Shown here: positions 1 to 64,000 of the stretch, piece after piece
How the letters are laid out: every line of letters starts with the position of its first letter
How positions within the stretch are numbered: position 1 is the stretch's first letter
Assembly (NCBI GenBank): GCA_016860985.1
Contig: BOKM01000001.1
Location: forward strand, 2,310 to 66,309
Length of the DNA stretch: 64,000 nt
Direction: 5' to 3'
Source of the DNA: Patescibacteria group bacterium
GTDB taxonomy: Bacteria > Patescibacteriota > Dojkabacteria > GCA-002793355
Made by a program: the position numbers and the translations under genes
Notes under the pieces: generated by a model
Seen by the model: only the letters and a program-made list of their open reading frames with translations
Databases searched by the model: none
What the model was told of the DNA's origin: nothing

Positions 1-1
1 A

Positions 2-1417
2 TTTTCGTCTACTTCGAATTCAACTGCGCAAACTCAAGGCCCCATTAAAGCAAGGGCAATTGAGTACGATAGAGATGCATTGATTGGGAAATCTTTTACG
101 GTTTCTTTCGGTGGGTTACAAGAACTGCAGAGCTATAAACAAGAAACTACTTCTTCTGGATTTAAGTACACAAAAAAGAGCGAGAAGGAACTAACAACTG
201 AAGAAAAAAACAGGAAAACTGCAATATCAAAATATTGGGATTATGCAAAAATTTCTAAACCACTAACATTTACATTTATTGTTGCTGGAATTTCGGAAGG
301 CACAGATAAAACAACCGCGTTTGTTCCGCAAGAATTCGCAACAATACTTATGAAAGAATACCTGAGTGTTCCAATAAATGCTCGAACAAAAACATCGATG
401 CCTTCAACCGACTACAATGTCACCTACATTGGATTAGTTTACGACGGTGTAACATTACAAGAAGATGCAACAACATCTATTTTTGCTGGAATACGTAATT
501 CTGTAACAGACCAGGTAAAATCTCAATTTAACACGATAAATAAGCAGATTGCTTCACAAAACAGTCGTATTGCCTCAACTAATCAACAAATAGACCAAGC
601 AAACAGAGAGGCAACACGACCACCAGGAATGCCCCCAGGAACAAGGCGGGTTGATATTAGCAAAATTGGGAGCATAGGTTCACTTGATTCCAACGATATA
701 AAGATAAAGTTTCCTGATGCCTCAACTTCTTACTCAATTCCTGGGCTTGTATTTAAAAAAGATAGAACCACTAACGCTCTGTCTGGCGAATACAAGAGTT
801 TCGATTATACAAAACCTCTGCCATTAGTCAGTAATTCAATATTATTGAAATTGAAAAATACAAGCTCAAGAGAAACAGTAGTAGCCAAACTAAACGAAAC
901 TGGCTTCAACTACACCGATTACAGCAAATACAAGCAGTACGAGGTATTAGAAGGTTATATTTCTACAATATTACTTGCTGCATCTGGTTCAGTCGTTGCC
1001 ATTACTGGCTTGTTCGTACTCATAAATATGGCAAAGTTCGTTTCTGAGAGTAAAAAGGAAATCGGAATATTTAGAGCAATTGGAGGAACTAAAGCTGACA
1101 TCAGAAAGCTTATCATGAACCAATCCCTTAACTATATTTCTGCGGCTTTAGTTCTTGGCGGTATCACAGGCGTGCTAATAAATTATACTGCTTCAAATAG
1201 TATGATGACTTCGGCGCAGAAGTTTATTACAAATACACTTGGAAGCAATCTGATACTAAATGGCAACCTAAATGCGGCACAGTTCCAAGCCCTTGATATT
1301 GAAAAAATCGGATTATACGCTGTTGGATTGATTGTGATTTCTCTAATCGTAACACTTATACCAGCGGCTCAGGCAGCGCGAGTTAGCCCTGTCGAAGCTA
1401 TGAGGGGAGCATCCTAA
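2..1417 (+). CDS. ABC transporter permease, FtsX/MacB-like C-terminal domain (5' partial, reading frame is open to the window edge)
   Basis: The frame of ORF 80..1417 has no stop back to nt 2. The C-terminal third has four TM helices ([20 protein letters not shown]..., [32 protein letters not shown]) typical of the FtsX permease domain. Confidence 0.6.
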
Positions 1418-2181
1418 TAATCGCTTTTGGGAGGCAAAGGAATAAACGCACTTGTTCTCATTGCGTAAGCCTTAAAATCTTCTCTGTCTTTATACTTTGC
1501 TTCAAGCATTGGAACACCAGAAACATATCGCAAAAGCCAGTTAATAAGCAGCGGGCTAACAATCAATAGAATGTTTCCCGTCACTGCAGCAACTGATATA
1601 AAGATCCCCCACCACATCGTTGCTTCACCGAAATAATTTGGATGTCGGGTATACCTCCACAATCCTTGGGTCATAAGCTTCCCTTTATTTTCCGGAATAC
1701 TGATAAAGTGGCGTAATTGAGCATCCCCTACAACTTCGAAATAATATCCAACGAGCCAAACTAGAATTCCTAATACAAATAACGGCGAAGTCATGTAAAA
1801 GTCAGACAAGTTAACGGACATTACTGGTAAGGCGATTATGTATATGAATAACCCTTGTAAAAGAAATATCTGCAGGTAACTTCGCACATAGAAGTATTTC
1901 CATGTGTTTCGCCACTCTTGATAACGGTAATCTTCTGGCTTTTTAAGGTTCCTTTTTGCAATATGATACGCAAGTCTTGTTCCCCACAAGGTAACAAGTA
2001 CATTGACTACCAGTGCAATTTCGCTTTGGCCACCAATATAAAACGATACCCAGGCAACTAGCACAAAGCCTAGTCCCCATGCAATATCGGCGAGATCGTT
2101 TCTTTTGAATAACAACGCAATCAAATACCACGTTGTCATATAACCGAGTAAAATGACGGCAAGCAACAGAAAGGGGCTCAT
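1414..2181 (-). CDS. DUF1295 / steroid-5-alpha-reductase-like polytopic membrane protein (putative methyltransferase/reductase fold)
   Basis: Multi-TM protein with the C-terminal RHPNYFGE...WWG motif characteristic of the DUF1295/ICMT-like family. It overlaps the upstream gene by 4 nt. Confidence 0.6.
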
Positions 2182-2597
2182 AGACCTAACTTTTTAGCAA
2201 TAAGATAAGAGACTACCGACACAATTGTAGAGAGTGACGTTCCCCAGATAAGATCAACAACTGTAACCAATAGTGGCCACTCTTTAATTGTTGCAAGATT
2301 CGTTAAGTCGTAAGTCGCATACGTCATTAGGCCAAATAGTGCACCTGCAAAAACTGCATACGTTAAGCTATTCTTTTCTAGCGCAGGTGTTAGCACAAAA
2401 AACACTACGCCCCCGATAAATAGAAAGTAAAACAACAAAGCAGCGACCCAATTTACATTGGTCTTCATTAAGTAGCCAATTTGCTGGCTATAAAAATTCT
2501 TTGCCACAAGTCCTAACCAAACCATGTCGATTGCAAAAAAGACAGGTAAGGCGATGAAATATAGTTTGATAAACATAACAAATGATAACATAGACAC
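2178..2597 (-). CDS. small integral membrane protein (4 TM), co-transcribed with the DUF1295 gene
   Basis: 139-aa hydrophobic ORF with a 4-nt overlap (ATGA) with the downstream DUF1295 gene. Confidence 0.4.
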
Positions 2598-2628
2598 ATC
2601 TGTTTACACAGGTGTACAGTAGTGGCAT

Positions 2629-3378
2629 ATGGTAAAAAATACTGAGCAAAATGGTGTTACTGCGGGAGTCTTAATTATGAGTGCAGGGATAATTGGTATG
2701 GTTACTCCCTCAATGCTCTCATGGGACATGATGAAGGTTGGGTATGGCACAATTGTTTTATCATTTTTCTTTTTTACACTTGGGCTTATAACCTACCTCA
2801 TTTACAATAGTAGAAGAAAGAAATTTGACCTTATCATGAACGGTAAAGATCTTCTTGCACACTGGGTTTATGATAATGGAGACTACGTCAAAAAAATTGA
2901 AAGAACTTACAAGGAAGCTGTTCAACAAAACAAATCTATTTACACCATCATCATTACATTCTTTGCAATTCTCGTTCCATTATTTGCAATATTTGGTTTT
3001 AGTTCAACAGCAGACGACGAACGAAATCTATTTCTACTGCTTATGGGCTTTATCATTACAATTATTAGCCTCGCAGCATTTATTTCGGCACCACTGCAAC
3101 GTCGTGCTGCTTTAAAAAGCCTCCCTGAAGCAATAATCTCAACACATGGACTAATATATCTTGGCAAATTGCATACTTGGGGCTCGCCTTTGTTCTTTCT
3201 AGCAGGAGTAGATTTAGGAAAACGAAACAAGGAAGTAATCTTTGCGATTAAGTATTTTACTCGTGTAGGATGGTATAAATACGAGACGTACCAAGTAGCT
3301 GTAGAAATCCCACAAGGAAGGGTTGACGAAGCAAAAAGTATTGTTAAAGAGTTACAGCCGTATGTTGGTTTACAATAG
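2629..3378 (+). CDS. hypothetical membrane protein
   Basis: 249-aa ORF with several predicted TM segments and no recognisable catalytic motif. Confidence 0.4.
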   Translation: MVKNTEQNGVTAGVLIMSAGIIGMVTPSMLSWDMMKVGYGTIVLSFFFFTLGLITYLIYNSRRKKFDLIMNGKDLLAHWVYDNGDYVKKIERTYKEAVQQNKSIYTIIITFFAILVPLFAIFGFSSTADDERNLFLLLMGFIITIISLAAFISAPLQRRAALKSLPEAIISTHGLIYLGKLHTWGSPLFFLAGVDLGKRNKEVIFAIKYFTRVGWYKYETYQVAVEIPQGRVDEAKSIVKELQPYVGLQ

Positions 3379-4161
3379 CTTCTTAATCATTGGAATCTTT
3401 TCTGACATTGCATTGTAACCAGCTGTTATTACTGCTGCTCTTTGCTGAAAGTTACTAATCCAATCCCTTGATTGGAAGGCAGGCTCAATGACCACGTCAG
3501 CTGCTTTGCAATTTGCCCGCGCAAGTCCCTTTAGTATCAAATTCATGTAGTTTTGCATTACTGCAACGTTACTCTTTTTATTGTAAGGAACATCACTCTC
3601 TGAAAGATTGACCGCAATCACAATATCAGCTCCCATATCCTTAACTATATCAACGGGGACTTGTTGCATCACGCCACCGTCAACCAACTCGCCTAACTCC
3701 TTATGCTTAAAAGGAGAAAATAGAATAGGAATTGAGGAGCTAGCCCTCATGGCATCGGCTAAAGAACCATTGGAAATAAGCACTGCGTCGCCTGATTCCT
3801 TTTCAGCAGCGACAGCGGTAAAAGGTACGTTGCAATCATCTATGTTTAATTCTCCGACTAAGTTTTTTAGAAGCGAAAGAAAACGATCGCCCTTAATAAT
3901 CCCGTCACGCAGGTTAATATCGGAGAAAGACTTTATCATCTCCATATAAGGGAGCGTTTCAATAAAGGATTCCAGTTTACTTAAATCAGATTCAACGGCA
4001 AAGGCTCCACCAACAATCGCACCTGCACTACAACCAGCAATGTAATCAATAGGAATATTATGTGCTTGTAGTGCCTTTATAGCCCCAATATGTGCAAAAC
4101 CTCTTGTACCACCACTACCAAGGGCGAGGCCAACCTTTTTTCTAAAACCAAAGAATCCCAT
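3370..4161 (-). CDS. patatin-like phospholipase
   Basis: GLALGSGGTRGFAHIG oxyanion/Gly-rich loop, GCSAG nucleophile elbow (GxSxG) and a downstream DGG/DGGV Asp motif. The start was trimmed to the Met preceding KKVGLALGSGG (CAT at 4159-4161). Confidence 0.8.
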   Translation of the reverse strand: MGFFGFRKKVGLALGSGGTRGFAHIGAIKALQAHNIPIDYIAGCSAGAIVGGAFAVESDLSKLESFIETLPYMEMIKSFSDINLRDGIIKGDRFLSLLKNLVGELNIDDCNVPFTAVAAEKESGDAVLISNGSLADAMRASSSIPILFSPFKHKELGELVDGGVMQQVPVDIVKDMGADIVIAVNLSESDVPYNKKSNVAVMQNYMNLILKGLARANCKAADVVIEPAFQSRDWISNFQQRAAVITAGYNAMSEKIPMIKKLL

Positions 4162-4483
4162 ATCATCAGTATACACAATAAAGTGAGACAAATAAAAGAC
4201 TTTACCACCATTAAAACCAAGAAGAATGCTAGTCAATACACTTCACACGAGACCTATAGTATGTTATAATTATGTGTTATTGAGTTCACTCATAACATGG
4301 TTCTGAATGTTGGGACCATTACTAGCCCCAATATTTTAGAGCCGGTTCTTTGACAACCGGAAGTCAAATAATTTCCTTGTGAGCATATCAGGTTAAGCTA
4401 TTCAAGTTAGTTTTCTCTTATATGCTCATGAGGTTTCAACCTTTGAAGTTCACTTCACTGATGTTGAGTAAAATCCCATCCTA

Positions 4484-5143
4484 ATGCGCAGAAGAAAGGA
4501 ACGGTTCCCAATGATTAGGCGAATCTCCTTAGTAGTGTTCTTCGTTTCGATGTTCGTGCTTGCATCATGCGGCACCCCGCCCGAGGCTTACACCCCCAAC
4601 ATGCTCGCGGTCGCTTTCAGCGATGGTAACGCGACTGTCTATAAGGGGTCAAACTTCGTGTGGGTTGAGAATGTGGGACTCTCGCAGGTATATGGCAACG
4701 TGCCGGTAGAGGTCATTACGTTCAAAGCAAACGATGTCATCTGCCTCGCAGTCCTCAACCCAGACTCTGGAACAACGACTGGCGCACCCGATTGCCGCAC
4801 CGCTGAACTGCAATCCGCGGAAGTTGGGACTCCCATTGTCGAAACTCCTATGGAGATTTTCGATGCTATGTCGCTGGACATGGTATGGAGTACTGATTTT
4901 ACGGAAAGCGCAAGCGACGCGGGCTTTTTGGCAATTTTCTTTGATGAAGATGGTAACCCCATCGAGAATGAGTCCGTAAGGGCGAAATTCCTCATGCTCA
5001 ACCGCAACAACGGCATGATTATCACTGAAAAAGGCATCCTCTCTGATACCCCTGGGTACAGCACCTCCGTGTGCGTTTACCTAAACGACCTTGTGAACGA
5101 ATATGGGCTCAGAGAGTGCATGAAATTGCCAAACTCCAAGTAG
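4484..5143 (+). CDS. hypothetical lipoprotein (signal peptide plus lipobox Cys) in a GC-rich islet
   Basis: N-terminal basic/hydrophobic leader followed by LASCG (lipobox-like). The local GC is about 52%, versus about 35% in the flanks. Confidence 0.5.
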   Translation: MRRRKERFPMIRRISLVVFFVSMFVLASCGTPPEAYTPNMLAVAFSDGNATVYKGSNFVWVENVGLSQVYGNVPVEVITFKANDVICLAVLNPDSGTTTGAPDCRTAELQSAEVGTPIVETPMEIFDAMSLDMVWSTDFTESASDAGFLAIFFDEDGNPIENESVRAKFLMLNRNNGMIITEKGILSDTPGYSTSVCVYLNDLVNEYGLRECMKLPNSK

Positions 5144-5162
5144 GGATAAGATGACTATGGCA

Positions 5163-5194
5163 GGAGCCTGAGTGAGCGTTTGCTCGGGCTCCTG
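5163..5194 (+). terminator. GC-rich hairpin downstream of the lipoprotein gene (possible terminator, weak U-tract)
   Basis: GGAGCCTGAG-tgagcgtttg-CTCGGGCTCC is a 10-bp stem (one G-U pair) with a 10-nt loop, 20 nt after the stop codon. Confidence 0.35.
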
Positions 5195-5271
5195 TTCGGT
5201 TGAATTGAATATGTCTACTCTGTAGATTAATCACTTCTTCCATCCTGACTTCCGGTTGTCTTTCCCCTTTT

Positions 5272-5703
5272 TTATGATTCAGGTGAGAGAATTGCTTTTG
5301 CCGTTTGATACGCCTTATCAATGACGGATTCCAAAACAGCAGTATTTACGTCACTCAACTTGTTGATATATAAACAAGAGCCACCAGACTTCTTGCATTT
5401 TCCGAGCTGTGGGAGAAATTCATTAACTATCTCGACACTTGGCATAAAATAAAGTGTGAGGTTCTGTTTTCTTGGAGAAAATGCTACTAACGGCCAATCA
5501 CCTTCTTGCCTGCTTCGCTCAGATTTATAGTGATACTTTCCAAAGCCAACAATACTTGTACCCCACATTTTTGCCTTTTGTTTTGTCACTTTTTCAAACA
5601 ATTTGAGTAGTTGTTTCGCATCATCTCTTTTTGATTCATCCATAACAGAATCAAGAAAGGCAGAAACAGAGGCATCGTTCGGTAAAGTTTTTAATGTTGA
5701 CAT
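5272..5703 (-). CDS. DUF1801 (YdhG-like) domain protein
   Basis: Sequence starting MSTLKTLPNDASVSAFLDSV...KQLLKLFEKVT... fits DUF1801. The longer ORF to 5820 would overlap the divergent gene start, so the start is taken at the internal Met (CAT 5701-5703). Confidence 0.55.
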   Translation of the reverse strand: MSTLKTLPNDASVSAFLDSVMDESKRDDAKQLLKLFEKVTKQKAKMWGTSIVGFGKYHYKSERSRQEGDWPLVAFSPRKQNLTLYFMPSVEIVNEFLPQLGKCKKSGGSCLYINKLSDVNTAVLESVIDKAYQTAKAILSPES

Positions 5704-5748
5704 AAGTAGTGTAACACGTTTAACCCCTTGTTGTGATATTATTTTGTA

Positions 5749-6741
5749 ATGGAACAGAACAAAAAATTCGCACTTGGTGTTGAACGACTCATAAACCCAA
5801 TTACCGTTGGTACAATGCACTTTTTACAGGGACTAAACAGTTTGCTTCCCCGTAAAATTCAGAACAAGATGATGAATAGTACTTCCGAAAAAGTACCGTA
5901 CATGGGGTTTGTTGTTGAGCCATATAGTACCTTTCTTTGTTACGAAATTGCAGATGTTGAGGCGGCAAAAGCGCTATTGCCTGATCACTTTGAACTAGTA
6001 AAAACCAGTGTGTTTGATAATGATGAACCAAAGTATTACTGTATTTTCGGCTGTATCAATGTGCACACGAGTGCGTTTTGGGGATCAAGAGTCGAGTTTT
6101 ACATAATTGCCGAAGATACTCGAACAAGATTACTCAGCTGGATTATTGTTGACTACGATACCAATACCATTAGTTATGACAAAAAAAGTGGCTTGCGCGC
6201 ACCAAACAGCCCAACAGCCGTTATTACAACGAACCATAGGGGGCGCCTTTTTGCAGACATTTTAAACACAAAGGACTCACGCCACCTCTCCTTTGATTAC
6301 ACGCTTACAGACGGAATAATGACTCCACTCGCACAGCGATTGTGGCTCGAAGGGAACTTATCAATTGGCTACGGAAAGATACTTTCAGAAAATGAAGCGG
6401 ACATTTTTTCGTTAAAGTTTGAACCCTGCGAGGTCGAAAAAGCACTGTATATTGATCCAGCACAGGTGACAGTTAATGCAAACACGTGGTTCCCAGGATT
6501 ATTTCATGAAAAGCCTGCCGTAGTAGCTTGCTTCCCTTATGCACAACACTTCGTTTCTGATACACCGGGGCACGCAAGTCTACTAAAAGATGAAAAAGAG
6601 TTGGAAGAAGCAGTAAAAAGTATTGATTTTACCAAAATATCGAGCTTCTCTGTTGAATTTCTGCTCCCAATGTTTATCGGAGGAATGATATTGTCATTGC
6701 TGACAACGATTGTGCTTGTCGCATTGCTGATAATTACGTAA
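5749..6741 (+). CDS. hypothetical protein with a C-terminal TM anchor
   Basis: 330-aa ORF. The last 30 residues are hydrophobic (GGMILSLLTTIVLVALLIIT). No recognised motif. Confidence 0.4.
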   Translation: MEQNKKFALGVERLINPITVGTMHFLQGLNSLLPRKIQNKMMNSTSEKVPYMGFVVEPYSTFLCYEIADVEAAKALLPDHFELVKTSVFDNDEPKYYCIFGCINVHTSAFWGSRVEFYIIAEDTRTRLLSWIIVDYDTNTISYDKKSGLRAPNSPTAVITTNHRGRLFADILNTKDSRHLSFDYTLTDGIMTPLAQRLWLEGNLSIGYGKILSENEADIFSLKFEPCEVEKALYIDPAQVTVNANTWFPGLFHEKPAVVACFPYAQHFVSDTPGHASLLKDEKELEEAVKSIDFTKISSFSVEFLLPMFIGGMILSLLTTIVLVALLIIT

Positions 6742-6809
6742 GGTCTTTATACGAAAGCTGTAATGCTCCCATGCTCAGATTCTTTAAAATATCTCGTCAT
6801 ATACTTGGA

Positions 6810-7097
6810 TTATCGAGTATTCTGCGTCTGAACGTACAACCACAAAAAGAAATACGATAAAAGAATTCCAAGAAGTCCCAGCGCAAGTCGACCATACCAT
6901 TTATCTGGCAAAGAATATCGTTTTGCAACGACCTGCAAGATGCTTGTAATAACCACAGAGGCACCACTGATTATCAGCATGAGCATTCCAACAATATCAC
7001 CAAAATACCCCCCTGTTTTCGGTACGAGGTAAAGCATATACAGTCCGTATATTGCAGTAATAAGTGGAAAGAAATAGAGTTGCAGATATTTCATCAC
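6810..7097 (-). CDS. small membrane protein (3 TM)
   Basis: 95-aa hydrophobic ORF. Confidence 0.35.
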   Translation of the reverse strand: MMKYLQLYFFPLITAIYGLYMLYLVPKTGGYFGDIVGMLMLIISGASVVITSILQVVAKRYSLPDKWYGRLALGLLGILLSYFFLWLYVQTQNTR

Positions 7098-7163
7098 TCA
7101 TTGTGCCAAGCTTGTCACCAAAAGGCAAGGTGCGATTCATTGTAAATTAGAGTAAACTCAAGT

Positions 7164-7616
7164 ATGGACACAACACTTATAGAACAATTCTTACTTTCGG
7201 CTCGTACAAAAACCTATGCTGGGGCAACAAGAAAATCTGAGGCACTACTTCCTGGCGCTGTGCAATATGAACACGTTGAAGAAAAACTCTCCTACCGCGA
7301 TACGTACTATTTGGGTAATGGCATTTTTGCAGGCCTCGAAACTGTTTTCCTAGAGGGCAAACCAGTATGGACAATGTCGTACTTTGGAGATTTTTCAAAG
7401 ATGACAGAGGAGCAAGCAGACGGTATGCTTCGCACTGCACTTCAAGATTTATGGCAGACCACGCGAATGTACACAGTTGTCAAGAAATCGTACCCAACAT
7501 TCGAATATTCCTGCGAAGGAGATGGTACATTTGAAAAGGTCTCGGGTACTGAACTTATCAAAGTAGCTGGAAACGTAATTTACAATTTTTACTACGCAGG
7601 TGGCTTTATTGGTTAG
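7164..7616 (+). CDS. hypothetical soluble protein (possibly DUF5680-like)
   Basis: 150-aa ORF with good coding appearance. The family assignment is from memory only. Confidence 0.35.
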   Translation: MDTTLIEQFLLSARTKTYAGATRKSEALLPGAVQYEHVEEKLSYRDTYYLGNGIFAGLETVFLEGKPVWTMSYFGDFSKMTEEQADGMLRTALQDLWQTTRMYTVVKKSYPTFEYSCEGDGTFEKVSGTELIKVAGNVIYNFYYAGGFIG

Positions 7617-7622
7617 GAATTA

Positions 7623-8315
7623 CTACTTATTCTCAACTTTGATTTCTGGTAACCACACGCCTTTAGGTCGTTCAATCAAAAACGAGACTACTTTTGCGAG
7701 TTCTTCGGTAGGAATAAATGTTGCTAGTTTCTCCTCTGCAAAGTTTTCACCAGCTTTATTGAACATTTGTGTGTTAGTTCCGCCTTGGTAAATACCTGCT
7801 ACACGAATTCCGCTATCAAGCAGATCTTCGCGTAATACTTCGGTAAAACCTCGAACGCCGTACTTTGTTGCCGAATACACAGATTGCCCCGCCTGAGCAG
7901 CATATCCGGAGCGTGAAGAAATGTTAACAACAAAACCGTTCTGTGATTTTCGAAGAAGCGGAAGTACCTTTTGCGTCAAGGAAATGAGCCCAGTAAGGTT
8001 TGTTGCAATTACGTTTAATAATTCTGATTCAGGAATTTCATCTAATGGCGACTTCTTTTGCCATATACCAGCGTTATTGATAACACCATCTAGCTCCTTC
8101 AGCTGCTGACAAAAATCCGAGATTTGTTGAGAATCGCGCAAGTCAACACTAAATACAGACGCTGATAAAGCACCTTCTTTTGCACACATATCTTTAACGA
8201 GATTTAATTTTTCGGTATTTCGCGCCAGCAAGAGAAGCTCATGCCCTTTCTTTGCTAATTCGAGTGCGATTGCTTTTCCAATCCCTTCGCTTGCACCGGT
8301 TATTAGTACTTTCAT
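7623..8315 (-). CDS. short-chain dehydrogenase/reductase (SDR) family oxidoreductase
   Basis: N-terminal TGASEGIGKA (TGxxxGxG), NNAG motif, and the catalytic YSATKYGVRGF (YxxxK). Confidence 0.85.
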   Translation of the reverse strand: MKVLITGASEGIGKAIALELAKKGHELLLLARNTEKLNLVKDMCAKEGALSASVFSVDLRDSQQISDFCQQLKELDGVINNAGIWQKKSPLDEIPESELLNVIATNLTGLISLTQKVLPLLRKSQNGFVVNISSRSGYAAQAGQSVYSATKYGVRGFTEVLREDLLDSGIRVAGIYQGGTNTQMFNKAGENFAEEKLATFIPTEELAKVVSFLIERPKGVWLPEIKVENK

Positions 8316-8397
8316 TTTTCAAACTCATTTGACTTATTCTCAATTATACGTCACTTATAAAATTTGTTCTTAAAATAGGAACGGCATATAATCGTAA

Positions 8398-9126
8398 ATG
8401 CCATATCGCGGTCTTTACGATTCTGAAAAGCAGGATTCCTACAAAATTTCTCGTTCAGGTATTGAATACTTTGTCCAGTGCCCACACTGTTTTTATCTTG
8501 AGAAATGCCTTGGTCTTAAACGACCGTCCGGGCCGCCTTTTTCTTTAAACTCTGCGGTAGATCACTTATTAAAAAAGGAATTCGATGCGCATCGAGTAAG
8601 ACAAGAAGCTCACCCTTTAATGAAAGAGTACGGCATTAATGCGATTCCGTTTTCTCACGAGTCTTTGGATACCTGGCGGAGCAATTTTAAAGGAGTGCAA
8701 TTTCTCCATCAACGAACTAACTTATACGTTTATGGTGCAGTCGACGACGTGTGGTTAAGTAATTCCGGAAAATTAATTGTCATTGATTATAAATCTACTG
8801 CAAAGGATACCGAGGTTTCGCTCGATGCAGAGTGGCAGATGGGCTATAAACGGCAAATGGAAGTATATCAATGGCTTTTGAGGCAGAATGATTTCGAAGT
8901 TCAAGATACCGGTTATTTTGTGTACTGTAATGGAAAGAAGGATGCGCAAGCGTTTGATGGTAAACTAGAGTTTTCAATCAAATTAATTCCTTATATCGGA
9001 GACTCGTCGTGGGTCGAAGAAATACTTTATCAGATTAAGGATTGCCTCAACTCAAACGCTGTTCCGAAATACACTGATAATTGTGAATGGTGTGCATATC
9101 AACATTTATATAGCACTCTATCATGA
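8398..9126 (+). CDS. PD-(D/E)XK nuclease, Cas4/RecB-like with Fe-S cysteines
   Basis: N-terminal CPHCFYLEKC, core D...IDYKS (D-x(n)-(D/E)-x-K) and a C-terminal CEWCAY cysteine cluster, the Cas4/DUF83-like arrangement. No CRISPR array is nearby. Confidence 0.5.
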   Translation: MPYRGLYDSEKQDSYKISRSGIEYFVQCPHCFYLEKCLGLKRPSGPPFSLNSAVDHLLKKEFDAHRVRQEAHPLMKEYGINAIPFSHESLDTWRSNFKGVQFLHQRTNLYVYGAVDDVWLSNSGKLIVIDYKSTAKDTEVSLDAEWQMGYKRQMEVYQWLLRQNDFEVQDTGYFVYCNGKKDAQAFDGKLEFSIKLIPYIGDSSWVEEILYQIKDCLNSNAVPKYTDNCEWCAYQHLYSTLS

Positions 9127-10199
9127 AGCCTAATCGTATTGAGGCAATCGATTTGTTAAGAGGGCATTTTTTGGTTGCAATGATTGTAGACCATCTAGCA
9201 TTTATCTTCTCGCCATCGGTGTGGGAATTTTATAACGGAAATGGAAAGCTATGGGTTTCTGCAGCTGAGGGGTTCATCTTCCTTGCTGGATTAATGGTTG
9301 GTTATTTATTTGTAGCTGTACCGAAGTATGACTTTGGGCAGGCAACAAGAAAATTACTTTTCCGATCTGTATCGCTATATGCGGTTACGGTAACGGTGAC
9401 CATAATTACTAGTCTGTTCTTATGGGGAGAAAAACTTCCACTTACCGGAATATTTTCATTGCAACAAACAATGCCCGAAATATTTGAACTAATAGGCGCA
9501 TCTTTACTTCTTCAGCACAGATACGGATGGGTAAATATACTCACGCTTTACGCTTGCTTATTTTTTATTTCTCCAGTTATCGTTTTTCTCTTGCATCGTA
9601 AGCACGTGCTACCCGTTGTAATAATTTCAATCATAATATGGCTCTTATCACAGTTTGGGTTAATACGTGCTTATATGCATGGAATATATGATTTATTTTC
9701 ATGGCAATTGCTATTTGTCTTGGGGGCAGTTCTCGGTACACATCTCGTTAAGGTGAGAGCAACTTTCTTAGGAATTACTTCCAAAAAATTTGCGCGACTT
9801 TCTACGGTAATTCTTACCCTTGTAATCGCCCTACTTAGCGTAAAAATTGGGAACGATATGAATTACTTTGGGATTCAGCCCTTCACGAAAAATGTTCTGG
9901 GTGTAGGCAGGTTATTTCTTTTCCCAATTTGGTTAACTGGTACTTATACTATACTTACAATTGCAACAAAAGTTTTACCTAAACAGGTTAAAACTTTCTA
10001 TCTTTGGTTTGGGCAACATTCACTGCAAATTTACATATTGCACGGTGTAATACTAACAGTTTTGGCAAGTAGTGAGTTACATACTTCTAATTATTGGATA
10101 AATACGTTTGCAATTACTGGTGTGCTGCTAGCAACACTGGGCTTGTCTAATTTGTTATCTAGGTTTAAATATCGTAAAGAATGCGACAGTAGAATATAA
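9123..10199 (+). CDS. polytopic membrane protein, acyltransferase-3/DUF1624-like
   Basis: N-terminal RIEAIDLLRG motif typical of the OpgC/acyltransferase-3/DUF1624 family, followed by about 10 TM segments. Confidence 0.45.
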   Translation: MKPNRIEAIDLLRGHFLVAMIVDHLAFIFSPSVWEFYNGNGKLWVSAAEGFIFLAGLMVGYLFVAVPKYDFGQATRKLLFRSVSLYAVTVTVTIITSLFLWGEKLPLTGIFSLQQTMPEIFELIGASLLLQHRYGWVNILTLYACLFFISPVIVFLLHRKHVLPVVIISIIIWLLSQFGLIRAYMHGIYDLFSWQLLFVLGAVLGTHLVKVRATFLGITSKKFARLSTVILTLVIALLSVKIGNDMNYFGIQPFTKNVLGVGRLFLFPIWLTGTYTILTIATKVLPKQVKTFYLWFGQHSLQIYILHGVILTVLASSELHTSNYWINTFAITGVLLATLGLSNLLSRFKYRKECDSRI

Positions 10200-10205
10200 T
10201 ACATA

Positions 10206-11063
10206 ATGAATTGGTTTATTCTTACCCTTATTTATGTTTTCTTTCTTACCACTGCCTCTGTCATTAACAAGAAATCGTTAAATGCCGAAAAATTAGATGA
10301 AATTGTATTTGGGGCTTCTGTTCAGGTCGCTACAAGTATCGTAAGTTTACTACTCGCACTTGCGACAGGTTGGGCATTTACTTTTAATGCAGCTTCTATA
10401 CCGTTGTTTGTTGGAATGGGTGTTGTTTACTTTTTTGCCGTAAGTATGTATTTTACGGGACTAAGTAAAATTGAACTTTCAACAGTTACCATACTTGAAG
10501 CAACTGGAGCAATTTACTCACTACTACTTGGAATATTTCTTTTAGGTGAGTCTTTTACAGCAATGAAGTTGCTGGGTATTGCACTTATCATCGCAGCGGT
10601 GTTAATCGTTTCGCTCAGTAAAGAGAAGAAATCATTTTCAAAGTATTCTTTAATAATTTTGGCTGCAATATTCTTTTATGCACTTGGAGCGGTACTCGAT
10701 AAGCAGTTAAATGCTTTTGGTAACCCCTTAAGCTATCTTACGTTGTCGTTCGCAACTGCAGGGATTTCGATGTTACTCATCTACTTTAAACGAACAAGGG
10801 CTGCATTGAACGGAACCTTCAAACTCAAAGTTTTTTGGCAGGGAATAATTACAAATGGAATACTGTATTCTCTCGGCTTCTGGTCACTTTTTGAAGCTTA
10901 TAATCGAGGAGGTGAAGTATCTAGAATGTTTCCGATTACGCTTTCAATGTCTGTTCTTATCCCTCTCATGGGGATTTTGTTTTTAAAAGAGCGTAATTAC
11001 CTCCCACGAAAAATAATTGCGATTGTCGTAATGATTGTTGGTCTTTGGATTCTTGGCAACTAA
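10206..11063 (+). CDS. EamA/DMT-family transporter
   Basis: 285 aa, about 10 TM helices in two repeated halves, typical of drug/metabolite transporters. Confidence 0.55.
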   Translation: MNWFILTLIYVFFLTTASVINKKSLNAEKLDEIVFGASVQVATSIVSLLLALATGWAFTFNAASIPLFVGMGVVYFFAVSMYFTGLSKIELSTVTILEATGAIYSLLLGIFLLGESFTAMKLLGIALIIAAVLIVSLSKEKKSFSKYSLIILAAIFFYALGAVLDKQLNAFGNPLSYLTLSFATAGISMLLIYFKRTRAALNGTFKLKVFWQGIITNGILYSLGFWSLFEAYNRGGEVSRMFPITLSMSVLIPLMGILFLKERNYLPRKIIAIVVMIVGLWILGN

Positions 11064-11108
11064 TTGATTGTTGTGCTATACAATAAAAGCTAAATTTCAA
11101 GATACATT

Positions 11109-11930
11109 ATGAAAAAACTAGGCATACTTCTTCTATTAGTACTTATTGTTGGTGGTGGCGCATATTGGTACTTCACAACATACTCCCCCAAAAAGGCAGA
11201 CAAAAATACAACGCAGAATAGTAATCTAGTGAAAGATAACAGAAACACAAATACCGTTATGGACGGCGAACTTCTTGATATAGTTTTCTATAAACAAGTG
11301 TCTCTTAGTTCGAGTAAATTTTTTTATAACGATGACCCCAGTAGTTCCTCCATTTTCGGAGAAAAGCCGTATGCCTACTTTAATGTCGTTTACAAATCGA
11401 GTGGAACCCAAACCGAGGTACTCGAATATTACAAGAACATCTTCACTAAACCGATTGAAAGAGAATATCCTGATTCAGATATGGTAACTGGCTATATCGA
11501 TGAGTATAAAGTATCTGCAACTCGCTACGAAGCTGACAACACCGTTTACCTTCAGATTCATTTCCCCAGCGAAAAGGTTACAAAGGACTCGATATATTTG
11601 AATAAATTTCCCTTAGAACTTAAAGCATCTTCATATCTCGAGGAGCACGAATTGTCCTATGGTGTACTTGAGCAGAACGGTGGCGAAGTTGAGTACACTA
11701 AGTACTATACAATTATCGATTCTGGTGACAAAAACCAAGATGGCAAAGACGATATCGATGAATATGATGAAGTACTTACAGATTACAAGGCCACCTATAA
11801 ATACGAACCTAACTATGTATTTGATGAGAAATTGCAACAGCTAACGTGGGAATATGAAGGCTACAAGGTTACCGTTGCATTTGCTGATTCTCACGATCGC
11901 GTGTACGTAATGATGAGAAAGAAATTATAA
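11109..11930 (+). CDS. hypothetical membrane-anchored/secreted protein
   Basis: N-terminal TM/signal segment (LGILLLLVLIVGGGAYWYF), acidic C-terminus. Confidence 0.4.
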   Translation: MKKLGILLLLVLIVGGGAYWYFTTYSPKKADKNTTQNSNLVKDNRNTNTVMDGELLDIVFYKQVSLSSSKFFYNDDPSSSSIFGEKPYAYFNVVYKSSGTQTEVLEYYKNIFTKPIEREYPDSDMVTGYIDEYKVSATRYEADNTVYLQIHFPSEKVTKDSIYLNKFPLELKASSYLEEHELSYGVLEQNGGEVEYTKYYTIIDSGDKNQDGKDDIDEYDEVLTDYKATYKYEPNYVFDEKLQQLTWEYEGYKVTVAFADSHDRVYVMMRKKL

Positions 11931-11934
11931 ACTT

Positions 11935-12591
11935 CTACACCTTCTGACTATCGATTAATTCTTTCAATACTGCTTTTACTTCACTATAAGAAAAACCGCG
12001 ACCAAGAAGTCGGTTCGTTACTTTTTGTTTTAAGTCGTACGCATCTTTGGCTTTAACTGTTTTTAGCAGTTTTTGGGCAAACACTTTCAATTTCTCGCCT
12101 TGATCAGCCGCATTTGTAGGGTCTTCGCTATGTTTTGAAAGTACGTTTGTAATTATTTTTAAGGATACTCCTTTAGCCAGCAATTCAGATTTGATTTTGT
12201 TATGTCCTTGCGTTCCAGAAGAAAGCTTATACGTCGCATACCATTCTGCAAAACGTTCGTCTGAAAGCATGCCAAGATCAGTTAGTTTCTCGATTACTTG
12301 CTGTGTTTCTTCTTCAGTGTATTTTTTACGATAAACTAAGTAACTTTTTAACTCTGCGATTGATCTCGGGCGCAAGGCAACAAAACGATACGCTCGTTCA
12401 AGTAATTTGCCTGAGGCTGCTACTGCTTCGATTTTCTCTTTCTCTTCTTGAGTTAAGACCTTTTCTTTAATGAGCTTAAGCGCGACCATATCATTTTTCG
12501 AGATGCCAAGCCAAAACGCACCATTTAGAAATACATTAACCCTTTCAGAATTCCGCTTTGCTTGCGAGATGTTGGTGATGACGTACAACAT
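11935..12591 (-). CDS. recX: RecX family regulatory protein
   Basis: Three-helical-repeat architecture and length (218 aa). The sequence (…LERAYRFVALRPRSIAELKSYLVYRKKYTEEE…KLTDLGMLSDERFAEWY…) matches the RecX family pattern. Confidence 0.65.
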   Translation of the reverse strand: MLYVITNISQAKRNSERVNVFLNGAFWLGISKNDMVALKLIKEKVLTQEEKEKIEAVAASGKLLERAYRFVALRPRSIAELKSYLVYRKKYTEEETQQVIEKLTDLGMLSDERFAEWYATYKLSSGTQGHNKIKSELLAKGVSLKIITNVLSKHSEDPTNAADQGEKLKVFAQKLLKTVKAKDAYDLKQKVTNRLLGRGFSYSEVKAVLKELIDSQKV

Positions 12592-12941
12592 TATGGAAAT
12601 ACAAGATACAGCCAGTTTACGATTTGTGCGGCAAATAATAAAACAATATAAGGAATAATATATCCATATATTGCATCAATTACGCGAATAGCTACACGGA
12701 ACAGTTTTGCAAGGATGATCGCCATAACAGGGAAGCATATAAATTCAAGCACAATTGCTCCCATCCAAAAAACGAGCCCCGCCATTGCTACATTTGGGTC
12801 ATTAAGTTCTGGGAAAAAATACAAAACAGGCTTTAAAAATTGAATACTTAAATATCCAGCGCCAAAAACAAACGAAAAAAACAGATACAATATAAAACTT
12901 ATAATACCAATCCAGTGGCCAGTTGTAATTTTACGTTTCAT
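12591..12941 (-). CDS. small membrane protein
   Basis: 116-aa hydrophobic ORF with 4 TM, immediately upstream of recX and overlapping it by 1 nt. Confidence 0.4.
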   Translation of the reverse strand: MKRKITTGHWIGIISFILYLFFSFVFGAGYLSIQFLKPVLYFFPELNDPNVAMAGLVFWMGAIVLEFICFPVMAIILAKLFRVAIRVIDAIYGYIIPYIVLLFAAQIVNWLYLVFP

Positions 12942-12981
12942 ATATTATCGTAGTCCTTTCTTATTATGATGTCTATAAAAT

Positions 12982-13338
12982 CTACTCATTTGCCCTTAAG
13001 ATCTTCTCCATCGGCTTTCCTTTTGCTAGCTCATCAATCAGTTTATCGAGATATCGAATTTGCTGCATCAGTTTGTCTGAAATTTCTTCTACCCGAACGC
13101 CACACACTATTCCTGTAATTTTCGAAGAAAGTGGATTAAAATGCGGTGCTTGGTCAAAAAAGGTTCTGAAATCGACTTCTTTGGTAACTTGTTCTTGCAA
13201 AGATTGCAACGTGTAACCGGTAAGCCAGCAGATAACCTCATCAACTTCTGCCTGGGTACGCCCTTTGCGCTCTGCTTTTTTAACATATAACGGATACACT
13301 CGAGAAAAAGCCATTGAATATATTCTATTTTCTTGCAT
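12982..13338 (-). CDS. DUF2200 family protein
   Basis: [42 protein letters not shown] matches the conserved N-terminus of DUF2200 as recalled. Confidence 0.45.
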
Positions 13339-14059
13339 ACAAAGTATACTATGTCTATGATGAAAAATATCAAAAAGATTCTACTTGCACTCGTTGTTGT
13401 GCTATTGGCCACAACTGGAGGTTTTCTGATTTACGCAACCGACTACTACAAAGCAGACGAAACAGCCCAACAATTACTACAGTCAAATGCAGCAATAAAT
13501 GACAACGGCTCACTCGTTACCATAACCCCCACACAACAAACCGAAACCGCTCTCATTTTTTTACCCAGGGGCAAAAGTCGAACATACTGCGTATCTCCCA
13601 CTTCTTGAAAAGGTGAGCCGAACGTCAAACATCAAGATTTTCCTTGTTCGAATGCCACTTCGCTTTGCAATTTTTAATCAAAACGCTGCAGCACGAATTA
13701 TGTCTCAAAACCCAGACATTACAAAATGGTACCTTGGCGGGCATTCCCTAGGTGGAGCGATGGCAAGTAGCTTTGCCTCAAATAATCAGGATAAAGTTCA
13801 AGGACTCATATTGCTTGGTGCGTATGTGTATGGAAGTTACCCAAAGGAGAAGTCACTGACAATCTATGGAACCTTAAATACTACTGTGTCAGAGAAGGTT
13901 GATTACACTGAAAATGTAGTCGCGATTGAGGGCGGTAATCATGCGCAGTTTGGAAATTATGGAAAGCAAAAGGGTGACCAAGAGGCCACCATAACGTCAG
14001 TACAGCAACAACAAGCAGCAGTTGAGGCAATTAAGGACTTTCTTTCAAAGGCAGAGTAA
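13333..14059 (+). pseudogene. alpha/beta hydrolase (GHSLGG nucleophile elbow) disrupted by a +1 frameshift in a T7 homopolymer
   Basis: ORFs 13333..13608 and 13613..14059 are in adjacent frames. Removing one T from the run at 13556-13562 yields a continuous protein (...ALIFYPGAKVEHTAYLPLLEKVSRTSNIKIF...WYLGGHSLGGAMAS...), the classic fold signature. Confidence 0.6.
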
Positions 14060-14099
14060 CGCTCTTCTAGAAAATTCTAGATTGTGCTACCGTAGAATA

Positions 14100-14366
14100 A
14101 TGAACAAAAAACTTTTTTGTCAAAGTTGCGGGTATCCAATGGAAGCAGGTTCTGAAAAATGCGGAACAAATGCCGACGGATCCAGAAGCGACAAGTACTG
14201 CTCCATGTGCTATATGGATGGAAAGTTTCTCTCTCCTCCAGAAGTCGACACAGCGGAAAAGTTCCAGAAATACTGCATGCAGGAGATGAAAAAAGATGGA
14301 ATGAACGGCTTAATGGCGTGGTTTTTGACCAGGGGTATCCCAAGGTTGGAACGGTGGAGAAAATAG
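14100..14366 (+). CDS. zinc-ribbon domain protein
   Basis: CQSCGYP...C-x16-CSMC: two CxxC pairs. The start is taken at the internal Met MNKKLF. Confidence 0.4.
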   Translation: MNKKLFCQSCGYPMEAGSEKCGTNADGSRSDKYCSMCYMDGKFLSPPEVDTAEKFQKYCMQEMKKDGMNGLMAWFLTRGIPRLERWRK

Positions 14367-14558
14367 TCTACAGTTTATTGATAAATTTTCGATACTGCCC
14401 TTTTGTCAAAAACACCCGATGTACTGATCTATTTTCAGTATTTCCTGTAAGTGTCGCTGTCGGAGATATTCCGTGCGCAACAACTTTCATTGTGCCTAGG
14501 TTAATATCCAAATAGTAGTACTCCTTATTTTTATTCATTCTCGTTTGTATAATCAAAG

Positions 14559-15035
14559 ATGACTTCTATTTTAGTGTACACCTTTTTCGGCTATGCGAAA
14601 GCTACTTCAAGAGGTTTGTACAACTACAATGACCAAACAATGCCTTTTGACAAACTTTTTATACCAAACCGTTTTGGAACCAGCAAGCTAATTGAAAAAC
14701 TGCATCTTTACGATTATGTACTTGGTATTGCAGACCACAATAAGAATGCAACAAAATCAAGATTTGACCCGGTGTATATCAATAAATATTCCAATAGAAT
14801 GTTAAAAGCTGACAGCCCTGAACAAATTTCGGCAAATCTCAACCTTACACTTCCTGAGACCTTTTATACTTTTGCAGGTACTACAAATGGGCCTTGCAAC
14901 AGATCTGCCTATCTTTGTATGAACGAGATCACTTTAAAGTGCTTACACACAACATTTGGATTCTTTCACCTACACAAAAAGAGATGGGAGAGTGACCTTG
15001 CAACGTTACTTCGTTTGATTACGAGTCATTCGTAG
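14559..15035 (+). CDS. hypothetical protein
   Basis: 158-aa ORF with no motif recognised. Confidence 0.3.
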   Translation: MTSILVYTFFGYAKATSRGLYNYNDQTMPFDKLFIPNRFGTSKLIEKLHLYDYVLGIADHNKNATKSRFDPVYINKYSNRMLKADSPEQISANLNLTLPETFYTFAGTTNGPCNRSAYLCMNEITLKCLHTTFGFFHLHKKRWESDLATLLRLITSHS

Positions 15036-15407
15036 TGCAGAATAATAAACAAGATAACAGTAACTCGCCAAGAGAGTGAGTGGCGCAAACATGAACCGTT
15101 CAAAATCTGTTTTCGCAAATACGTTACCGACAGTATTTAGAAGCATTAACAAGGCTAACGAGAAAAAGAGATAGATATAAAACCGGTTTCCAACACCTTT
15201 TTCAATTTTGAAAGAAAGTATAAACCAAAGAAGAAGCATTTGAACCGCAATTGAGATAGCCTCAAAGGTATACATTTGTTCGACTGTTTGTAGCTGGCCG
15301 CCCCACACATTCACAAAATCAACAAATCGAGTAACAATGAGCGCATGGTATACAAGAGCAATCACATTTATTGAAACAAGAATGGATTTTGCAGTTTTTA
15401 GGGTCAT
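15006..15407 (-). CDS. small membrane protein
   Basis: 133 aa, 4 TM. Confidence 0.35.
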   Translation of the reverse strand: MTLKTAKSILVSINVIALVYHALIVTRFVDFVNVWGGQLQTVEQMYTFEAISIAVQMLLLWFILSFKIEKGVGNRFYIYLFFSLALLMLLNTVGNVFAKTDFERFMFAPLTLLASYCYLVYYSALRMTRNQTK

Positions 15408-15521
15408 CTTTATGGTAACCTATGAATTTATTACACGTAGTTAACTTTTTACCAACTCGGTGAATTTCGGTCAAGGATTGAATTTATTGCAGATACCCAG
15501 GAGAAAAGATATAGTGTTTTA

Positions 15522-15914
15522 ATGAAGCGAAAACTAAACGCAAAAGGATATATGGTTATTCTTGCATGTTTTATCTATTCACTAGTCCTTTTCAACGCGC
15601 TGGATTTCCATTCTTTTGCATATGCGACACGAATTGCACCTTTCTATTACATTACAGAGTTGCTTGTAATAGTCTACTATATTACAAATGCCGGGACGAT
15701 GGTTTTCTTAACACCGTTAATTCTTTTACTCGGAGAAAAGGCTTCTGACAAAATTTTCTGCGGAGAGTGTATTGCTCCAATACCTGTAATTACAACTTTT
15801 ACGACTTTCATATTTTTATCGGCATTTTTGCTTGTCCTCTTTAACAAATGTTTATTCACTGAGCGGGCAAAACCAATAAAAAGTAAAACTAGTAAGACTA
15901 AGCGAGTTTCTTAA
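15522..15914 (+). CDS. small membrane protein
   Basis: 130 aa, 3-4 TM. Confidence 0.35.
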   Translation: MKRKLNAKGYMVILACFIYSLVLFNALDFHSFAYATRIAPFYYITELLVIVYYITNAGTMVFLTPLILLLGEKASDKIFCGECIAPIPVITTFTTFIFLSAFLLVLFNKCLFTERAKPIKSKTSKTKRVS

Positions 15915-16365
15915 TAAACCGTTGCGCTTTTGTTTCAAAGCCATACTTTTTGTAGAAGCTGTGTGCACGATCTAGTCCATTTTCTGACTCTAGATTTACT
16001 TTCACAACATTGTTTTCCTTACACCATTCAAAAAAGGCATCCATGAGTTTGATTGCATTTCCTCCACCTCGGTGAGTTTTTTGCAAAAAGAATTCTTCGA
16101 CTTCTGCTCTATTCCCGCCATTTCTGAGCATGGGGCATAAATATCCAGTAACGATTCCAATAACTTCGTTTTCAGGGGTCTCGAGTAAAAAGATTGCGTA
16201 ATCGTCACGAGCGAGTAGCGTTTCAAACACTTTGCTGCCACCGTCTCTGGCGCTTGTTGATTCGCACTGTTCTCCAGTTATCTGTTCCATACAATCCGCT
16301 CTAAAATCATCTAAGATTTTGAGAACTGCAGCTTTGTCTTGAATAGTTGCTTTGCGTGTTTGCAT
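15898..16365 (-). CDS. GNAT family N-acetyltransferase
   Basis: 155 aa with an acetyl-CoA binding segment (…LQKTHRGGGNAIKLMDA…) in the GNAT fold order. Confidence 0.65.
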   Translation of the reverse strand: MQTRKATIQDKAAVLKILDDFRADCMEQITGEQCESTSARDGGSKVFETLLARDDYAIFLLETPENEVIGIVTGYLCPMLRNGGNRAEVEEFFLQKTHRGGGNAIKLMDAFFEWCKENNVVKVNLESENGLDRAHSFYKKYGFETKAQRFIKKLA

Positions 16366-16432
16366 GGGGAATTATAACACTTTAGGTATTTCAGATATTC
16401 AGAACGATAATAATGATCTATAATTTAATACA

Positions 16433-16888
16433 ATGGAAAACATCAGTATCGTTCAAGCAAATCAAGATGATGCCGAATTACTTCTAGAAATCGAGCAAGC
16501 AACCGAATCAATAACATACTCAACGGTTAAGAATATTTCACAGGCGAAATCATATATTAATAGTGCTAAAATTTTATGGCTCTACAAAAACAACGTAGTA
16601 ATAGGCAAGGTATCATACGTTCTTTCGGAAGATAAGACTGTAGAGATCACTGGGCTTATTATCTTGCCTGCTTACAGAAAAAAGGGGTATGGTAAATACC
16701 TTGTTAAGCATGTTATTGCTCTATTTCCCAACGCTAAAATGAAATTAACCGTTCACCCTGAAAATAATTCTGCAATATCTTTATATTACTCACTAGGTTT
16801 TACCTCTCAAGATACACTAACTAACCCATATGGCGATGGAGAGCCACGATTGCTAATGATTAGGAATCCAGCAACACACCAGAAGTAA
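16433..16888 (+). CDS. GNAT family N-acetyltransferase
   Basis: ILPAYRKKGYGKYLVKHVI is the R/Q-x-x-G-x-G/A acetyl-CoA motif. Length 151 aa. Confidence 0.8.
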   Translation: MENISIVQANQDDAELLLEIEQATESITYSTVKNISQAKSYINSAKILWLYKNNVVIGKVSYVLSEDKTVEITGLIILPAYRKKGYGKYLVKHVIALFPNAKMKLTVHPENNSAISLYYSLGFTSQDTLTNPYGDGEPRLLMIRNPATHQK

Positions 16889-18404
16889 CAAGATACTTTT
16901 TTAATGTGTTTGCCTTCTTCAGAATTTTGTTTGCAATTTCAGTATCCAGCCCTCTTTTTGTGTGAATTGGGCCATTTACCGCACAATAACAAATAGTTTC
17001 GATCATTGCAGCCAAAAATGGTTGATAGTCGGAGTGCGTTGCACCTTCTCCATTATATAAATTCAATGATGCTCCATTGCCTAAAATAGTTAATGTTTTC
17101 CCGTTTGAAAGTTTATAAATTCGAGCGAAGTTATCAATGAAATTTAATTCACTTGACTCATCGAATTTGTGGTACGATTGCTTAATCTCATTAGAGGATA
17201 CAGTTGCAATATACGTGTCCCTTTCAATTTTTGACAGATTATCGTACGTTAGTGCATCCAATCCAGTGCATCCAACAACTAAGACAGGCTTAAACTCTTT
17301 TAACAGATAGACCAGATCTTTCGACACGGGGAAACCATCAGATAATGATTCAAAAACTCGGTAGGGTTCAATATCGCAAACATATACCGCCATGCCGTGA
17401 TTCCTCAAATCCTTCGCAATAACTTTGCCTAATGCTCCGTAACCAACAACTACTGCGATTTGGCTCTGTAAACCTATTTGAGGGATGAGTTCATAGATTC
17501 TATTGGTGATGGAGTGACCAATCACGGGGCTCATCAAGTTCTTTATTTCGGAATCGGCTAAGTTTACTACAGTAATGTCCAGATCTTGTCGTGCATTAAT
17601 TGCGTGCATTCCACCTTTTGTTGTTTCTATAAAACCGCTTGTAATATCCCCGTATTTAGCACCGAACAGGTCGATAACCGTTGTAATCATTAACCCTCCG
17701 TCGTCAAAAACGATTACCTTTTTATTCTCTTTTCGGGCTCTCACAAAGTAAGGATTAAGCTCATTAAATACTCTATCTGCTGACTCGGGTAGTATTGTTT
17801 CGTCTTCGGTTTTACCTGTTGGCGACACTGACTCAAATGGGCTCAAGACAAAGACGCCAATACCCAACGCCTTAAATGATTCCTCAATTCGATAAATATT
17901 TTTACATCTGTCACCCTTAGAGTAATAGACTGTGTTTTCAGGTTTAAGTCCAAGTTTAAACAATTCTTTGAAAACATTAAAGACTGATATTAAGCTATGT
18001 TCCCTGAATATTACAATGGCATTGCTTAATACTTGATCGCGGACGTATTCTTCTGAAACCATTTTACTTAGCAAAGGCGTATATTCGTAAAGTTTTTTTT
18101 CCTCTTCAGGAGAAAACACCTTACTCATAGTCTCAACGTAAGTATGGAGTTCCTCTACGCCTTCAGTATCAACAATCACCTCCATTCGTTTCAAGCCAGT
18201 TTGGTAGTACTCAAGAAATCGTTGGGGAGGCAAAAACTGAAATATAACTCTGATGTTATTTTCACAGGAGACGAAGGAAAGTGAGTTTTTATCATCCTTC
18301 TTCGATACTGGTTGTTTTGCAAATGCTTCCATCCACTCCTTTACGGACAAGATGACACGTGCAAAATAATTATCAGATCCGTAAAACTGGTTATGAGTAA
18401 TCAT
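16860..18404 (-). CDS. adenosylhomocysteinase-family protein (divergent, with an extra N-terminal region of about 130 aa)
   Basis: ETTKGGMHAI (compare ETTTGVHRL) and the NAD-binding stretch VVGYGALGKVIAKDLRNHGMAVYVCDIEPYRVFESLSDGFPV (compare GYGDVGKGCA...TEIDPI...EGFxV of SAHH). Confidence 0.5.
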   Translation of the reverse strand: MITHNQFYGSDNYFARVILSVKEWMEAFAKQPVSKKDDKNSLSFVSCENNIRVIFQFLPPQRFLEYYQTGLKRMEVIVDTEGVEELHTYVETMSKVFSPEEEKKLYEYTPLLSKMVSEEYVRDQVLSNAIVIFREHSLISVFNVFKELFKLGLKPENTVYYSKGDRCKNIYRIEESFKALGIGVFVLSPFESVSPTGKTEDETILPESADRVFNELNPYFVRARKENKKVIVFDDGGLMITTVIDLFGAKYGDITSGFIETTKGGMHAINARQDLDITVVNLADSEIKNLMSPVIGHSITNRIYELIPQIGLQSQIAVVVGYGALGKVIAKDLRNHGMAVYVCDIEPYRVFESLSDGFPVSKDLVYLLKEFKPVLVVGCTGLDALTYDNLSKIERDTYIATVSSNEIKQSYHKFDESSELNFIDNFARIYKLSNGKTLTILGNGASLNLYNGEGATHSDYQPFLAAMIETICYCAVNGPIHTKRGLDTEIANKILKKANTLKKYLVTSGVLLDS

Positions 18405-18490
18405 TGGTAAGGATAGAACTAATTAATCGGGAGGTCAAGAGAAAGAATATCTGGAACCTAAAAATTGATACTGAAGACCCTTTGGTTATA

Positions 18491-18577
18491 GATAGGACTG
18501 ACGGGACTTGAAGCAGCCATTACAATAATGCGGAACTGGAAGGTCTGGTACATGGAATGAGACAGTATAAAAAGGAT
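18491..18577 (+). repeat. copy A (short form) of a conserved noncoding element family (GATAGGACTGACGGGACTTGAAG...AATGCGG...GGTCTGG...GAGACAGTATAAAAAGGA)
   Basis: About 80% identity to 24714-24826 and to the split copy at 47538-47600 plus 47830-47866. Same orientation in all three. Confidence 0.6.
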
Positions 18578-18602
18578 GTCTCAGCGTGTCATTATCCAGA
18601 TA

Positions 18603-19253
18603 TTACCCTTCTACCAAACGCTCAGGAATGAACATTTCTGCATAAACTGGACCACCATGGCTCTTCATTAGTTTCCCAAGAAGGTATGGATGCAAATACT
18701 CTGAAGGAACAATTTGACAGAATGCTTTAATCATTTGGGGATCAATCAATTTCGCATACTTAAAAATAGATAAGACTTTCATTTTTTGCTCAATTTGCTC
18801 ATTGCTCCCAAAGAAAAACATCTTTGGAATAAAGTTGGTCGAATAGGGAGATCTAAAGTAAATAAGGTTTTCAGCAGAACGACTTGCAATATTGACACAC
18901 TTTGCAACGACTTCGTGATCAGTATGGTTGTCTTGCGGGAAATGAGTATAGATAGTATCGGGTTTAAACTCTTCAACAAGTTTTTCTAACTCCTTTTTCA
19001 CTTCCGTTGTATATTTTTCAAGTTCAGAGTCTGGATACTCAGAAAAAGAGTAATCTTTAACTCCCATTAATGTCGCAGCATCTAGAGCTTCCTTTGTCCT
19101 GATTTCTTCATATTCTTTTGCTTTTATCCCGCCTCTCGTTACACAGTGAATCTTTACTTTCGCCCCGTTCTTGATTAAATCTTCAATCTTCATTGACATG
19201 CTGATTTCAGCATCGTCTGGGTGCGCAACAATAATTAGAACTCGTTTTATCAT
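18603..19253 (-). CDS. PIG-L/LmbE-family deacetylase
   Basis: N-terminal VLIIVAHPDDAEI (AHPDD zinc-binding motif) and downstream HxDH-type motif (DNHTDHE). Confidence 0.75.
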   Translation of the reverse strand: MIKRVLIIVAHPDDAEISMSMKIEDLIKNGAKVKIHCVTRGGIKAKEYEEIRTKEALDAATLMGVKDYSFSEYPDSELEKYTTEVKKELEKLVEEFKPDTIYTHFPQDNHTDHEVVAKCVNIASRSAENLIYFRSPYSTNFIPKMFFFGSNEQIEQKMKVLSIFKYAKLIDPQMIKAFCQIVPSEYLHPYLLGKLMKSHGGPVYAEMFIPERLVEG

Positions 19254-19255
19254 TT

Positions 19256-20167
19256 TTAGTAGTTAGTAATCATAAGTTCTGATATAGAGCCTCTACTCGT
19301 CCCCTTAGAGTTAATATTCCTATTTGCGCGTACCTTTTTAATAAAGAATTTTTTGTACAGGGATTCAAAAAAGTTATCATTTATATCTGAATTATGTGGG
19401 TCAGAGTTGCTAAGTATAAGATTTGCGCCAAGATTATCCATTCGCTTGTAATAATCAGCTAAACGTTTTTGATCTTCGTCCGTGAATCCCTCTTTCGAGT
19501 AACTTGTAAAACTTGCTGCCTGCTTTAGTGGACGATATGGAGGATCAAGGTAAATCAAAGTGCCCTTTGTCACATAGTCTTCAGATAGCTGAAAATCTCC
19601 ACAAAGGATAACAGTCTTTTTCAATGACTTACTTACCTCAAATAGATTCTCCTTATCACAAATTTTTGGGTTCACATATCTTCCAAAAGGTACGTTGAAT
19701 TCCCCTTTCTTATTTTGTCTAAACAAACCATTAAAGCAAGTTCGATTAAGAAAGATTATCAACACCGTTCTCTCAATCCAATTAGGATTATAATGTGCAT
19801 AATCTATACCTTTTTGGGTCTCGTTATACAACATTCTCTTCAAATAGAAGAACTTTTCTCTCTCTGTTGAGACAAGACTTAAATACTCCTTCTGAATATT
19901 TTCCAATCTCTCGATAACCTCTTTTACATGAAGCTTTATTGTCTTGTACGCTAACACAAGGTCAGGATTAATATCAATTATTACTGACTTACCAATTTCA
20001 TAATTGTTGTTCAGATAGAAGAAGAAGGAACCACCACCAATAAAAGGCTCAATATATGTGGCAATCTTTTTTGTTTTAGTTACACTATTTGGTAGTCGTG
20101 CAATTAGATCATTCATTAACTGCCTTTTGCCACCTGCCCATTTTAGAAAGGGTTTTGAGTTAATCAT
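19256..20167 (-). CDS. Dam-class (D12) N6-adenine DNA methyltransferase, DpnM/MboIA-like
   Basis: N-terminal FLKWAGGKRQL and catalytic DPPY with EPFIGGGSFFF (AdoMet motif I). Last gene of a three-gene R-M operon on the minus strand. Confidence 0.85.
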   Translation of the reverse strand: MINSKPFLKWAGGKRQLMNDLIARLPNSVTKTKKIATYIEPFIGGGSFFFYLNNNYEIGKSVIIDINPDLVLAYKTIKLHVKEVIERLENIQKEYLSLVSTEREKFFYLKRMLYNETQKGIDYAHYNPNWIERTVLIIFLNRTCFNGLFRQNKKGEFNVPFGRYVNPKICDKENLFEVSKSLKKTVILCGDFQLSEDYVTKGTLIYLDPPYRPLKQAASFTSYSKEGFTDEDQKRLADYYKRMDNLGANLILSNSDPHNSDINDNFFESLYKKFFIKKVRANRNINSKGTSRGSISELMITNY

Positions 20168-20925
20168 TTAATTAAATACCTCGCAGAGTTAAGCAATTTA
20201 ATGCCATTGTATTCATACAGGTCTTTAAACCCAAAGTGCCAAAGATAGTACAAATCCCCTCGCTTCTCAAAAAACAATGTTGTTACCTTCTTGTCTGTAT
20301 GTTCCTGCCATTGTCGATATGGATAGTAAAGCTGTCTAATAATTTCGTTCGAGGTACTTGAGTTTTTTGCCTCAACAAGCACTACTGAATCTCTTCCTTC
20401 ATACCCTGCATCGACCTCAGTTTGTACACTTTGAGTTGAAATTGTTTGAGTTCCAACTTTAAATGAAAATTCCGGTGTATATTTGCGTCCTCGAATCGTT
20501 AAAACCAAAGTAGGATCTTTAGTAAAGGTTCTAATAATACTCGAAGCGTACGTAAAATCTAAATGCTGCATCTCAGAATTCCCAACTTTTGTAGTCTCAA
20601 GGGTAAAATCAAGGATTGATTTATGGATTTCTGGTTCTGAGGTAATATCAGGGATGTCAACGTATCCTTCTCCTTTTATTATTGCATATGTTCCATTTTT
20701 TATCGGCAATAAAAACAATCCAAGTTTTCTAAAAATTTGTGGTCTGGAGTCTCTTGTATCCTGTTTACATAGGATCCTAGGCTCAGTAATCCCATCTGAA
20801 ACAAAATCTTTACAACTCTTTTTTATCTGAGTCGCTGTGATAGTCAGTGGCTCTTTTGAAAAATCATGATTGGTAATTCCAACATCTTCTCCAATCTTAT
20901 CCCACGCTCTATCTCTTGCTGTCAT
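20164..20925 (-). CDS. putative type II restriction endonuclease (candidate DpnII/MboI-like GATC cutter)
   Basis: 253-aa ORF sandwiched between two DNA methyltransferases with 1-4 nt overlaps (translational coupling). Gene order and sizes resemble the DpnII/LlaDCHI three-gene systems. No independent motif confirmation. Confidence 0.4.
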   Translation of the reverse strand: MTARDRAWDKIGEDVGITNHDFSKEPLTITATQIKKSCKDFVSDGITEPRILCKQDTRDSRPQIFRKLGLFLLPIKNGTYAIIKGEGYVDIPDITSEPEIHKSILDFTLETTKVGNSEMQHLDFTYASSIIRTFTKDPTLVLTIRGRKYTPEFSFKVGTQTISTQSVQTEVDAGYEGRDSVVLVEAKNSSTSNEIIRQLYYPYRQWQEHTDKKVTTLFFEKRGDLYYLWHFGFKDLYEYNGIKLLNSARYLIK

Positions 20926-21725
20926 TACGTATATTGTAATATTTTATTGATAAGGGCATGATATCGGGCTTTCGATACAGAAAGATATTCCTCTGACGTA
21001 TCTATTCCAATATACTTTCTTTTCAACCTATTTGCAACAATTCCTGTTGTAGAACTACCACAAAACGGGTCTAATACTAAATCGCCTTCGTTAGTGCTTG
21101 CAAGGATTACCCTCTTAAGTAGTTCTTCGGGCTTTTGTGTAGGGTGCTTTCCCTGAGCTTTATCACTCATTTTTGGAGTACCAATTGACCAAACGGAACG
21201 CATTTGTGTGTTCGGCTTTTTGATAGAATCTTCTTTCCAATCGCCATTTTTCATTTCTTGGTAATTAAACGTGTGCTTAGCTTTTTTCTCTTTTCTCACC
21301 CATAAAAGATTCTCATGACTGGCTGTGAAGAATCTGCAGCTAAGGTTTGGTGCTGCATTAGGCTTAAACCATGTAATATCATTTAAAATGTGAAATCCAA
21401 GTCGTTGAATTGCATAACCTATTTGATATATAGAATGGTACGTACTGCTGACCCAGAGTGTTCCATTTGGTTTCAAGACGCGCTTACAGGACTCAAGCCA
21501 TCTCATATGAAAATCGAAATTCTCGCCCAAACTCCTTCCCATATCCCATTCACCTTTTTTGACTGAAACCATTTTTCCATTTTGACAAGTAAAGCTTCCG
21601 TCAGAAAGAAAGTACGGAGGATCGGCAAATATCATATCAAACGTATTCTCTTTGTACTCGTTCAATACGTCATTACAATCTCCGTGATGCAATGTGAACG
21701 AATTATTCGAATAATACGGAGTCAT
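20925..21725 (-). CDS. beta-class N6/N4 DNA methyltransferase (DpnA-like)
   Basis: FADPPYF (motif IV) precedes VLDPFCGSSTTGIVA (motif I), the circular permutation typical of beta-class amino-methyltransferases. Confidence 0.8.
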   Translation of the reverse strand: MTPYYSNNSFTLHHGDCNDVLNEYKENTFDMIFADPPYFLSDGSFTCQNGKMVSVKKGEWDMGRSLGENFDFHMRWLESCKRVLKPNGTLWVSSTYHSIYQIGYAIQRLGFHILNDITWFKPNAAPNLSCRFFTASHENLLWVRKEKKAKHTFNYQEMKNGDWKEDSIKKPNTQMRSVWSIGTPKMSDKAQGKHPTQKPEELLKRVILASTNEGDLVLDPFCGSSTTGIVANRLKRKYIGIDTSEEYLSVSKARYHALINKILQYT

Positions 21726-21770
21726 GAATCCATTTTATAGGATAAATTATGATTTGGGAAATAATTCAAA

Positions 21771-22421
21771 TTAGGAAATATCACTTTTTTTACGTTCCTC
21801 CAACTGAAGCACTTCTTCTATTTTGACATATTTCACTTTGTTTACATATAAGTAGGCTAGAAGTTCTACAAGCGAATACGTGACAATATTGTCGTACTTA
21901 TTAATTCTATCGATTTGTTTTTCATGAGCGGCAATATTTCCAACAATCCTAATACAGTGGGCCAATTTTTTAATTCTTTGTGGCCATTTTGCTAATCCTA
22001 TCCATTTAGAAAGTGACTTGAATTTTGGTATCTGTACCTTTTGGTCTTTCAGTATTTCTTCAACAATTTTCCGTAACCTAACAGAAAACTGTTCCTGAGA
22101 TCGTTGTTTCAACCTGAATGTTTCAAGGACTAAGTCTCTAACGTGATGCGGAACAGCCTCATCAATTACGATTTCGACTGGATACAGTTGAAACCAGTCG
22201 TCCTTCGTCAGTCTGATCGTTTCGTCTTCAATTGCACCAATATATCCGTCATCTATTGTTTTCAAGATATACCGTGAACATGTTGAACATTTAAGAACAC
22301 AGGTATGCATGTAATTCTCCCAATAGTCATTTGACGATTTCGGAAGAAAAACATCAGTTATATCAACTACAGTACAAAGAGTTCTATTCCCACAGTTGCT
22401 ACAAAACGCTAGTTCTTCCAT
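21771..22421 (-). CDS. DUF4145 domain protein with an N-terminal zinc ribbon
   Basis: C-terminal IRIVGNIAAHEK matches the conserved R-x-x-G-N-x-A-A-H-E motif of DUF4145. N-terminal CSNCGN...C...CSTC. Confidence 0.5.
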   Translation of the reverse strand: MEELAFCSNCGNRTLCTVVDITDVFLPKSSNDYWENYMHTCVLKCSTCSRYILKTIDDGYIGAIEDETIRLTKDDWFQLYPVEIVIDEAVPHHVRDLVLETFRLKQRSQEQFSVRLRKIVEEILKDQKVQIPKFKSLSKWIGLAKWPQRIKKLAHCIRIVGNIAAHEKQIDRINKYDNIVTYSLVELLAYLYVNKVKYVKIEEVLQLEERKKSDIS

Positions 22422-22504
22422 TCTTTATTATACTCTCTGAGTTATTTGTAATAATAATTATCTTGGAACTAGACTTACATCAAGATTCGCGGTACTTGTG
22501 GTGT

Positions 22505-23845
22505 ATGGAAAACACAATAAAAGTACCTGACTTGCGCTACTGCCTCTATGCTCGAAAATCCTCCGAGTCGGACGAAAAGCAGGCGATGAGTATAGACAGC
22601 CAACTTCACGAAATGAGTGATCTAGCAAAGCGAGATAATATAAACATTGTCGATATTATTACAGAAAGCCATTCTGCTAAAGAAACTGGCCAACGACCAC
22701 AGTTTAACCTTATGGTTGAAGGAATTAGTAGTGGAAAGTATAACGGCATCATAACGTGGGCTCCAGATAGAATTTCAAGAAATGCAGGCGACCTTGGACG
22801 GATAGTCGATTTAATGGATCAAGGGAAGCTTTCTCTAATCAAAACACATTCTCAAACCTTTACAAACAACCCTAATGAGAAGTTCCTATTAATGATACTC
22901 TGCTCACAAGCAAAACTGGAAAACGACAATAGGGGAATAAACGTAAAGCGTGGACTAAAGAGTAAATGTCAGACAGGGGTAAGACCAACAATGCCACCTC
23001 TCGGATATATTAATATCATGAGAGCAAATAGAATCTCAACTGTAATACTTGATCCCGAAAAATCCCCAATAATTAAACAAATGTTCGTATATGTCGCGGA
23101 CAAAGGACTTTCAGGAAGAACCATCCGAAAATGGCTAAGAAAAATTGGATTCAAATCAAGAACAGGAAAAGACCTCGTTTTAAGTCTAATCTACAAAATG
23201 CTCAGAAATCCCTTTTATTATGGATATTTTAAATACGGTGAGAAAATATACAAAGGTTCACATGAACCTCTCATATCCAAACAAGTATTTGATAAGGTAC
23301 AAATACAGTTGCAAACAACACCACGACAGTGGAATAAACAGCTCTACCCTTTCAAGAAAATTTGCAAATGTGGAAGTTGTGGTAGTAGTATAACTGCAGA
23401 AACTAAGTTTCGAGTAGTTCAGAATGGGGATGTACATCCTCATATCTATTATCACTGCAATAGAATAAATGACTACGATTGTCATGAACCTTATATAACT
23501 GAAGCTGAACTCATACAGCAACTTGTTGCTCTTATGCCGCAAATCAAACTCGACAAAGAATACATTTGGAACCTATTCCAAGACGAAATCAAACGATTAA
23601 ATCATCTACAACAAATAATGAATCTGAAAAACAGCGTAGCTTTTGAAACAACTCCACATAGGAACATGTCCAAATCCATAAGTGCGATTAGTGAAAGAGA
23701 AACAGAAATGATCAAAGATTACTTCTTACACATTCTGCAGTATGGAACACCGGAAGAAAGGCAGAATGTATTAACAGGAGTTAAGTCAATCTTTATCCTA
23801 AAAGAACGGGAGCTTCGTCTTAAAGGTCAGATTAACGCTTTATGA
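22505..23845 (+). CDS. large serine recombinase (resolvase catalytic domain + recombinase domain + zinc ribbon)
   Basis: N-terminal YCLYARKSSESDEKQAMSIDSQ with the catalytic Ser, central recombinase domain, and CKCGSCGSS...YYHCN zinc ribbon. About 97% aa identity to the copy at 44850-46190. The start is set at MENTIK by comparison with the paralog; the longer ORF from 22331 overlaps the divergent gene. Confidence 0.85.
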   Translation: MENTIKVPDLRYCLYARKSSESDEKQAMSIDSQLHEMSDLAKRDNINIVDIITESHSAKETGQRPQFNLMVEGISSGKYNGIITWAPDRISRNAGDLGRIVDLMDQGKLSLIKTHSQTFTNNPNEKFLLMILCSQAKLENDNRGINVKRGLKSKCQTGVRPTMPPLGYINIMRANRISTVILDPEKSPIIKQMFVYVADKGLSGRTIRKWLRKIGFKSRTGKDLVLSLIYKMLRNPFYYGYFKYGEKIYKGSHEPLISKQVFDKVQIQLQTTPRQWNKQLYPFKKICKCGSCGSSITAETKFRVVQNGDVHPHIYYHCNRINDYDCHEPYITEAELIQQLVALMPQIKLDKEYIWNLFQDEIKRLNHLQQIMNLKNSVAFETTPHRNMSKSISAISERETEMIKDYFLHILQYGTPEERQNVLTGVKSIFILKERELRLKGQINAL

Positions 23846-24605
23846 CAATTTGTTGGAACATATCATCAGTATCATCTTTCCATTGCCCCGACCACGATAG
23901 TTTTAGCTCAATTAGCGAAGGACTAGCATTTTTTGCGTAAACACAAATCTTTAATTTGTAATCACCAGGAGTTAAACAATCCTTTTGGGCAAAAACTATA
24001 TCCTTACTTTCCAAAAAAAACATAGTCTTCTCTTTTTCTTCCGAAGAGTATCCCCTGTACTTTGAGGATGGCTTACACGTAGCAGGATTTGCAATCGAAC
24101 CAATATCAACAAAAAACATATTTCCCGACTGAATTGTCAGTACTCGTATCTCTTGATTATACTTTGCCGACCAGTTAAGAATTATTGGGGTAAAATTCTT
24201 TTCTTCAATAAAATCTCCTGAGCTATCTTTTTTAGAAATGCTTTCTAGGTATGTACTGCAATCTTCAGCTGCAAGCTTTCCTTCATTTTTTACCGCGATT
24301 CTGAAGAAATATACATCGATTCCTAAATCTGTTGTAGTTTTATGACAGAAGGGACTACCAAGTTTGAATAGGATTTTATTTTTTGGGGAGCGAAAAGTGT
24401 ATTTGAAATGTTCCGACATAAGTGGGCCGATAAATGCGACGAGTAGCGCAATAAGGCCAATTGCTATCTGTATGTAATCCGAAACAGATAACATTGATAC
24501 TACTGCAGGAACTAATGTTGGTGTCATCATTAATTGTACATTCTTTCCGACATACATACCAGAATTGTACTGGCATGTACTTTGCGTTCCAAAGCTTAGA
24601 ACCAA
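23832..24605 (-). CDS. hypothetical membrane-anchored protein
   Basis: 257-aa ORF with an N-terminal TM segment (IAIGLIALLVAFIGPLM). Confidence 0.4.
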   Translation of the reverse strand: MVLSFGTQSTCQYNSGMYVGKNVQLMMTPTLVPAVVSMLSVSDYIQIAIGLIALLVAFIGPLMSEHFKYTFRSPKNKILFKLGSPFCHKTTTDLGIDVYFFRIAVKNEGKLAAEDCSTYLESISKKDSSGDFIEEKNFTPIILNWSAKYNQEIRVLTIQSGNMFFVDIGSIANPATCKPSSKYRGYSSEEKEKTMFFLESKDIVFAQKDCLTPGDYKLKICVYAKNASPSLIELKLSWSGQWKDDTDDMFQQIVIKR

Positions 24606-24611
24606 GGAGTA

Positions 24612-24826
24612 TTTATTTTTGCAATTTTTAGATGATTTTGCGTATTACAGGACTACGTTGACACTTTTCCAATTTGGGGTATCCGTAAGTAATGGTAAGT
24701 TGGACATTTCCAGATAGGACTGACGGGACTTGAAGCAACCGTTGCAAAAATGCGGAGCATGTGGGTCTGGCACCGTACAATGGCTGGTTGGTAGAAAAAA
24801 TGAGACAAAAGAGACAGTATAAAAAG
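24612..24826 (+). repeat. copy B (long form, about 215 nt) of the conserved noncoding element, ending in an RBS-like AAAGGA just before the ATG of the next operon
   Basis: 24612-24720 matches 47432-47545 (AAGGAGTATT..TTTTAG....CGTATTACAGGACTACGTT.ACAC.TTTCC...GATAGGACTGACGGGACTTGAAG). The core also matches 18491-18577. Confidence 0.6.
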
Positions 24827-24830
24827 GAAA

Positions 24831-25937
24831 ATGATTTGTCTCAATCTAGAAAAATTGCTTATCACTTATCCACACAATCTGATGAATTTCTGTTATAATC
24901 CACAGCAATATGTAACAATACTATTGCACATGATTCAACCTACAAAGTCTTGGAATAATCCAAATCAACATTATAAGGATGCGCTGACTACTCCTTGGTA
25001 TAAAGTCTTGACTGGCCTACAAAGCGATTTCGTTAATGCGACAGTTTCATTTTATAAAGAAATTGGTTATGATTTTACCCTTCTTCCGATAACTACAGGT
25101 GCTATTTCTAGCCCTATGGGGTTAGGAAGTGACTCGTCACCGGTTCAAGTGAATATTGGAGGTGTCGAGACATATCTTGCCGATTCAATGCAATTCATGC
25201 TTGAGTATGCATGCAGAGTTAGAAAAAATGGATGCTATTATTTGGCACCATCGTTTAGAGGAGAACTTGCAGATGCAAGACACTTATGCCAATTTTATCA
25301 TTCAGAAGCAGAAATAGAAGGTACGATTACGGATGTAATGTCACTTGTAGAGAGATACGTAAAGTACCTTGCACAGTGGTATAAAGATCATAGCAAAAAT
25401 GAACTATTAACTGTAACTGATAATATTTCACATCTGGATACACTTATCAATATTGAAAAGATCCCAACAGTCACTTTCGCTGAAGCAGTCGATATCCTTG
25501 AAAACAATAGCGAATACATTCAAAATCATGGTATTTACCGAACAATTAACCATGCAGGCGAAAAGAAATTAATTGAGAAATATGGCGGATTTGTCTGGTT
25601 AACCCATTTTGATCATCTTGCAGTTCCATTCTATCAGAAGAATACTGATGACACATTTACGACTGCAATTAACGCAGATCTGCTTATGGGAATCGGAGAA
25701 ACAGTTGGCTCTGGTGAGCGACACTTCTCAAGAAGAGAAACAGAGAAAGCACTTGATTTTCATAAGGTGAGTAGAGATCATTACGAATGGTATTTAACAA
25801 TGAAGGAACTTGTACCAATGCAAACATCAGGCTTCGGACTTGGAGTTGAAAGATTCTTGTTATGGTTAACTAATCAAAATGATATTAGAGATATGCAATT
25901 AGTACCAAGATTTAATGGAGAAAAGGAGATACTATGA
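24831..25937 (+). CDS. class II aminoacyl-tRNA-synthetase-like catalytic core without an anticodon-binding domain (AsnRS/AsnA-like amino-acid ligase)
   Basis: Motif 2-like YYLAPSFRGELADARHLCQFYHSEAEIE and motif 3-like SGFGLGVERFLLWLT. No N-terminal OB fold, as in archaeal-type asparagine synthetase A paralogs. Confidence 0.55.
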   Translation: MICLNLEKLLITYPHNLMNFCYNPQQYVTILLHMIQPTKSWNNPNQHYKDALTTPWYKVLTGLQSDFVNATVSFYKEIGYDFTLLPITTGAISSPMGLGSDSSPVQVNIGGVETYLADSMQFMLEYACRVRKNGCYYLAPSFRGELADARHLCQFYHSEAEIEGTITDVMSLVERYVKYLAQWYKDHSKNELLTVTDNISHLDTLINIEKIPTVTFAEAVDILENNSEYIQNHGIYRTINHAGEKKLIEKYGGFVWLTHFDHLAVPFYQKNTDDTFTTAINADLLMGIGETVGSGERHFSRRETEKALDFHKVSRDHYEWYLTMKELVPMQTSGFGLGVERFLLWLTNQNDIRDMQLVPRFNGEKEIL

Positions 25938-26770
25938 AAAAATATACAGTAGAAGAAATAACAAAAATTAATTACACAGATTTTATCTCTTTGATTAAGG
26001 AAACGAATCGTTGCCCTGGAGGTAAAGACACAATTCGAAAGATAGTGCAGAATACTTTCATCGACGAAAACAGTAGGGTTCTCGATGTTGGTTCAAATAC
26101 AGGATTCACGTCTTTAGAACTTTCCCACATTTCAAAAGCAAAAATTTCGGGAATTGATGTTTCAGAAGCATGCGTAAATACTGCTAATGCACTGCTGGCA
26201 ACAGATATCGAAGAAGTGAGAAAAAGAGTCGATTTCCAAGTTGGTAGTGCATACGAGATTCCTTTCGAAAATGATACATTCGATCTTGTTGTAACTGGTG
26301 GTGCGACGTCATTTATGGATAAGAAACAACAGGCAATTTCAGAGTATAAACGAGTACTAAAACCATGGGGGTTTTTGAGTGCAACTCAATTATTCTATAC
26401 AACAAAACCACCCCAAGCTGTGGTTGATGCAGTTTCGAATGCAATTGGCGTCACGATAAATCCATGGTTGGAACAAGACTGGAAAAATGTATTCTTAGAA
26501 ACCCAAGAAAGTGGAGTACTTGAGCTGTATTATTATGAAAAGAACGAACTACAATCAAGGCCAGCTGACGTTATTGAAGAATACATGGAATACTTTATGG
26601 CGAAAGATCACCTAAAAGAATATTCTGAGGATGTTCGTAATGCGATTAGGAAAAAGTGGAAAATGTACATTGATGTATTCAATGAAAATCACAAGTATCT
26701 TGGTTACTTTATTTCATTATTCAGAAAAACTCAGTATCCAGAGGAGCCTGAATTATTTATAAGAAAATGA
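25934..26770 (+). CDS. class I SAM-dependent methyltransferase
   Basis: VLDVGSNTGFTSLEL (motif I) and DLVVTGGA (motif II region). Start overlaps the upstream gene by 4 nt. Confidence 0.7.
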   Translation: MKKYTVEEITKINYTDFISLIKETNRCPGGKDTIRKIVQNTFIDENSRVLDVGSNTGFTSLELSHISKAKISGIDVSEACVNTANALLATDIEEVRKRVDFQVGSAYEIPFENDTFDLVVTGGATSFMDKKQQAISEYKRVLKPWGFLSATQLFYTTKPPQAVVDAVSNAIGVTINPWLEQDWKNVFLETQESGVLELYYYEKNELQSRPADVIEEYMEYFMAKDHLKEYSEDVRNAIRKKWKMYIDVFNENHKYLGYFISLFRKTQYPEEPELFIRK

Positions 26771-26774
26771 TTCA

Positions 26775-27839
26775 GTGAAAGACCGTAACCAAAAATCCAA
26801 AAAAGGACAGAGTAAATCGGGAAAGCCCTTAGAGAAAGCAGACACATTGTTTATAGATAAACATGAAAGGGATACATTTTTACCGTTGCTGAGATATCTG
26901 TATGGGATCGAATTCCAAGACAAAATAGAGTTTGTGTCGTCATTATCTCTTACCTCACGAAAGTGTTTAATTTTCGATAATGAAGGGGTTAAGTATTTTC
27001 TTAAGCGTAAACCAGAGTATTCATTACAAGAACCATTGAGAACAAGAGCTATAAGGCTTCAGTCTCTACTTGCGACAAAAGTTCCCTTTATTCCCCAAAT
27101 CATATTTACAAAGACAGATAATCAACCACTGGGTGTTATTAATAGTAGTCATTATCTGCTTACTAAATATGTAGATGGTCAAATATTTGGAGGTCGGATT
27201 GAACAGTCAATTACGGGTGCATCAAAACTAGGGTTGATGCATAAAATTGCGAATCAAAATCTTGCAGAGGAGTCTTCGCCTGTTGACTCAAATGAGTCAG
27301 TTAAAACATTTATCGGTTACGCCGAGAAAATGAGTTTTTCTGATGCAAAATTGCAGAATGAAGTACTTGATAAAATAAGAAAGAAAGTACAGACATTAAA
27401 ATCCGAGAATAAGGGAAAAATGAGTTGGATTCACTCGGATTTCGCTCCATTTAATCTTGTATTTTCCGGTGACGAGGTCGTTGCCGTTAATGATTTTGAC
27501 AATGCAACGTTTGGTAACATATCTAAAGATGTTGCAGAATGCATTATTTCATTTGCAGATATTAACTATAATGGGGCGACGTCGTTTCTTAACAAGGTGA
27601 TCAGAACCTCAATTGATGAACGCTCTATGGCTAGATTGCTTGAGGCATATATGAATACATCTGAAAGTTCAATTAGTGATTTAACAGATTTACCAAATGA
27701 AATGAGTTTAATGTGGTTAAAATTGATGGTCCTAGGATTGCTTAGAGGTGATTTCGCATTAGAGGATGTTAATGTGGTACTGAATCACGCAGATGATCTT
27801 AATGTGGTAGGAAATGAATTACTACACTCTCTAAAATAG
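26775..27839 (+). CDS. aminoglycoside-phosphotransferase-fold (APH/choline-kinase-like) kinase
   Basis: WIHSDFAPFNLVF...VNDFDNATFGN corresponds to the HxDxxxxN catalytic loop plus the DFD/DFG metal-binding motif of the APH fold. GTG start 5 nt after the upstream stop. Confidence 0.55.
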   Translation: MKDRNQKSKKGQSKSGKPLEKADTLFIDKHERDTFLPLLRYLYGIEFQDKIEFVSSLSLTSRKCLIFDNEGVKYFLKRKPEYSLQEPLRTRAIRLQSLLATKVPFIPQIIFTKTDNQPLGVINSSHYLLTKYVDGQIFGGRIEQSITGASKLGLMHKIANQNLAEESSPVDSNESVKTFIGYAEKMSFSDAKLQNEVLDKIRKKVQTLKSENKGKMSWIHSDFAPFNLVFSGDEVVAVNDFDNATFGNISKDVAECIISFADINYNGATSFLNKVIRTSIDERSMARLLEAYMNTSESSISDLTDLPNEMSLMWLKLMVLGLLRGDFALEDVNVVLNHADDLNVVGNELLHSLK

Positions 27840-27840
27840 T

Positions 27841-28836
27841 ATGCGAGAACTTATCTATCCAACGAAGATGAGAGCAGGTCAAAAGCTAGGTGTTTTTGCA
27901 TCTTCAAGTCCCGCCTTATCATTCCCAAATGCAAATGATTCATACAAGTATATTAATGCAAAAGGCGTAAACGTTTTTGAGCACAAACAATGCAGAATAA
28001 AGAACAGACACACTGCAGGAACGGTGGTTGACAGAGTATCGGCAATTAATGACTTACTGCTCGATAATTCAATTGGTATTCTCATGGCTTATTGGGGAGG
28101 TACAAATACCAATGATTTATTAAAGTATCTTGATTATGAGTTATTTGCTAGATATCCCAAAATAATTATTGGATATTCTGATACAACGGCATTACTTCAG
28201 GCAATAACATCAAAGACAGGATTAGTCACTTTTATGGGGCCAGCCGCAATTACGTTTATTAAACCTGAACCCTTTGAGTATTCTTGGAGTTACTTTTATA
28301 AAATGTGTATTGCACCTGAGGATGAGGTTGTTATTGAAGATTCGCCAGTTTTTGCAGATGACGAATACTTTCTTCGAGAAGATAGTAATCACCGAATAAT
28401 TCGACCAAATTCTGGTCGCCAAGTTTTTAAAGATGGAAATTTCAAAGGGGCGTGCATTGCTAGCAATCTCGAGACTTTATTGGCGTTAGCCGGTACTGAA
28501 TATTTTCCAAATCTCGAAGGGAAAGCCCTTTTTATTGAGGAAAGTGAAGAAGAAAATCTATCAACGGTAAATAGAAATTTTAGGCAATTATCGCAGGTCG
28601 ATGGCTTCGATAAGTTGAGTGCTTTGTTGATAGGAAGGTTTTGCGAAAAGAGTGGATTTTCTGATCAAGATTCTGTCGAAATGATGTTAGAAGATACTCT
28701 AGTAAACACAAACTTTCCTGTTATCTATAATCTTGATTTCGGCCATTCTGATCCATTATTCACTATTCCCAATGGTGGTAGCGTTATTATTGATACAAAA
28801 CAGAAAGTTTTACAATTTTCAAAAGCTGTCGTCTAA
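27841..28836 (+). CDS. S66 peptidase (LD-carboxypeptidase LdcA / microcin-C immunity MccF-like)
   Basis: IIGYSDTTALLQAI (catalytic Ser in G-Y-S-D-x-T-A-L) and C-terminal DFGHSD (His). Start is 2 nt after the kinase stop. Confidence 0.7.
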   Translation: MRELIYPTKMRAGQKLGVFASSSPALSFPNANDSYKYINAKGVNVFEHKQCRIKNRHTAGTVVDRVSAINDLLLDNSIGILMAYWGGTNTNDLLKYLDYELFARYPKIIIGYSDTTALLQAITSKTGLVTFMGPAAITFIKPEPFEYSWSYFYKMCIAPEDEVVIEDSPVFADDEYFLREDSNHRIIRPNSGRQVFKDGNFKGACIASNLETLLALAGTEYFPNLEGKALFIEESEEENLSTVNRNFRQLSQVDGFDKLSALLIGRFCEKSGFSDQDSVEMMLEDTLVNTNFPVIYNLDFGHSDPLFTIPNGGSVIIDTKQKVLQFSKAVV

Positions 28837-29828
28837 TAACGATTGTCGACTGGTGTTGCCTCATAAAGATACCAATCTGCGTCAAACTGGTCTGATATCA
28901 ATAAGTCTCCTCTTTCATTCAAAAGATGTACGTTTGAATGTTCTCCATCTACTAATAACCAATGTCCATTAAAGTGTAAACTGTCCTGTAACCAAACAGT
29001 CTTGATTGAGACTTTATTTTCAAGAATAAATTTACCAGACGCAATCTTCCCGTAATATGCTTCACCCCTCGCAGTATCAGAAAAACTTATTCTTTTATCT
29101 GCATATACTCTAACTGAATGTGGCCTTTTAAGATCGCTCATTATTGGAGTAATTTCACCTGTCGTTTTGTTGATAGTATTAAGCGTTCCTTGCATGAATA
29201 AAGTTACTAATATGGTATTGTCGTCGTATTCTGCGGCTGCATTCGGATGTGCTGTATGTAACCACGTATCATATTCTACATACCTGTGATCAATATCCTT
29301 GCTCAAGGTACGATTAATTCCGAAGGCATCAGTCATGAAACCGTGATCCATGGCCCACCATTGCCAAAGTACCTCTTTCCCATTCTCTGATAGTTCAAAT
29401 ATAGCATCAACCCCAGCAGAAGTAAGTAAAAATCCTTTTTTAGTTTTGCGCATAGAGTGTAAAGCATTAAAGGATTTTAGAGATGACAGTTCAGTGCTTT
29501 TAGTAAGATCAAGAGAATGAATTCCAATTGAGTGATGTGATGCGCTCAAAATGCCATTATCGGTAACCATAATTCCATGTAGGAAATCCGATTGCGCAGT
29601 CGCTACAATGGTACCTTCCTTGTTAATCTTTGCTATTAATCCTGCATATGGATTGTCAATTTCTGGTATATTCCACTCTTTTATGCTTGGACGAACTCGT
29701 TCTTGGTTCTTTTCTCTGGCCCAACGTTCCTTTCTTTTTCCAAGATCTCGATATGTAACGGACAAAAAATATTCAGGCATACTAGAAGAACTGTCATATA
29801 CAGTACGAACGAGAGGGAATTTACTCAT
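28833..29828 (-). CDS. hypothetical protein (possible beta-propeller), downstream of the NUDIX gene
   Basis: 331-aa ORF, 2-nt spacing from the upstream NUDIX gene and 4-nt overlap with the convergent peptidase gene. Confidence 0.4.
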   Translation of the reverse strand: MSKFPLVRTVYDSSSSMPEYFLSVTYRDLGKRKERWAREKNQERVRPSIKEWNIPEIDNPYAGLIAKINKEGTIVATAQSDFLHGIMVTDNGILSASHHSIGIHSLDLTKSTELSSLKSFNALHSMRKTKKGFLLTSAGVDAIFELSENGKEVLWQWWAMDHGFMTDAFGINRTLSKDIDHRYVEYDTWLHTAHPNAAAEYDDNTILVTLFMQGTLNTINKTTGEITPIMSDLKRPHSVRVYADKRISFSDTARGEAYYGKIASGKFILENKVSIKTVWLQDSLHFNGHWLLVDGEHSNVHLLNERGDLLISDQFDADWYLYEATPVDNRY

Positions 29829-29829
29829 T

Positions 29830-30276
29830 TTACTTTGTAATCTTTAATCTGATTGCTTCAGCTTTTTCCATACTTGCGAGAATCCAAGGTGGAGTATTTG
29901 GATTTGATTTGATTTCTTCAAATGTCATCCAAGATACTTCATCAACTTCATCCTCTATCATTGCCGATGGATCACCTGATTTGTATTCTGCAATAAAGAC
30001 AATATCAATGACATGGTTGCCTTTAGCACTTACAAACATCTTGCTTTCTACATATTCGAGCTTTTCTTGAACTTGTACGTTAACTTCTTCCAAGATTTCT
30101 CGTTTTACACCAAATTCTAGTGTATCAGTAAGTGCGTCTGAATAATCAACTTTTCCGCCAACCATAGAAAGAGTACCACCTGCATGATCTTCTTTTTTTG
30201 ATCGTAAAATCATGAGCCATTTATTATTTTGAAAAATAGCTGCTTCAACATTTACTATAAATTTTGGAGGTTCCAT
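29830..30276 (-). CDS. NUDIX hydrolase
   Basis: Nudix box GGKVDYSDALTDTLEFGVKREILEEVNV (GX5EX7REUXEEXGU). Confidence 0.8.
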   Translation of the reverse strand: MEPPKFIVNVEAAIFQNNKWLMILRSKKEDHAGGTLSMVGGKVDYSDALTDTLEFGVKREILEEVNVQVQEKLEYVESKMFVSAKGNHVIDIVFIAEYKSGDPSAMIEDEVDEVSWMTFEEIKSNPNTPPWILASMEKAEAIRLKITK

Positions 30277-30349
30277 AGCACTGATTATAGCATAAAATTA
30301 TTGATAAATAGGTTTGGGAGTATAAGGACTTTAGAGTACAATATTCTAT

Positions 30350-30673
30350 ATGATATATTCAAAAGAAGATCAAGAATTGATCCAAAAAGCAATTAGTTTC
30401 TTAGTTGAGAACTTCAATAAATCAGGTAACAACAATAAGCCTGTTATCCTTCATAGCATTCGGCTTGCGATGCGCCTTTACGACAAAGGGAAAAAGGCAT
30501 CAGTAGTTGTTGGAGCTCTTCTGCACGATTTGTTGGAAGATACACAGGTTACATTGTCTAACATTACGTCGAAATTCGGTATTGTACATAGTTCTTTTAA
30601 CGCTTGTAGCTCATTTTCCACTCGTTTTACAAAAACCTCTATCTCCATATATTCATTATACAGTGATTTATAA
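30350..30673 (+). pseudogene. truncated HD-domain (RelA/SpoT-type hydrolase-like) gene fragment
   Basis: HSIRLAMRL...ALLHDLLEDT are HD-domain metal ligands, but the ORF ends after 107 aa in low-complexity sequence where the family normally continues. Probable remnant. Confidence 0.4.
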
Positions 30674-30833
30674 TAGTATTATCCTAAGCTAATCTGAATT
30701 CCAACATGCGCCCAAGTCCTTATTGGTGTAGATGATTGGGATTCAGTAATACAGGCCGATTTAAACCTGACGTTTGACATTGGCAAGCTGCCTAAATTTA
30801 TCTTAGAGTAGCTAGAGTATATTCCCATAGTAA

Positions 30834-33104
30834 TTGTTGTATAATTCTTATATGTGGAAACTTCTTAAGAATTGGCGTGAAGTTCTAATTAAGTCCGACT
30901 TCGAGGTAAACCAAAAACTAAAACACTTGCTAGAAACAACCACAGGTTCGATTCTTGTAAGTGGGGACAGAGGTGTAGGCAAAACACATATTATTCAAAC
31001 CATCTCAAGGGAAAAGTCAGATTCAATGATATTTATTTGGCTAAATACAATAAAGATAAACGCAGTAAGTGAAAAGGGAACCAATTTGCCAGACCAAGTT
31101 GAAAGCCTGAACATTCTATTTATATTGAAATTTCTTATTGAGGAACTTTCCTCTTTAGGCTTGCCGGAACAAAAAATCTTAAAGAGCATAAAAAAAGATT
31201 TATATATTACTGAAAAAGCTATCACCTCAGATTCTAAACTTAGTGTAAACAACTCTGGGGCAGAGGTCGGTTATCGACAGTCAGTAAACGAAAAATGGCA
31301 AGGATACACTACAGCACAACTATCTTCAACACTTGCGAATTACTTAGTTGATGTAAAGGGTCATATAGGTATGACTGGCTTTGAGAAGATTATGCACGCT
31401 TTTGGTTCTGTCGGGATTGGAATCGGAAACGCGTTCCAAAAGTTTTTCAATAAACGAACTGAGCGAATTGTCTTTGTATTCGATGAACTTGATGATATTG
31501 GTGACATTAATTTGCTACTTGACCTAATTAAAAAGTTCAAAAATCTTTTCATGAGATCTGGCATTAGCTTTTTATTTATTACCTCTTCGAATGTATATGA
31601 GACTGTGACAAACCTAGAATCAGCTTTTACCTCAGGACAAGAAGACAAATATCGAACAATATTTTCAGACATAGTTTACATTCGTAGATATACTATATCC
31701 ACGTTGACCAAACATATCAGCAATCTGACTTTAGTTAAGTCAGATAATTTTGATGCTTTGTCCACATATTTAGCAATTGAGGCTAAAGGAAATATCTATA
31801 ATTTGAGACGTACAATAGCAGCAAGAGAAGTTTTTGATGGAGACGAAATAGTACTCAGACATTCAGATATTGATAAGAAATCGGTAAGTGTAGTAAATTA
31901 TGCATTTAGAATCGGAGAATTACTAATAGAAAAGTGTGGATTTGAGCAATATATCGAAGATCTGTTATATATGACGCTTTATGAATATACCTCCGATCTT
32001 CTGCTTTATTTGTCAGGCACAAGGCAAGAAAGTAGAAAGACACGCTTTGAACTGTATCAGAAAAACACTAGTTATACGAAGTCAAAAAAGAATTTAATAG
32101 AAAAATTTATTAACGAATTTTTTGAAACACTATCTGTAATCATTACATCGCAACCAAACGGAATTAACTTTGGTGAGGAATCCCAAACTATTTCGTGGGA
32201 GGATGTAAAAGAAAAAATTGACAGCAATATTGACGTGTTGGATCTTTTATGGTCAATTACTCCAAGCCATCGTCGTTTCTACGAGAAGTACCTAAGTGTC
32301 ACTGAGATGGTAAAAATTGTATTCAAGCAAGATGATATCCTAAAATCTTCTCAATTAAGGGAACACGAAATGATTAATGATGAAACTTCGCTAGAAATCA
32401 AGAATGCACTTGAGCAGGCAACACTTACAGTACGTAAAGGATCTTCTTCTGTGACAGAGAGGGGAACGGCAATTCTCACTGATATTGAAAACAAGATAAA
32501 TAAGTATTGGGATTTTTCAAAAGGTATTCTGCTAAGAAAGGATACAGACGGAATCGAGTATAATCGAACTGAGCATACTGTCAAATTTAATCAGCAAAAT
32601 GCGATTACATCTTCACCAACAACCAGATTGTATACTCACCTACTTGAAGGTTCATATAAAAGCAAATTTGACATAGAATATACGGTGAAGACATCCTACA
32701 ACAAGTCAACTGTTGATGTTCTACTCTATTTTGCTGAGCAATATACCGGGACAGCGTCAGACGCATACTATATTGTAAGAATTACTGCACAAGATCCACC
32801 TTCAGAATTTAATAGAGCTGGAATTTTGCTTAAGGATTCCAATATTGAGTATGATAAAGCTTGGTATCTCATTAACCAACCAGTTAAAGTCAAGGCAATT
32901 GGTTTAAACGAACCCTATACCATAAGAATAAAACTTGATAAAGGAATAATAACATTATATTTAAAGAAACAATCGAAAGAAAAGTACACATCAACTGATA
33001 CTGTAGAATCGTATCAAGTAAATCAAGAAAGTAGTTTTAGTCATATCATCACGACAAGTCAAGGACATCCAATAGAGATTTTAAATATAATAAAGAAGGA
33101 ATAG
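30834..33104 (+). CDS. P-loop NTPase, KAP-family-like (756 aa)
   Basis: Walker A GDRGVGKTH and a distant Walker B RIVFVFDELDDIGD about 170 aa downstream (KAP-like spacing and hhhhDxLD form), with a long non-catalytic C-terminal half. Confidence 0.5.
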   Translation: MLYNSYMWKLLKNWREVLIKSDFEVNQKLKHLLETTTGSILVSGDRGVGKTHIIQTISREKSDSMIFIWLNTIKINAVSEKGTNLPDQVESLNILFILKFLIEELSSLGLPEQKILKSIKKDLYITEKAITSDSKLSVNNSGAEVGYRQSVNEKWQGYTTAQLSSTLANYLVDVKGHIGMTGFEKIMHAFGSVGIGIGNAFQKFFNKRTERIVFVFDELDDIGDINLLLDLIKKFKNLFMRSGISFLFITSSNVYETVTNLESAFTSGQEDKYRTIFSDIVYIRRYTISTLTKHISNLTLVKSDNFDALSTYLAIEAKGNIYNLRRTIAAREVFDGDEIVLRHSDIDKKSVSVVNYAFRIGELLIEKCGFEQYIEDLLYMTLYEYTSDLLLYLSGTRQESRKTRFELYQKNTSYTKSKKNLIEKFINEFFETLSVIITSQPNGINFGEESQTISWEDVKEKIDSNIDVLDLLWSITPSHRRFYEKYLSVTEMVKIVFKQDDILKSSQLREHEMINDETSLEIKNALEQATLTVRKGSSSVTERGTAILTDIENKINKYWDFSKGILLRKDTDGIEYNRTEHTVKFNQQNAITSSPTTRLYTHLLEGSYKSKFDIEYTVKTSYNKSTVDVLLYFAEQYTGTASDAYYIVRITAQDPPSEFNRAGILLKDSNIEYDKAWYLINQPVKVKAIGLNEPYTIRIKLDKGIITLYLKKQSKEKYTSTDTVESYQVNQESSFSHIITTSQGHPIEILNIIKKE

Positions 33105-33190
33105 GACGTCTTCTTCGTGAATATTGCGGTTATCTTAAAGGTAAAATCCTCCATGGTGTATAATAAATGTATTGATGCTTTTCGCATTAA

Positions 33191-33275
33191 TCATATTCAC
33201 GGAAATTCGATATCATTCAAAAAATATTCATAGAAATTTAAGGAAATTCAAAAAAATATTCATGGGCATTCAAAG
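33191..33275 (+). repeat. iteron-like direct repeats (ATTCAAAAAA(A)TATTCAT x2 plus partial copies) upstream of the ParB-methyltransferase gene
   Basis: 33215-33231 and 33246-33263 are near-identical 17/18-mers 14 nt apart. Partial copies at 33191-33210 and 33268-33276. Confidence 0.5.
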
Positions 33276-33278
33276 TGT

Positions 33279-33310
33279 TTGTGTGTAACGCGCAAATACA
33301 ATTGTATAAT
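33279..33310 (+). promoter_or_regulatory. candidate sigma70-type promoter (TG-TATAAT -10 element) for the ParB-methyltransferase operon
   Basis: TGTATAAT at 33303-33310, 18 nt upstream of the ATG at 33328. A weak TTGTGT -35-like hexamer lies 20 nt upstream. Confidence 0.35.
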
Positions 33311-33327
33311 TTTTTACTAACAATTTA

Positions 33328-34656
33328 ATGGACAATTCACTAACCATCGTCAATGTTTTAATTGACGACTTAATTAGTGCCGACTACAATCCTCGCAAGT
33401 GGGATCAGAAGGCTTTAAACGACCTAAGAGCGAGCATTAAGAAGTTCGGTCTGGTTGACCCTGCTCTAGTAAATGGTGCAACCAATCGCAAAAACATTGT
33501 CATTGGTGGCCACATGCGTATTGCAGCAGCAAAATCACTAGGTATTACCGAAATGCCTGTTGTTTATCTAAACATTCCTGATTTAGAGAAGGAAAAGGAG
33601 CTTAATCTTAGACTGAATAAAAATCAGGGAGAGTTTGATTTCAAACTACTTGCACACTTTGCAGAAGATTTTCTTACTGACATTGGTTTCAATTCAGAAG
33701 AGATGGACTCCATCTTTGATTGGGAAGACGATACACCTGAAGTATTCGATCTTCAAAAGGAACTTGAGAAACTCAACATCAGTAAAATTGAGATAGAAAA
33801 GGGAGATGTCTGGCAACTTGGAGAGAATCGATTAATGTGTGGTGACTCCACAATTCAAGAAGATATTCAAAAGCTACTTAATAACGAGAAAGCTGACATG
33901 GTTATGACTGACCCACCGTATATTCTTGATTACTTGCATGGGAAAACTAAGCACGGTAAAGCGACAGAAGGATTCGGTTATAAACGAGACAGAAAGTATT
34001 TAGAAACAGATTCCATACCTGAAAACTTCACAGAACTGTGGATGAAGAATATCTCAGAAGTAGCCAAAGAGAACTTTCATATAATTGTCTATGAAAATTG
34101 GAAAAACATTAGGACTATTTGGGCAGAGATGGAAAAGTACTGGAAAGTTAAGAATATGATTGTCTGGCATCTACCTAACCGCAACCAAAGTTTTGCAGCA
34201 AAGTACAAATTCTTTTCTAAACATGATATTGCTATGGTTGGCTCTTCTTATACCGAAGAGGCCTTTAATCTTGAAATGGAGGAGAAACTCCTACAAAACG
34301 AGTATGAGACTGCACTCTATGCAATATCAGGTAAACCACATTGGGAAGGCTACGAAAAAGGTAAGAAGATTCAGCCAACTGACTTTCTTGAATACAATGC
34401 TTCAGACGAGAAACATTCGGGTCAAGGAATTGTCTTTGGTACAAAACCTATTGAGATCCTAATTCCATATATCAAAGTACTTACTAAGCGTGAAGATTTA
34501 GTAGTAGAACCATTTGGTGGAAGTGGATCTACACTTATTGCGTGTCAAAAACTAAAAAGGAGATGTTTTATCATGGAAAAATCGCCAGTATATGCTGAGG
34601 TCATTCGCAACCGATGGGAGAAACTCACTAAACTTAAAGCTACGAAGATAGTGTGA
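33328..34656 (+). CDS. ParB-like nuclease domain fused to an N6/N4 DNA methyltransferase (phage-type orphan methylase)
   Basis: N-terminal ParB/Srx motif (LVDPALVNG...IVIGGHMRIAAAK), central MTDPPY, and C-terminal EPFGGSGST (motif I). About 78% aa identity to 56133-57479. Confidence 0.85.
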   Translation: MDNSLTIVNVLIDDLISADYNPRKWDQKALNDLRASIKKFGLVDPALVNGATNRKNIVIGGHMRIAAAKSLGITEMPVVYLNIPDLEKEKELNLRLNKNQGEFDFKLLAHFAEDFLTDIGFNSEEMDSIFDWEDDTPEVFDLQKELEKLNISKIEIEKGDVWQLGENRLMCGDSTIQEDIQKLLNNEKADMVMTDPPYILDYLHGKTKHGKATEGFGYKRDRKYLETDSIPENFTELWMKNISEVAKENFHIIVYENWKNIRTIWAEMEKYWKVKNMIVWHLPNRNQSFAAKYKFFSKHDIAMVGSSYTEEAFNLEMEEKLLQNEYETALYAISGKPHWEGYEKGKKIQPTDFLEYNASDEKHSGQGIVFGTKPIEILIPYIKVLTKREDLVVEPFGGSGSTLIACQKLKRRCFIMEKSPVYAEVIRNRWEKLTKLKATKIV

Positions 34657-35036
34657 AAATTTCTTTAAAGAAACAGGTTCTTGAACAACTTAAGAAGACT
34701 CCGATAATTCAAGTAACCTGCGAAAAACTAGGAATAGCACGTGCTACCTTCTATCGATGGAAACAACGTGACCAGAAGTTCTCAACTTCGGTAGACAAGG
34801 CTTTACTTGAAGGCTCACTGCTGATTAACGATATGGCTGAGAGTCAACTCATTACGCAAATCAAGAATGCTAACATGACTGCAATTATCTTCTGGCTTAA
34901 GTACCACCATAGAGGATATACAAAAGAAGTTCTGGCTACTCTACCAAATCAGCCGACAAAAATTAAGGTGGAGATTATAAGAAGTAAATCTGATCTTGAG
35001 AATTCGGATAAGAAGGAAGTTCGTAAAGTAAGTTGA
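34653..35036 (+). CDS. terminase small subunit-like HTH protein
   Basis: GIARATFYRWKQRD (HTH) and AIIFWLKYHH. Paralog of 57476-57874. GTG start overlapping the upstream stop (GTGA). Confidence 0.5.
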   Translation: MKISLKKQVLEQLKKTPIIQVTCEKLGIARATFYRWKQRDQKFSTSVDKALLEGSLLINDMAESQLITQIKNANMTAIIFWLKYHHRGYTKEVLATLPNQPTKIKVEIIRSKSDLENSDKKEVRKVS

Positions 35037-35078
35037 TCTGCTAGATTTCTTGACGCGAAAAGAATAAAATTACATCAC

Positions 35079-38000
35079 ATGAGTGCTATCGAAAAATATA
35101 TTGAAGAAGTAATAAAGACTTATAAGACTGGGCATGCACGCGAGCATGCATATAGACCTGCGCTAGAGACTCTTATTGAAGAGATAAATCCCAATATAAA
35201 TGCAGTAAACGACCCTAAACAGCAAAAGGTGGGTGCCCCTGATTTCGTATTGCTTAAGGGGAAAACACCAATTGGTTACATTGAAGCAAAAGACATTGAT
35301 GTAAATCTGGAGAGCGAATTCAAAACAAAGAATCAATTTAATCGATATAAGTCTTCACTCAACAATATTTGTTTTACTAATTGTCTGGATTTTCATTTCT
35401 ATGTAAATGGAGAAGCAATCTCGAGAGTCAGTGTTGGAAAACTGGAAGCTGGAAAAATATCAATACTCACTGAAAACCTTCCTTTACTTGAAAGCTTGCT
35501 TGTCAATTTTACGACACTGAAGTCAATCTCAATTCGTAGTCCAAAAGAACTAGCATTCTTAATGGCTGAGAAGGCTAAAATGCTCAAAAATGTAGTCTAC
35601 TTATCGCTAAAAGAGGGATCTGAAGTGAAGGGACAGGTAGAACAACAATATGAAGTTTTTAAACAGATGTTAATCCACGACCTTTCATTGGAGCAATATG
35701 CTGATATATATGCCCAAACAGTCGCATATGGGATGTTTGCTGCGCGCTTCCATGATAAATCTCTTGATACATTTACAAGAGATGAGGCAAATAACTTATT
35801 GCCAAAATCAAATCCTTTTCTGAGAAATTTCTTTCAAACGATTGCTGGATACAATATCGATGAGCGTATTGTATGGATAGTTGATGATCTTGCAGAACTT
35901 TTCAATCACGTAAATGTCCGCGAATTGCTTGAAAATTTTGGAAAGGATACGAAAAGGAGCGATGTAATTGTCCATTTTTATGAAACTTTTCTTTCCGAAT
36001 ATGATGCAAAGATGCGCAAAGCCAGAGGTGTCTATTACACACCAGAGCCAGTCGTTGATTTCATTGTGAGAGCCGTTGATGATATTTTAAAAACTGAGTT
36101 TGGCATAACTGATGGCCTTGCTGATACAAGTAAAATTGACGTTGAAAAGGAAGTTCAGGGATTAAAGAAAAAGCAGAAGGTAAAGGAACATCGTGTCCAA
36201 GTACTTGACCCCGCAACTGGAACAGGTACATTTTTAGATCACGTTATCAAACATATCTACAACACAAAATTTAAAGGACAACAAGGTATTTGGCAAGGTT
36301 ATGTTGATGAGCACCTACTACCTAGGCTACATGGATTTGAAATTCTCATGGCAAGTTATTCAATGGCACATCTTAAACTTGATATTACTCTTGCAGAGAC
36401 TGGCTATGATTCATCTAAAGGGCAAGGGAAGCGTTTAGGTGTATACCTCACAAACTCACTCGAAGAGCCCGAAGCACATCAAAAAGACCTGTTTTCTCAA
36501 TGGCTAACGACTGAAAGTATGGAAGCAAACGAGGTGAAGAAGGAAAAGCCAATTATGGTGGTTATGGGAAATCCGCCTTATAGCGGTGAGAGTTCAAACA
36601 AAGGCAAATGGATTATGGATTTAATGGAAGACTACAAATTTGAACCAGGAGGCCAAGAAAAGTTAAACGAACGAAATCCCAAGTGGATCAATGATGATTA
36701 TGTGAAGTTTATTAGATTTGCGCAACATTATATCGAAAAAAATGGCGAGGGAATACTTGCATTTATTAATCCTCATGGCTTTTTAGATAATCCTACGTTC
36801 AGGGGAATGCGATGGAAGTTGTTATCTGTTTTCGACAAGATATATACTATTGATCTACACGGGAATACAAAAAAGAAGGAACTTACGCCCGATGGATCCA
36901 AGGACGAGAATGTGTTTGACATAATGCAAGGAGTAAGCATAAATCTTTTTGTAAAAAAGCGAGATTCAAGAAATAAGTTGGCAAATGTTTATTCTAAGGA
37001 TCTTTACGGTAAAAGAAATATAAAATATGATTTTCTGTCTACTAATAGAATTGGGGATATAAAATGGAACAAACTAGATCCCCATAATGACATGTATTTC
37101 TTTGTTCAGAAAGACTTTGAATTACTTAACGAATACGAACAAGGTATTAAGGTTAACGAGTTATTTCCAGTAAATAACGTTGGCATCGTTACTTCAAAAG
37201 ATGCGATTTTAGTTTCCGAAGATGAGGAGAAGTTACTCAAGAATGTACAAGAACATTATCAGATTAATACTGATAAAAACAAAGTTAAGAGAATTTCTTA
37301 TAGACCTTTTGATGATAGATTTGTCTATTATGATACAAAATTGATAGAGAGAGCAAGATACGAAGTAATGCAGCACTTAATAAAAGGTGCGAATTACGGA
37401 ATAATAATTCCAAGACAAGCAATTACAGACAACTATTCACACGTAAATATAACTCGGTATATGACTGACAATCGGTATCAATACAGCAATAAAGGAGTAA
37501 CAACAGAAGTTCCTCTCTATTTATACAAAGACTCCACACTACTTACAGCGACAAGAGAACCAAATCTTAGCAGAACGCTAATTACAGATATTGCCACAAA
37601 ACTAAAGCTCCAGTTTATGAACGACCATGAGCATGCAGATTCAGGAAAAGCAGGCACATTCAATCCATTAGATATTCTCGATTACATTTACGCAATCTTA
37701 CACTCACCATCATACCGAGAACGCTATAAAGAATTTCTTAAAATTGATTTTCCACGAATCCCGTTTACATCAGATCAAAAGTTATTCTGGTCTTTAGTAG
37801 AAAAAGGGAGAGAAATTCGACGATATCACTTAATGGAGCATACAAACAGCAGTTCATTAATAACACAGTACCCTGTTTCTGGTGAAAATGAAGTTATCAA
37901 CCCTAGATACTCCGATAATAAAGTTTGGATAAATGATACGCAGTATTTTGATGATGTACCTCAAATTGCATGGGGATTTTACATTGGTGGATACCAACCA

Positions 38001-38147
38001 GCACAGAAGTGGCTAAAGGATAGAAAAGGAACGAAGCTAACTTTTGACGATGTGTTACATTATCAACAGATTATTGTTGCCTTGACTAATACAGACAGAA
38101 TTATGCACGAGATTGATAGTTTGGCGATGACTTGGCCTCTAAAATAG
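35079..38147 (+). CDS. Type IIG restriction-modification enzyme (MmeI-like: N-terminal PD-(D/E)XK endonuclease + gamma-class N6-adenine methyltransferase + target-recognition domain)
   Basis: N-terminal GAPDFVLLKGKTPIGYIEAKD (PD...EAK), central LDPATGTGTF (motif I) and VVMGNPPYSGE (NPPY), about 400 aa of C-terminal target-recognition domain. 1022 aa. Confidence 0.75.
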   Translation: MSAIEKYIEEVIKTYKTGHAREHAYRPALETLIEEINPNINAVNDPKQQKVGAPDFVLLKGKTPIGYIEAKDIDVNLESEFKTKNQFNRYKSSLNNICFTNCLDFHFYVNGEAISRVSVGKLEAGKISILTENLPLLESLLVNFTTLKSISIRSPKELAFLMAEKAKMLKNVVYLSLKEGSEVKGQVEQQYEVFKQMLIHDLSLEQYADIYAQTVAYGMFAARFHDKSLDTFTRDEANNLLPKSNPFLRNFFQTIAGYNIDERIVWIVDDLAELFNHVNVRELLENFGKDTKRSDVIVHFYETFLSEYDAKMRKARGVYYTPEPVVDFIVRAVDDILKTEFGITDGLADTSKIDVEKEVQGLKKKQKVKEHRVQVLDPATGTGTFLDHVIKHIYNTKFKGQQGIWQGYVDEHLLPRLHGFEILMASYSMAHLKLDITLAETGYDSSKGQGKRLGVYLTNSLEEPEAHQKDLFSQWLTTESMEANEVKKEKPIMVVMGNPPYSGESSNKGKWIMDLMEDYKFEPGGQEKLNERNPKWINDDYVKFIRFAQHYIEKNGEGILAFINPHGFLDNPTFRGMRWKLLSVFDKIYTIDLHGNTKKKELTPDGSKDENVFDIMQGVSINLFVKKRDSRNKLANVYSKDLYGKRNIKYDFLSTNRIGDIKWNKLDPHNDMYFFVQKDFELLNEYEQGIKVNELFPVNNVGIVTSKDAILVSEDEEKLLKNVQEHYQINTDKNKVKRISYRPFDDRFVYYDTKLIERARYEVMQHLIKGANYGIIIPRQAITDNYSHVNITRYMTDNRYQYSNKGVTTEVPLYLYKDSTLLTATREPNLSRTLITDIATKLKLQFMNDHEHADSGKAGTFNPLDILDYIYAILHSPSYRERYKEFLKIDFPRIPFTSDQKLFWSLVEKGREIRRYHLMEHTNSSSLITQYPVSGENEVINPRYSDNKVWINDTQYFDDVPQIAWGFYIGGYQPAQKWLKDRKGTKLTFDDVLHYQQIIVALTNTDRIMHEIDSLAMTWPLK

Positions 38148-38192
38148 TTAGATTAGGAATAAATGACTTTAATAAGAAAGTTCTAGAAATAT

Positions 38193-38684
38193 ATGGTAAA
38201 CATACCTGATACTAACTTATTCATAGGTTCACGATTTGATCTAAGGTTAACCAATGAATCCGAATGGGCATACGCGCACGTTACAAAAAAGAGTCACCAA
38301 GAAAAACTTGGATATTTTAAAGCATTACCACCGACACATCCCAATTACATATTTTTTGAGGATACAAATCATATGTACGTGAATTGGGTAGATACACCAC
38401 AAGCAAGGTTCTACGATTTCCCAACTGGACAAGGTGTTCCTAATTTTATTCGTGTTTTAGATTTCATAGAAAAGTGGATTAAGAACCGCAAAGTGTTAGT
38501 GCATTGCGACCTTGGGGAATCTCGTAGCCCTACTACAAGCCTAACCTATTTGGCTAAACGTACTGAGATTTTACCAAACACTAGCTTTGAAGATGCTAGA
38601 AAAGAGTTTACTAAAATGTACCCAAGCTATAACCCGAGTGGAATCGCAAACTTTGTCTCAGATAATTGGAATTTGATCATATAA
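38193..38684 (+). CDS. dual-specificity/tyrosine protein phosphatase-like protein
   Basis: VLVHCDLGESRSPT is the CX5R(S/T) P-loop signature of Cys-based phosphatases. Confidence 0.7.
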   Translation: MVNIPDTNLFIGSRFDLRLTNESEWAYAHVTKKSHQEKLGYFKALPPTHPNYIFFEDTNHMYVNWVDTPQARFYDFPTGQGVPNFIRVLDFIEKWIKNRKVLVHCDLGESRSPTTSLTYLAKRTEILPNTSFEDARKEFTKMYPSYNPSGIANFVSDNWNLII

Positions 38685-38686
38685 TT

Positions 38687-40108
38687 ATGTTAACAAAGTC
38701 CGATTTTGTTGCATACATTGATTCCCCAAGGCACCTATGGGCAATCAAACACAATAAACTTACCGAAGTAGAACATAATGCATTTCTCAATCATTTGTTC
38801 GAGCAAGGATATGATGTTGAAGAGTATGGCGAAAAATATATTAGGGAAATATTGGTTCCAGAATACGAAGTTTCTAGCAACAATATCTTATTCCAACCAA
38901 CCGCCAATGATGGAGAGTTTGAAGCTCGGGCTGATGTACTGATCAAAAACCCTAAAACGAACAAATGGGACATGTACGAGATTAAAAGTTCGACAGAAGT
39001 AAAGAGACAGCACAGGTATGATGTTACGTTTCAGTCACTTGTATTTGGGAAGAATTATGAATTAGGCGAGATATTCATACTCCATCTGAACCCTGATTAT
39101 ACAAGAACCGGTGAAATCGATATTGCGAAACTTTTTACGAGAACTAATCTTACAAAAGTTGTCTCTGACTTAATTCATGAAGTCCAAATATTACGATACG
39201 AAGCGCTTGAGGTTATATCTGAAGACGACTATTCATTAGTACAGTCATGTATTCGCCCGAAATTATGCCCTTGCTTGGGAATTTGCCATCAAAACTTACC
39301 AGACTACTCCATATACGATATCAATAATCTGACAGCAAATGAAAAGAAAATTCGCGAACTGGAAAAATTGGGCTTTATTAGCATCGATGACGTTCCACTC
39401 AATTTCGCACTCTCAGAAAAACAAAGGTTTCAAGTTCAGATTGCGCAAAATAATCAAACATACATTAATTCTAATTCTATTGAGAAAAGTTTCGAAAAGT
39501 TACAGTATCCGATTTACTTTGTTGATTATGAATCGTTCAATCCGGCAATACCCATGTTTGATAGTTACAAGCCATACGACCAAATTCCATTCCAGTGGTC
39601 GCTTCACATAAAAGAAGATTTAACATCTGAATTGAAACATTATGAATTTATTGAAACACAACAGATTGATCCTATTGTTAATTTTCTAAGTGCTATGCAG
39701 GCCGTAGTCGGGACAAATGGTTCAATCATAGTATGGAACAAGGCATTCGAAGGCACGCAGAACAAAAGAATGGGGGAAATTCATTCAGAATTTAAAGATT
39801 ATTGTGAAAATATGAATTCGCGGCTATTTGATCTTATGGAAATTTTCAGAGATGGACTATACGCAGATCGAAAATTTAAAGGTAGTTATTCAATTAAAAA
39901 AGTTCTGCCAGTACTTGTACCTTCACTTAGTTACAAAGGTATGAATATTGCAGAGGGTGCGACAGCGATGGCGAGTTGGAATGATATGGTTTTCGGAAAT
40001 ACCGATGACGAACAAAAAGCACAGCTTAGGGCTGATCTTTTAAAGTACTGTGAGCTTGATACTTTGGCGATGGTAAGGATTTTCGAGAAACTCGCCGAAT
40101 TGCTTTAA
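38687..40108 (+). CDS. DUF2779-like protein (PD-(D/E)XK-type N-terminus plus C-terminal RNase-H-like region)
   Basis: EARADVLIK...YEIKSST (D/E-x-K) at the N-terminus, and YFVDYESFNPAIPMFDSYKPYDQIPFQWSLH matches the conserved DUF2779 motif as recalled. Start 2 nt after the phosphatase stop. Confidence 0.5.
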   Translation: MLTKSDFVAYIDSPRHLWAIKHNKLTEVEHNAFLNHLFEQGYDVEEYGEKYIREILVPEYEVSSNNILFQPTANDGEFEARADVLIKNPKTNKWDMYEIKSSTEVKRQHRYDVTFQSLVFGKNYELGEIFILHLNPDYTRTGEIDIAKLFTRTNLTKVVSDLIHEVQILRYEALEVISEDDYSLVQSCIRPKLCPCLGICHQNLPDYSIYDINNLTANEKKIRELEKLGFISIDDVPLNFALSEKQRFQVQIAQNNQTYINSNSIEKSFEKLQYPIYFVDYESFNPAIPMFDSYKPYDQIPFQWSLHIKEDLTSELKHYEFIETQQIDPIVNFLSAMQAVVGTNGSIIVWNKAFEGTQNKRMGEIHSEFKDYCENMNSRLFDLMEIFRDGLYADRKFKGSYSIKKVLPVLVPSLSYKGMNIAEGATAMASWNDMVFGNTDDEQKAQLRADLLKYCELDTLAMVRIFEKLAELL

Positions 40109-40146
40109 ACCCCAGACTTCATCCTTCTTTGCGTTACTTGTTGTGC

Positions 40147-40203
40147 ATGGAACAACCAACCAATACACCACTCACCTACTGCCTCTATACCAGAAAGTCA
40201 TCT
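40147..40203 (+). pseudogene. 5' remnant of a serine recombinase gene (first about 19 codons: MEQPTNTPLTYCLYTRKSS) with the conserved recombinase leader
   Basis: 40113-40146 aligns to the 34 nt upstream of both intact recombinase genes (…CAGACTTC.TCCTTCTTTGCG.TACT.GT.GT..ATGGAA). The coding similarity ends after the KSS codons, then a stop follows at 40222-40224. Confidence 0.55.
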
Positions 40204-40300
40204 ATGTTAAGTTACAAGTTTTAATAAGACCGTATTTATCCCAATTGTTGTTACAGTTCCTTCTTCAGCGTATAATTCAAGATAATGTGTTTTTGTAATC

Positions 40301-43300
40301 ATGAATACAGCCACTAAAGAGTTCATATATTGCAAACGCTGTAACGTCATCCTCCGATTGTCTAGTAATGACATGAAGGAAGAGAGTGTATCTTGTCCAA
40401 AATGTAACACCATAAATGAATTAGTTACTGCTGTATCCCCAGCGTACTCTCCTAGAAAAGTAAATTGTACGAACTGCAATTCAGTATTAATGCTAAATAA
40501 TAAGGAGCGATTACGTGGTGCTTTAATACATTGCCCAGAGTGCAAGATGGACTTCAATAACACCCTCGAGCGACTTAACGAGATTCCGGAAGAATTAACA
40601 GTTGAATCGACAGCGGATAATAATAACGAACAGTCAAATATTTCTAAGTTTTCTACTCCACCTATATACCACAACGATAGTGCTCTTTCTGAGAATACTG
40701 ATAACAACGAAGCTATTCAAAAGTCAGAAGCAAAGGTTTCGCAAATTAAGTTCGACAAAACATTTATTAAACGTTTACTTGACAAACTAAAAGTTGGGAA
40801 TGCGAGATCAATTCATCTCAATGCAGTTCCTGGTAGATCTGCCACGAGACTTGACCTGTATCAACTTTCTGATATTGATAAGGATTTGCCAAAAAACTTC
40901 CTCGACAAGTTGATGACTAACGATTCTTTTTCGTTCACGATTTCGTATGATAAAGTAAATCTCGGAGAAATTGACGATGAAGCGAAAAGAAAACTTGCTT
41001 TGATTACGAAACGATTGAACACAATAGTCATTGAAAATACAGACAGCCTTTTAGAGTATGGATTAGAGAATTTTGGTTTTGGATATCCATTACTAATCAA
41101 GAGAGATCACAATGATCCAAGCAAGGTCGTAAAAGCACCATTATTCATCTGGAATTTGAACTTAGAGAGGTCCACTCAAAATAAAAACACATGGGTTATA
41201 AAAAGAGGCGAAGATTACCCAATAAAAATCAATGAGCTTTTGATCTCTCACATAACAAAGGATGAATCAATTCAGATAGAAAAGATACCTAAAGATATTC
41301 TCGAAGATGGCATCCTGGATGAAAGTGAACTCCTTAAATTAACAAAGGTTATTTTATCCCAATTAAATACCACAAGCATCCCCTCTGAAATTAAGTTAGA
41401 AAAGTGCCCGGACGCAAAGGAGATTGATGATATCGCAAATTCGAAGCCATGGATTCAATGGAGTGGAATATTCGGCATCTATAGGTCTCAGAATGAAACA
41501 ATAATTCACAGTACTGAGGAGTTGCTTTCACGTTTAGATGAGTTTTCAAGTGAAAGTTTGACTTTAGAACCATTTCAAACATCCACAGTAACTTCAGTAG
41601 AAACAGACCCAAGCAAAGAGGAGATCGTAAACACACTAACAAAGGATGAAATAAAGTTGATCCAAGGACCACCAGGTACAGGAAAAAGCCAAAGTATTAC
41701 AGCTATTGTTTCAAATGTTTTATCCAACAATGGGAAATGTTTAATCGTATGCGAGAAGAAGACAGCATTAGATGTTATATACACGATCTTAACTAAAATA
41801 GGGTTAGGGCAATTATCCATACTTATTGACGATGTAAACAAGGATAGAAAGCTAGTAATTGAAAAAGCCAGAACAATACGAGAGAGTCCAGGAGCTCCAT
41901 ATTTCTCCCAGCGAAGTTATAATGACCTTTATGCAAAGTTTTCAGCATTGAAGGAGAAAATAAATTCAAAGTATTCTGAGTCACTAAGAAGCGTGCTCGG
42001 TGATTTAAACTGGAAACAATTAATTGGTTTGTATCTACGATATTCGAAAGAAGTTTGTTTCAACGATATTCTGGGAAGACTAAACTACAATGATTGTAAT
42101 TTCAACTACGATGAGTACTCTCTCTTGGTATCATTCATTGAGGAGGCAAGTCAACTTTATAGTGAATTGGGTAATGATTCTGAATCGGCATTTGAGATTG
42201 TAAACAAGTCGATTTTTTCAACGCGTTATAAATGGACTGAACACGAAAAATTAAAGAGCGTAACATCCGAGTATCTTGATATCATTTCTGCGTTAGAGAA
42301 ATTTACTGCAGGAAAAAAACAAGGCGAGTTTGAGAAATTTGGTGTATCAACTTTTGATGTGGATGCGATTAATAACTCACTGAGCTTAATCAATTTGCTT
42401 ATCGAATCACTCGAAAAAGCCGTCAAATCATTTAGAAAAGGAACAGGGCTCATCGGAAAGGAGTTTTGGTGCCAAAATGCTTTCACAAAATTCATAATGA
42501 GAGCAAAAGCTCTATACACAAATAAGTATAAGACTTCCCTTTTGTTGGAAAAAACCATAATAAAGCACTTTAAAGAAGCGAAGAGCTTAATCTATGGGCT
42601 TCGAAAATATAATATTTCAATTAGTGAATTGGTACAAAGTAGTAAATACGAAAGTACTGAAGAAGAGCTCTCATATATTGGGAATATTATTATTGAGGCA
42701 AACACTATCAGACTTCAGATTGAAGATCTCGCTAAATACCGAGCATTTCTTGAAGACATTGAAACGCGACTATTGAAACTTGAGTCCACAAACGTCGTGA
42801 ACTATAAGAATACTAGGCTCGCCGACATCAAAAGCCTCAGTTCACTAAACAAATTTAAGGATCAACTCAAGCTTTTGTTTGAGCGATTATCATTACATCT
42901 TGACTCATTTGAAAGTTATCATAACTGGAAATACTTTTTAGGAAATATAGATAATTATAAGACTAAACTTGTAACAGCATTTCTTGATATTCCTCCTGAA
43001 AATTGGAGAAATTTATTCATCGCATGGTATTACCGAGGAGCTTTGCATAATTTTGAGAGTAAATCGAGTATCGGATTTAATAATTCCGACACATCTCTGA
43101 ATCAATTAAGTGATTTTTATTCTGAATTGAAAAAACAACAAATTGATCAAATAAAGTTCACATGGAGTACAAATCAATTCAAGCTTTTTGAAAAAACCAC
43201 TTACAATTTCAACCTGCTTTACAATTTAAGAAAGAACCATGTTGGTCCCAAAAACTCTCTTAGGAACCTTATTGAAAAGGACTTTAATCTATTTACGACA

Positions 43301-44719
43301 ATGTTTCCAATAATCTTAACAAACCCTGCGGCGGCTAACGCCATCCTCCCTCTAAAACAAGGCCTTTTTACCGTAGTAATCTTTGATGAAGCGAGTCAGC
43401 TAAAAGTATCTGATACTTTTACGACATTCATTAGGGGCCAGTACAAAATCATTGCAGGAGACGAACACCAAATGCCACCTTCCTCTTATTTTCAAAGTAA
43501 TGCAGATTTACTGGACATTGACGAAGATGATACAAATGATGTCTTCACAGAGACTGACGAGCAAATTGCTTTGTCAGAAAGTGAATCACTGCTTCAATAT
43601 GCGACAGACTTACCACACGTTAATAAATCGTACTTAGATTTTCACTACAGATCCAATCATCAAGCCTTAATTAACTTCTCAAACAACGCTTTCTATGGTG
43701 GCAATTTAGTTACATTCCCTCATTTTGAAGTTTACAGACCAATTGAATTTAGAGCGGTAAATGGGCGCTATGAAACAAGAACAAACCCATCCGAGGTAGC
43801 AGAAATCTTGAAGATTCTTCAGATAGAGATTCACACAAATCAAAATGGGAAATACCCTTCAGTTGGCATAGCAACATTTAATATTAACCAAAGAAACTTA
43901 ATAATTGAAACACTAAACAGGGTTGCCGAAGAAGATCCCACCTTTGGAAGTAAGTTACGTGAACTGAAAGAGAACGGGTTGTTTGTCAAAAATCTAGAAA
44001 ATATTCAAGGTGACGAAAGAGATATTATTATTATTTCAACAACATATGGTATTCAGCCAGACGGAACCTTCTCCCAGAATTTTGCTAGATTAAATAGAAT
44101 CGAGGGGTATAAACTTCTAAATGTATTGATTACCCGAGCAAAACATAAACTATATGTATGCACCTCAATTCCAAAAAACAAGTACATTTCCTACCCTGAA
44201 TTAATTAAAAGTGAGGGCAACAATAAAAGAGGAATTCTTTACGCTTATTTAGCGTATTCAGAAGCAATATCCGCAGGTGATAACGATACTGCAGAAGGAA
44301 TTTTGGAATTACTAAAAACCCAAAGTTATGAAAAACCTAGAATAATGTCTGCGAACGACGGACTATCAGAATCACCCTTTGAAGAAGAAGTATACGACCT
44401 GTTATCAAAACATTTCCCTGCGGAAAAGATCATTCAGCAGCATAAAGTCGGTGGATTCCGCCTTGATTTTATAATTAAGTCCAAAATTAAGGATATCGTA
44501 ATCGAATGTGATGGTAAGGCATACCATTCCACAGAAGAAGCATATGCTTATGATATGTTTAGACAAAAGGAGTTGGAAAAAATGGGATTCATTATATATA
44601 GAATTTGGTCAACCAACTGGTTTAGAGACAAGGAATTAGAAATGAGAAAACTTTTGGGTTTTGTATCAATTACTAACAATGAAAGTCCTGAAGTATTACA
44701 AAAATCATTGCCACTCTAA
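40301..44719 (+). CDS. 1472-aa SF1B (Upf1/DNA2-like) helicase with N-terminal tandem zinc ribbons and a C-terminal DUF559/Vsr-like PD-(D/E)XK endonuclease domain
   Basis: Four CxxC pairs in the first 90 aa. Walker A GPPGTGKSQS, motif II VVIFDEASQL, motif VI VLITRAKHKLYV. C-terminal GFRLDFII...IVIECDGKAYH...FRQKELEKMGFIIYRIW fits DUF559. Confidence 0.7.
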   Translation: MNTATKEFIYCKRCNVILRLSSNDMKEESVSCPKCNTINELVTAVSPAYSPRKVNCTNCNSVLMLNNKERLRGALIHCPECKMDFNNTLERLNEIPEELTVESTADNNNEQSNISKFSTPPIYHNDSALSENTDNNEAIQKSEAKVSQIKFDKTFIKRLLDKLKVGNARSIHLNAVPGRSATRLDLYQLSDIDKDLPKNFLDKLMTNDSFSFTISYDKVNLGEIDDEAKRKLALITKRLNTIVIENTDSLLEYGLENFGFGYPLLIKRDHNDPSKVVKAPLFIWNLNLERSTQNKNTWVIKRGEDYPIKINELLISHITKDESIQIEKIPKDILEDGILDESELLKLTKVILSQLNTTSIPSEIKLEKCPDAKEIDDIANSKPWIQWSGIFGIYRSQNETIIHSTEELLSRLDEFSSESLTLEPFQTSTVTSVETDPSKEEIVNTLTKDEIKLIQGPPGTGKSQSITAIVSNVLSNNGKCLIVCEKKTALDVIYTILTKIGLGQLSILIDDVNKDRKLVIEKARTIRESPGAPYFSQRSYNDLYAKFSALKEKINSKYSESLRSVLGDLNWKQLIGLYLRYSKEVCFNDILGRLNYNDCNFNYDEYSLLVSFIEEASQLYSELGNDSESAFEIVNKSIFSTRYKWTEHEKLKSVTSEYLDIISALEKFTAGKKQGEFEKFGVSTFDVDAINNSLSLINLLIESLEKAVKSFRKGTGLIGKEFWCQNAFTKFIMRAKALYTNKYKTSLLLEKTIIKHFKEAKSLIYGLRKYNISISELVQSSKYESTEEELSYIGNIIIEANTIRLQIEDLAKYRAFLEDIETRLLKLESTNVVNYKNTRLADIKSLSSLNKFKDQLKLLFERLSLHLDSFESYHNWKYFLGNIDNYKTKLVTAFLDIPPENWRNLFIAWYYRGALHNFESKSSIGFNNSDTSLNQLSDFYSELKKQQIDQIKFTWSTNQFKLFEKTTYNFNLLYNLRKNHVGPKNSLRNLIEKDFNLFTTMFPIILTNPAAANAILPLKQGLFTVVIFDEASQLKVSDTFTTFIRGQYKIIAGDEHQMPPSSYFQSNADLLDIDEDDTNDVFTETDEQIALSESESLLQYATDLPHVNKSYLDFHYRSNHQALINFSNNAFYGGNLVTFPHFEVYRPIEFRAVNGRYETRTNPSEVAEILKILQIEIHTNQNGKYPSVGIATFNINQRNLIIETLNRVAEEDPTFGSKLRELKENGLFVKNLENIQGDERDIIIISTTYGIQPDGTFSQNFARLNRIEGYKLLNVLITRAKHKLYVCTSIPKNKYISYPELIKSEGNNKRGILYAYLAYSEAISAGDNDTAEGILELLKTQSYEKPRIMSANDGLSESPFEEEVYDLLSKHFPAEKIIQQHKVGGFRLDFIIKSKIKDIVIECDGKAYHSTEEAYAYDMFRQKELEKMGFIIYRIWSTNWFRDKELEMRKLLGFVSITNNESPEVLQKSLPL

Positions 44720-44849
44720 ATCCTTCAACGTTACTAATGTTTGGTAACTTTATTCAAGAAATTGAATCTAATAACTGCTATCCATAACTCATCGCAGTTT
44801 TGTTATATACCTACTAGACTTCCTCCCTTCTTTGCGGTACTAGTGTTGT

Positions 44850-46190
44850 ATGGAAAACACAATAAAAGTACCTGAATTACGCTACTGTCTCTATGCTCGG
44901 AAATCCTCAGAGTCTGACGAGAAGCAAGCAATGAGTATTGATAGCCAGCTTCACGAAATGAGTGATTTGGCAAAGCGAGATAATATCAACATCGTCGACA
45001 TCATTACAGAAAGCCATTCTGCTAAAGAAACTGGGCAACGACCACAGTTTAACCTTATGGTTGAAGGAATTAGTAGCGGAAAGTATAACGGCATTATAAC
45101 GTGGGCTCCAGATAGAATTTCGAGAAATGCTGGTGACTTAGGTCGAATAGTCGACTTAATGGATCAAGGCAAACTCTCACTTATTAAGACGCATTCCCAA
45201 ACATTTACCAACAACCCAAACGAGAAGTTCCTCCTCATGATTCTCTGCTCCCAAGCAAAACTAGAAAACGACAATAGAGGAATTAATGTAAAGCGTGGTC
45301 TAAAGAGTAAATGTCAGACAGGAGTAAGGCCAACAATGCCACCTCTCGGATATATTAACATCATGCGAGCAAATAGAATCTCAACAGTAATCATAGACCC
45401 AGAAAAGGCTCCAATTATTAAACAGATGTTCACGTACGTTGCTGACAAAGGACTTTCAGGAAGAACCATCCGAAAATGGCTAAGAAAAATTGGATTCAAA
45501 TCAAGAACAGGAAAAGACCTCGTTTTAAGTCTAATCTACAAAATGCTCAAAAATCCCTTTTATTATGGATATTTTAAATACGGTGAGAAAATATACAAAG
45601 GTTCACATGAACCTCTCATATCCAAACAAGTATTTGATAAAGTACAAATACAGTTGCAAACAACACCACGACAGTGGAATAAACAGCTCTACCCTTTTAA
45701 GAAGATTTGCAAATGTGGAAGTTGTGGCAGTAGTATAACTGCAGAAACGAAGTTTCGAGTAGTTCAGAATGGAGACGTTCATCCTCATATCTATTATCAC
45801 TGCAATAGGATAAATGACTATGATTGTCATGAACCCTATATAACGGAAGCTGAACTCATACAGCAACTTGTTGCTCTTATGCCACAAATCAAACTCGACA
45901 AAGAATACATTTGGAACCTATTCCAAGACGAAATCAAACGACTGAATCATCTACAACAAATAATGAATCTGAAAAATAGTGTAGCTTTTGAGACAACTCC
46001 ACATAGGAACAAGTCCAAATCCATAAAGGCGATTAGTGGAAAGGAAACCGAAATGATCAGAGATTATTTCCTACACATTCTTCAGTATGGAACACCGGAA
46101 GAAAGGCAGAACATATTAAGGGGCGTTAAGACGATATTCAAATTGAGAGATCGAGAACTAATGATCAAAAAAACGTCATTGATTACCTAA
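44850..46190 (+). CDS. large serine recombinase, paralog of 22505-23845
   Basis: Same domain signature (YCLYARKSSESDEKQ, CKCGSCGSS zinc ribbon). Identity to copy 1 is mosaic at the DNA level: about 88% in the 5' third, about 99% in the middle. Confidence 0.85.
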   Translation: MENTIKVPELRYCLYARKSSESDEKQAMSIDSQLHEMSDLAKRDNINIVDIITESHSAKETGQRPQFNLMVEGISSGKYNGIITWAPDRISRNAGDLGRIVDLMDQGKLSLIKTHSQTFTNNPNEKFLLMILCSQAKLENDNRGINVKRGLKSKCQTGVRPTMPPLGYINIMRANRISTVIIDPEKAPIIKQMFTYVADKGLSGRTIRKWLRKIGFKSRTGKDLVLSLIYKMLKNPFYYGYFKYGEKIYKGSHEPLISKQVFDKVQIQLQTTPRQWNKQLYPFKKICKCGSCGSSITAETKFRVVQNGDVHPHIYYHCNRINDYDCHEPYITEAELIQQLVALMPQIKLDKEYIWNLFQDEIKRLNHLQQIMNLKNSVAFETTPHRNKSKSIKAISGKETEMIRDYFLHILQYGTPEERQNILRGVKTIFKLRDRELMIKKTSLIT

Positions 46191-46215
46191 AATGAGTTAC
46201 TACGTATCTTCAGAG

Positions 46216-46644
46216 TTACAACTTTTTATAGTAAGCTAGTCCCAAAAAAATGAACCCAGCGAAAGACATAAAAGCGAAACCGATGATCTGGGTTATAACT
46301 CCAATATAATCAAACGATGAATCTATTAATGATGACGAATCGGCAATCCTGTAAGTTGAAAGAGAGGAGGATTGTGTAGTTGGAGTGTAAGTGGAGCTTG
46401 TATCTTGCCGTTTCTTAGTTCCTTCTACACCAGTATATGGATTGGTGTTTCCTTCTACACTCCAATTATTATTTACAATTCCGTCTGGGTCACTTCGATA
46501 ATATCCCTCGACTCGTGTTCCATCTTTCTTTGTATAGCCATTAACCCATACATCTGCATAAGCTGGAGAACTAGTAATGGCCACTGTTGCGAAAGAAAAG
46601 ACGATGAGAATTAGCACCAAAAGAAATTTGAATGCAGAAAACAT
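46216..46644 (-). CDS. hypothetical secreted/membrane protein (signal peptide, Ser/Thr-rich, C-terminal TM)
   Basis: N-terminal FKFLLVLILIVFSFATVAITSSPAYA and C-terminal hydrophobic segment. Confidence 0.4.
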   Translation of the reverse strand: MFSAFKFLLVLILIVFSFATVAITSSPAYADVWVNGYTKKDGTRVEGYYRSDPDGIVNNNWSVEGNTNPYTGVEGTKKRQDTSSTYTPTTQSSSLSTYRIADSSSLIDSSFDYIGVITQIIGFAFMSFAGFIFLGLAYYKKL

Positions 46645-46733
46645 TTACAATTATACTAAATTTATAGTAACAATTATATAAACAGCAATGGAGACAATAT
46701 TGACTTATAGAAGTGTCAAATATATATTGAGTC

Positions 46734-47375
46734 ATGCCGAATCAAATTTCAAATACACTAAAAGGATACTGCCCACATTGTTTTACAAGTAGAAATTTCA
46801 ACCTTGACGAAAGGAGAGGGGCAATTATTAATTGTGCGAATTGCGAGAAGAACTTTACTGTACTCGATTCAGAAAAGATTATACTATCTGAAATAACTGA
46901 AGGTATGTGCCCACATTGTGGATCTGGTGTTCATTTTACATTACAACAACGTGCCGGAAGTCCCGTACTTTGTGTAAAATGCAAAAATGACTTTCTTCTT
47001 TCCGACATACACATTCTGCCCAAATATTCAGAGATAAACTATGTAAAAAAACTTGAAGAGTTGATGTCCCCAAATGGTAAAGTTGGAAGGAAAGAGTTTC
47101 TTTATAGCTACTTTGGAATCGCCTTAGGGAATTTCGTATTTATAACATTTCTGGTAGCGATTTTTGGTAATACTAATGAATACATGCTGTCGTCTATTCT
47201 AACTCTGATTGTCTTCCTCGCTTGGGGAATATCGGCGTGGGCTGTAATTTGTTTAGGAATTAGAAGATTGAGGGATATTAACGAACCTCCCGCAACAATT
47301 ATAGTCGCGTTTATTCCCATTCTTAATATTATTCTACTTTTGTGGCTTCTTTTAACTCCTTCAAAGAACAAATAG
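46734..47375 (+). CDS. zinc-ribbon + DUF805 family inner-membrane protein
   Basis: Two CxxC...CxxC ribbons at the N-terminus. C-terminal GRKEFLYSY...RRLRDINEPPA with 3 TM matches the DUF805 (YhaI-like) pattern. Confidence 0.55.
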   Translation: MPNQISNTLKGYCPHCFTSRNFNLDERRGAIINCANCEKNFTVLDSEKIILSEITEGMCPHCGSGVHFTLQQRAGSPVLCVKCKNDFLLSDIHILPKYSEINYVKKLEELMSPNGKVGRKEFLYSYFGIALGNFVFITFLVAIFGNTNEYMLSSILTLIVFLAWGISAWAVICLGIRRLRDINEPPATIIVAFIPILNIILLLWLLLTPSKNK

Positions 47376-47404
47376 AATTTTTTTGAACTACTAATGTAGA
47401 CACA

Positions 47405-47458
47405 TTCGGTTCCGAAGCTTCGAACAAAGGAGTATTATATTTTCTGATTTTTAGTGGT
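47405..47458 (+). terminator. possible intrinsic terminator after the DUF805 gene (imperfect palindrome TTCGGTTCCGAAGCTTCGAAC followed by a T-rich tract), coinciding with the start of conserved-element copy C
   Basis: GTTCCGAAG/CTTCGAAC near-palindrome at 47409-47425, then TATATTTTCTGATTTTTAGTGGTTTTT. Confidence 0.3.
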
Positions 47459-47600
47459 TTTTACGTATTACAGGACTACGTTTACACATTTCCGAAAGTA
47501 CCTCTCAAAACAATCGGAGACTTGGTCACTAATTGATAGGACTGACGGGACTTGAAGGAATTCAATGCAAAATGCGGGACATGTGAGTCTGGAACATAAA
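47432..47600 (+). repeat. copy C (5' part) of the conserved noncoding element. Its 3' part (GAGACA...GACAGTATAAAAAAGAG) lies at 47830-47866 after an inserted micro-ORF.
   Basis: 47432-47545 aligns with 24612-24720. The core GATAGGACTGACGGGACTTGAAG is at 47538-47560. Confidence 0.55.
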
Positions 47601-47646
47601 AGCACTTAATATTGACTACGCTGGCATTTATATTGTACAAAAATAA

Positions 47647-47811
47647 ATGAAAGACAATTCTGTAAAAAAATTTTTAATACTAGTTGGTGTAGGCGCAGTG
47701 ATTGGATATGGAGTATTAGGTGACTTTGAAGGTGCATTCAGGGGAGGATGCGGTGGTGCTGTATTTGGCTTTTTCGCTGCATTAATTGATGACCAGTTAA
47801 AAAATTCTTAG
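47647..47811 (+). CDS. 54-aa glycine-zipper membrane micro-protein (not in the ORF track because it is under 60 aa)
   Basis: MKDNSVKKFLILVGVGAVIGYGVLGDFEGAFRGGCGGAVFGFFAALIDDQLKNS is one TM helix with GxxxG repeats, sitting between the two halves of element copy C. No clear Shine-Dalgarno sequence. Confidence 0.25.
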   Translation: MKDNSVKKFLILVGVGAVIGYGVLGDFEGAFRGGCGGAVFGFFAALIDDQLKNS

Positions 47812-47884
47812 GTCTGTTATTTTTTTATCGATATTAAACGAGACAAATGGGACAGTATAAAAAAGAGAAATATTGAATTGCTAA

Positions 47885-48607
47885 TCAGTTATTCTTCTCA
47901 CTTGCAATCTCATTTAATGCTTCTCTCGTAAAATCATTAATATTATTAAGAATACTTTTCCTGACCAGATAATCAGTTAGATCATTAGTATCAGATTGAA
48001 ATTGACTCAATTGATACTTCATCTCTGCAGTGATTACCATTTTTACATACTCAAAAGTCGAATCGTTATTGATTGGATTATGCTTTTCTTTATTAAAGTA
48101 GAAATCATTACCATCGTAAGACCAGCCAGACCTTGCTTTAATCGCGTTGACCAGAGAATTAATCAATTCTGAATTTTGATAACGTGAATAAGTGCGAGCA
48201 CTGCGTAACAACATTTGAATCGAGTACTTCACATCTTCAGTAATAACCCATTGTGTTAAAGTTTCTTGCTTTCTTAGATTTTCTATATTCTCATTCGACC
48301 ACTCGCAGTTTTGAAGAATTAAAGCAGTGACGTGAATAGGGTTTGATGTTCTCTTCACGGTCTCAAATATTCTTTTTGCATCAACATCAGTAAGTTGGTT
48401 AAAAGGCTCACGATATCTTAACCAATTAACTATATAATTTAATGCTTCCTCGTGTGATTTACCTGTCTGAGTAAGAGTCTTGTAAGACGCCATAGACTGG
48501 GTATAGACTGACCATTTTAACGAAAAAGTGATTCGAGGAATAAGGTATATGGCCGTGATGAGTACTAATAGGAATATAAACCACCCCCACATGCAGTATT
48601 CAAGCAA
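47885..48607 (-). CDS. hypothetical protein with an N-terminal TM anchor
   Basis: 240-aa ORF. N-terminal WGWFIFLLVLITAIYLIP. Confidence 0.4.
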   Translation of the reverse strand: MLEYCMWGWFIFLLVLITAIYLIPRITFSLKWSVYTQSMASYKTLTQTGKSHEEALNYIVNWLRYREPFNQLTDVDAKRIFETVKRTSNPIHVTALILQNCEWSNENIENLRKQETLTQWVITEDVKYSIQMLLRSARTYSRYQNSELINSLVNAIKARSGWSYDGNDFYFNKEKHNPINNDSTFEYVKMVITAEMKYQLSQFQSDTNDLTDYLVRKSILNNINDFTREALNEIASEKNN

Positions 48608-48700
48608 TTTAATTATAACTTTTATACTTAATTAGTAATCGCGTCAATACAACGACGTTTTGGTTTATCAATAATGCAGCTGGGGGTATATAATTGAATC

Positions 48701-49423
48701 GTGTCATTGCAGAAAACAACGATAATAGATACCAAGTACAACTTCCAAGCAGAGACTGAACCTCTCGACGCTGACAAATACAGCAAAACACTTCAAGAAT
48801 ACCATCGATTACTCTGGAGCAAACCACTTCCAAGGGGAAAGATGTTTGAGCTATCAAAGATTGGTCAAAACAGGCTTTATCATAAATCTGAGTTAGGTGA
48901 AGTTACTCTATCAAGTGACAGAGCAATTGCGACTTTTTCCCGATGGAAGAAAATGAGCCGTATAGTTAATATGATTCCCAGAGAGAAGATTACGGAATTC
49001 GTTAATACAACCGAGACAATCGGAGCTATTATGATTTGGCCGAGTAATAGAATCGGACAAATGACAACAATCAATGGAGAACGTGGATTTAACAGAAAAA
49101 TTAGTGACCGTTTAGACTTAACTATTGAATGCATTAGGCGCTACTATTTGGGGATTCCAAGTCCGCTTTATGTAGTATTTAAAAGATACGCTAGCTTCTT
49201 TTCTTTGTTTGGTGACTTTCGCGGATACATTGATTTCTTTCTACTCCAAGATGCAGTTTCTACTGATTATTTGAATGTAAATACTTCGCAACCATTCGAT
49301 AATTTCGAATCACAACCACTACCAAAGAATGTTGATGAGTATATTGAATATATGGAGAATACAATTGAGTTTGTTAAAGCAAGAAATCGAAGGATTGAGC
49401 AATATTCGATAAATTTGCAATAA
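48701..49423 (+). CDS. hypothetical protein (first gene of a two-gene unknown operon)
   Basis: 240-aa ORF. The next gene starts 10 nt after its stop. Confidence 0.4.
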   Translation: MSLQKTTIIDTKYNFQAETEPLDADKYSKTLQEYHRLLWSKPLPRGKMFELSKIGQNRLYHKSELGEVTLSSDRAIATFSRWKKMSRIVNMIPREKITEFVNTTETIGAIMIWPSNRIGQMTTINGERGFNRKISDRLDLTIECIRRYYLGIPSPLYVVFKRYASFFSLFGDFRGYIDFFLLQDAVSTDYLNVNTSQPFDNFESQPLPKNVDEYIEYMENTIEFVKARNRRIEQYSINLQ

Positions 49424-49432
49424 TATATCTAC

Positions 49433-50194
49433 ATGAATTACTGGAACAAGCTATACGACGAAATCTTAGGTTACTATTTCTGGGAACCCCAGCATCTAGG
49501 AAGGCAGAAAGGTGACAAGAACATCTTTAAAATATCAGATTACAAGAAACTTATTGAGCACTCAAAAAAACTAGAAGTTTCTCTGAATCATCAACTTTCG
49601 CTTTTCTTTAGCCTTGCTCCGAATGAGTTTATTGAAAAATTTTTTAACCAATCGTTTTCCAGACAATTCAATGATTCATTTGTATTTGATATTGCCGAGA
49701 TAAATGATTTTGTTGTCGGATTAAAGGATTTTTCACAACCTGACTTCTGGTTTGTTGGAGAAAAGCATATCATTGCGGTCGAAATGAAACTGGAGGCTCA
49801 ATCATCGGTACTTCAGTTTTTAAAATATTTAACTCTAAACATTCTTTATCAAGAAAGCAAGAAGACCAACAAAGAGTTTCACTTGCTTTACTTAACAAGA
49901 AACGGTATTGACCAATTGTGGGACAAAAGAGATGTCAATTTTGAGAACCTATATGACAAGGTACATGATATCGATCTAAACGCATTCAAGGGGAAAGGTT
50001 CTATAAAGCTTGAGTCATACAGACAACAAGTACTATCTTTAGTGCAAAATACGGAACAACTTGTTGCACATACCAATTACAAATCGTTTGGCGATTTACT
50101 GAAGCAGGAATTAGATACTACTGAAAATGAGATATTTAAGAAACTTCTATTAGGGACTATTGATGAGTTAAAAGACCGGAACTTGATCAATTAG
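49433..50194 (+). CDS. hypothetical protein, possible PD-(D/E)XK fold
   Basis: DFWFVGEKHIIAVEMKLEA resembles a D...E-x-K nuclease core. Weak. Confidence 0.35.
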   Translation: MNYWNKLYDEILGYYFWEPQHLGRQKGDKNIFKISDYKKLIEHSKKLEVSLNHQLSLFFSLAPNEFIEKFFNQSFSRQFNDSFVFDIAEINDFVVGLKDFSQPDFWFVGEKHIIAVEMKLEAQSSVLQFLKYLTLNILYQESKKTNKEFHLLYLTRNGIDQLWDKRDVNFENLYDKVHDIDLNAFKGKGSIKLESYRQQVLSLVQNTEQLVAHTNYKSFGDLLKQELDTTENEIFKKLLLGTIDELKDRNLIN

Positions 50195-50292
50195 TTGTGA
50201 TAGCTCCAAATTTATTCTAAAAAACATTTAGTGAACAGACATTAGATTTAGGTGTTTTAATAAAACCAAGAATGTTGAATTTATACAACAAT

Positions 50293-51114
50293 TTACTTAT
50301 GTAAATTCCAAATAAGTATTGATGTATGGAGAACAAATATTGCCTCATCTTTTGTAGGTTGCCTTCCTTTGCCTTCAGTATGTTGACCACGAATATTGCT
50401 TACTTCTTTTAGTAAATTCGTTAGTAAATTCTTAGGTGTTACAATTGTATCTCCCTTATATGCGAGCACCACTGGATTTTCTTCAAAGGAATGAATAAAT
50501 TTCTTGAGTTGTGGTTTAGGATCATTCGGGAAATAGATTTTCCCTAAAAAGCTTTCGAGGAAGTCGCATACTCTTGTTACAGTTTTCTCATAATCAGGGG
50601 ATCGTGAATAGCAATATTTCCATGCATCACTTAACAAAGAACTACTTTCTAAGGCAGTTTTTGAAACTTCATTGACTATCTTATCCACCCTTTCAATTAA
50701 AATGTATGCACCTTTGTCATACTCAGAAGCGTCTTTCTCTGATTTAAATACATCATATGCTGATCCAGACACTTCAAGTATTTTCGATAAGTTTTGGGCA
50801 TCACGTTCATCAGCGAAATTCTGAAGGAGTAAGGTAAGAACGTTGGCAGTTCTGTCGGAATCTTCAAGAGCAAAACTTATAAAATCATGAAGCTTATTTG
50901 GTACTTTTTCCCTTAGGATGAGCTGGAAATTATTATGAACAGACGAAACAATATATCGATAATTGTAGTAACTATCAATTTCCACAACACCGTTTGTTGT
51001 ATTCAACACATCTGCAATCCAATCCGACAAAGGATTATGCATGAATACCGGAAAATCTCTAACTAATACACTATTGTCAAAGTCGTATTTTTTCCCAAAA
51101 GGTTTGAATTTCAT
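50293..51114 (-). CDS. hypothetical protein (third gene of a three-gene unknown operon)
   Basis: 273-aa ORF, 9 nt downstream of the zinc-ribbon gene. Confidence 0.4.
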   Translation of the reverse strand: MKFKPFGKKYDFDNSVLVRDFPVFMHNPLSDWIADVLNTTNGVVEIDSYYNYRYIVSSVHNNFQLILREKVPNKLHDFISFALEDSDRTANVLTLLLQNFADERDAQNLSKILEVSGSAYDVFKSEKDASEYDKGAYILIERVDKIVNEVSKTALESSSLLSDAWKYCYSRSPDYEKTVTRVCDFLESFLGKIYFPNDPKPQLKKFIHSFEENPVVLAYKGDTIVTPKNLLTNLLKEVSNIRGQHTEGKGRQPTKDEAIFVLHTSILIWNLHK

Positions 51115-51123
51115 ATCAAATAA

Positions 51124-51603
51124 TTAAGGAAAAAGTATTTTCTTGGCAGTTTCAGACAATACGTCGACCACTAAAGAGCGGATTGCACTGATTCCTGATT
51201 CGCCTATTTTTTTGAAATTCTGCTTAAGCTTTACTGCCGCGACATCTCCTGCTGGTGATGCATTAACAAGTGCGGGGACTGATGACTTTATTTCTGCTTT
51301 TTCGGTATCATTCAGCCCTTCTGACATGCTAATAATTTCCTCGACACCTTTAATTATATTAGATGTCCAAGGATACGCGCCACCACATTCATAACAGTAA
51401 AGTGGTAATGACATTGTCCCATTCGAGATTACGGAAGGAATAACATATGCTCCTCTAATATTTGCACTACACAAATTGCATTTTGTAATTGTTTGAGCAC
51501 CACACTTGGAACAATATTTTTTATTACGTTCAGGTGAACCACTAGCATTGGAATTAATAATATGTCCGTTCTGGCAAATCTGCGCTGTGTTGTAATACCC
51601 CAT
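51124..51603 (-). CDS. zinc-ribbon protein (DUF2321-like)
   Basis: CQNGH...C-x2-C...C-x2-C...CYECG cysteine pairs within the first 85 aa. The N-terminal YNTAQICQNGHIIN resembles DUF2321 as recalled. Confidence 0.4.
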   Translation of the reverse strand: MGYYNTAQICQNGHIINSNASGSPERNKKYCSKCGAQTITKCNLCSANIRGAYVIPSVISNGTMSLPLYCYECGGAYPWTSNIIKGVEEIISMSEGLNDTEKAEIKSSVPALVNASPAGDVAAVKLKQNFKKIGESGISAIRSLVVDVLSETAKKILFP

Positions 51604-51635
51604 TCTAAATATGAATTATAACTGAACCCTTGGTA

Positions 51636-53261
51636 TTATAACCTAATTTCCCATCCTTGTTCATCTCTGTAAGTGACTGGAATACTGAACTCTTTCTCAG
51701 GATACCTTTCTAAAAACCACTCATTGTCCTTCTTCAGAAATACCGTTAAGTAGGGCTTTCCATCTCTATCCTTCAACTCGATACCCTTTAATTCACCCAA
51801 TCTGATTAACTTCCTCATTGTGGAAGCAACAATTCCGTACCTATACCGAATATCATCACTGCTGAACCAGCGCTTCTTATACTTACAAAGCTTGGCTGAA
51901 ATAACGCCATTTTTGATATTCATCTGGCAAACATCACATCGCATACCGTATTTGTCATACCAAGTATCTCTTCCTCGGTGCCATTGGTCACAGATACTGC
52001 ACTTAAAGCTATTATCATCCTCTGATTCTAAAAAGTACCTCTCAGAAAATTCATTAAGCTTCCGCTTTCTCAAGAGCTCTTTACCGTGGAATTGCGCTAA
52101 GGTTATAGAAAGTCGCACAAGGTTTGAATAACCATACTTATCCTGCCTTATTGGATCGAGTTCCTTAATTTTTCGTTTCTTCTTACCCTCGAACAACTTC
52201 GTAATGTCTTCTTCTCGTTCGTAACCCTTAAATCTGCCAGATAAATAACCGAGACGGAACGAGATGCTATCTTCTTTCATCAATCGCCAATTTGTATTCT
52301 CCAAGAGGTCGTTTACTGTCGCTGTGAAGCATTGAATACTTCTCTCAGCTGTTCTATCGCTTCCCGTATCTTGAATAGAGAAGGGGACAATTACAAATTT
52401 TTCTATCACTACTCTACCAAAATTCAGTTTCCTATAGCCTTCTAGTAACAACTTCGAATTAAGTAACCGTTCCAATGCACTAATGTTTAGCTTCTTTACT
52501 TGAAAGGATTTCTCCCGTGCGGGATCACTGTACTTACTAAGCTCATAAGTATAGACCTCGTTGGCAAATTTCATCTGCTCGAGAACATCCACCGCTACTT
52601 TTCCTTCTTCTTCATTCAAGCAAAACTGCTCTCGAAATTGCTGAAGAAGTTCACCATCCTTTTTCCTCTCTGCTTCAAGTTCGCGTGTGAACTGTTTATG
52701 GTCATGAACACCCTTTTCTCGGTGCCCACACTTCGTGCACCTGTAGAAATAAGTAGTAACGTCGTCTGAAAATGTACACTCGCTTTTCACAATTGCTTTA
52801 CACTTCGAGCACCGTTCTAGCGTTGGGACAATTTCATCTCCATTTTCGTAAACATGCTTTACGATACGGCAGTCCTCGCAAATCAGAGTGAACGTTATTC
52901 TTGACTTCAAATAGTCGATTCCATCAAAATCACGGGACAATTCTTTGAATTTTCTGCCGCACTGCTCACATCTAATGTTCGGTGAAATTGCAGAATCATA
53001 CCGTTTCTGTATTTTCTTATCGTCTTCCACCCATTTTTTGATGGTTTCCTCCTTCTTTTGGTATTCGTGAGTCTTGAGAAAATACAGTTGTTGATGAATA
53101 ATCTTATCAATCTCATGTTTGTTCTTACCGTTCGGGTATTTCTTCTGCAACTTCTTGTCAGCGTACATCTTATCTCTGACATCGAGAGCCATCAGGCATA
53201 GTTTGATAGTGCTAACGTCGTAACGATCCAGATAAAACTGACGTTTGTGGAGATACTGCAT
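51636..53261 (-). CDS. 541-aa multi-zinc-ribbon protein of unknown function
   Basis: At least six CxxC pairs (CEQCGRKF, CEDCRIV, CSKCKAIV, CTKCGHRE, CSICDQW, CDVCQMN) and a basic, Lys/Arg-rich composition. Confidence 0.4.
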   Translation of the reverse strand: MQYLHKRQFYLDRYDVSTIKLCLMALDVRDKMYADKKLQKKYPNGKNKHEIDKIIHQQLYFLKTHEYQKKEETIKKWVEDDKKIQKRYDSAISPNIRCEQCGRKFKELSRDFDGIDYLKSRITFTLICEDCRIVKHVYENGDEIVPTLERCSKCKAIVKSECTFSDDVTTYFYRCTKCGHREKGVHDHKQFTRELEAERKKDGELLQQFREQFCLNEEEGKVAVDVLEQMKFANEVYTYELSKYSDPAREKSFQVKKLNISALERLLNSKLLLEGYRKLNFGRVVIEKFVIVPFSIQDTGSDRTAERSIQCFTATVNDLLENTNWRLMKEDSISFRLGYLSGRFKGYEREEDITKLFEGKKKRKIKELDPIRQDKYGYSNLVRLSITLAQFHGKELLRKRKLNEFSERYFLESEDDNSFKCSICDQWHRGRDTWYDKYGMRCDVCQMNIKNGVISAKLCKYKKRWFSSDDIRYRYGIVASTMRKLIRLGELKGIELKDRDGKPYLTVFLKKDNEWFLERYPEKEFSIPVTYRDEQGWEIRL

Positions 53262-53280
53262 TCGCAGAAAATAAAATTTA

Positions 53281-53967
53281 TTGGGGAGTTATTTGAGTGT
53301 ACAATATCCAATGCCAGATATTAATATTCAGCTTGAGAATTTGGAAAAGCTTAAACGACTACTTCTTGACAAGTATCTTGAAGCAGACAATAAGTGGAGA
53401 GATTTTTTAGATTTAATCGGTGGTGACGTCCTTTCTGATAAAAAGCTATTAATTCATAAACAACTAATCGAAGAACTCTCTGGAAGAAAATATATCTACG
53501 ACACGTTTAATAGAAATTCTTTTGCTATTGAAAACTTGGTGCATGCATTGAAGGATCTTTATGAAAATGATGAGAACTTAATAAATCAAAGCGGACAAGA
53601 GAGAGCGATTTCCTCAGCTCTCGCGCATCGTATGGGAATGTATTTTGAGAATACATACGATATCGATTGCGAATACAATAAGCATTTGAACGAACAAAAA
53701 TTAATTACTCAAGATGCGAAACGATCTGAACGTCCAGATATAATTGTTCACATGAGAGGAACAGATGCAAAAAACTTACTCGCCCTCGAAATAAAACAAA
53801 ATGAAATAAGTAAAGCTGATAAAGATAAACTTTCTGCGTTATCACTCGCTAACGGCCAGTATATATACAAATTCGCGATTGGCATTGAGATTAATGATAT
53901 TTTTGCACATATTTATATATATATTGATGGTGAATGCATAAATATTAGCAAGATTATTACTAGGTAG
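53281..53967 (+). CDS. hypothetical PD-(D/E)XK-like nuclease-fold protein
   Basis: DIDCEYN...RPDIIVH...LLALEIK follows the D/E...PD...(D/E)xK order. Confidence 0.4.
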   Translation: MGSYLSVQYPMPDINIQLENLEKLKRLLLDKYLEADNKWRDFLDLIGGDVLSDKKLLIHKQLIEELSGRKYIYDTFNRNSFAIENLVHALKDLYENDENLINQSGQERAISSALAHRMGMYFENTYDIDCEYNKHLNEQKLITQDAKRSERPDIIVHMRGTDAKNLLALEIKQNEISKADKDKLSALSLANGQYIYKFAIGIEINDIFAHIYIYIDGECINISKIITR

Positions 53968-55960
53968 TTTTGGATTCTCCGTTGAATACCGCGTTCAAAA
54001 ATGACTCAATTTCATCAGTCTGGAAGATTGCTGAAATATTTCTCGTCTTATTCTTGTTAACTATCTCACTAATTTCATATATTGAGTCATTGCTCAATTT
54101 TCTACTTTTTGGAGAAACCAATTTACTGTCGAGAGAAAGATCTTCGACTTCTCCATCAAGGATGCATATTCCATGCTTTCTAAGTGTTTCAAAGAATGCG
54201 ACTGCATTTTCTTTTACTTTAGGTAACTCGTCTATATTTGAAGCAAGATAGAACTCTCTTTCGTAACTGACCTTAAGCTGTGATCTTGTTCTTTGTATTT
54301 TTTTGAATATTTCTTCACCTTCAAGACCAAAAGTACATGATTGAGTAAAGAACTTGAGTCCAAGACTTTGTACCGACTCACTAGGTTTTGAACTATATTC
54401 AGCACATTTCTCGGTATCTTTATCTCTTAAATAATAATCAAAATCAGCTACCAAATAACATTCTAGGCCAAGCATTCTAACTAACTCAGCGTACTTGTGG
54501 ATATTATTCTTACCACCACAATTTAGAATTGTTGTATTATTCGCATTTAGTTGCATTGGGAACTTTTCGTCAGCAATCCATTTAATAATATGGCTATCCA
54601 GTCCCTCACAGAGAATAACTTTATCTGCGAAAAATATCTCATTATGATTATCGTCAAGAAGTAGAGACTGAAATTCCCTAATTTCAATAGGTGTTATAAC
54701 GGTTTTTTTGTTGATTCTTTTGACAAGAATAATATTCAATTCAGTTCCTGTAGTTTTTATGAACTCCGGACTATGTGTAGTCATAATTACCTGATTCTTT
54801 CCATTCTCAAGAAACTCATCGAACCTGTCGCTAATAACCCTTCGAGCATGTGGATGTAAATATAATTCTGGTTCTTCTACACATAACAAGGCACTTGCTT
54901 TTGAATTATATTGTCTTACATAATAACTAAACAGGCCAATTATAGTTGCACTTTGTATTCCAGCCCCCTTATCTGACAAGGGTGATTTAACACCGTCATC
55001 AATATAAATTTTAGAATCCTTATAGGTTTCTGTACTCTTATCTTCATTTAATTGAAACGATATGTCTGCACCAGGGAATGCAACATTTATAGTACTAGTC
55101 TGAATTTTTTCTCTTGCTACAGTAAATATTTTATCTGTTACTGACTTGACCTGACTATATGCAGTCTCTAACTCCTCGAAGTATGGGTGATCTTGAGTAA
55201 TATGTTTAAGTAGCTTGCCATACCAAGTATAACTTGTCGCACGCAATTGGATAACTGGATCCCTGAAACTACTAATTACAGCGCTCTGCAATAATTCTCC
55301 TCTTATAGGTGAGTTGAGAGCCAATATCCAACCTTTTTCAGGGCTTTCTCTATAAAGAAACCGCATATATTTTTCAACTCTGTGATTAATAACCTTTGCC
55401 CGAAAAACATACATAAACTCAAACTTGTTGTTCAGTTCATCTTCAAATTTGACAACATTACTGAGTTTCCCATCTACCCATCTCTTTCCTACGATATATC
55501 CACCTGCGGTTGGGTCGTCGACATCCTTGTCAAGAGTAAAAATCGAATCGAATTCGTCTGTAGTATAAGTATCAAAATGAAATCTTTTTTCAATATCCGC
55601 TTTTGGCCCTAGTTTAAAATCTGGTTTTGCAGAAAGAACTTTGTAAAATCCAGTAGTTTCGTTTATTGCAGCAAAATTAAGTTCTTCCTCGTTTTCTCTT
55701 TTTAGTATACAGGCTATTGTAAGTTCCGTTGCTGACTCTACAATGGCTTCATTCCTAAACGAGTGGAAATCTAACTCAGTTACATTGTCTGACTTGGCAT
55801 ATGTTGGGGACGATTCACCTAATAAAATATCAATCGCTTTTAGAATATTGCTTTTACCAGCATTGTTTCTTCCTACAATGACATTCTTGCCTTTACCAAA
55901 TGTTAGGTCTGCTTCATTGATAGATCTGAAGTTTTTAATAACTAGCCTTGATAAATACAT
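53960..55960 (-). CDS. OLD-family ATP-dependent endonuclease-like protein (ABC/AAA-type ATPase N-domain + Toprim-like C-domain)
   Basis: N-terminal LSRLVIKNFRSI...VIVGRNNAGKSNILKAI (Walker A). C-terminal region with DKVILCEGLDS (Toprim Glu) and LVADFDYYLRDKD (DxD). Confidence 0.6.
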   Translation of the reverse strand: MYLSRLVIKNFRSINEADLTFGKGKNVIVGRNNAGKSNILKAIDILLGESSPTYAKSDNVTELDFHSFRNEAIVESATELTIACILKRENEEELNFAAINETTGFYKVLSAKPDFKLGPKADIEKRFHFDTYTTDEFDSIFTLDKDVDDPTAGGYIVGKRWVDGKLSNVVKFEDELNNKFEFMYVFRAKVINHRVEKYMRFLYRESPEKGWILALNSPIRGELLQSAVISSFRDPVIQLRATSYTWYGKLLKHITQDHPYFEELETAYSQVKSVTDKIFTVAREKIQTSTINVAFPGADISFQLNEDKSTETYKDSKIYIDDGVKSPLSDKGAGIQSATIIGLFSYYVRQYNSKASALLCVEEPELYLHPHARRVISDRFDEFLENGKNQVIMTTHSPEFIKTTGTELNIILVKRINKKTVITPIEIREFQSLLLDDNHNEIFFADKVILCEGLDSHIIKWIADEKFPMQLNANNTTILNCGGKNNIHKYAELVRMLGLECYLVADFDYYLRDKDTEKCAEYSSKPSESVQSLGLKFFTQSCTFGLEGEEIFKKIQRTRSQLKVSYEREFYLASNIDELPKVKENAVAFFETLRKHGICILDGEVEDLSLDSKLVSPKSRKLSNDSIYEISEIVNKNKTRNISAIFQTDEIESFLNAVFNGESKTT

Positions 55961-56023
55961 GTTGTATTATATTCTTTTGTCTTTTTCTGTGCCAATCTTG
56001 GCGTAACTTTAGATATGTACAGG

Positions 56024-56041
56024 AGTTCTTGCGAAAGAACT
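56024..56041 (+). promoter_or_regulatory. perfect inverted repeat AGTTCTT-GCGA-AAGAACT (candidate operator) immediately upstream of the promoter of the second ParB-methyltransferase gene
   Basis: 7-bp arms with a 4-nt spacer. Located 15 nt upstream of the -35 hexamer. Confidence 0.4.
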
Positions 56042-56055
56042 TTCTTCCCATCATA

Positions 56056-56084
56056 TTGACACTTTCGATGTGTAGTGTTATTAT
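56056..56084 (+). promoter_or_regulatory. near-consensus sigma70 promoter (TTGACA - 17 nt - TATTAT)
   Basis: TTGACA at 56056-56061 and TATTAT at 56079-56084, 48 nt upstream of the ATG at 56133. Confidence 0.45.
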
Positions 56085-56132
56085 AAATCACCTAAACGAC
56101 GAGTAGGTAAATATAATTTATTCTATTCGTTT

Positions 56133-57479
56133 ATGGGAAACTCAATCCCCACATCTAACAAACTGGAAACGGTCTACGTTTCAATAGATCAGCTGAATCC
56201 AGCTGGCTACAATCCACGCAAGTGGGATAAAAAGGCTCTTGATGATCTCAGGAAGAGCATTAAGAAGTTTGGTCTAGTCGACCCTGCTATCGTAAATGGA
56301 GCCTCTAACAGAATGAACGTTGTTATTGGTGGTCATATGCGAATTGCAGCAGCCAAAGAGCTCGGTATTACTGAAATACCAGTAATTTACCTCAATATTC
56401 CCGATGTTGAAAAAGAAAAGGAACTGAATATTCGACTGAATAAGAATCATGGAGAATTCGACTTTAAGCTTCTTGCAAACTTTGCTGAGGAATTTCTAAC
56501 AGATATAGGCTTTAATTCTGAAGAACTAGACTCGATCTTTGACTGGGATGACGACACTCCCGAGGAATTTGATCTCAAGAAAGAATTAGAGAAACTTGAT
56601 ATACAAAACATCGAAACAAAGAAGGGAGACGTTTGGCAGTTAGGAGAGAATCGACTCATGTGTGGCGACTCTACCATTCAAGCTAACATGCTTGAACTTC
56701 TCTCTGGAGATAAGGCAGATATGGTAATGACTGACCCGCCTTACCGCTTGGACTACCTCCATGGTAAGAAAAAGAACGGTAAACCAACAGAAGGGTTCGG
56801 ATACAAACGAGATAGAAAATATCTTGAGACCGATACTCTACCTGATGATTTTACGGAACTCTGGATGAAAAACATCAAAGTGATTTCAAAAGCAGACTTC
56901 CATATTATTGTCTATGAAGCGTGGAAAAATTTGCGTGAAATTTGGGGCGAGCTCGAGAAGCACTGGAAGGTAAAGAATATGATTGTATGGCATCTGCCGA
57001 ACAGGAATCAAAGTTTTGCTGCGAAGTATAAATTTTTCAGCAAATATGACATTGCTATGGTCGGTTCTTCACACAGTGAAGAAAATCTAAACACTGAATC
57101 CGAGGAGCAATTACTCCAGGAAGAATACGAAACTGCACTGTACGCTATTTCAGGAAAACCGCATTGGGAAGGCTACCAAAAAGGTAAAAAGATACAGCCA
57201 ACAGACTTCATTGAGTTCAACGCTTCAGACGAGAAGCATTCAGGACAAGGAATAATCTTTGGTACAAAACCAATCGAGATACTTATTCCCTACATCAAAG
57301 TACTCACGAAACGAGGAGATTTGGTCGTAGAACCGTTCGGAGGAAGTGGATCGACTCTTATTGCCTGTCAGAAAATGAGGCGGAAATGTTACATCATGGA
57401 AAAGTCTCCTGTGTATGCCGAGGTTATCAAGAAGCGATGGGAAAAATTGACTGGATTAATAGGAGTAAAGATAACATGA
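56133..57479 (+). CDS. ParB-like nuclease domain fused to an N6/N4 DNA methyltransferase (second copy)
   Basis: Same architecture as 33328-34656 (LVDPAIVNG...GGHMRIAAAK, MTDPPY, EPFGGSGST). Confidence 0.85.
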   Translation: MGNSIPTSNKLETVYVSIDQLNPAGYNPRKWDKKALDDLRKSIKKFGLVDPAIVNGASNRMNVVIGGHMRIAAAKELGITEIPVIYLNIPDVEKEKELNIRLNKNHGEFDFKLLANFAEEFLTDIGFNSEELDSIFDWDDDTPEEFDLKKELEKLDIQNIETKKGDVWQLGENRLMCGDSTIQANMLELLSGDKADMVMTDPPYRLDYLHGKKKNGKPTEGFGYKRDRKYLETDTLPDDFTELWMKNIKVISKADFHIIVYEAWKNLREIWGELEKHWKVKNMIVWHLPNRNQSFAAKYKFFSKYDIAMVGSSHSEENLNTESEEQLLQEEYETALYAISGKPHWEGYQKGKKIQPTDFIEFNASDEKHSGQGIIFGTKPIEILIPYIKVLTKRGDLVVEPFGGSGSTLIACQKMRRKCYIMEKSPVYAEVIKKRWEKLTGLIGVKIT

Positions 57480-57874
57480 AAAAGGCCAACAAACCCGAGC
57501 TGATCGAACAGCTCAAAAAAACTCCGATAATACAAGTTGCTTGTGAAAAGGTAGGTGTAGCGAGAGCCACTTTCTACCGATGGCGAAAAGAAGATACTGA
57601 CTTTGCCGAAAAAGTTGAAGAAGCTGTAAACGCTGGATCACAACTCATTAACGATATGGCAGAAAGTGTTCTAATCACAGCAATAAAGAATGGAAACATT
57701 ACCGCCATAATCTTTTGGCTAAAGAATCATCACAAGATGTATTCCCCAAAAATGGAAGTAACAACAAAGAATGGCGATATTCCTTTAACTGACGAGCAAA
57801 AGGAACTCATACGAAAGTCACTCGACTTAGCCTTTGCAGATCAGTTAACAGATATCAAGCATGGAGAACAGTGA
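57476..57874 (+). CDS. terminase small subunit-like HTH protein (second copy)
   Basis: ATGA overlap with the upstream gene. GVARATFYRWRKED and AIIFWLKNHH, paralogous to 34653-35036. Confidence 0.5.
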   Translation: MKKANKPELIEQLKKTPIIQVACEKVGVARATFYRWRKEDTDFAEKVEEAVNAGSQLINDMAESVLITAIKNGNITAIIFWLKNHHKMYSPKMEVTTKNGDIPLTDEQKELIRKSLDLAFADQLTDIKHGEQ

Positions 57875-59312
57875 GATTTTTGAATATACGCCACAACTAC
57901 GGGATAAGATTGTAGAAAACCAGCCTCTCAGAAGAGCTCTTGCGAAAGAAAGCCACTTCTGGTTCTTTCATATCTACTTTCCTGATTATATTCATTTTTC
58001 ACCTGCGCTATTCCACAGAGAGCTCTTCTCCATAACAGAGGATAGCAGCATACAATTGGCTTCAATCGTTGCATTTCGAGGTAGTGCAAAATCAACAATA
58101 ATTACCATGTCTTCAGTAATCTGGTCTGTGATCGGCAAACTGCAGAAGAAATTCATCGTTATCATGTCGTTAACGCAAAGTCAGGCAAAACAACACTTAC
58201 GTAACGTTAAGATTGAATTTGAGTCGAATTTACTCCTTAGAAAAGACTTTGGTGAGATACAAGAAATTACTGATGAATGGGGATCGTTTTCACTATTCCT
58301 TCCAAAGTATAACGCTAAAATAATTGCCGTATCTACCGAACAAAGTATTCGAGGTATTCGTCATATGTCGTACCGCCCCGATTACATAATCGGTGACGAT
58401 ATTGAAGACCAGAACGCCGTAAAGACAAGAGACTCAAGAGATAACACCTACAACTGGTTCAAAGGTGAAATAATCTCATTAGGTGACGAGAATACCAAGA
58501 TTATCCTTATTGGGAACCTCCTACACGAAGACTCGCTTCTTATGCGAATAAAGAAAGAGATTCAGGAAGGTGCATTGTCAGGAATTGTTAGAGAATACCC
58601 TTTTATGGATGAACATGGAGTTCCTCTATGGAAAAGCAGATATCCCGATGAAGAATCAATTCAGAAAGTCAAAAGTAAGTTGGGTGATGAAAAGACTTGG
58701 CAACGTGAATTCATGTTAAAAATCATTCCCGATGCAGATCAGATTATAAAGAAGGAATGGATTCACTATTGGGATACTTTACCCTTAGACCGGAAAGACT
58801 TTCGATATTCAGTATTGTCAGTTGATCCAGCCATATCGGAACAAGGAGACTACACAGCAATGGTAATAATGCACGTTTTTGGACGCAGAGGTAGTCTAAA
58901 GATATACGTTGACGCACAGATTGTTAACAAACGCCTAAATTTTCCAGACTCAATAAATCAAATCAAGAATTTTGCAGTAAACAATAAGCTGAAGAAATAC
59001 CGACTAAGAATATGTGTTGAAAGCGTCGCATTTCAGAAATCAATAGTGCAAATTCTTGAGAAAGATAATTTCAAGGCTAATGCAATTTCAGTTGCTGGGA
59101 TGAGTAAGCGTGAACGACTGGCATCCGTGTCAATGCTCTTTTCGCAAGGTAAAATCTTCTTCCCAAACAAAGGTGCAGAACAGCTTATTCAACAAATACT
59201 CTACCTTGGAGTCGAAAAACACGATGACCTCTGTGATGCAATGACTTTAGGGCTAAATTACATACTGAGTCAAGATACAAATGAAGAAGACTTGTTGTTA
59301 AGTTGGGTGTAG
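57861..59312 (+). CDS. phage terminase large subunit-like protein
   Basis: N-terminal ATPase (deviant Walker A AFRGSAKST; Walker B YIIGDDIED) and a C-terminal RNase-H-like nuclease region (VLSVDPAISEQGDYTAMVIMHVF). 483 aa. Overlaps the small-subunit gene. Confidence 0.55.
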   Translation: MENSEIFEYTPQLRDKIVENQPLRRALAKESHFWFFHIYFPDYIHFSPALFHRELFSITEDSSIQLASIVAFRGSAKSTIITMSSVIWSVIGKLQKKFIVIMSLTQSQAKQHLRNVKIEFESNLLLRKDFGEIQEITDEWGSFSLFLPKYNAKIIAVSTEQSIRGIRHMSYRPDYIIGDDIEDQNAVKTRDSRDNTYNWFKGEIISLGDENTKIILIGNLLHEDSLLMRIKKEIQEGALSGIVREYPFMDEHGVPLWKSRYPDEESIQKVKSKLGDEKTWQREFMLKIIPDADQIIKKEWIHYWDTLPLDRKDFRYSVLSVDPAISEQGDYTAMVIMHVFGRRGSLKIYVDAQIVNKRLNFPDSINQIKNFAVNNKLKKYRLRICVESVAFQKSIVQILEKDNFKANAISVAGMSKRERLASVSMLFSQGKIFFPNKGAEQLIQQILYLGVEKHDDLCDAMTLGLNYILSQDTNEEDLLLSWV

Positions 59313-59376
59313 ATAAAAAGTGGACTTGTTGCAGGAAAACGAATAAAATATCATATTAAAAGGACATGCTATTTGT

Positions 59377-62300
59377 ATGAATTTCGATCAAATACTCAAC
59401 AAGCACCGCGAGCTCGCATTTTCCGAAAGAAATAAAGGTGATCGTTTCGAAAGATTAATACAACTCTATCTTCGTACCGATCCAACTTATGCTACAAAGT
59501 TTACAAAAATTTGGTTATGGAACGAGTTCCCATTCAGAGGAGATTTTGGAGGGAAAGATACTGGCATTGACTTGGTTGCGTTGACTACTGAAGGAACGTA
59601 TTGGGCGATTCAATGTAAATGCTATCAAGAAGATTCGCTAATTGATAAAGCTGAAGTTGATACCTTTCTTTCGACATCAGGGAAAAGTTTTGTTGACGGA
59701 ACAGGTGAACGTGTGAGTTTTATACAAAGACTTTGGATCTCTACTACGAACAATTGGTCTTCAAATGCTACTGAATCACTTCACAATCAGCAACCTCCAG
59801 TTAATAGGCTTAACCTCTCAGATTTACAGTCATCACCAGTTGATTGGGGAAAAATAGATGACGGGGTATTTGGTGACGATGCAAGAAGTTCAAAGAAGGA
59901 TCTTAGACCTCATCAAAGCGAGGCATTAACTAAGACTTTGGAGTATTTTAAAACGAACGATCGAGGTAAGCTAATAATGGCATGTGGAACTGGAAAAACG
60001 TTCACCTCGTTAAGAATTGCCGAAGGAGTCGTTGGTAACAATGGTATTGTATTGTTCTTGGTTCCATCAATTGCACTTCTCGGTCAGACGTTACGTGAGT
60101 GGTCAGCGGATGCTCTCGAGGAAATTAACCCTATTTGTATTTGTTCGGATGCTGAAGTATCAAGAAAAAAAGTATTAAATGATGACACAGACACCTATAG
60201 CGTTATTGACCTAGCACTTCCAGCCTCAACAAGTGTCACCCAAATATTGAAGCAGTTTGAATCGATAGAAACTTCAAATAAAAAGGGACTGACAGTAGTT
60301 TTTTCAACGTACCAATCTATTGATGTAATTGCTAAAACGCAGAAACGACTCGAAAGTATCGGCAGTAAATTTAAAAATTTTGACCTTATAATTTGTGATG
60401 AAGCACATCGTACCACCGGTGTTACCCTTTCTGGAGCAGAAGATGCAGCTTTTGTTAAGGTTCATAAGAATGAAATTATACAGGCGAGTAAAAGACTGTA
60501 TATGACGGCAACTCCTCGACTTTATGGAGAAGAGTCTAAGAGTAAGGCAGCTCAAGCAGACGCGGTCCTATGTTCAATGGATGATGTAAAACTATATGGA
60601 GAGGAAATCTATAGAATTGGTTTTGGAGAAGCTGTAGAAAAAGATCTTCTAACTGACTATAAAGTTCTAATACTTACACTGTCAGAAAGTGATGTTACGC
60701 CAGAAGTTCAAAAGTTATTTAAAGGGGAATCTGACGAAGTTAATACTGATGATTTATCAAAACTTATTGGTTGTATTAACGCAATGTCAAAACAGATTGT
60801 TGGTGATAAAAACCTGCTTGATGCCAATGATCCAGAGCCTATGAGAAGAGCTGTTGCATTCTGTTCAAGTATTAAAGTGTCAAAACAAATAACAGATACC
60901 TTCAATACAATTAGCGGTACTTACAAAGCTTCAGTCAATGAATTAAAGCAAAGAACTATGGTCAACCTAAAATCAGACCACATTGACGGGACAATGAGTG
61001 CTACAGATAGAGATAGACTAATGTCTTGGTTAAAAGAAGATCCTAAAGACCCCCTCGAATCTAGAATTTTAACGAATGTTAGGTGCTTGAGTGAAGGAGT
61101 CGATGTGCCATCACTTGATTCAGTTATGTTCCTTTCAGCAAAAAACTCGCAGATTGATGTCGTTCAATCGGTTGGTCGAGTTATGCGACGAAGCCCTGGG
61201 AAGAAATACGGTTATATTGTCATTCCTATTGTTATTCCTTCAGACATAAAGCCAGAAGATGCATTGAATGATAACGCAAGATACAAAGTTGTTTGGACTG
61301 TATTAAACGCACTTCGAGCCCATGATGACCGGTTTAACGCTACAGTCAACAAAATAGAACTAAACAAAAGTAGACCTGCCCATATTTTGGTAGGAAGAGT
61401 TGACCCAGATGGAGACAGCAACGAACAAAACGACGATGTTGATGCAAAGAAAAAAAGGAAGGAAGCATCAGAACAAATTACCATGCATTTTGAAAAACTT
61501 TCGACTGTTATTTATGCAAAACTCGTAGAAAAAGTTGGAGACAGACATTATTGGGAAACATGGGCAAAGGGCGTTGCGGAGATTGCTGAAAAACAAATCA
61601 AACGTATTCATAAAATTGTCTCACAAGGTGGTTCACATCGTGAACAATTCAACGACTTTTTACGAGGTCTTCAGAAAAATATTAACCCTTCAATTACGGA
61701 AGAACAAGCTATTGAGATGCTCTCACAGCATATAATTACTAAACCAATCTTTGATGCACTTTTTGAAAAATACTCTTTCGTAAAAAACAATGCAGTTTCT
61801 GTGTCTATGCAAGAAGTACTTGATGTAATTGAAGCAAGCGCGCTTGAAAAAGAAGATGAACAATTACTCGCTGAATTCTATGCTTCGGTTAAACGAAGAG
61901 TTGAAGGAATTGATAATGCTGAAGGAAAGCAACGCATAATTGTTGAACTTTACGACAAGTTCTTTAAGGTGGCATTCCCAAAAATGGTCGAACGACTGGG
62001 AATTGTATACACTCCAGTTGAAGTCGTTGATTTCATTATCCATTCGGTAAACGATGTATTAAAGAAGGAATTCGGGAAAACGTTATCAGACGAAAACGTA
62101 AACATATTAGACCCATTTACAGGAACAGGCACTTTCATTACGAGATTGTTACAAAGTGGTCTTATTAGTCGAGAGGATTTACCTCGCAAGTATAAACAAG
62201 AGATATTTGCTAATGAAATTGTACTTTTAGCTTATTATATTGCAGCAGTAAACATCGAAAATACATATCACGATATTGTTGGAAGTGAATCATATGAAAG

Positions 62301-64000
62301 CTTTGATGGAATTGCGCTTACCGATACGTTCCAAATTAACGAGAACGATGATCCAAGACTAATATCAAATTCACTTGCAGAAAACTCCGAGCGTGTGAAG
62401 AAGCAAAAAGAAGTTCCAATTCAGGTCATTGTCGGTAATCCGCCATATTCAATCGGGCAAAAGTCTGCAAATGATGATGCTCAAAATCAGAAATATCCAA
62501 AGTTGGATGAACGAATATCTTGTACTTACGCAAAGCAATCTTCAGCAGGTCTCAGTAAATCTCTTTATGATGCTTATATAAAAGCCTTTAGATGGAGTAC
62601 AGATAGATTAGACTCAAAATCGGGTGGAGTAATTGCATTTATTTCAAACTCAGGTTGGTTGAATGGGAACGGATTGGATGGTTTTAGAATTGCAATTGAA
62701 AAAGAATTTAGTTCTATCTATGTAGTTGATTTGCGAGGTGCAATTAGAGGGCGATCTGGAGATATTGCACGCAAAGAAGGCAAGGGGGTATTCGATATCA
62801 TGACGGGGGTAGCTATAACAATTCTAATTAAAAGAACTCCCCCAGATAATAAAATGACTGAAATTCGTTATTTTGATATTGGAGATTACCTAAATAAAAA
62901 CGAAAAACTCGAAAAACTAATTGGTCTTAAGTCATTATTTAATGATCAAATTAATTGGACTTTATTAAAACCGAATAAAAGCGGAGATTGGCTAGACCAA
63001 AGAAGTGAGAAATATTCAGATTTATTTTCTTTAGCACCCGAAAAGAAGCAAAACCCGCTATCCGAATCAGTATTTATCACGTATTCGCTTGGTACAGCTA
63101 CAAATCGGGATAACTGGGTTTATAATTTTTCAAAAGCTAAGCTCGCAGGCAATGTTAAATTGACAATTGGACATTACAATCACGAAAGACTCAGAATTCT
63201 GAGAGAGAAAGCAATAAACCCAGTAAGAGATTCCAAAAAAGGTAATTGGTCGAGAGACTGGTTGAATCTATTGAAACGAAACAAGGAAATAACCATTAAT
63301 AGTAAGGAATTCCGTTTCTCGATTCATCGTCCATTTACGAAGATTAATAGTTATTTTGATGACGATTTGAATCAAGAGAGATACCAATTACCAAAGCTTT
63401 TTCCTAATGCAGATAATGAAAATATTGCAATAATAATTCCAGGAATCGGAGAAAGAAGAGGTTTTGCTAGTTTAATGATAAAGGATATACCTGATCTCAA
63501 CAATTTTGATGGTGGAACACAATGTTTCCCACTGTACTACTATGAGAAGCATGAAAGTTTACAGCAAGGAATGTTTACAGAGGAAAATAGCGGTTACAAA
63601 AGACATGAAGGAATTACTGATTTCATACTTGAACACGCACAAAGACAGTATTCTGCCAAAAACATTAGTAAAGAAGATATTTTCTACTATGTATACGGTA
63701 TACTTCACAGCACCGACTACAGAACCACATTTGCTAATGATCTCAAGAAAATGCTTCCAAAAATCCTATTAGTCGCTGATGTTCGGGACTTCTGGGCATT
63801 CAGCAAAGCAGGAAGAAAATTAGGTGAACTTCACGTTAATTATGAAAAAGTGCCACCTTACGAAGGATTGAAGGTAAGTGGAACACAACATGCAAAATAC
63901 GGAATTACAAAGATAAAGTTTCTTGCTAAGGATAGAAAAGACACAATTATCTACAATGATTACATTAAAATTGAAAACATACCTGCGAAAGTATATGAAT
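59377..64000 (+). CDS. Type ISP-like restriction-modification enzyme (Mrr-like nuclease + SF2 helicase-like ATPase + gamma N6-adenine methyltransferase), 3' partial at the window edge
   Basis: N-terminal GIDLVAL...YWAIQCKCY (PD-(D/E)XK), helicase motifs MACGTGKTFTS (I), LIICDEAHRTTG (II, DEAH), YMTATPRLY (III). Downstream methyltransferase motif I LDPFTGTGTF (about 62130) and VGNPPYSIG (about 62440). No long minus-strand ORFs in the track and the frame stays open to nt 64000. Confidence 0.7.
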   Translation, partial: MNFDQILNKHRELAFSERNKGDRFERLIQLYLRTDPTYATKFTKIWLWNEFPFRGDFGGKDTGIDLVALTTEGTYWAIQCKCYQEDSLIDKAEVDTFLSTSGKSFVDGTGERVSFIQRLWISTTNNWSSNATESLHNQQPPVNRLNLSDLQSSPVDWGKIDDGVFGDDARSSKKDLRPHQSEALTKTLEYFKTNDRGKLIMACGTGKTFTSLRIAEGVVGNNGIVLFLVPSIALLGQTLREWSADALEEINPICICSDAEVSRKKVLNDDTDTYSVIDLALPASTSVTQILKQFESIETSNKKGLTVVFSTYQSIDVIAKTQKRLESIGSKFKNFDLIICDEAHRTTGVTLSGAEDAAFVKVHKNEIIQASKRLYMTATPRLYGEESKSKAAQADAVLCSMDDVKLYGEEIYRIGFGEAVEKDLLTDYKVLILTLSESDVTPEVQKLFKGESDEVNTDDLSKLIGCINAMSKQIVGDKNLLDANDPEPMRRAVAFCSSIKVSKQITDTFNTISGTYKASVNELKQRTMVNLKSDHIDGTMSATDRDRLMSWLKEDPKDPLESRILTNVRCLSEGVDVPSLDSVMFLSAKNSQIDVVQSVGRVMRRSPGKKYGYIVIPIVIPSDIKPEDALNDNARYKVVWTVLNALRAHDDRFNATVNKIELNKSRPAHILVGRVDPDGDSNEQNDDVDAKKKRKEASEQITMHFEKLSTVIYAKLVEKVGDRHYWETWAKGVAEIAEKQIKRIHKIVSQGGSHREQFNDFLRGLQKNINPSITEEQAIEMLSQHIITKPIFDALFEKYSFVKNNAVSVSMQEVLDVIEASALEKEDEQLLAEFYASVKRRVEGIDNAEGKQRIIVELYDKFFKVAFPKMVERLGIVYTPVEVVDFIIHSVNDVLKKEFGKTLSDENVNILDPFTGTGTFITRLLQSGLISREDLPRKYKQEIFANEIVLLAYYIAAVNIENTYHDIVGSESYESFDGIALTDTFQINENDDPRLISNSLAENSERVKKQKEVPIQVIVGNPPYSIGQKSANDDAQNQKYPKLDERISCTYAKQSSAGLSKSLYDAYIKAFRWSTDRLDSKSGGVIAFISNSGWLNGNGLDGFRIAIEKEFSSIYVVDLRGAIRGRSGDIARKEGKGVFDIMTGVAITILIKRTPPDNKMTEIRYFDIGDYLNKNEKLEKLIGLKSLFNDQINWTLLKPNKSGDWLDQRSEKYSDLFSLAPEKKQNPLSESVFITYSLGTATNRDNWVYNFSKAKLAGNVKLTIGHYNHERLRILREKAINPVRDSKKGNWSRDWLNLLKRNKEITINSKEFRFSIHRPFTKINSYFDDDLNQERYQLPKLFPNADNENIAIIIPGIGERRGFASLMIKDIPDLNNFDGGTQCFPLYYYEKHESLQQGMFTEENSGYKRHEGITDFILEHAQRQYSAKNISKEDIFYYVYGILHSTDYRTTFANDLKKMLPKILLVADVRDFWAFSKAGRKLGELHVNYEKVPPYEGLKVSGTQHAKYGITKIKFLAKDRKDTIIYNDYIKIENIPAKVYE

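What the first reader, a model, noticed from the sequence alone, without database searches (positions are those of the whole stretch)
18405..18602. Sharp boundary between housekeeping-type chromosome and a roughly 45-kb or longer defence/mobile island at element copy A
Upstream of 18.4 kb the genes are transporters, SDR, RecX, GNATs and a phospholipase. Starting immediately after element copy A the content switches to R-M systems, recombinases, ParB-methyltransferases, terminase genes, OLD, helicase-nucleases and many unknowns. The conserved element sits exactly at the transition, consistent with an attachment-site-like boundary.
Basis: partly seen in the sequence, partly recalled or inferred. 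Interest (0 to 1): 0.5.

Follow-up and report, generated by a model that had tools for sequence, protein, structure and literature searches.

The report
Outer att junction of tandem islands
The short conserved sequence at 18.5 kb is the outermost attachment-site junction of at least three serine-integrase mobile elements, stacked head to tail and loaded with anti-phage genes, in a tiny (about 1 Mb) CPR/Patescibacteria genome; the mechanism is a familiar one, seen here in an undescribed element family.

Summary

- **Copies.** The 198-nt intergenic region holds copy A (18491-18582) of an element with exactly three same-strand copies in the window. Copy B is at 24.7 kb and copy C at 47.5 kb. A fourth copy (D) starts about 5.3 kb past the window end.
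- **Elements.** Copies B, C and D each lie 0.7-1.4 kb downstream of a large serine recombinase gene (LSR1-3). The copies delimit three tandem elements: E1 (6.2 kb), E2 (22.8 kb) and E3 (about 22 kb). The array is about 51 kb.
- **Target.** In relatives, the same left arm abuts the 3' end of an intact tRNA (Asp, Ser).
- **Crossover.** Three independent breakpoints confine it to the CGG at 18531-18533.
  - The tRNA starts there in L008 and L009.
  - A 98%-identical strain is 141/141 identical up to that point and 20/59 after it.
  - A metagenome contig's homology to copy B begins exactly at CGG.
- **Flanks.** The left flank is syntenic in two relatives, whereas the right side varies.

Caveats:
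- The intact tRNA-Asp of this genome was not seen.
- Copy A's left arm looks element-derived, so an older eroded element may lie further left.
- The adjacent "SAHH-like" gene is a rare accessory gene, not housekeeping.

This is a new member of a known kind.

The parts
16860..18404 (-). Left-flank gene adjoining copy A. It is a 514-aa protein with an AdoHcyase_NAD-like domain ('SAHH-like') and is a rare accessory gene.
   Evidence: Pfam PF00670 matches residues 312-452 only. NCBIfam ahcY scores far below its cutoff. Only 14 homologues exist in 5.8e9 proteins. The gene occupies the same position next to copy A in L023 and L024.
18491..18530 (+). Copy A left arm ('core'). It comprises the invariant 23-mer GATAGGACTGACGGGACTTGAAG (18491-18513), a 14-nt variable spacer, and ATG.
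   Evidence: The arm is conserved in copies B and C and in L008, L009, L023 and L024. The upstream P-arm block found in B, C and D is absent here (nhmmer).
18531..18533 (.). Inferred strand-exchange trinucleotide CGG. It corresponds to the complement of the tRNA discriminator base plus the first two acceptor-stem bases.
   Evidence: L023 is identical to the window through ATGCGG and then diverges. L037's homology to the copy B right arm starts exactly at the C of CGG. The tRNA begins here in L008, L009 and L027.
18531..18582 (+). Copy A right arm (P' arm of E1). It comprises a tRNA-3'-end-like 25-mer (18531-18555), the box GAGACAGTATAAAAAGGA (18559-18576), and its inverted partner TGTCTC (18577-18582).
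   Evidence: Alignments are. The 25-mer matches the tRNA-Asp 3' end at 13/25 positions without gaps, against about 6 expected by chance. This is a shortened version of the arm seen in copy B, L023, L009-left and L037.
18534..24752 (.). Element E1 (6,222 bp between the crossover points). Gene order:
- PIG-L 18603-19253 (-)
- D12 methyltransferase 19256-20167 (-)
- Type II REase (DUF6996/6997) 20164-20925 (-)
- N4/N6 methyltransferase 20925-21725 (-)
- DUF4145 21771-22421 (-)
- LSR1 22505-23845 (+)
- 257-aa ORF 23832-24605 (-)
   Evidence: Pfam annotation is; PADLOC calls the REase as REase_II. LSR1 is 96% identical to LSR2. A variant E1 is present in L024. The 257-aa ORF has a 64%-identical homologue next to the LSR in L035 and L036.
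24586..24752 (+). Copy B P arm, the right end of E1. It comprises the palindrome GTTCCAAAGCTTAGAAC, the conserved block ...CGTATTACAGGACTACGTTGACAC..., a variable stretch, and the core (24713-24752).
   Evidence: Self-blastn matches 24586-24773 to 47409-47595. The nhmmer P-arm model gives E = 7e-39. The same arm abuts tRNA genes in L008, L009, L020, L027 and L038.
24753..24828 (+). Copy B P' arm, the left end of E2. It begins with the CGG crossover, continues as the tRNA-like GCATGTGGGTCTGGCACC..., and ends with the box at 24811-24828, directly ahead of the ATG of the AsnA-like gene.
   Evidence: This arm is 90-95% identical to the right arms of L023, L009-left and L037.
24753..47574 (.). Element E2 (22,822 bp). 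Gene order:
- AsnA-like, methyltransferase, APH kinase, S66 peptidase
- NUDIX, HD, AAA_16
- ParB-methyltransferase 33328-34656
- TerS-like 34653-35036
- Type IIG/ISP-C R-M 35079-38147
- DSPc, DUF2779
- helicase-nuclease 40301-44719
- LSR2 44850-46190
- 142-aa ORF (-), DUF805
   Evidence: The same strain yields the 100%-identical contig L025, which starts at core B. L010 is 97.5% identical over 37603-46111 and has the same gene order.
47407..47866 (+). Copy C, spanning both arms.
- P arm of E2: 47407-47574 (core 47535-47574).
- Crossover CGG: 47575-47577.
- P' arm of E3: starts at 47575, is interrupted by a 54-aa membrane ORF (47647-47811), and ends with the box at 47849-47866.
47575..64000. 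Element E3, which runs off the window. Genes inside the window:
- unknown ORFs, DUF6994, DUF2321
- PD-Lambda-3-like 53281-53967
- Old/GajA-like 53960-55960 (-)
- ParB-methyltransferase 56133-57479
- TerS 57386-57874
- TerL 57861-59312
- Type ISP R-M, from 59377 onward

Beyond the window: PIF1 helicase, DUF2779, LSR3, HARE-HTH (-), and P-arm copy D at window-equivalent 69257-69344.
   Evidence: L026 is 100% identical to 49377-64000 and extends 5.3 kb further.

Best explanation
Copy A is the tRNA-distal outer junction of a tandem array of at least three integrative elements, E1, E2 and E3. All belong to one family that is widespread in Patescibacteria. Each element is mobilised by a large serine recombinase (LSR) encoded near its right end.

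**Element ends.** Every element finishes on the right with a conserved P arm of about 190 nt: a palindrome, a conserved block, a variable stretch, and a 40-nt 'core' ending ...AAAATG. Every element begins on the left with a conserved P' arm of about 75 nt: CGG, then a sequence resembling the tRNA acceptor/T-arm, then a GAGACAGTATAAAAAGG box.

**Recombination (inferred).** The LSR recombines attP (P-CGG-P') with the extreme 3' terminus of a tRNA gene. This is tRNA-Asp in this lineage and tRNA-Ser in others. The crossover falls within CGG, which corresponds to the discriminator base plus two acceptor bases, so the tRNA stays intact.

**Array formation (inferred).** Repeated integrations at the same site stack elements. 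Older ones are pushed away from the tRNA and decay.
- E1 has lost its ParB-methyltransferase/terminase module.
- E2 has lost TerL.
- E3 is the most complete.

Junctions B and C therefore read P-CGG-P', and junction A is the last junction before the syntenic chromosome. The elements carry mostly anti-phage cargo.

**Shown:**
- the repeats and their arms;
- the adjacency of each P arm to an LSR;
- tRNA adjacency in relatives;
- the breakpoint position;
- strain-level variability to the right of A and synteny to its left;
- the continuation of E3 to LSR3 and copy D.

**Inferred:**
- the LSR catalyses these events;
- an intact tRNA-Asp follows copy D in this genome;
- the order of accretion.
For: 1. 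**Copy number.** There are three same-strand copies with profile E-values from 1e-16 to 1e-21 and no others.
2. **LSR linkage.** LSR1 and LSR2 are 96% identical, and each lies 0.7-1.4 kb upstream of a P arm. I predicted LSR3 and a fourth P arm in my note, then found them beyond the window on L026, a contig 100% identical to the window.
3. **tRNA adjacency.** The P arm abuts the 3' end of an intact tRNA on the opposite strand in several relatives.
   - L008 and L009: tRNA-Asp.
   - L020: tRNA-Ser GGA.
   - L038 and L039: tRNA-Ser GCT, with the LSR on the same contig in L038.
   - L027: a 3' half of a tRNA, with an 82%-identical LSR on the same contig.
   - L017: tRNA-Ser lies at the border between the LSR-side end and housekeeping genes.
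4. **Breakpoint.** L023 matches copy A at 141/141 positions up to ATGCGG and 20/59 afterwards, and matches the copy B right arm at 53/59. L037's homology to copy B starts exactly at CGG, next to an unrelated left arm.
5. **Flank synteny.** The left flank is syntenic in L023 and L024, while E1 is remodelled in L024 and the array in L009 is tiny.
6. **Family module.** The order ParB-methyltransferase, TerS, TerL, LSR is conserved in distant relatives. TerL matches phrog_38 at E = 4e-83 and the LSR matches phage integrase phrog_95.
7. **Precedent.** Tandem arrays formed by re-use of regenerated att sites, and decay of older elements carrying partial tRNAs, are established behaviour (PMC7192596 section 22; bioRxiv 10.1101/2020.12.28.424599).
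Against: - **No tRNA in the window.** The window has no tRNA gene. The source genome's tRNA-Asp was never seen, because L026 ends inside copy D.
- **No direct proof of mobility.** No excised circle and no truly empty attB was recovered.
- **L023 is short.** It ends 59 nt past the crossover, so it cannot show whether E1 is absent or simply different.
- **Copy A's left arm is P-arm-like.** It contains the core, as element right ends do. A could therefore be an internal junction next to an eroded older element.
- **Atypical for LSRs.** LSR att sites normally share only a few bases and span about 40-50 bp. Here both arms are long and conserved. Integration of a second element into an attL- or attR-type site is also not standard LSR behaviour.
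- **E1 is partly old.** Its two methyltransferases are syntenic with L024 at 72-84% nt identity, so that part of the 'island' is old rather than recently acquired.
Confidence: 0.8

Rival explanations
1. Copy A is not the true chromosome/island border. It would be an internal junction whose left arm is the last relic of an older, almost fully eroded element E0. Part of the 'housekeeping' flank (the SAHH-like gene, the GNATs and others, possibly back to about 5.8 kb) would then be old island cargo.
For: - The core is element-borne. It occurs at the LSR-side end of elements that target different tRNAs (L020, L027, L038), yet copy A's left arm contains it, with the 23-mer intact.
- The adjoining SAHH-like gene is very rare, with 14 homologues. 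It sits on the minus strand where other elements carry a variable minus-strand gene between the LSR and the P arm.
- In L009 the DUF1801 homologue lies about 0.8 kb from the outermost copy. In the window it lies 12.6 kb away.
- The left flank shows gene gain and loss between the window, L023 and L024.
Against: - Nothing to the left of the core matches the P-arm model.
- No further att copy occurs in 1-18.4 kb.
- tblastn finds no LSR, TerL, TerS or ParB remnants there.
- The backbone (GNATs, DUF2200, RecX, a 270-aa ORF, EamA) is syntenic in L023 and L024.
- GC content is higher on the left (0.391 against 0.363).
Confidence: 0.3
2. The repeats are not recombination sites. They would instead be a reiterated regulatory leader or a small structured RNA (a promoter or 5'-UTR module) that travels with cargo operons, and the boundary would be coincidental.
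For: - The box GAGACAGTATAAAAAGGA sits directly before the ATG of the AsnA-like gene in copy B and resembles a -10 element plus a Shine-Dalgarno sequence.
- A sigma-70-like match on the minus strand overlaps the box.
Against: - There is no Rfam match, even at E <= 1.
- Folding z-scores range from -0.83 to +0.63 on both strands.
- The count of promoter-like sites is no higher than in shuffled sequence.
- Copies A and C are not followed by a plus-strand gene.
- This reading cannot explain the exact abutment to tRNA 3' ends, the LSR linkage, or the strain breakpoints at CGG.
Confidence: 0.04
3. The region is a single large composite prophage or island whose internal repeats arose by segmental duplication. 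The LSR and ParB-methyltransferase modules would have been copied internally, rather than arriving through separate integration events.
For: LSR1 and LSR2 are 91% identical at the nucleotide level, and the ParB-methyltransferase/TerS modules are 73% identical. Both could be read as internal duplications.
Against: - Homology between the units is confined to hallmark modules and to the arms, while the cargo is entirely different.
- LSR3 is only 77% identical to LSR2.
- E2's right part occurs with a different LSR-to-P-arm spacer gene in L010.
- P' arms of the same type join different cargo in L009, L037 and the window.
- Each unit has the complete P ... P' end structure seen in single-copy relatives next to tRNAs.
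Confidence: 0.06

Closest known systems
Tandem arrays of integrative genetic elements (genomic islands) at tRNA genes, as catalogued by Islander/TIGER (Mageeney et al. 2020, PMC7192596)
   Same: - The elements integrate site-specifically at the 3' end of a tRNA gene.
- The integrase gene lies at one end of each element.
- att-derived direct repeats delimit each unit.
- Re-use of regenerated sites produces arrays of diverse neighbouring elements.
   Different: - Here the integrase is a large serine recombinase. By my own recollection, tRNA targets are typical of tyrosine integrases; I did not verify this in the papers read.
- The crossover lies at the very last bases of the tRNA rather than inside it.
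- Both arms carry long conserved sequence (about 190 nt and 75 nt), not a short identity block.
Tycheposons of Prochlorococcus (Hackl et al., bioRxiv 10.1101/2020.12.28.424599)
   Same: - The host genome is streamlined.
- The elements target tRNA genes.
[quoted passage not shown]
- Degenerate remnants and partial tRNAs persist in the array.
- Some members carry defence cargo or are satellite-like with TerS.
- A minority of elements in that screen carry a large serine recombinase.
   Different: - 910 of 937 elements in that screen use tyrosine recombinases, and tycheposons are defined partly by replication modules (primase/helicase).
- The elements here carry ParB-methyltransferase, TerS and TerL. 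No primase was found.
- The host phylum is different (Patescibacteria).
Large serine phage integrases (phiC31, Bxb1, A118 type)
   Same: - The domain architecture is the same: Resolvase, Recombinase and Zn_ribbon_recom.
- The best PHROG match is a phage integrase family, phrog_95.
- The integrase gene is adjacent to the att site.
   Different: - By my own knowledge, characterised LSRs mostly target protein-coding genes or intergenic sites and use minimal att sites of about 40-50 bp.
- Here the target is a tRNA terminus and the arms are long.
- No recombination directionality factor was identified.
Phage satellites (PICI-like) and defective prophages
   Same: - The elements are integrated.
- They carry packaging genes (TerS, TerL) and an integrase, plus defence cargo.
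- No capsid, portal or tail genes were detected in E3.
   Different: - PICIs usually carry TerS or capsid genes, a repressor and a replication module, not a full TerS and TerL pair.
- Several ORFs here remain unannotated, so hidden structural genes cannot be excluded.
- No helper phage is known.

Membership tests
tRNA-targeting integrative genetic element / genomic island | A site-specific recombinase gene lies near one end of the element. | tested here: met
   LSR1 (22505-23845) and LSR2 (44850-46190) lie 0.7-1.4 kb from P arms B and C. LSR3 lies about 0.8 kb from copy D.
tRNA-targeting integrative genetic element / genomic island | The element is flanked by direct att repeats. | tested here: met
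   Copies A, B, C and D are all on the same strand (profile E from 1e-16 to 1e-21). They delimit units of 6.2, 22.8 and about 22 kb.
tRNA-targeting integrative genetic element / genomic island | One end abuts the target tRNA gene and leaves it intact. | tested here: inconclusive
   This is met in relatives: L008, L009, L020 and L038 show an intact tRNA-Asp or tRNA-Ser abutting the P arm. It could not be seen in the source genome, because the window has no tRNA and L026 ends inside copy D.
tRNA-targeting integrative genetic element / genomic island | Presence or content varies between related genomes while the flank stays conserved. | tested here: met
   The L023 chimera breaks at CGG. L024 has a remodelled E1, and L009 has a 2.5-kb array. 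The left flank is syntenic in L023 and L024.
tRNA-targeting integrative genetic element / genomic island | An excised circular form or an empty attB can be demonstrated. | not testable with these tools
   This needs raw reads or PCR. Only assembled contigs were available, and they break at the repeats.
Large serine recombinase (serine integrase) | An N-terminal resolvase catalytic domain is followed by a Recombinase domain and a zinc-ribbon domain. | tested here: met
   PF00239, PF07508 and PF13408 are found in both LSRs. The N-terminal stretch YCLYARKSSESDEKQ is visible in the alignment, and I take it to hold the catalytic serine. The best PHROG is the integrase family phrog_95, E = 1.5e-65.
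Large serine recombinase (serine integrase) | Recombination occurs at a 2-bp crossover within short att sites that have little attP/attB identity. | tested here: inconclusive
   The breakpoint is confined to the 3 nt CGG, which is compatible with a dinucleotide crossover. However, both arms are long and conserved, and P' resembles the tRNA end at 12-16 of 25 positions. Catalysis was not tested.
Tycheposon | The element carries a replication module (primase/polymerase/helicase) alongside its integrase, as reported for many tycheposons. | tested here: not met
   No primase or polymerase was detected in E1-E3 by Pfam, PHROGs or PADLOC. The only helicases are PIF1-type or defence-type.
Intact temperate prophage | Capsid, portal, tail and lysis genes are present. 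| tested here: not met
   Only TerS and TerL were detected. The ORFs of E3 that were scanned give no structural hits. Unannotated ORFs remain, so this is absence of evidence.
Structured non-coding RNA / riboswitch | The sequence matches a covariance model or folds more stably than expected. | tested here: not met
   Rfam finds nothing at gathering thresholds or at E <= 1. Folding z-scores range from -0.83 to +0.63.

The most novel reading that the evidence does not exclude
The window samples an undescribed family of integrative elements that is very widespread in Patescibacteria.

**Family features.**
- A ParB-methyltransferase, TerS, TerL, LSR backbone.
- Integration at the last nucleotides of tRNA genes.
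- A P' arm that mimics the tRNA acceptor/T-arm.

**Proposed consequence.** The mimicry would make each integration regenerate a usable target. The elements could then accrete serially into defence arrays. Here the array is about 51 kb, roughly 5% of a 1.05-Mb genome. This would be a major and previously unrecognised route by which ultra-small CPR genomes acquire and exchange anti-phage systems. It would also provide a ready-made integrase and att toolkit for these genetically intractable bacteria.
Probability: 0.4. Interest if true: 0.6.

Novelty: new member of a known kind. Interest (0 to 1): 0.42.

Why it matters
**Defence islands in a CPR genome.** CPR/Patescibacteria have genomes of about 1 Mb, rarely carry CRISPR (PMC6509639), and their mobile elements are poorly characterised. 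This locus shows a single tRNA-linked hotspot holding three stacked serine-integrase elements packed with anti-phage systems. These include Type II, IIG and ISP restriction-modification, an Old/GajA-like protein, a PD-Lambda-3-like protein and an Hhe-like helicase-nuclease. The array amounts to about 5% of the genome.

**A precise att definition.** The analysis defines the att architecture to within 3 nt of the crossover, using natural variants only.

**Possible uses.**
- If the LSR is active, the P-CGG-P' and tRNA-3'-end pair is a candidate site-specific integration system for CPR bacteria.
- For genome annotation, the conserved P and P' arms are practical markers for delimiting such islands in fragmented CPR assemblies. 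Those assemblies visibly break at these repeats.

Tried and rejected
**Leads that gave nothing**
- Rfam found nothing for the window or for the element, either at gathering thresholds or at E <= 1.
- RNA folding of the copies gave no signal on either strand.
- The promoter/terminator scan found no more sites than in shuffled sequence.
- The first metagenome scan with the core pattern returned nothing, as did the viral-contig scan.
- Seven of the nine genome hits to the 19-mer were chance matches in high-GC or unrelated genomes.

**Look-ups that failed**
- Exact-protein look-ups of source-genome proteins mostly failed, because the NCBI genome is not indexed. The window could be extended only through the 100%-identical Logan contigs L025 and L026.

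**Models considered and rejected**
- 'Model 1' proposed that each element begins at the LSR gene, because LSR1/LSR2 homology starts only 37 nt upstream of the ATG. I rejected it for three reasons.
  - L010 is contiguous across the helicase-nuclease to LSR2 junction.
  - Relatives place the LSR at the tRNA-proximal end.
  - The breakpoints map to CGG.
- By eye, the 45 nt left of core A resemble the P-arm variable region. A profile does not support this.

**Searches that were uninformative**
- A search for distal tRNA-fragment repeats in L017 and L020 within 10 kb found nothing convincing.
- TerL relatives in IMG/VR and in GenBank phages are too distant (at most 43% and 27% identity) to show whether intact phage versions exist.
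- tblastn for hallmark-gene remnants in the left flank found none.
Full report
**1. What is at the coordinates**

Region 18405-18602 is the 198-nt gap between two minus-strand ORFs. One is a 514-aa AdoHcyase_NAD-like ORF (16860-18404). The other is a PIG-L deacetylase ORF (18603-19253).

The gap carries a conserved sequence that recurs twice more on the same strand (blastn; alignment). Exact landmarks are:

| Feature | Copy A | Copy B | Copy C |
|---|---|---|---|
| Invariant 23-mer GATAGGACTGACGGGACTTGAAG | 18491-18513 | 24713-24735 | 47535-47557 |
| ATGCGG (after a 14-nt variable spacer) | 18528-18533 | 24750-24755 | 47572-47577 |
| Box G(A/G)GACAGTATAAAAA... | 18559 | 24811 | 47849 |

After ATGCGG comes a right arm of the form GCAYGTGRGTCTGGMAC, and then the box. 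Copies B and C also share about 125 nt upstream of the core (24586-24712 and 47407-47534).

A profile of eight copies finds exactly three hits in the window, at E = 1.8e-18, 4.7e-21 and 6.7e-16. Nothing else scores better than E = 2. The window has no tRNA and no Rfam family.

**2. Gene content on either side**

- **Left of copy A:** FtsX, DUF1295, DUF2177, patatin, DUF1801, DUF5680, SDR, a PD-(D/E)XK protein, OpgC, EamA, RecX, DUF2200, an abhydrolase, two GNATs and the AdoHcyase_NAD-like protein.
- **Right of copy A:**
  - a Type II R-M system (D12 methyltransferase, a DUF6996/6997 protein called REase_II by PADLOC, and an N4/N6 methyltransferase);
  - DUF4145;
  - a large serine recombinase;
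  - an AsnA-like, methyltransferase, kinase, S66 peptidase block;
  - ParB-methyltransferase and TerS;
  - a Type IIG enzyme;
  - an Hhe/PDC-S37-like helicase-nuclease;
  - a second serine recombinase;
  - a PD-Lambda-3-like protein and an Old/GajA-like protein;
  - a second ParB-methyltransferase with TerS and TerL (phrog_38, E = 4e-83);
  - a 1614-aa Type ISP enzyme.

GC content falls from 0.391 to 0.363.

**3. The repeats track serine recombinases**

LSR1 (real start 22505) and LSR2 (44850-46190) are 96% identical in protein and 91% in DNA. Each lies 0.7-1.4 kb upstream of copy B or copy C, separated from it by a variable small gene. A ParB-methyltransferase/TerS module is also duplicated, at 73% nt identity.

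I first considered that each element might begin at its LSR gene, because LSR homology starts only 37 nt upstream of the ATG. That model was abandoned on the evidence in section 4.

**4. Relatives show that the repeats are att arms at tRNA 3' ends**

A scan of species-representative genomes with the core 19-mer gave two real hits:
- L009, a complete Candidatus Dojkabacteria genome;
- L008, a MAG labelled Saccharibacteria.

In both, the core lies directly 3' of an intact tRNA-Asp(GTC) on the opposite strand. L009 has three copies:
- one abutting the tRNA;
- one abutting a degenerate 30-nt fragment of the tRNA-Asp 3' end;
- one with a truncated core and a B-type right arm, followed by a PIG-L homologue (81% nt identity).

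The LSR family is very large in Patescibacteria. In distant members the gene order is defence cargo, ParB-methyltransferase, small ORF, TerL, LSR, then one to four small genes, then a minus-strand tRNA-Ser, then housekeeping genes (L017 and L020).

The sequence abutting the tRNA in these relatives is homologous to our upstream block and core:
- in L020, next to tRNA-Ser;
- in L038, where a 69%-identical LSR, the P arm and an intact tRNA-Ser(GCT) lie on one contig;
- in L027, where an 82%-identical LSR, the P arm, the core ending ...AAAATGCGG and a tRNA 3' half lie on one contig.

So the upstream block plus core is the conserved LSR-side end of the element (the P arm), whichever tRNA is targeted. 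The right arm plus box is the opposite end (the P' arm). It recurs at 90-95% identity joined to different cargo in the window, L009, L023 and L037. Copies B and C are thus P-CGG-P' junctions between neighbouring elements.

**5. Where the crossover is**

Three independent lines converge.
- **tRNA start.** In L008, L009 and L027 the tRNA begins at the CGG of ATGCGG. C is the complement of the discriminator base, and GG is the start of the acceptor stem.
- **L023.** This contig from another sample is 98.15% identical to window 10194-18533. It is identical to the window at 141/141 positions up to and including ATGCGG, then at only 20/59. Those 59 nt match copy B's right arm at 53/59.
- **L037.** Its homology to copy B's right arm (94.7% over 75 nt) begins exactly at the C of CGG, and it follows an unrelated left arm.

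Strand exchange is therefore confined to CGG: 18531-18533, 24753-24755 and 47575-47577. This leaves the tRNA sequence unchanged on integration. The first 25 nt of the P' arms match the tRNA-Asp 3' end at 12-16 positions without gaps, against about 6 expected by chance. This fits both arms being read by the same recombinase half-site. That last step is inference.

**6. Extent and structure of the array**

- E1 spans 6,222 bp and E2 spans 22,822 bp between crossover points.
- L025 and L026 come from sample DRR258782 and are 100% identical to window 24711-35937 and 49377-64000, so they represent the same strain.
- L026 extends 5.3 kb beyond the window. After the Type ISP gene come a PIF1 helicase, DUF2779, LSR3 (77% identical to LSR2), a minus-strand HARE-HTH gene, and a fourth P arm at window-equivalent 69257-69344, where the contig stops. 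I had predicted LSR3 beyond the window in my note.
- The L026 tail is nearly identical to the flank that abuts tRNA-Asp in L008. An intact tRNA-Asp at about 69.5 kb is therefore inferred but not seen.

The array is about 51 kb, roughly 5% of the 1,051,512-bp contig that carries these proteins.

The degree of decay fits accretion at the tRNA, with older units pushed outward:
- E3 keeps ParB-methyltransferase, TerS and TerL;
- E2 has lost TerL;
- E1 has lost the whole module, and in L024 it has also lost its LSR apart from a 78-nt remnant.

The same behaviour is described for tandem IGE arrays (PMC7192596, section 22) and for tycheposons (bioRxiv 10.1101/2020.12.28.424599).

**7. Is copy A the island boundary?**

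*Evidence for:*
- L023 and L024 share the left-flank backbone: the SAHH-like gene, GNATs, DUF2200, RecX, a 270-aa ORF and EamA. Both have copy A at the same place.
- Content to the right of A differs. L023 has a different arm. L024 lacks PIG-L, has DpnII instead of the DUF6996/6997 nuclease, has AIPR instead of DUF4145, and has lost its LSR. L009's array is only 2.5 kb.
- There are no further att copies, no P-arm homology, and no hallmark-gene remnants to the left of A.

*Caveats:*
- Copy A's left arm contains the element-type core, so A may be a junction with a nearly erased older element.
- The adjoining SAHH-like gene has only 14 homologues in 5.8 billion proteins.
- In L009 the DUF1801 homologue lies 0.8 kb from the outermost copy, against 12.6 kb in the window.
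- E1's two methyltransferases are syntenic with L024 at 72-84% nt identity, so E1 is old.

I rate 'A is the outermost detectable att junction of the array' at about 0.8. I rate 'the primordial border lies further left' at about 0.3. The two are not exclusive.

**8. Rivals**

- **Structured RNA or regulatory leader.** Not supported. There is no Rfam hit at E <= 1, folding z-scores range from -0.83 to +0.63, and promoter-like matches are at chance level.
- **Internal duplication within one large prophage.** Disfavoured. Only the hallmark modules and the arms are shared, LSR3 is divergent, and each unit has the full end structure seen in single-copy relatives.

**9. Comparison with what is known, and novelty**

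Mechanistically this is the familiar pattern of integrative elements stacked at a tRNA gene. The less usual features are:
- a large serine recombinase, rather than a tyrosine integrase, as the tRNA-targeting enzyme;
- a crossover at the terminal bases of the tRNA;
- long conserved arms;
- a ParB-methyltransferase/TerS/TerL backbone with no detectable structural genes, which could mean either a satellite-like element or a defective prophage;
- a CPR host.

TerL is at most 27% identical to TerL of known phages. No paper describing this family turned up in three literature searches, although that search was limited.

I classify it as a new member of a known kind, of moderate interest. The finding itself (an island boundary with an att-like repeat) is ordinary genomics, correctly spotted. 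Its value lies in the precise att definition and in what it shows about how minimal CPR genomes host defence islands.

Noticed in passing
window 24831-28836: The first genes of E2, directly behind the copy B box, form an odd block. It comprises an AsnA-like class II aaRS-core paralogue (below the NCBIfam cutoff), a SAM methyltransferase, an APH-family kinase and an S66 LD-carboxypeptidase (the MccF family). It could be plain metabolic cargo or a small-molecule/immunity cassette.
   Followed up: partly
window 16860-18404: The 'SAHH-like' protein matches only the NAD-binding domain of adenosylhomocysteinase (residues 312-452). It has just 14 homologues among 5.8 billion proteins and its function is unknown. 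It is always found next to copy A in the three genomes that have it.
   Followed up: partly
window 47647-47811: A 54-aa glycine-rich, probably membrane ORF (MKDNSVKKFLILVGVGAVIGYG...) is inserted inside copy C, between the tRNA-like part of the P' arm and its box. Copies A and B lack it.
   Followed up: no
window 24816-24844 (minus strand): A sigma-70-like match (TTGAGA, 17-nt spacer, TATACT) overlaps the P' box and its inverted repeat, and points leftward across the junction. After circularisation, or in tandem arrays, it would read into the P arm and the minus-strand gene next to the LSR. It is only a consensus match at chance frequency.
   Followed up: no
window 18499-18518 and equivalents; L009 4311-4333: The core itself (TGACGGGACTTGAAGCAACC) is a direct, not inverted, near-copy of the tRNA-Asp T-arm/acceptor 3' half (TGACGGGACTCGAACCCGCAACC). 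It looks like a fossil tRNA fragment captured into the element's P arm. Yet the 23-mer is perfectly conserved in copies A, B and C, which suggests it still has a function.
   Followed up: partly
L027 15198-15313 (also L035 5023-5138): A solo P arm abuts tRNA-Ser(CGA), with no LSR or element beside it; an EamA gene is the neighbour. It is either a remnant of a lost element or a sign that the P arm is retained as the tRNA's 3' flank.
   Followed up: no
L037 6861-7264: A Ser-type P arm is joined to a degenerate tRNA-Ser 3' fragment. About 165 nt further on lies an Asp/B-type P' arm with an unrelated left arm. This is a composite scar of elements with different tRNA specificities at one locus.
   Followed up: partly
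L010, L023, L024, L025, L026 contig ends: Short-read (Logan) contigs from several samples end systematically inside the P arm or the core. These repeats fragment CPR assemblies and will hide such arrays in MAGs.
   Followed up: partly
window 9123-10199: The OpgC-family acyltransferase gene is absent from the otherwise 93-98% identical strain L023, where the PD-(D/E)XK gene sits directly next to EamA. This is a strain-level indel in the 'backbone' flank.
   Followed up: no
L020 12527-12719: Two adjacent tRNA-Ser(GGA) genes (84% identical over 69 nt) lie at the element border. This may be a duplication linked to integration.
   Followed up: no
window 38666-40108 and L026 16279-17721: DUF2779 (RNase H-like) proteins occur in both E2 and E3 at 68.5% nt identity, each just upstream of the region leading to the LSR. 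This may be another semi-conserved backbone gene of the family.
   Followed up: no

What the first reader, a model, noticed from the sequence alone, without database searches (positions are those of the whole stretch)
22466..23845. Two large serine recombinase paralogs with mosaic nucleotide identity (gene conversion signature)
22505-23845 and 44850-46190 encode about 97% identical 446-aa recombinases. At the DNA level the first 700 nt differ at many synonymous sites (about 88% identity), whereas roughly 23090-23350 versus 45440-45700 are about 99% identical. The C-terminal 30 residues differ. Both share a conserved 40-nt leader (CTAGACTT...TTCGCGGTACTTGTGGTGT-ATG). This pattern suggests ongoing recombination between the copies while both stay under purifying selection, as expected for active recombinases serving adjacent elements. 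Such paired copies in direct orientation could also mediate deletion or inversion of the 21-kb segment between them.
Basis: seen in the sequence. Interest (0 to 1): 0.55.

Follow-up and report, generated by a model that had tools for sequence, protein, structure and literature searches.

The report
Mosaic integrase genes of tandem islands
Two intact, closely related large serine integrase genes belong to neighbouring mobile islands stacked head-to-tail in a Patescibacteria (CPR) genome, have swapped pieces of sequence with each other, and belong to a very widespread family that, unusually for serine integrases, sits at the 3' end of tRNA-Ser genes.

Summary
22505-23845 and 44850-46190 encode intact 446-aa large serine recombinases that are 89.3% identical in DNA and 94.6% in protein (not 97%). 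Identity is mosaic. Synonymous divergence (dS) is 0.89 for codons 1-198, 0 for codons 199-263, 0.31 for codons 264-386 and 0.93 for the C-terminal 60 codons. A 254-nt tract (23099-23352 / 45444-45697) has 2 mismatches.

The tract is not conserved in relatives (67-70% identity), so nucleotide-level constraint does not explain it. An orthologous contig from another sample has 98.6% identical cargo but only a 90.7% identical integrase gene, with blocks that match either copy (runs test p<1e-5). The genes therefore exchange sequence by homologous recombination while under purifying selection (dN/dS 0.07).

Context: the window holds a head-to-tail array of at least three islands (about 18.53-24.75, 24.75-47.58 and 47.58->64 kb). 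They carry restriction-modification and other defence genes and terminase genes. Each ends with integrase, small genes and a conserved arm. A fourth integrase survives as a 19-codon stump (40147-40203).

In 80 related genomes, 31 copies have a tRNA-Ser gene on the opposite strand within 3 kb downstream. The element starts exactly at the tRNA 3' end.

Direct repeats allow deletion, not inversion. The family's tRNA targeting looks undescribed; the gene conversion itself is ordinary.

The parts
22505..23845 (+). rec1: intact large serine integrase of island E1 (446 aa)
   Evidence: Pfam Resolvase, Recombinase and Zn_ribbon_recom. It keeps all invariant residues of the family. An AF2 model matches SPbeta, Bxb1, phiC31 and A118 integrases.
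22468..22504 (+). Conserved leader of rec1 (CTAGACTT-N12-GCGGTAC-N10-ATG). Probably a promoter/operator, with almost no 5' UTR.
   Evidence: The same motif, at the same spacing, lies upstream of family members that share only 50-65% protein identity. The simple sigma-70 scan does not call it.
23099..23352 (+). Conversion tract in rec1 (partner is 45444-45697): 254 nt with 2 mismatches
   Evidence: Identity to L001 and L007 in this stretch is only 67-72%.
23832..24605 (-). Variable small gene X (257 aa, membrane-like) between rec1 and the island end
   Evidence: Its only homologue is next to the L001 integrase (64% identity). No Pfam or PHROG hit.
24579..24670 (.). D4: conserved non-coding block at the tRNA-proximal end of E1 (second copy at 47402-47493)
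   Evidence: A 28-nt near-invariant block plus a palindrome is shared with L001, L007 and L087. No covariation was found.
18490..18551 (.). Junction j0: right-arm motif, TGCGG core (18529-18533), then a 18-nt tRNA-3'-end-like piece. Left limit of E1. It has no D4.
24712..24773 (.). Junction j1 between E1 and E2: right arm of E1, TGCGG core (24751-24755), then a tRNA-like piece
   Evidence: It aligns with true element/tRNA-Ser junctions in L019-L032.
47534..47595 (.). Junction j2 between E2 and E3: right arm of E2, TGCGG core (47573-47577), then a tRNA-like piece
18603..22421 (-). E1 cargo: PIG-L deacetylase, Dam methylase, type II restriction enzyme (DUF6996/6997), N4/N6 methylase, DUF4145
24831..40108 (.). 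E2 cargo, older part: aaRS-like/MTase/kinase/S66 peptidase operon, NUDIX, AAA ATPase, ParB-methylase, truncated TerS, type IIG R-M enzyme, phosphatase, DUF2779
40112..40203 (+). Stump of a third integrase gene (leader plus 19 codons, MEQPTNTPLTYCLYTRKSS)
   Evidence: It is 89.5% identical to the 5' end of the intact L007 integrase. It is also present, and further decayed, in L087.
40301..44719 (+). E2 cargo, younger part: 1472-aa DUF4011-helicase-nuclease (PDC-S37/Hhe-like defence candidate)
44813..46190 (+). Leader (44813-44849) and rec2 (44850-46190): intact integrase of island E2
   Evidence: identical to database protein P0001, which is on a 1,051,512-bp NCBI contig.
47596..64000 (.). E3 (runs off the window): Old-family nuclease, ParB-methylase, TerS, TerL, full-length Type ISP R-M enzyme
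   Evidence: The ParB-MTase/TerS region is 73% identical in DNA to that of E2.

Best explanation
rec1 and rec2 are the integrase genes of two neighbouring integrative islands, E1 (about 6.2 kb) and E2 (about 22.8 kb). These lie head to tail with a third island, E3, in a Patescibacteria chromosome.

Each island has the same layout: variable cargo (restriction-modification or other defence genes, and in E2/E3 a ParB-methylase/terminase module), then the integrase gene behind a conserved promoter-like leader, then one or two small variable genes, then a conserved non-coding arm (D4 plus a right-arm motif) that ends at a TGCGG core.

In relatives, that core is the last bases of a tRNA-Ser gene. 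I therefore infer that the family inserts by serine-recombinase strand exchange at the extreme 3' end of tRNA-Ser, without disrupting the tRNA.

The islands share about 1.3 kb of roughly 90% identical integrase sequence in direct orientation. I infer that the host's homologous recombination machinery repeatedly exchanges patches between the copies. This could be gene conversion, or crossover with heteroduplex repair. It yields a mosaic gene with dS from 0 to 0.9 along its length, while selection keeps both proteins intact.

Shown here: the domain architecture, the mosaic and its statistics, the repeated junctions, and the tRNA-Ser association in relatives.

Inferred: the exact crossover point, that an intact tRNA-Ser lies beyond the window, that the exchange happened inside this genome, and that the elements are still mobile.
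For: Integrase identity:
- Pfam domains and PHROG integrase hit at 1.7e-63.
- The AF2 model has a catalytic domain, recombinase domain, zinc ribbon and coiled-coil hairpin. It matches full-length SPbeta, Bxb1, phiC31 and A118 integrases at E 1e-18 to 1e-12.

Mosaic:
-.
- L087 has 98.6% identical cargo over 7191 nt but a 90.7% identical integrase gene, with a block (nt 273-450) that is 97% identical to rec1.

Array:
- Three junction repeats, two D4 copies, paralogous ParB-MTase/TerS modules and a truncated third integrase.

tRNA targeting:
- 43 of 80 related loci have an opposite-strand tRNA within 3 kb downstream of the integrase. 31 of these are tRNA-Ser, and 18 further loci are too short to tell.
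- Near-identical right arms abut four tRNA-Ser isoacceptors that have different T stems. Occupied and unoccupied tRNA-Ser(TGA) genes are identical up to ...CTCTCCGC and then diverge.
- The window junctions align with those true junctions.
- The right-arm motif was found at 10 of 36 integrase-adjacent tRNA-Ser genes against 0 of 25 others (p=0.004).
Against: - No tRNA gene lies in the window. I could not retrieve the right end of the array.
- The leftmost junction has an element-type arm on its outer side, so a clean host/element boundary is not seen.
- No empty site and no circular junction is available, so mobility is untested.
- Serine integrases normally cannot reuse an occupied site, so how the array formed is unexplained.
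- Blocks shared with a copy from a different sample mean that some of the mosaic may predate arrival in this genome.
Confidence: 0.72

Rival explanations
1. The tandem arrangement was itself made by homologous (Campbell-type) insertion of a circular island into the resident island's integrase gene, or by unequal crossing-over. The 254-nt identity tract would then be the repaired heteroduplex at that crossover, not a separate non-crossover conversion.
For: The internal junctions look like intact circle junctions: an element right arm, the core, then an element-type left piece that is more similar among the three copies than to any tRNA. The tract has one sharp edge and a graded other side. A serine integrase has no free attB once a site is occupied (established knowledge of large serine integrases; PMC3783163 abstract).
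Against: A single crossover does not explain the other blocks, such as nt 273-450 where L087 equals rec1 and nt 537-591 where L087 equals rec2. Several events are needed in any case. After the tract, the L087 3' part is closer to rec2 than to rec1, which is opposite to the simplest version of this model.
Confidence: 0.25
2. The mosaic was assembled before the islands entered this genome, by recombination among related islands circulating in the population. The two resident copies have not exchanged with each other.
For: L087, from another sample, shares blocks with either rec1 or rec2. The family is very abundant, so co-infection is likely.
Against: The best-matching partner for nt 595-848 of each copy is the other copy in the same chromosome (99.2%). 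The ortholog L087 is only 93-97% identical there. Cargo next to rec2 is 98.6% identical to L087, so the integrase gene changed after that split.
Confidence: 0.2
3. The near-identical stretch is kept identical by selection on a nucleotide-level element inside the gene, such as an internal site, an RNA structure or an antisense gene.
For: Small antisense ORFs overlap the region (23258-23542 and 45603-45887).
Against: The same stretch is only 67-72% identical to L001 and L007, which is no better than the rest of the gene. There is no Rfam match.
Confidence: 0.03
4. Assembly artefact: reads from strain variants or from the two copies were mixed in a metagenome assembly, which created chimeric genes.
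For: The source is a metagenome-assembled genome. Repeats longer than the k-mer size can cause switches.
Against: A switch inside a shared stretch swaps flanks but does not create the shared stretch. Both ORFs are intact. rec2 is identical to a database protein. An independent assembly (L087) shows the same architecture, including the integrase stump.
Confidence: 0.03

Closest known systems
Large serine integrases of phages and mobile elements (A118/LI, SPbeta SprA, Bxb1, phiC31, TP901-1)
   Same: Same domain order: catalytic domain with the R-x-S-S motif, recombinase domain, zinc ribbon and coiled-coil hairpin. The fold matches across the full length. The gene sits next to the element end.
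   Different: Sequence relationship is very distant (phmmer E 1e-8 to 1e-10 against solved structures). At 446 aa it is short. The target is the 3' terminus of tRNA-Ser rather than a protein-coding gene. The catalytic domain is almost invariant across a whole phylum. No directionality factor was identified.
tRNA-gene genomic islands in tandem arrays (Islander/TIGER type)
   Same: The integrase lies near one end and the island abuts the 3' end of a tRNA gene. Several islands are stacked head to tail at one site, with defence cargo.
   Different: Those islands use tyrosine integrases and leave a displaced tRNA fragment as a direct repeat. [quoted passage not shown] Here no long tRNA repeat is found, and the boundary is at the last bases of the tRNA.
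Tycheposons of Prochlorococcus (Hackl et al., bioRxiv 10.1101/2020.12.28.424599)
   Same: tRNA-linked islands occur in tandem. They come in cargo-carrying and PICI-like (terS) forms, and a minority encode a large serine recombinase.
   Different: Most tycheposons use a specific clade of tyrosine recombinases and carry replication genes. No primase or replicase was seen in the window. The host phylum differs, and the integrase family was not compared.
Concerted evolution / gene conversion between paralogous genes in bacteria
   Same: A tract of near identity is flanked by diverged sequence in directly repeated paralogues. Different blocks give incongruent relationships, and purifying selection is maintained.
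   Different: The partners are integrase genes of separate mobile elements, so exchange may also occur between incoming and resident elements.

Membership tests
Large serine recombinase (serine integrase) | N-terminal resolvase-type catalytic domain with the nucleophilic serine and conserved arginines | tested here: met
   PF00239 matches residues 14-159. Y15, R17, S19, S20 and D88-R89..R92 are invariant in 25 family members, including both copies.
Large serine recombinase (serine integrase) | Recombinase domain plus zinc-ribbon domain C-terminal to the catalytic domain | tested here: met
   PF07508 matches 184-270 and PF13408 matches 282-342. C289, C292, C318 and C326 are invariant.
Large serine recombinase (serine integrase) | Coiled-coil motif inserted in the zinc-ribbon domain (controls directionality) | tested here: met
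   The AF2 model has a helical hairpin at 351-375 / 397-413, followed by C-terminal strands. Full-length Foldseek matches to SPbeta, Bxb1 and phiC31 integrases. This is a model only (pLDDT 75).
Large serine recombinase (serine integrase) | Recombines short (40-50 bp) attP and attB sites at a central dinucleotide | not testable with these tools
   Only junction sequences are available. The candidate core is TGCGG. There is no empty site or circle junction.
Large serine recombinase (serine integrase) | Cognate recombination directionality factor for excision | not tested
   The small genes next to the integrases are unrelated to each other and have no informative hits.
tRNA-targeting integrative island | An intact tRNA gene at one end of the island, close to the integrase | tested here: inconclusive
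   Met in relatives: 31 of 80 loci have tRNA-Ser within 3 kb, and 43 of 80 have any tRNA. It is not visible in the window, and the array runs off its right end.
tRNA-targeting integrative island | A displaced tRNA fragment as a direct repeat at the far end | tested here: not met
   No copy of the 30 terminal tRNA bases (up to 7 mismatches allowed) lies upstream in 25 loci. The pieces of about 18-22 nt at the window junctions are only tRNA-like.
Tycheposon | tRNA-associated tyrosine recombinase clade plus replication module | tested here: not met
   No tyrosine recombinase or primase/replicase domain was found in any ORF scanned.
Phage satellite (PICI-like) | Integrase plus packaging-redirecting genes (terS) without a full set of virion genes | tested here: inconclusive
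   TerS and TerL are present in E3, and a truncated TerS in E2. No capsid or tail genes are seen in the window, but E3 is incomplete.
Gene conversion between paralogues | An identity tract bounded by diverged flanks, not conserved in outgroups, with blockwise incongruence | tested here: met

The most novel reading that the evidence does not exclude
This is a phylum-wide family of large serine integrases in Patescibacteria. It inserts islands precisely at the 3' terminus of tRNA-Ser genes (with sister clades at tRNA-Glu, Lys and Gln), builds tandem arrays of defence and satellite-like islands, and homogenises the DNA-binding part of co-resident integrases by gene conversion. The coiled-coil/C-terminal part, which controls directionality, stays different. 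Neighbouring islands would then share attachment-site specificity but could be excised separately.
Probability: 0.4. Interest if true: 0.65.

Novelty: new variant of a known kind. Interest (0 to 1): 0.45.

Why it matters
- Serine integrases are the preferred tools for inserting large DNA. A family with a short, universally conserved target, the end of tRNA-Ser, would be useful. It is native to Patescibacteria, which have almost no genetic tools.
- It would also add a serine-integrase counterpart to the tyrosine-integrase rule for tRNA-linked islands.
- The mosaic integrase genes give a concrete case of how stacked islands exchange sequence, fuse and decay. This matters for how defence islands turn over in very small genomes.
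- The gene conversion alone is an expected consequence of having two similar genes 22 kb apart.

Tried and rejected
- tRNA and Rfam scans of the window: no tRNA and no credible RNA family. The junction pieces are too degenerate to score.
- Retrieving the source contig beyond 64 kb all failed. Exact look-ups of rec1, rec2 and TerL found nothing. An exact 32-mer in metagenomes gave 0 hits. Relatives of the Type ISP protein were only about 60% identical and came from unrelated contexts.
- The leader as a sigma-70 promoter: the consensus scan does not call it in either copy. The promoter reading rests only on family-wide conservation of the two blocks and their spacing.
- D4/right arm as a structured RNA: RNAalifold gives -3.4 kcal/mol and no compensatory pairs. 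Rejected.
- Displaced tRNA fragments as island limits: none found. A model with crossover in the T loop was rejected, because near-identical elements abut isoacceptors with different T stems.
- Gene X as a conserved partner (possible directionality factor): it has a homologue only in L001.
- Nucleotide-level constraint and assembly artefact as causes of the tract: rejected (flanks).
- Literature: six completed searches found no description of tRNA-Ser-targeting serine integrases in CPR bacteria. A seventh pointed to the TIGER paper that describes S-Ints as not known to target tRNA genes. The library is incomplete.

Full report
**1. Observation**

ORFs at 22505-23845 and 44850-46190 each encode 446 aa with Resolvase, Recombinase and Zn_ribbon_recom domains. 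They align without gaps. There are 143 nucleotide differences (89.3% identity) and 24 amino-acid differences (94.6%), of which 19 lie in residues 388-446.

Identity in 100-nt windows:

| Gene nt | Identity |
|---|---|
| 1-600 | 81-93% |
| 601-850 | 98-100% |
| 850-1100 | 93-97% |
| 3' end | 82-90% |

The tract is gene nt 595-848 (23099-23352 / 45444-45697). It has 2 mismatches in 254 nt. Its left edge is sharp, with 17 mismatches in the preceding 58 nt.

Nei-Gojobori estimates:

| Codons | dS | dN |
|---|---|---|
| 1-198 | 0.89 | 0.016 |
| 199-263 | 0 | 0.007 |
| 264-386 | 0.31 | 0 |
| 387-446 | 0.93 | 0.25 |

Overall dN/dS is 0.07. A run of 198 nt without a third-position difference was never reached in 20,000 permutations.

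The leader homology starts at 22468 / 44813 and is 27/37 identical.

**2. Is the mosaic recombination or constraint?**

I made a codon alignment with three relatives:
- L001: 83% protein identity, from an ENA metagenome.
- L007: 75% protein identity, from a GTDB MAG.
- L087: a Logan contig.

In nt 601-780 both window copies are only 67-72% identical to L001 and L007. Nothing at the nucleotide level is conserved there.

L087 is the ortholog of the right part of the second island. Its cargo (type IIG enzyme, phosphatase, DUF2779, helicase) is 98.6% identical to the window over 7191 nt. Its integrase gene is only 90.7% identical to rec2.

Site patterns among rec1, rec2 and L087 fall in blocks:
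- nt 273-450: rec1 = L087
- nt 537-591: rec2 = L087
- nt 597-765: rec1 = rec2

The runs test gives 86 runs against 115 +/- 6 expected, and none of 100,000 permutations reached the observed value. The integrase gene is therefore a hot spot of homologous exchange, set in otherwise clonal DNA. It does not prove that every exchange was between the two resident copies.

**3. What the proteins are**

An AlphaFold2 model of rec1 (pLDDT 75) shows these parts:
- catalytic domain
- long helix E
- recombinase domain (168-271)
- zinc ribbon (287-342)
- helical hairpin (351-375 / 397-413)
- C-terminal strands

Foldseek matches full-length SPbeta, Bxb1, phiC31 and A118 integrases at E 1e-18 to 1e-12. Sequence similarity to solved structures is weak.

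The family is very large. More than 8000 database proteins were returned. The 120 listed all have at least 59% identity, most are about 435-445 aa, and the sources that name them call them Patescibacteria. The catalytic domain is almost invariant.

rec2 is identical to a protein on a 1,051,512-bp NCBI contig. rec1 is the 460-aa member of the same cluster.

The rec1/rec2 protein differences are concentrated in the coiled-coil tip, the second coiled-coil helix and the C-terminal strands. The DNA-binding domains differ at four positions only. I infer that both enzymes recognise the same sites but could differ in directionality control.

**4. Surroundings: a tandem array**

Self-comparison of the window finds these repeats:
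- a 62-nt repeat present three times (18490, 24712, 47534)
- a 92-nt block, D4, present twice (24579, 47402)
- a short inverted-repeat block after each junction
- paralogous ParB-methylase/TerS genes (33.3 and 56.1 kb, 73% DNA identity)

Each unit therefore reads: junction, cargo, integrase, one or two small genes, D4, right-arm motif, junction.

Cargo of each island:

| Island | Approx. coordinates | Cargo |
|---|---|---|
| E1 | 18.53-24.75 kb | type II restriction-modification system |
| E2 | 24.75-47.58 kb | aaRS-like/methyltransferase/kinase/S66-peptidase operon, ParB-methylase, truncated TerS, type IIG enzyme, PDC-S37/Hhe-like helicase-nuclease |
| E3 | 47.58 kb to beyond the window | Old-family nuclease, ParB-methylase, TerS, TerL (PHROG 38, 4e-83), full-length Type ISP enzyme |

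A third integrase survives only as its leader plus 19 codons at 40112-40203. It is 89.5% identical to the 5' end of the intact L007 integrase. L007 follows a ParB-methylase/TerS/TerL module like that of E3. E2 is therefore a fusion of two former islands. The same stump is present in L087 with its start codon mutated.

**5. The attachment site**

A scan of one genome per species returned 80 loci with family members.
- In 43 of them a tRNA gene lies on the opposite strand within 3 kb downstream of the integrase.
- 31 of these are tRNA-Ser, covering five anticodons.
- The more distant members sit next to tRNA-Glu, Lys, Gln, Asn or Arg.
- 18 further loci have less than 3 kb of sequence there.

For a roughly 1-Mb genome with four or five tRNA-Ser genes, the chance expectation is below 1%. 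That figure is my own estimate.

Downstream of integrase-adjacent tRNA-Ser genes lies a conserved motif (GGTTGCTCCAAGACCC.TC.ACTAT). It is absent from other tRNA-Ser genes: 10 of 36 against 0 of 25, p=0.004. The window junctions carry the same motif and align with those true junctions up to TGCGG, which is the reverse complement of the tRNA's last bases.

Near-identical right arms abut isoacceptors with different T stems (GGGGG, GCGAG, GTGGG, GCGGG). An unoccupied tRNA-Ser(TGA) in L020 and an occupied one in L021 are identical up to ...CTCTCCGC and then diverge. No long displaced tRNA repeat is found upstream.

I therefore place the crossover at the extreme 3' end of the tRNA. This is an inference; the dinucleotide is not resolved.

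At the window's internal junctions the core is followed by a piece of about 18-22 nt that looks like a tRNA T loop plus acceptor strand. The three copies of this piece resemble each other more than any real tRNA-Ser. I read it as the left arm of the next element mimicking the target. Decayed tRNA ends are not excluded.

The window has no tRNA, and I could not obtain the sequence beyond 64 kb.

**6. The leader**

The blocks CTAGACTT and GCGGTAC, at fixed spacing, lie upstream of family members that share only 50-65% protein identity. Usually 6-12 nt separate the second block from the ATG, and there is no ribosome-binding site. In two members with a longer spacer, an AAGGAA sequence appears.

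This fits a -35/-10 type promoter giving a nearly leaderless mRNA, perhaps with an operator. The simple sigma-70 scan does not call it, so this remains a hypothesis. The leader marks where homology between islands begins only because the cargo upstream differs.

**7. Mechanism and rivals**

Best supported: site-specific islands stacked at one tRNA-type site, whose integrase genes are 1.3-kb direct repeats that undergo RecA-type exchange. A RecX gene is present in the window.

A non-exclusive rival is that the array itself arose by homologous insertion of a circular island into the resident integrase gene. The identity tract would then be the repaired heteroduplex. This would explain the circle-junction-like internal junctions and avoid the problem that an occupied site has no attB. 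One crossover cannot explain all the blocks, however.

Exchange before arrival in this genome is possible for some blocks. Nucleotide constraint and assembly artefact are rejected (section 2).

Direct repeats give deletion of 22,345 bp or a circle, not inversion. The enzymes act at the junctions, not at their genes.

**8. Comparison with what is known**

Architecture and behaviour match tRNA-linked island arrays of the Islander/TIGER type and tycheposons. Those use tyrosine integrases. [quoted passage not shown] Only the minority of the 937 Prochlorococcus elements that lack a tyrosine recombinase (about 27) carry a large serine recombinase.

I found no description of this Patescibacteria family in the held literature.

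My verdict is a new variant of a known kind. The gene conversion itself is ordinary. The integrase family and its target are the interesting part.

Noticed in passing
window 40112-40203: Leader plus the first 19 codons of a third integrase gene, cut right after the catalytic-serine motif and followed by the helicase gene with its own promoter-like sequence. The same stump, with ATG mutated to ATA, is in the independent contig L087.
   Followed up: yes
window 24712/47534, 24579/47402, 33334/56157: The distance from the unit junction to the ParB-methylase gene is the same within 1 nt in E2 and E3 (offsets 22822-22823). The roughly 8.56 kb in between encodes unrelated proteins. This is either coincidence or an unexplained length constraint.
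   Followed up: partly
window 24831-28836: An operon of a class II aminoacyl-tRNA-synthetase-like protein, a SAM methyltransferase, an APH-type kinase and an S66 LD-carboxypeptidase. From memory, S66 is the MccF family. It could be a small-molecule (aminoacyl-nucleotide) synthesis or immunity cluster carried as island cargo.
   Followed up: no
window 24579-24670, 47402-47493; L001 11012-11096 and 15197-15280; L007 12043-12126 and 13116-13203; L087 11691-11781: A conserved non-coding block (D4) with a 28-nt near-invariant core (CGGAAAWGTGTMAACGTWGTCCTGTAATAC on the minus strand) and a palindrome (GGTTCTAAGCTTTGGAAC), at the tRNA-proximal end of every unit. There is no RNA covariation, so it is probably a protein-binding site.
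   Followed up: partly
L001 11.2-15.35 kb; L007 12.2-13.3 kb: Units bounded by D4/right-arm repeats but lacking an integrase. One holds tRNA-Trp, a glycosyltransferase and an EamA transporter. The other holds a single 246-aa gene. They could be decayed islands or cassettes mobilised in trans.
   Followed up: no
L017 12820-12907, L020 12174-12259, L027 2608-2693, L040 1385-1468: tRNA-Ser genes with an ACT anticodon lie directly next to the elements in four genomes. This anticodon is unusual for bacteria.
   Followed up: no
window 33328-35036, 56133-59312; L007 571-3780: A ParB-domain DNA methylase, a small terminase and a large terminase form a module shared by E2 (TerL lost, TerS truncated), E3 and L007. 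It is followed by Type ISP/IIG restriction enzymes, with no capsid genes in view. This is a satellite-like layout.
   Followed up: partly
window 22468-22504, 44813-44849, 40112-40146, and upstream of most family members: The leader blocks CTAGACTT-N12-GCGGTAC are conserved across the family, usually with the ATG 6-12 nt after the second block and no Shine-Dalgarno sequence. This suggests a leaderless transcript and possibly autoregulation.
   Followed up: partly
alignment A1, rec1 residues 12-30, 85-150: The catalytic domain of this integrase family is almost invariant between proteins that are only 60% identical overall. That degree of conservation is unusual for a mobile-element integrase.
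   Followed up: no

What the first reader, a model, noticed from the sequence alone, without database searches (positions are those of the whole stretch)
24612..24826. Conserved noncoding element present three times in direct orientation, delimiting recombinase-bearing gene blocks
Copies at 18491-18577 (short form), 24612-24826 and 47432-47600 plus 47830-47866 share the core GATAGGACTGACGGGACTTGAAG - (variable, about 14 nt, often locally palindromic) - AATGCGG - GGTCTGG - GAGACAGTATAAAAAGGA. Copies B and C additionally share about 110 nt of 5' sequence (AAGGAGTATT...CGTATTACAGGACTACGTT.ACAC.TTTCC). All are in the same orientation and all are intergenic. Each segment between consecutive copies contains one large serine recombinase (18.5-24.6 kb: R-M system plus recombinase 1; 24.6-47.4 kb: about 23 kb of defence and biosynthesis genes plus recombinase 2). 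That pattern is what tandem integrative elements or cassettes inserted at the same att-like site look like. Alternatively the element is a mobile promoter/leader module: copy B ends in AAAGGA-n3-ATG of the AsnA-like operon, and A and B contain a GAGACA...TGTCTC inverted repeat around the TATAAAAAGGA box. No feature class in the annotation explains this sequence family.
Basis: seen in the sequence. Interest (0 to 1): 0.7.

Follow-up and report, generated by a model that had tools for sequence, protein, structure and literature searches.

The report
Recombination-site repeats between tandem tRNA-linked islands
The three repeats are the junction sequences left between mobile defence islands stacked one after another beside a tRNA gene; each island carries its own serine integrase, and the repeat holds a decayed tRNA-Asp tail plus a fixed-length noncoding arm that travels with that integrase in several candidate-phyla bacteria.

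Summary
The 23-mer core occurs exactly three times, all on the + strand and all intergenic, with none expected by chance. B and C share a further ~110 nt.

The element is not a structured RNA, a gene or a MITE. Read on the minus strand, it is the sequence that lies immediately 3' of an intact tRNA-Asp gene in two related uncultured genomes (Dojkabacteria, Saccharibacteria).

The same ~170-nt arm lies 0.4-3.3 kb downstream of homologous large serine recombinase (LSR) genes at nine distinct loci. There it abuts intact tRNA-Ser genes, tRNA-Asp fragments or decayed tRNA-end-like remnants; two loci are cut by contig ends.

Spacing is fixed although the sequence between the motifs diverges. The tRNA T-loop to the pseudo-T-loop is 38 nt. 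The pseudo-T-loop to the AAGCTTAGAACC motif is 133-134 nt.

Best reading: these are attP-like junctions between tandem, phage-derived, defence-carrying LSR islands at a tRNA-Asp locus, with the crossover inferred at the tRNA 3' end. The closest precedent is the Dehalococcoides ssrA islands.

The anchoring tRNA lies outside the window, and no recombination was observed.

The parts
18491..18513 (-). On the minus strand it is a degenerate tRNA-Asp T-loop/T-stem/acceptor 3' segment.
   Evidence: Exact match. The same box in B, C, D1 and L15a aligns to tRNA-Asp with p<0.001.
18514..18582 (-). Copy A: linker, CCGCATT box (18527-18533), decayed tRNA-end-like X'' (GGTCTGG at 18542-18548) and the TATAAAAAGGA box with GAGACA/TGTCTC inverted repeat (18559-18582). 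On the minus strand it reads ATGACA-17-TATACT. The arm to the left is truncated at about 18484.
   Evidence: This position is orthologous to L002 copy D3, directly after the PIG-L gene.
24585..24603 (.). Copy B: quasi-palindrome CGTTCCAAAGCTTAGAACC at the island-proximal end of the arm. Its conserved half reads GGTTCTAAGCTT on the minus strand, which is T-arm-like.
   Evidence: The 12-mer AAGCTTAGAACC was found only at arm ends across 544 kb of loci (about 0.07 expected).
24641..24669 (.). Copy B: near-invariant ~30-nt box CGTATTACAGGACTACGTTGACACTTTTC.
   Evidence: Alignments A3-A5. Conserved in 8 copies from 4 genomes, absent from the Saccharibacteria copy and not alignable in L022 and L066.
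24713..24755 (-). Copy B: box X' (24713-24735), 13-nt linker and tRNA 3'-end box AATGCGG (24749-24755). This is the predicted right half of the recombination site.
24756..24845 (-). Copy B right module: decayed tRNA-end-like X'' (GGTCTGG at 24764-24770), spacer, TATAAAAAGGA box with inverted repeat (24811-24842). On the minus strand it matches a sigma70-like promoter, TTGAGA-17-TATACT.
   Evidence: It is 86% identical to L002 6704-6823. Its similarity to tRNA-Asp is not significant on its own.
47408..47600 (-). Copy C: palindrome (47408-47426), 30-nt box (47464-47493), X' (47535-47557), AATGCGG (47571-47577) and X'' (AGTCTGG at 47586-47592).
47849..47866 (-). Copy C: displaced TATAAAAAAGA box, separated from the rest of the copy by an insertion that carries a 54-codon ORF (47647-47811).
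22505..23845 (+). Large serine recombinase 1. The ORF as listed starts at 22331; the start at 22505 is inferred by homology to LSR2. It ends 747 nt before the AAGCTTAGAACC motif of arm B.
   Evidence: Pfam Resolvase+Recombinase+Zn_ribbon_recom. 95% amino-acid identity to LSR2.
23832..24491 (-). 219-aa protein gene with no Pfam or PHROGs family match, lying between LSR1 and arm B. It is conserved in the same position in L015.
   Evidence: 64% identity to L015 10307-10966. No Pfam or PHROGs family.
44850..46190 (+). Large serine recombinase 2. It ends 1225 nt before the AAGCTTCGAACA motif (the AAGCTTAGAACC counterpart) of arm C.
   Evidence: Pfam. PHROG 95, integrase. Nearest solved relative is the A118 serine integrase. 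More than 8000 homologues, those with names being Patescibacteria.
18603..24584 (.). Island 1: PIG-L gene, type II restriction-modification system (two methyltransferases plus a DUF6996/6997 restriction enzyme), DUF4145, LSR1 and the 219-aa gene.
   Evidence: L002 has PIG-L but lacks the R-M and LSR part.
24831..47407 (.). Island 2: AsnA-like operon, ParB-methyltransferase, small terminase, type IIG restriction enzyme, DSPc phosphatase, DUF2779, LSR 5' remnant (40100-40202), PDC-S37/Hhe-like helicase-nuclease and LSR2.
   Evidence: 97.5% identical copies occur on metagenome contigs L023 and L030, which break in the arm or the LSR gene.
47885..64000 (.). Island 3 (incomplete, runs off the window): Old/GajA-like ATPase, ParB-methyltransferase, small and large terminase, and a type ISP-like ORF from 59377 onward.
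   Evidence: The same module order occurs in L031 and L066.

Best explanation
A, B and C are the junction sequences between tandemly integrated mobile islands. The islands are phage-derived and carry defence genes; each of the two complete ones encodes a large serine recombinase (LSR), and the third runs off the window before any could be seen.

Each unit, read on the window minus strand (the strand of the tRNA), consists of:
1. A tRNA 3'-end box. In relatives this is an intact tRNA or a clear fragment. In the window it is a decayed remnant, X'', ending in CCGCA.
2. A linker of about 16 nt from the end of the invariant CCGC to X' (13 nt between the printed CCGCATT box and the 23-mer).
3. X', a T-arm mimic derived from tRNA-Asp.
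4. A noncoding arm of fixed length that contains a ~30-nt invariant box and ends in a T-arm-like quasi-palindrome.
The island's LSR module follows, with the LSR gene on the opposite strand.

Inferred mechanism. The LSR recombines a circular island with the 3' end of a tRNA gene. The site is about 52 bp and centred on the tRNA 3' terminus. Its left half is the tRNA T-arm and acceptor strand, and its right half is the linker plus X'. Each new island enters at the tRNA and pushes older islands downstream. This leaves internal junctions that look like complete attP sites, made of the island-distal arm, CCGCA, X' and the arm. The 30-nt box and the palindrome, held at fixed distance, are proposed accessory or regulatory protein-binding sites.

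Shown: the repeat, its tRNA origin, the linkage to LSR genes, the fixed spacing, and the absence of RNA structure or coding signal.
Inferred: that the LSR acts on this site, where the crossover lies, and what the distal boxes do.
For: 1. In L001 (Saccharibacteria) and L002 (Dojkabacteria), intact tRNA-Asp(GTC) is followed directly by the element. L002 has three successive copies downstream of the tRNA. The third lies after a PIG-L gene, which is 81% nt / ~86% aa identical to the window gene, and corresponds to window copy A.
2. X' aligns to tRNA-Asp as GGTTGC---TTCAAGTCCCGTCA vs GGTTGCGGGTTCGAGTCCCGTCA, with p<0.001 in four copies. The same 3-nt deletion occurs in all lineages.
3. At 9 of 9 distinct LSR loci that have downstream sequence, the arm lies 0.4-3.3 kb past the LSR stop in one orientation. 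The loci are window x2, L015, L021, L023, L032, L033, L022 and L066. The arm abuts tRNA-Asp fragments, intact tRNA-Ser(GCT), tRNA-Ser(CGA) or tRNA-Ser(TGA), the decayed X'' remnant (window B and C), or a contig end (L023, L033).
4. The T-loop to X' spacing is 38 nt (37 once) in 10 junctions, although the linkers are unalignable between lineages. The midpoint falls on the tRNA 3' end, exactly where similarity among all junction types begins (invariant CCGC). The two halves share an outer motif, GGnnTnGAAnC, 15-25 nt from the centre.
5. The AAGCTTAGAACC motif to X' distance is 133-134 nt in 12 of 13 copies (the win_C row anchored on a spurious site; recomputed it is 133 nt). The 12-copy alignment is nearly gap-free.
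6. Copies within one genome are not each other's closest relatives: B groups with the L002 and L001 copies, C with L015. The arm therefore moves horizontally.
7. No tyrosine integrase was found among the 55 window ORFs scanned or in the called genes of related loci.
8. The islands carry ParB-methyltransferase, small and large terminase genes and defence cargo.
9. Four independent metagenome contigs end at the same base inside the arm, as expected for a repeat or branch point.
10. A precedent exists: the tandem LSR islands at ssrA in Dehalococcoides have the same geometry (PMC3146451).
Against: - The window holds no tRNA gene. The anchoring tRNA-Asp is only predicted to lie beyond 64,000, and the source genome could not be fetched.
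- The X'' remnants in the window are not significantly similar to tRNA-Asp on their own (p=0.04-0.6).
- No empty site, excised circle or distal attR was found, so the crossover position is inferred from symmetry and conservation only.
- Canonical LSRs need only simple ~50-bp sites and recombine attP with attB only. Tandem arrays and a 170-nt arm are not predicted by that model.
- The P half-sites in the window show little dyad symmetry with the right half (5-7 of 30 positions).
- In L015 the tRNA-Asp fragment next to the LSR island is not near an intact tRNA-Asp, and a second arm copy sits beside tRNA-Ser with no LSR adjacent.
Confidence: 0.68

Rival explanations
1. The arm is chiefly a cis-regulatory module (promoter, operator or terminator) that serves whatever gene lies next to it. 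It is repeated because it is carried with the islands or copied by homologous recombination. On this view its position at island boundaries is incidental to recombination.
For: - In 7 of 10 copies a gene on the tRNA strand starts 23-95 nt beyond the palindrome.
- The right module matches a sigma70-like promoter on the minus strand in A, B and L002 copy D3.
- The 30-nt box contains TTGACA on the + strand.
- Block-wise primary-sequence conservation without RNA structure fits protein-binding DNA.
Against: - In 3 of 10 copies the neighbouring gene is convergent, so nothing lies downstream to regulate.
- No hexamer pair with correct spacing is conserved across lineages on either strand (read from alignment A3).
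- It does not explain the tRNA-derived X' box held exactly 38 nt from the T-loop of four different tRNAs.
- It does not explain the constant linkage to LSR genes.
Confidence: 0.12
2. The copies are relics of events not catalysed by these LSRs. Possible sources are older tyrosine-integrase islands at tRNA-Asp, or segmental duplication of a 'tRNA-Asp plus flank' unit. They now serve only as substrates for homologous recombination that shuffles cargo. The LSRs would then use an unrelated site.
For: - tRNA 3' fragments as direct repeats are the classic tyrosine-integrase signature, and serine integrases were stated not to target tRNA genes (PMC4383910).
- A conserved 40-nt block sits just upstream of every LSR start and beside an LSR remnant. 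It could be the real site.
- Mosaic breakpoints lie near LSR 3' ends.
- Cassettes without an integrase are flanked by arm copies in L002 and L021.
Against: - No tyrosine recombinase was found in the window or in any related locus.
- The arm-LSR linkage and orientation hold at 9 of 9 loci with four tRNA species.
- Fixed spacing despite sequence divergence argues for present function, not decay.
- LSR islands at tDNA do have precedents.
Confidence: 0.12
3. The element is a noncoding RNA gene or a small-protein gene, co-transcribed with or antisense to the tRNA and duplicated with the islands.
For: - Length is conserved to 1 nt over ~170 nt.
- One + strand frame reads VPKLRT...YYRTTLTLF and is open in several copies.
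- A minus-strand promoter-like site points into the element.
Against: - No Rfam match at gathering or permissive thresholds.
- Single-copy folds are no better than shuffles, except a marginal z of -2.0 for B on the minus strand.
- RNAalifold gives -1.8 and -0.5 kcal/mol on 8 copies and 0.0 on 12 copies, with no compensatory support.
- The candidate frame has no start codon and carries in-frame stops in C, L021b, L015b, L032 and S1.
- There is no codon periodicity (0.33, 0.34, 0.39).
Confidence: 0.04
4. The element is a REP- or MITE-like selfish repeat, scattered regardless of context.
For: It is short, noncoding and multi-copy, and one end carries a palindrome.
Against: - There are only three copies in 64 kb, all in one orientation.
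- There are no terminal inverted repeats or target-site duplications.
- Every copy examined (about 16 distinct copies, 23 placements counting near-identical contigs) lies beside a tRNA 3' end or its remnant, or is cut off by a contig end before that side can be read.
- A 20-mer scan of 185,579 species genomes found only two genomes.
- All metagenome 18-mer hits were chance matches, and there were no viral hits.
Confidence: 0.02

Closest known systems
Dehalococcoides ssrA-specific genomic islands (McMurdie et al. 2011, PMC3146451)
   Same: - Several tandem islands lie downstream of one tDNA.
- Boundaries are marked by direct repeats of the tDNA 3' end.
- The integration module sits next to the tDNA-proximal junction on the reverse strand and starts with a large serine recombinase.
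- ParB-domain and methyltransferase genes are present in the islands.
- There is extra sequence conservation around the repeat.
- Integrase-less segments are bounded by repeats.
   Different: - The target here is a tRNA (Asp; Ser in relatives), not tmRNA.
- Each island has one LSR of the A118-like type, not a DsiA/DsiB (CcrA/B-like) pair.
- The repeated unit is ~170-215 nt with fixed internal spacing, not 20 bp plus a 15-bp motif.
- The crossover is inferred at the tRNA 3' terminus rather than in the T-loop.
- The host is a Patescibacteria lineage.
Islander-type tDNA islands and tycheposons (PMC4383910; bioRxiv 10.1101/2020.12.28.424599)
   Same: - Islands stack at tRNA genes, with newer arrivals pushing older ones outward.
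- Partial tRNAs mark the boundaries.
- Cargo is defence or metabolic genes.
- Some are phage-satellite-like, with small terminase genes.
- A minority of tycheposons (27 of 937) carry a large serine recombinase.
   Different: - Those systems are overwhelmingly tyrosine-integrase based, with an identity block inside the tRNA and restoration of the tRNA from the island copy.
- Here no tyrosine integrase is present.
- The tRNA fragments in the window are decayed.
- Each junction carries a second, older T-arm mimic at a fixed 38-nt offset.
Staphylococcal SCC composite islands (CcrAB/CcrC at rlmH)
   Same: LSR-family recombinases, tandem accretion of elements at one chromosomal site, and short direct repeats at each junction. 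This rests on general knowledge and on the discussion in PMC3146451.
   Different: The target is a protein-gene 3' end, the repeats are ~15-20 bp, and no long conserved arm or tRNA mimic is involved.
res sites of Tn3/gamma-delta resolvases (small serine recombinases)
   Same: This is an analogy only. Both have a multi-part site of >100 bp in which a crossover subsite and accessory subsites sit at fixed spacing. This rests on general knowledge.
   Different: The enzyme class differs (small resolvase rather than LSR). Binding to the distal boxes has not been shown here, and there is no sequence relationship.

Membership tests
tDNA-anchored tandem genomic islands (Islander signature) | An intact tRNA or tmRNA gene at the head of the array | tested here: inconclusive
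   ARAGORN finds 0 tRNAs in the window. In the closest relative, L002, an intact tRNA-Asp heads three successive copies. Other LSR loci abut intact tRNA-Ser genes. The window genome beyond 64,000 could not be retrieved.
tDNA-anchored tandem genomic islands (Islander signature) | Direct repeats derived from the tDNA 3' end at each island boundary | tested here: met
   The X' box in A, B and C is a degenerate tRNA-Asp 3' segment (p<0.001). Clear 19-34 nt fragments occur in L002 copy D2, L015a and L021a. The X'' remnants in the window are not significant on their own.
tDNA-anchored tandem genomic islands (Islander signature) | An integrase gene inside each island, next to a junction | tested here: met
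   LSR1 and LSR2 lie 0.75 and 1.2 kb from arms B and C. Island 3 runs off the window.
tDNA-anchored tandem genomic islands (Islander signature) | The integrase belongs to the tyrosine recombinase family | tested here: not met
   Only serine recombinases were found. No Phage_integrase domain appears among 55 scanned ORFs.
Dehalococcoides ssrA-GI / SCC-like LSR islands | LSR gene adjacent to the tDNA-proximal junction, on the strand opposite to the tDNA | tested here: met
   The same geometry is seen at window B and C and in L015, L021, L023, L032, L033, L022 and L066.
Dehalococcoides ssrA-GI / SCC-like LSR islands | Paired recombinases (DsiA/DsiB or CcrA/CcrB) and a target in ssrA or rlmH | tested here: not met
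   There is one Resolvase-domain gene per island. The target is tRNA-Asp or tRNA-Ser.
Large-serine-integrase attachment site | A ~40-50 bp site with two imperfectly symmetric half-sites around a central crossover | tested here: inconclusive
   The T-loop and the X' pseudo-loop are 38 nt apart in 10 junctions. Outer motifs GGnnTnGAAnC lie at 15-25 nt on both sides, giving a total of about 52 bp centred on the tRNA 3' end. Symmetry is weak for the X'' halves in the window.
Large-serine-integrase attachment site | Recombinase-dependent strand exchange at the site | not testable with these tools
   This needs an in vivo or in vitro recombination assay, or read-level evidence of attP and attB junctions.
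Structured noncoding RNA (Rfam family or new) | A match to a covariance model, or conserved base pairs with covariation | tested here: not met
   Rfam gave 0 hits at gathering threshold and only chance snoRNA matches at E<=10. RNAalifold gave -1.8, -0.5 and 0.0 kcal/mol with no compensatory pairs of note.
MITE / REP elements | Terminal inverted repeats, target-site duplication, and many copies in either orientation regardless of context | tested here: not met
   Three copies, one orientation, and every copy examined is next to a tRNA end or its remnant, or is cut off by a contig end.
Integron cassette array | An IntI tyrosine recombinase with attI, and hairpin-forming attC sites between promoterless cassettes | tested here: not met
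   There is no tyrosine recombinase. No conserved hairpin spans the repeat. The islands are multi-gene, at 6-23 kb.

The most novel reading that the evidence does not exclude
A Patescibacteria-wide clade of large serine integrases is specific for the 3' ends of tRNA genes (Asp, several Ser). These integrases use a multipartite site of about 190 bp in total (the ~52-bp crossover site plus the arm). A ~52-bp crossover site is formed by the tRNA T-arm and an island-borne T-arm mimic. It is joined at fixed distance to a 30-bp box and a T-arm-like palindrome that act as accessory sites. That would be a res-like architecture not known for large serine integrases, and one that permits repeated tandem integration.
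Probability: 0.25. Interest if true: 0.65.

Novelty: new variant of a known kind. Interest (0 to 1): 0.48.

Why it matters
Integration into tRNA genes is regarded as the province of tyrosine integrases; the Islander database paper states that serine integrases are not known to target tRNA genes. A large, easily recognised clade of serine integrases tied to tRNA 3' ends in candidate-phyla bacteria would extend that picture.

It would also explain how defence islands accumulate in these tiny genomes. It gives concrete, testable att-site predictions for a family of enzymes that are sought as genome-engineering tools.

The strictly conserved spacing of the arm motifs, without RNA structure or coding signal, hints at accessory sites. 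These are not part of the current model for large serine integrases.

For annotation, the practical point is that the repeat marks island boundaries and should not be called an RNA gene.

Tried and rejected
- **Rfam.** The whole window at gathering threshold and 24400-25000 at E<=10 gave nothing relevant.
- **ARAGORN.** No tRNA or tmRNA in the window.
- **Single-sequence folds.** Folds of A, B and C on both strands gave z-scores of -0.0 to -2.0, not convincing.
- **RNAalifold.** Runs on 8 and 12 copies, both strands, found no structure.
- **Small-ORF idea.** The VPKLRT...YYRTT frame was rejected: no start codon, in-frame stops, no codon periodicity.
- **Public-collection scans.**
  - The 20-mer in species genomes found 2 loci, which were decisive.
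  - The 18-mer in metagenomes gave 12 chance hits.
  - The 18-mer, and a probe for the 30-nt box, gave 0 hits in viral contigs.
  - BLAST of element B against phage and plasmid records gave nothing relevant.
- **Fetching the source genome.** Exact-protein look-ups failed three times.
- **Right module as a decayed whole tRNA-Asp gene with its promoter.** Not significant (p=0.04-0.6).
- **X' re-derived from each island's cognate tRNA.** Rejected. All lineages share the same 3-nt deletion, and copies next to tRNA-Ser keep the Asp-like CCCGTC.
- **Palindrome as a split att core.** No extra half-sites were found in the window.
- **Empty tRNA-Ser(GCT) site to pin the crossover in L032.** None was found among 14 loci.
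Full report
**1. The observation**

- The 23-mer GATAGGACTGACGGGACTTGAAG occurs exactly at 18491, 24713 and 47535, all on the + strand. Even allowing three mismatches, none of 100 shuffles gave any match.
- The GAGACAGTATAAAAAGGA box follows at 18559 and 24811, and at 47849 with two mismatches.
- AATGCGG and GGTCTGG are in register in all three copies.
- B and C share a further 92 nt on the 5' side at 80% identity.
- C is interrupted by about 240 nt that carry a 54-codon ORF.
- Every copy is intergenic once the start of the minus-strand gene left of B is corrected to 24491 by homology.
- Each interval contains one large serine recombinase (LSR) with Resolvase, Recombinase and Zn-ribbon domains.
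- A profile search finds no other copy in the window.

**2. What the sequence is**

Nothing in Rfam matches and ARAGORN finds no tRNA in the 64 kb.

A scan of one genome per species with the 20-mer gave only two hits, both from uncultured candidate-phyla bacteria.
- In the Saccharibacteria contig L001, the element lies directly 3' of an intact tRNA-Asp(GTC) on the opposite strand.
- In the complete Dojkabacteria genome L002, tRNA-Asp is followed by three copies in succession:
  - copy D1;
  - a single kinase-like gene;
  - a 30-nt tRNA 3' fragment followed by copy D2;
  - a PIG-L gene that is 81% nt / ~86% aa identical to window 18603-19253;
  - a partial copy, D3.

L002 D3 therefore corresponds to window copy A. 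The window looks like an expanded version of the L002 array. It probably comes from a relative of that Dojkabacteria genome.

These comparisons also show that B is composite.
- The left arm (24585-24755) is the widely distributed part.
- The right module (24756-24845) holds GGTCTGG and the TATAAAAAGGA box. It occurs only in the window and in L002.

**3. The 23-mer is a tRNA fossil**

On the minus strand the linker plus core reads GGTTGC---TTCAAGTCCCGTCA. tRNA-Asp reads GGTTGCGGGTTCGAGTCCCGTCA.
- This alignment beats all 1000 shuffles for B, C, L002 D1 and L015a, and gives p=0.004 for L021b.
- All lineages share the same 3-nt deletion.

I call this box X'.

The remnant on the other side of the linker in the window copies (X'', which contains CCAGAC) is positionally equivalent to the tRNA 3' end. 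It is not significantly similar to the tRNA on its own.

**4. Linkage to the recombinase**

LSR2 has more than 8000 homologues; those that carry a name are from Patescibacteria. Its nearest solved relative is the A118 serine integrase.

I fetched loci for homologues of 62-90% identity. In every one that has sequence downstream of the LSR gene, the arm lies 0.4-3.3 kb past the LSR stop codon, in one orientation, with a few variable small genes between.

| Locus | LSR identity | What the arm abuts |
|---|---|---|
| L015 | 82% | 34-nt tRNA-Asp fragment |
| L021 | 74% | tRNA-Asp fragment; a second arm runs into a tRNA at the contig end |
| L023 and three sister contigs | >=90% | all four contigs break at the same base inside the arm |
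| L032 | 62% | intact tRNA-Ser(GCT), then host flank |
| L033 | 62% | contig end |
| L022 | 66% | intact tRNA-Ser(CGA) |
| L066 | 65% | intact tRNA-Ser(TGA), then metabolic genes |

With the two window cases this makes nine of nine.

No tyrosine integrase is present in the window or in these loci. Copies within one genome are not each other's closest relatives: B groups with L002 and L001, C with L015. The arm therefore travels with the islands.

The islands themselves are phage-derived and carry defence genes:
- ParB-methyltransferase, small and large terminase genes;
- type II, type IIG and type ISP-like restriction systems;
- a PDC-S37/Hhe-like helicase-nuclease;
- an Old/GajA-like ATPase.

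**5. Anatomy and fixed geometry**

Alignment of 10-12 copies shows four conserved blocks:
- the invariant CCGC of the tRNA end;
- X';
- a near-invariant ~30-nt box, GAAAAGTGTCAACGTAGTCCTGTAATACG;
- a terminal quasi-palindrome whose conserved half, GGTTCTAAGCTT, resembles a T-arm.

Spacing is the striking feature.
- The tRNA T-loop and the X' pseudo-loop are 38 nt apart (37 once) in ten junctions. These junctions involve tRNA-Asp and three tRNA-Ser species, although the linkers between cannot be aligned across lineages.
- AAGCTTAGAACC and X' are 133-134 nt apart in 12 of 13 copies. This holds even in L022 and L066, where the sequence between is essentially unrelated. The win_C row anchored on a spurious GGAGACTTGG site and printed 103 nt; I recomputed 133 nt by hand from the coordinates.
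- Only the Saccharibacteria copy is 51 nt shorter.
- The adjacent right module, by contrast, has 30-nt and 240-nt indels among A, B and C.

The fixed length is not explained by RNA or by coding.
- RNAalifold gives -1.8 and -0.5 kcal/mol on eight copies and 0.0 on twelve, for both strands.
- One reading frame looks peptide-like. It lacks a start codon, is broken by stops in five copies and shows no codon periodicity.

I infer a constraint at the DNA level, meaning a protein-DNA assembly of defined geometry.

**6. Mechanism proposed**

The midpoint between the T-loop and X' falls on the tRNA 3' terminus (CCGCA|TTTTT). This is exactly where similarity among all junction types begins.

Read outward-in, the left half (top strand) and the right half (bottom strand) share the motif GGnnTnGAAnC at 15-25 nt from that centre. 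This defines a site of about 52 bp, the size of a serine-integrase attachment site.

I therefore propose the following.
- The LSR exchanges strands at the tRNA 3' end. The tRNA T-arm and acceptor strand form one half-site, and the island-borne linker plus X' form the other.
- An intact tRNA followed by the arm is an attL-type junction, as in L001, L002 D1, L032, L022 and L066.
- The window copies, with X'' followed by the arm, are internal junctions that resemble complete attP sites. That is what successive integration at the tRNA should leave.
- The 30-nt box and the palindrome may be accessory or regulatory sites.
- The right module read on the minus strand matches a sigma70-like promoter, TTGAGA-17-TATACT, in A, B and L002 D3. 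It could drive transcription across the junction.

All of this section is inference. No recombination product, empty site or distal junction was seen.

**7. Weak points**
- The anchoring tRNA is outside the window, and the source genome could not be fetched.
- The X'' half-sites show little symmetry with X'.
- Canonical serine integrases recombine only attP with attB, so tandem arrays need an explanation, as they do for SCC and the Dehalococcoides islands.
- In L015, arm copies occur both next to an orphan tRNA-Asp fragment and next to tRNA-Ser without an LSR.

**8. Comparison with known systems**

The closest described system is the set of Dehalococcoides ssrA islands. These are tandem islands downstream of a tDNA, bounded by repeats of its 3' end. 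Each has an LSR-led integration module on the reverse strand next to the tDNA-proximal junction, and ParB and methyltransferase genes (PMC3146451).

Differences here are the target (tRNA rather than tmRNA), a single A118-like LSR rather than a DsiA/DsiB pair, and a 170-215 nt repeat with fixed internal spacing rather than 20 bp.

Tycheposons and Islander-type islands share the stacking logic but are almost all tyrosine-integrase elements. The Islander paper states that serine integrases are not known to target tRNA genes. Three literature searches found no description of this arm or of tRNA-linked LSR islands in Patescibacteria.

**9. Verdict**

The element is a recombination-junction repeat derived from the tRNA-Asp 3' end plus the conserved LSR-proximal arm of a mobile island family. 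It is not an RNA gene or a generic repeat.

I rate it a new variant of a known kind, of moderate interest. The conserved spacing and the possible multipartite site are the part worth an experiment.

Noticed in passing
window 24773-33384 versus 47595-56207: The variable cargo segments of islands 2 and 3 lie between the junction repeat and the ParB-methyltransferase gene. They are 8611 and 8612 nt long, yet share no detectable homology. This is either coincidence or an unexplained length constraint.
   Followed up: partly
window 40100-40202: A remnant of the LSR gene's first ~80 nt sits just before the 1472-aa helicase-nuclease gene, together with the 40-nt block that precedes every LSR start (CTAGACTTCC...TTGCGGTACTTGT). 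That gene is therefore flanked by direct repeats of the LSR 5' region.
   Followed up: partly
window 47647-47811: A 54-codon ORF encoding a glycine-rich, hydrophobic peptide lies within a ~240-nt insertion that splits copy C between its tRNA-end box and the TATAAAA box. It has no PHROGs match.
   Followed up: partly
window 33328-35036 and 56133-59312: ParB-methyltransferase plus small terminase genes occur in both islands; island 3 also has a large terminase. The same order precedes the LSR in L022, L032 and L066. The islands therefore look like degraded prophages or phage satellites.
   Followed up: partly
window 19256-21725, 35079-38147, 40301-44719, 53960-55960, 59377-64000: Defence cargo is dense: a type II R-M system with two methyltransferases and a DUF6996/6997 restriction enzyme, a type IIG enzyme, a PDC-S37/Hhe-like helicase-nuclease, an Old/GajA-like ATPase, and a long type ISP-like ORF that runs off the window.
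   Followed up: partly
window 24831-28836: An operon begins at the edge of copy B. It encodes a class II aminoacyl-tRNA-synthetase-like (AsnA-like) protein, a methyltransferase, an APH-type kinase and an LD-carboxypeptidase. It may be a small-molecule modification or resistance cluster carried as island cargo.
   Followed up: no
L002 4330-5754; L021 8043-9290: Single-gene segments are bounded by two arm copies and have no recombinase. In L002 the gene is kinase-like, in L021 a short-chain dehydrogenase. They look like cassette-sized remnants or cis-mobilisable units. The two tRNA fragments share the same altered T-loop, GTTGCGGATGAGAATCC.
   Followed up: partly
L023, L026, L027, L029 (contig ends); L030 (contig start, about window 24710): Four contigs from different sequencing runs end at the identical base inside the arm. 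A fifth contig begins at the 23-mer. This suggests a repeat-induced or population-level branch point at the junction.
   Followed up: no
L036 4001-5444: A more distant LSR (45% identity) on a viral contig is followed 117 nt later by tRNA-Gln(CTG) on the opposite strand, without the arm. tRNA association may extend beyond the arm-bearing subclade.
   Followed up: no
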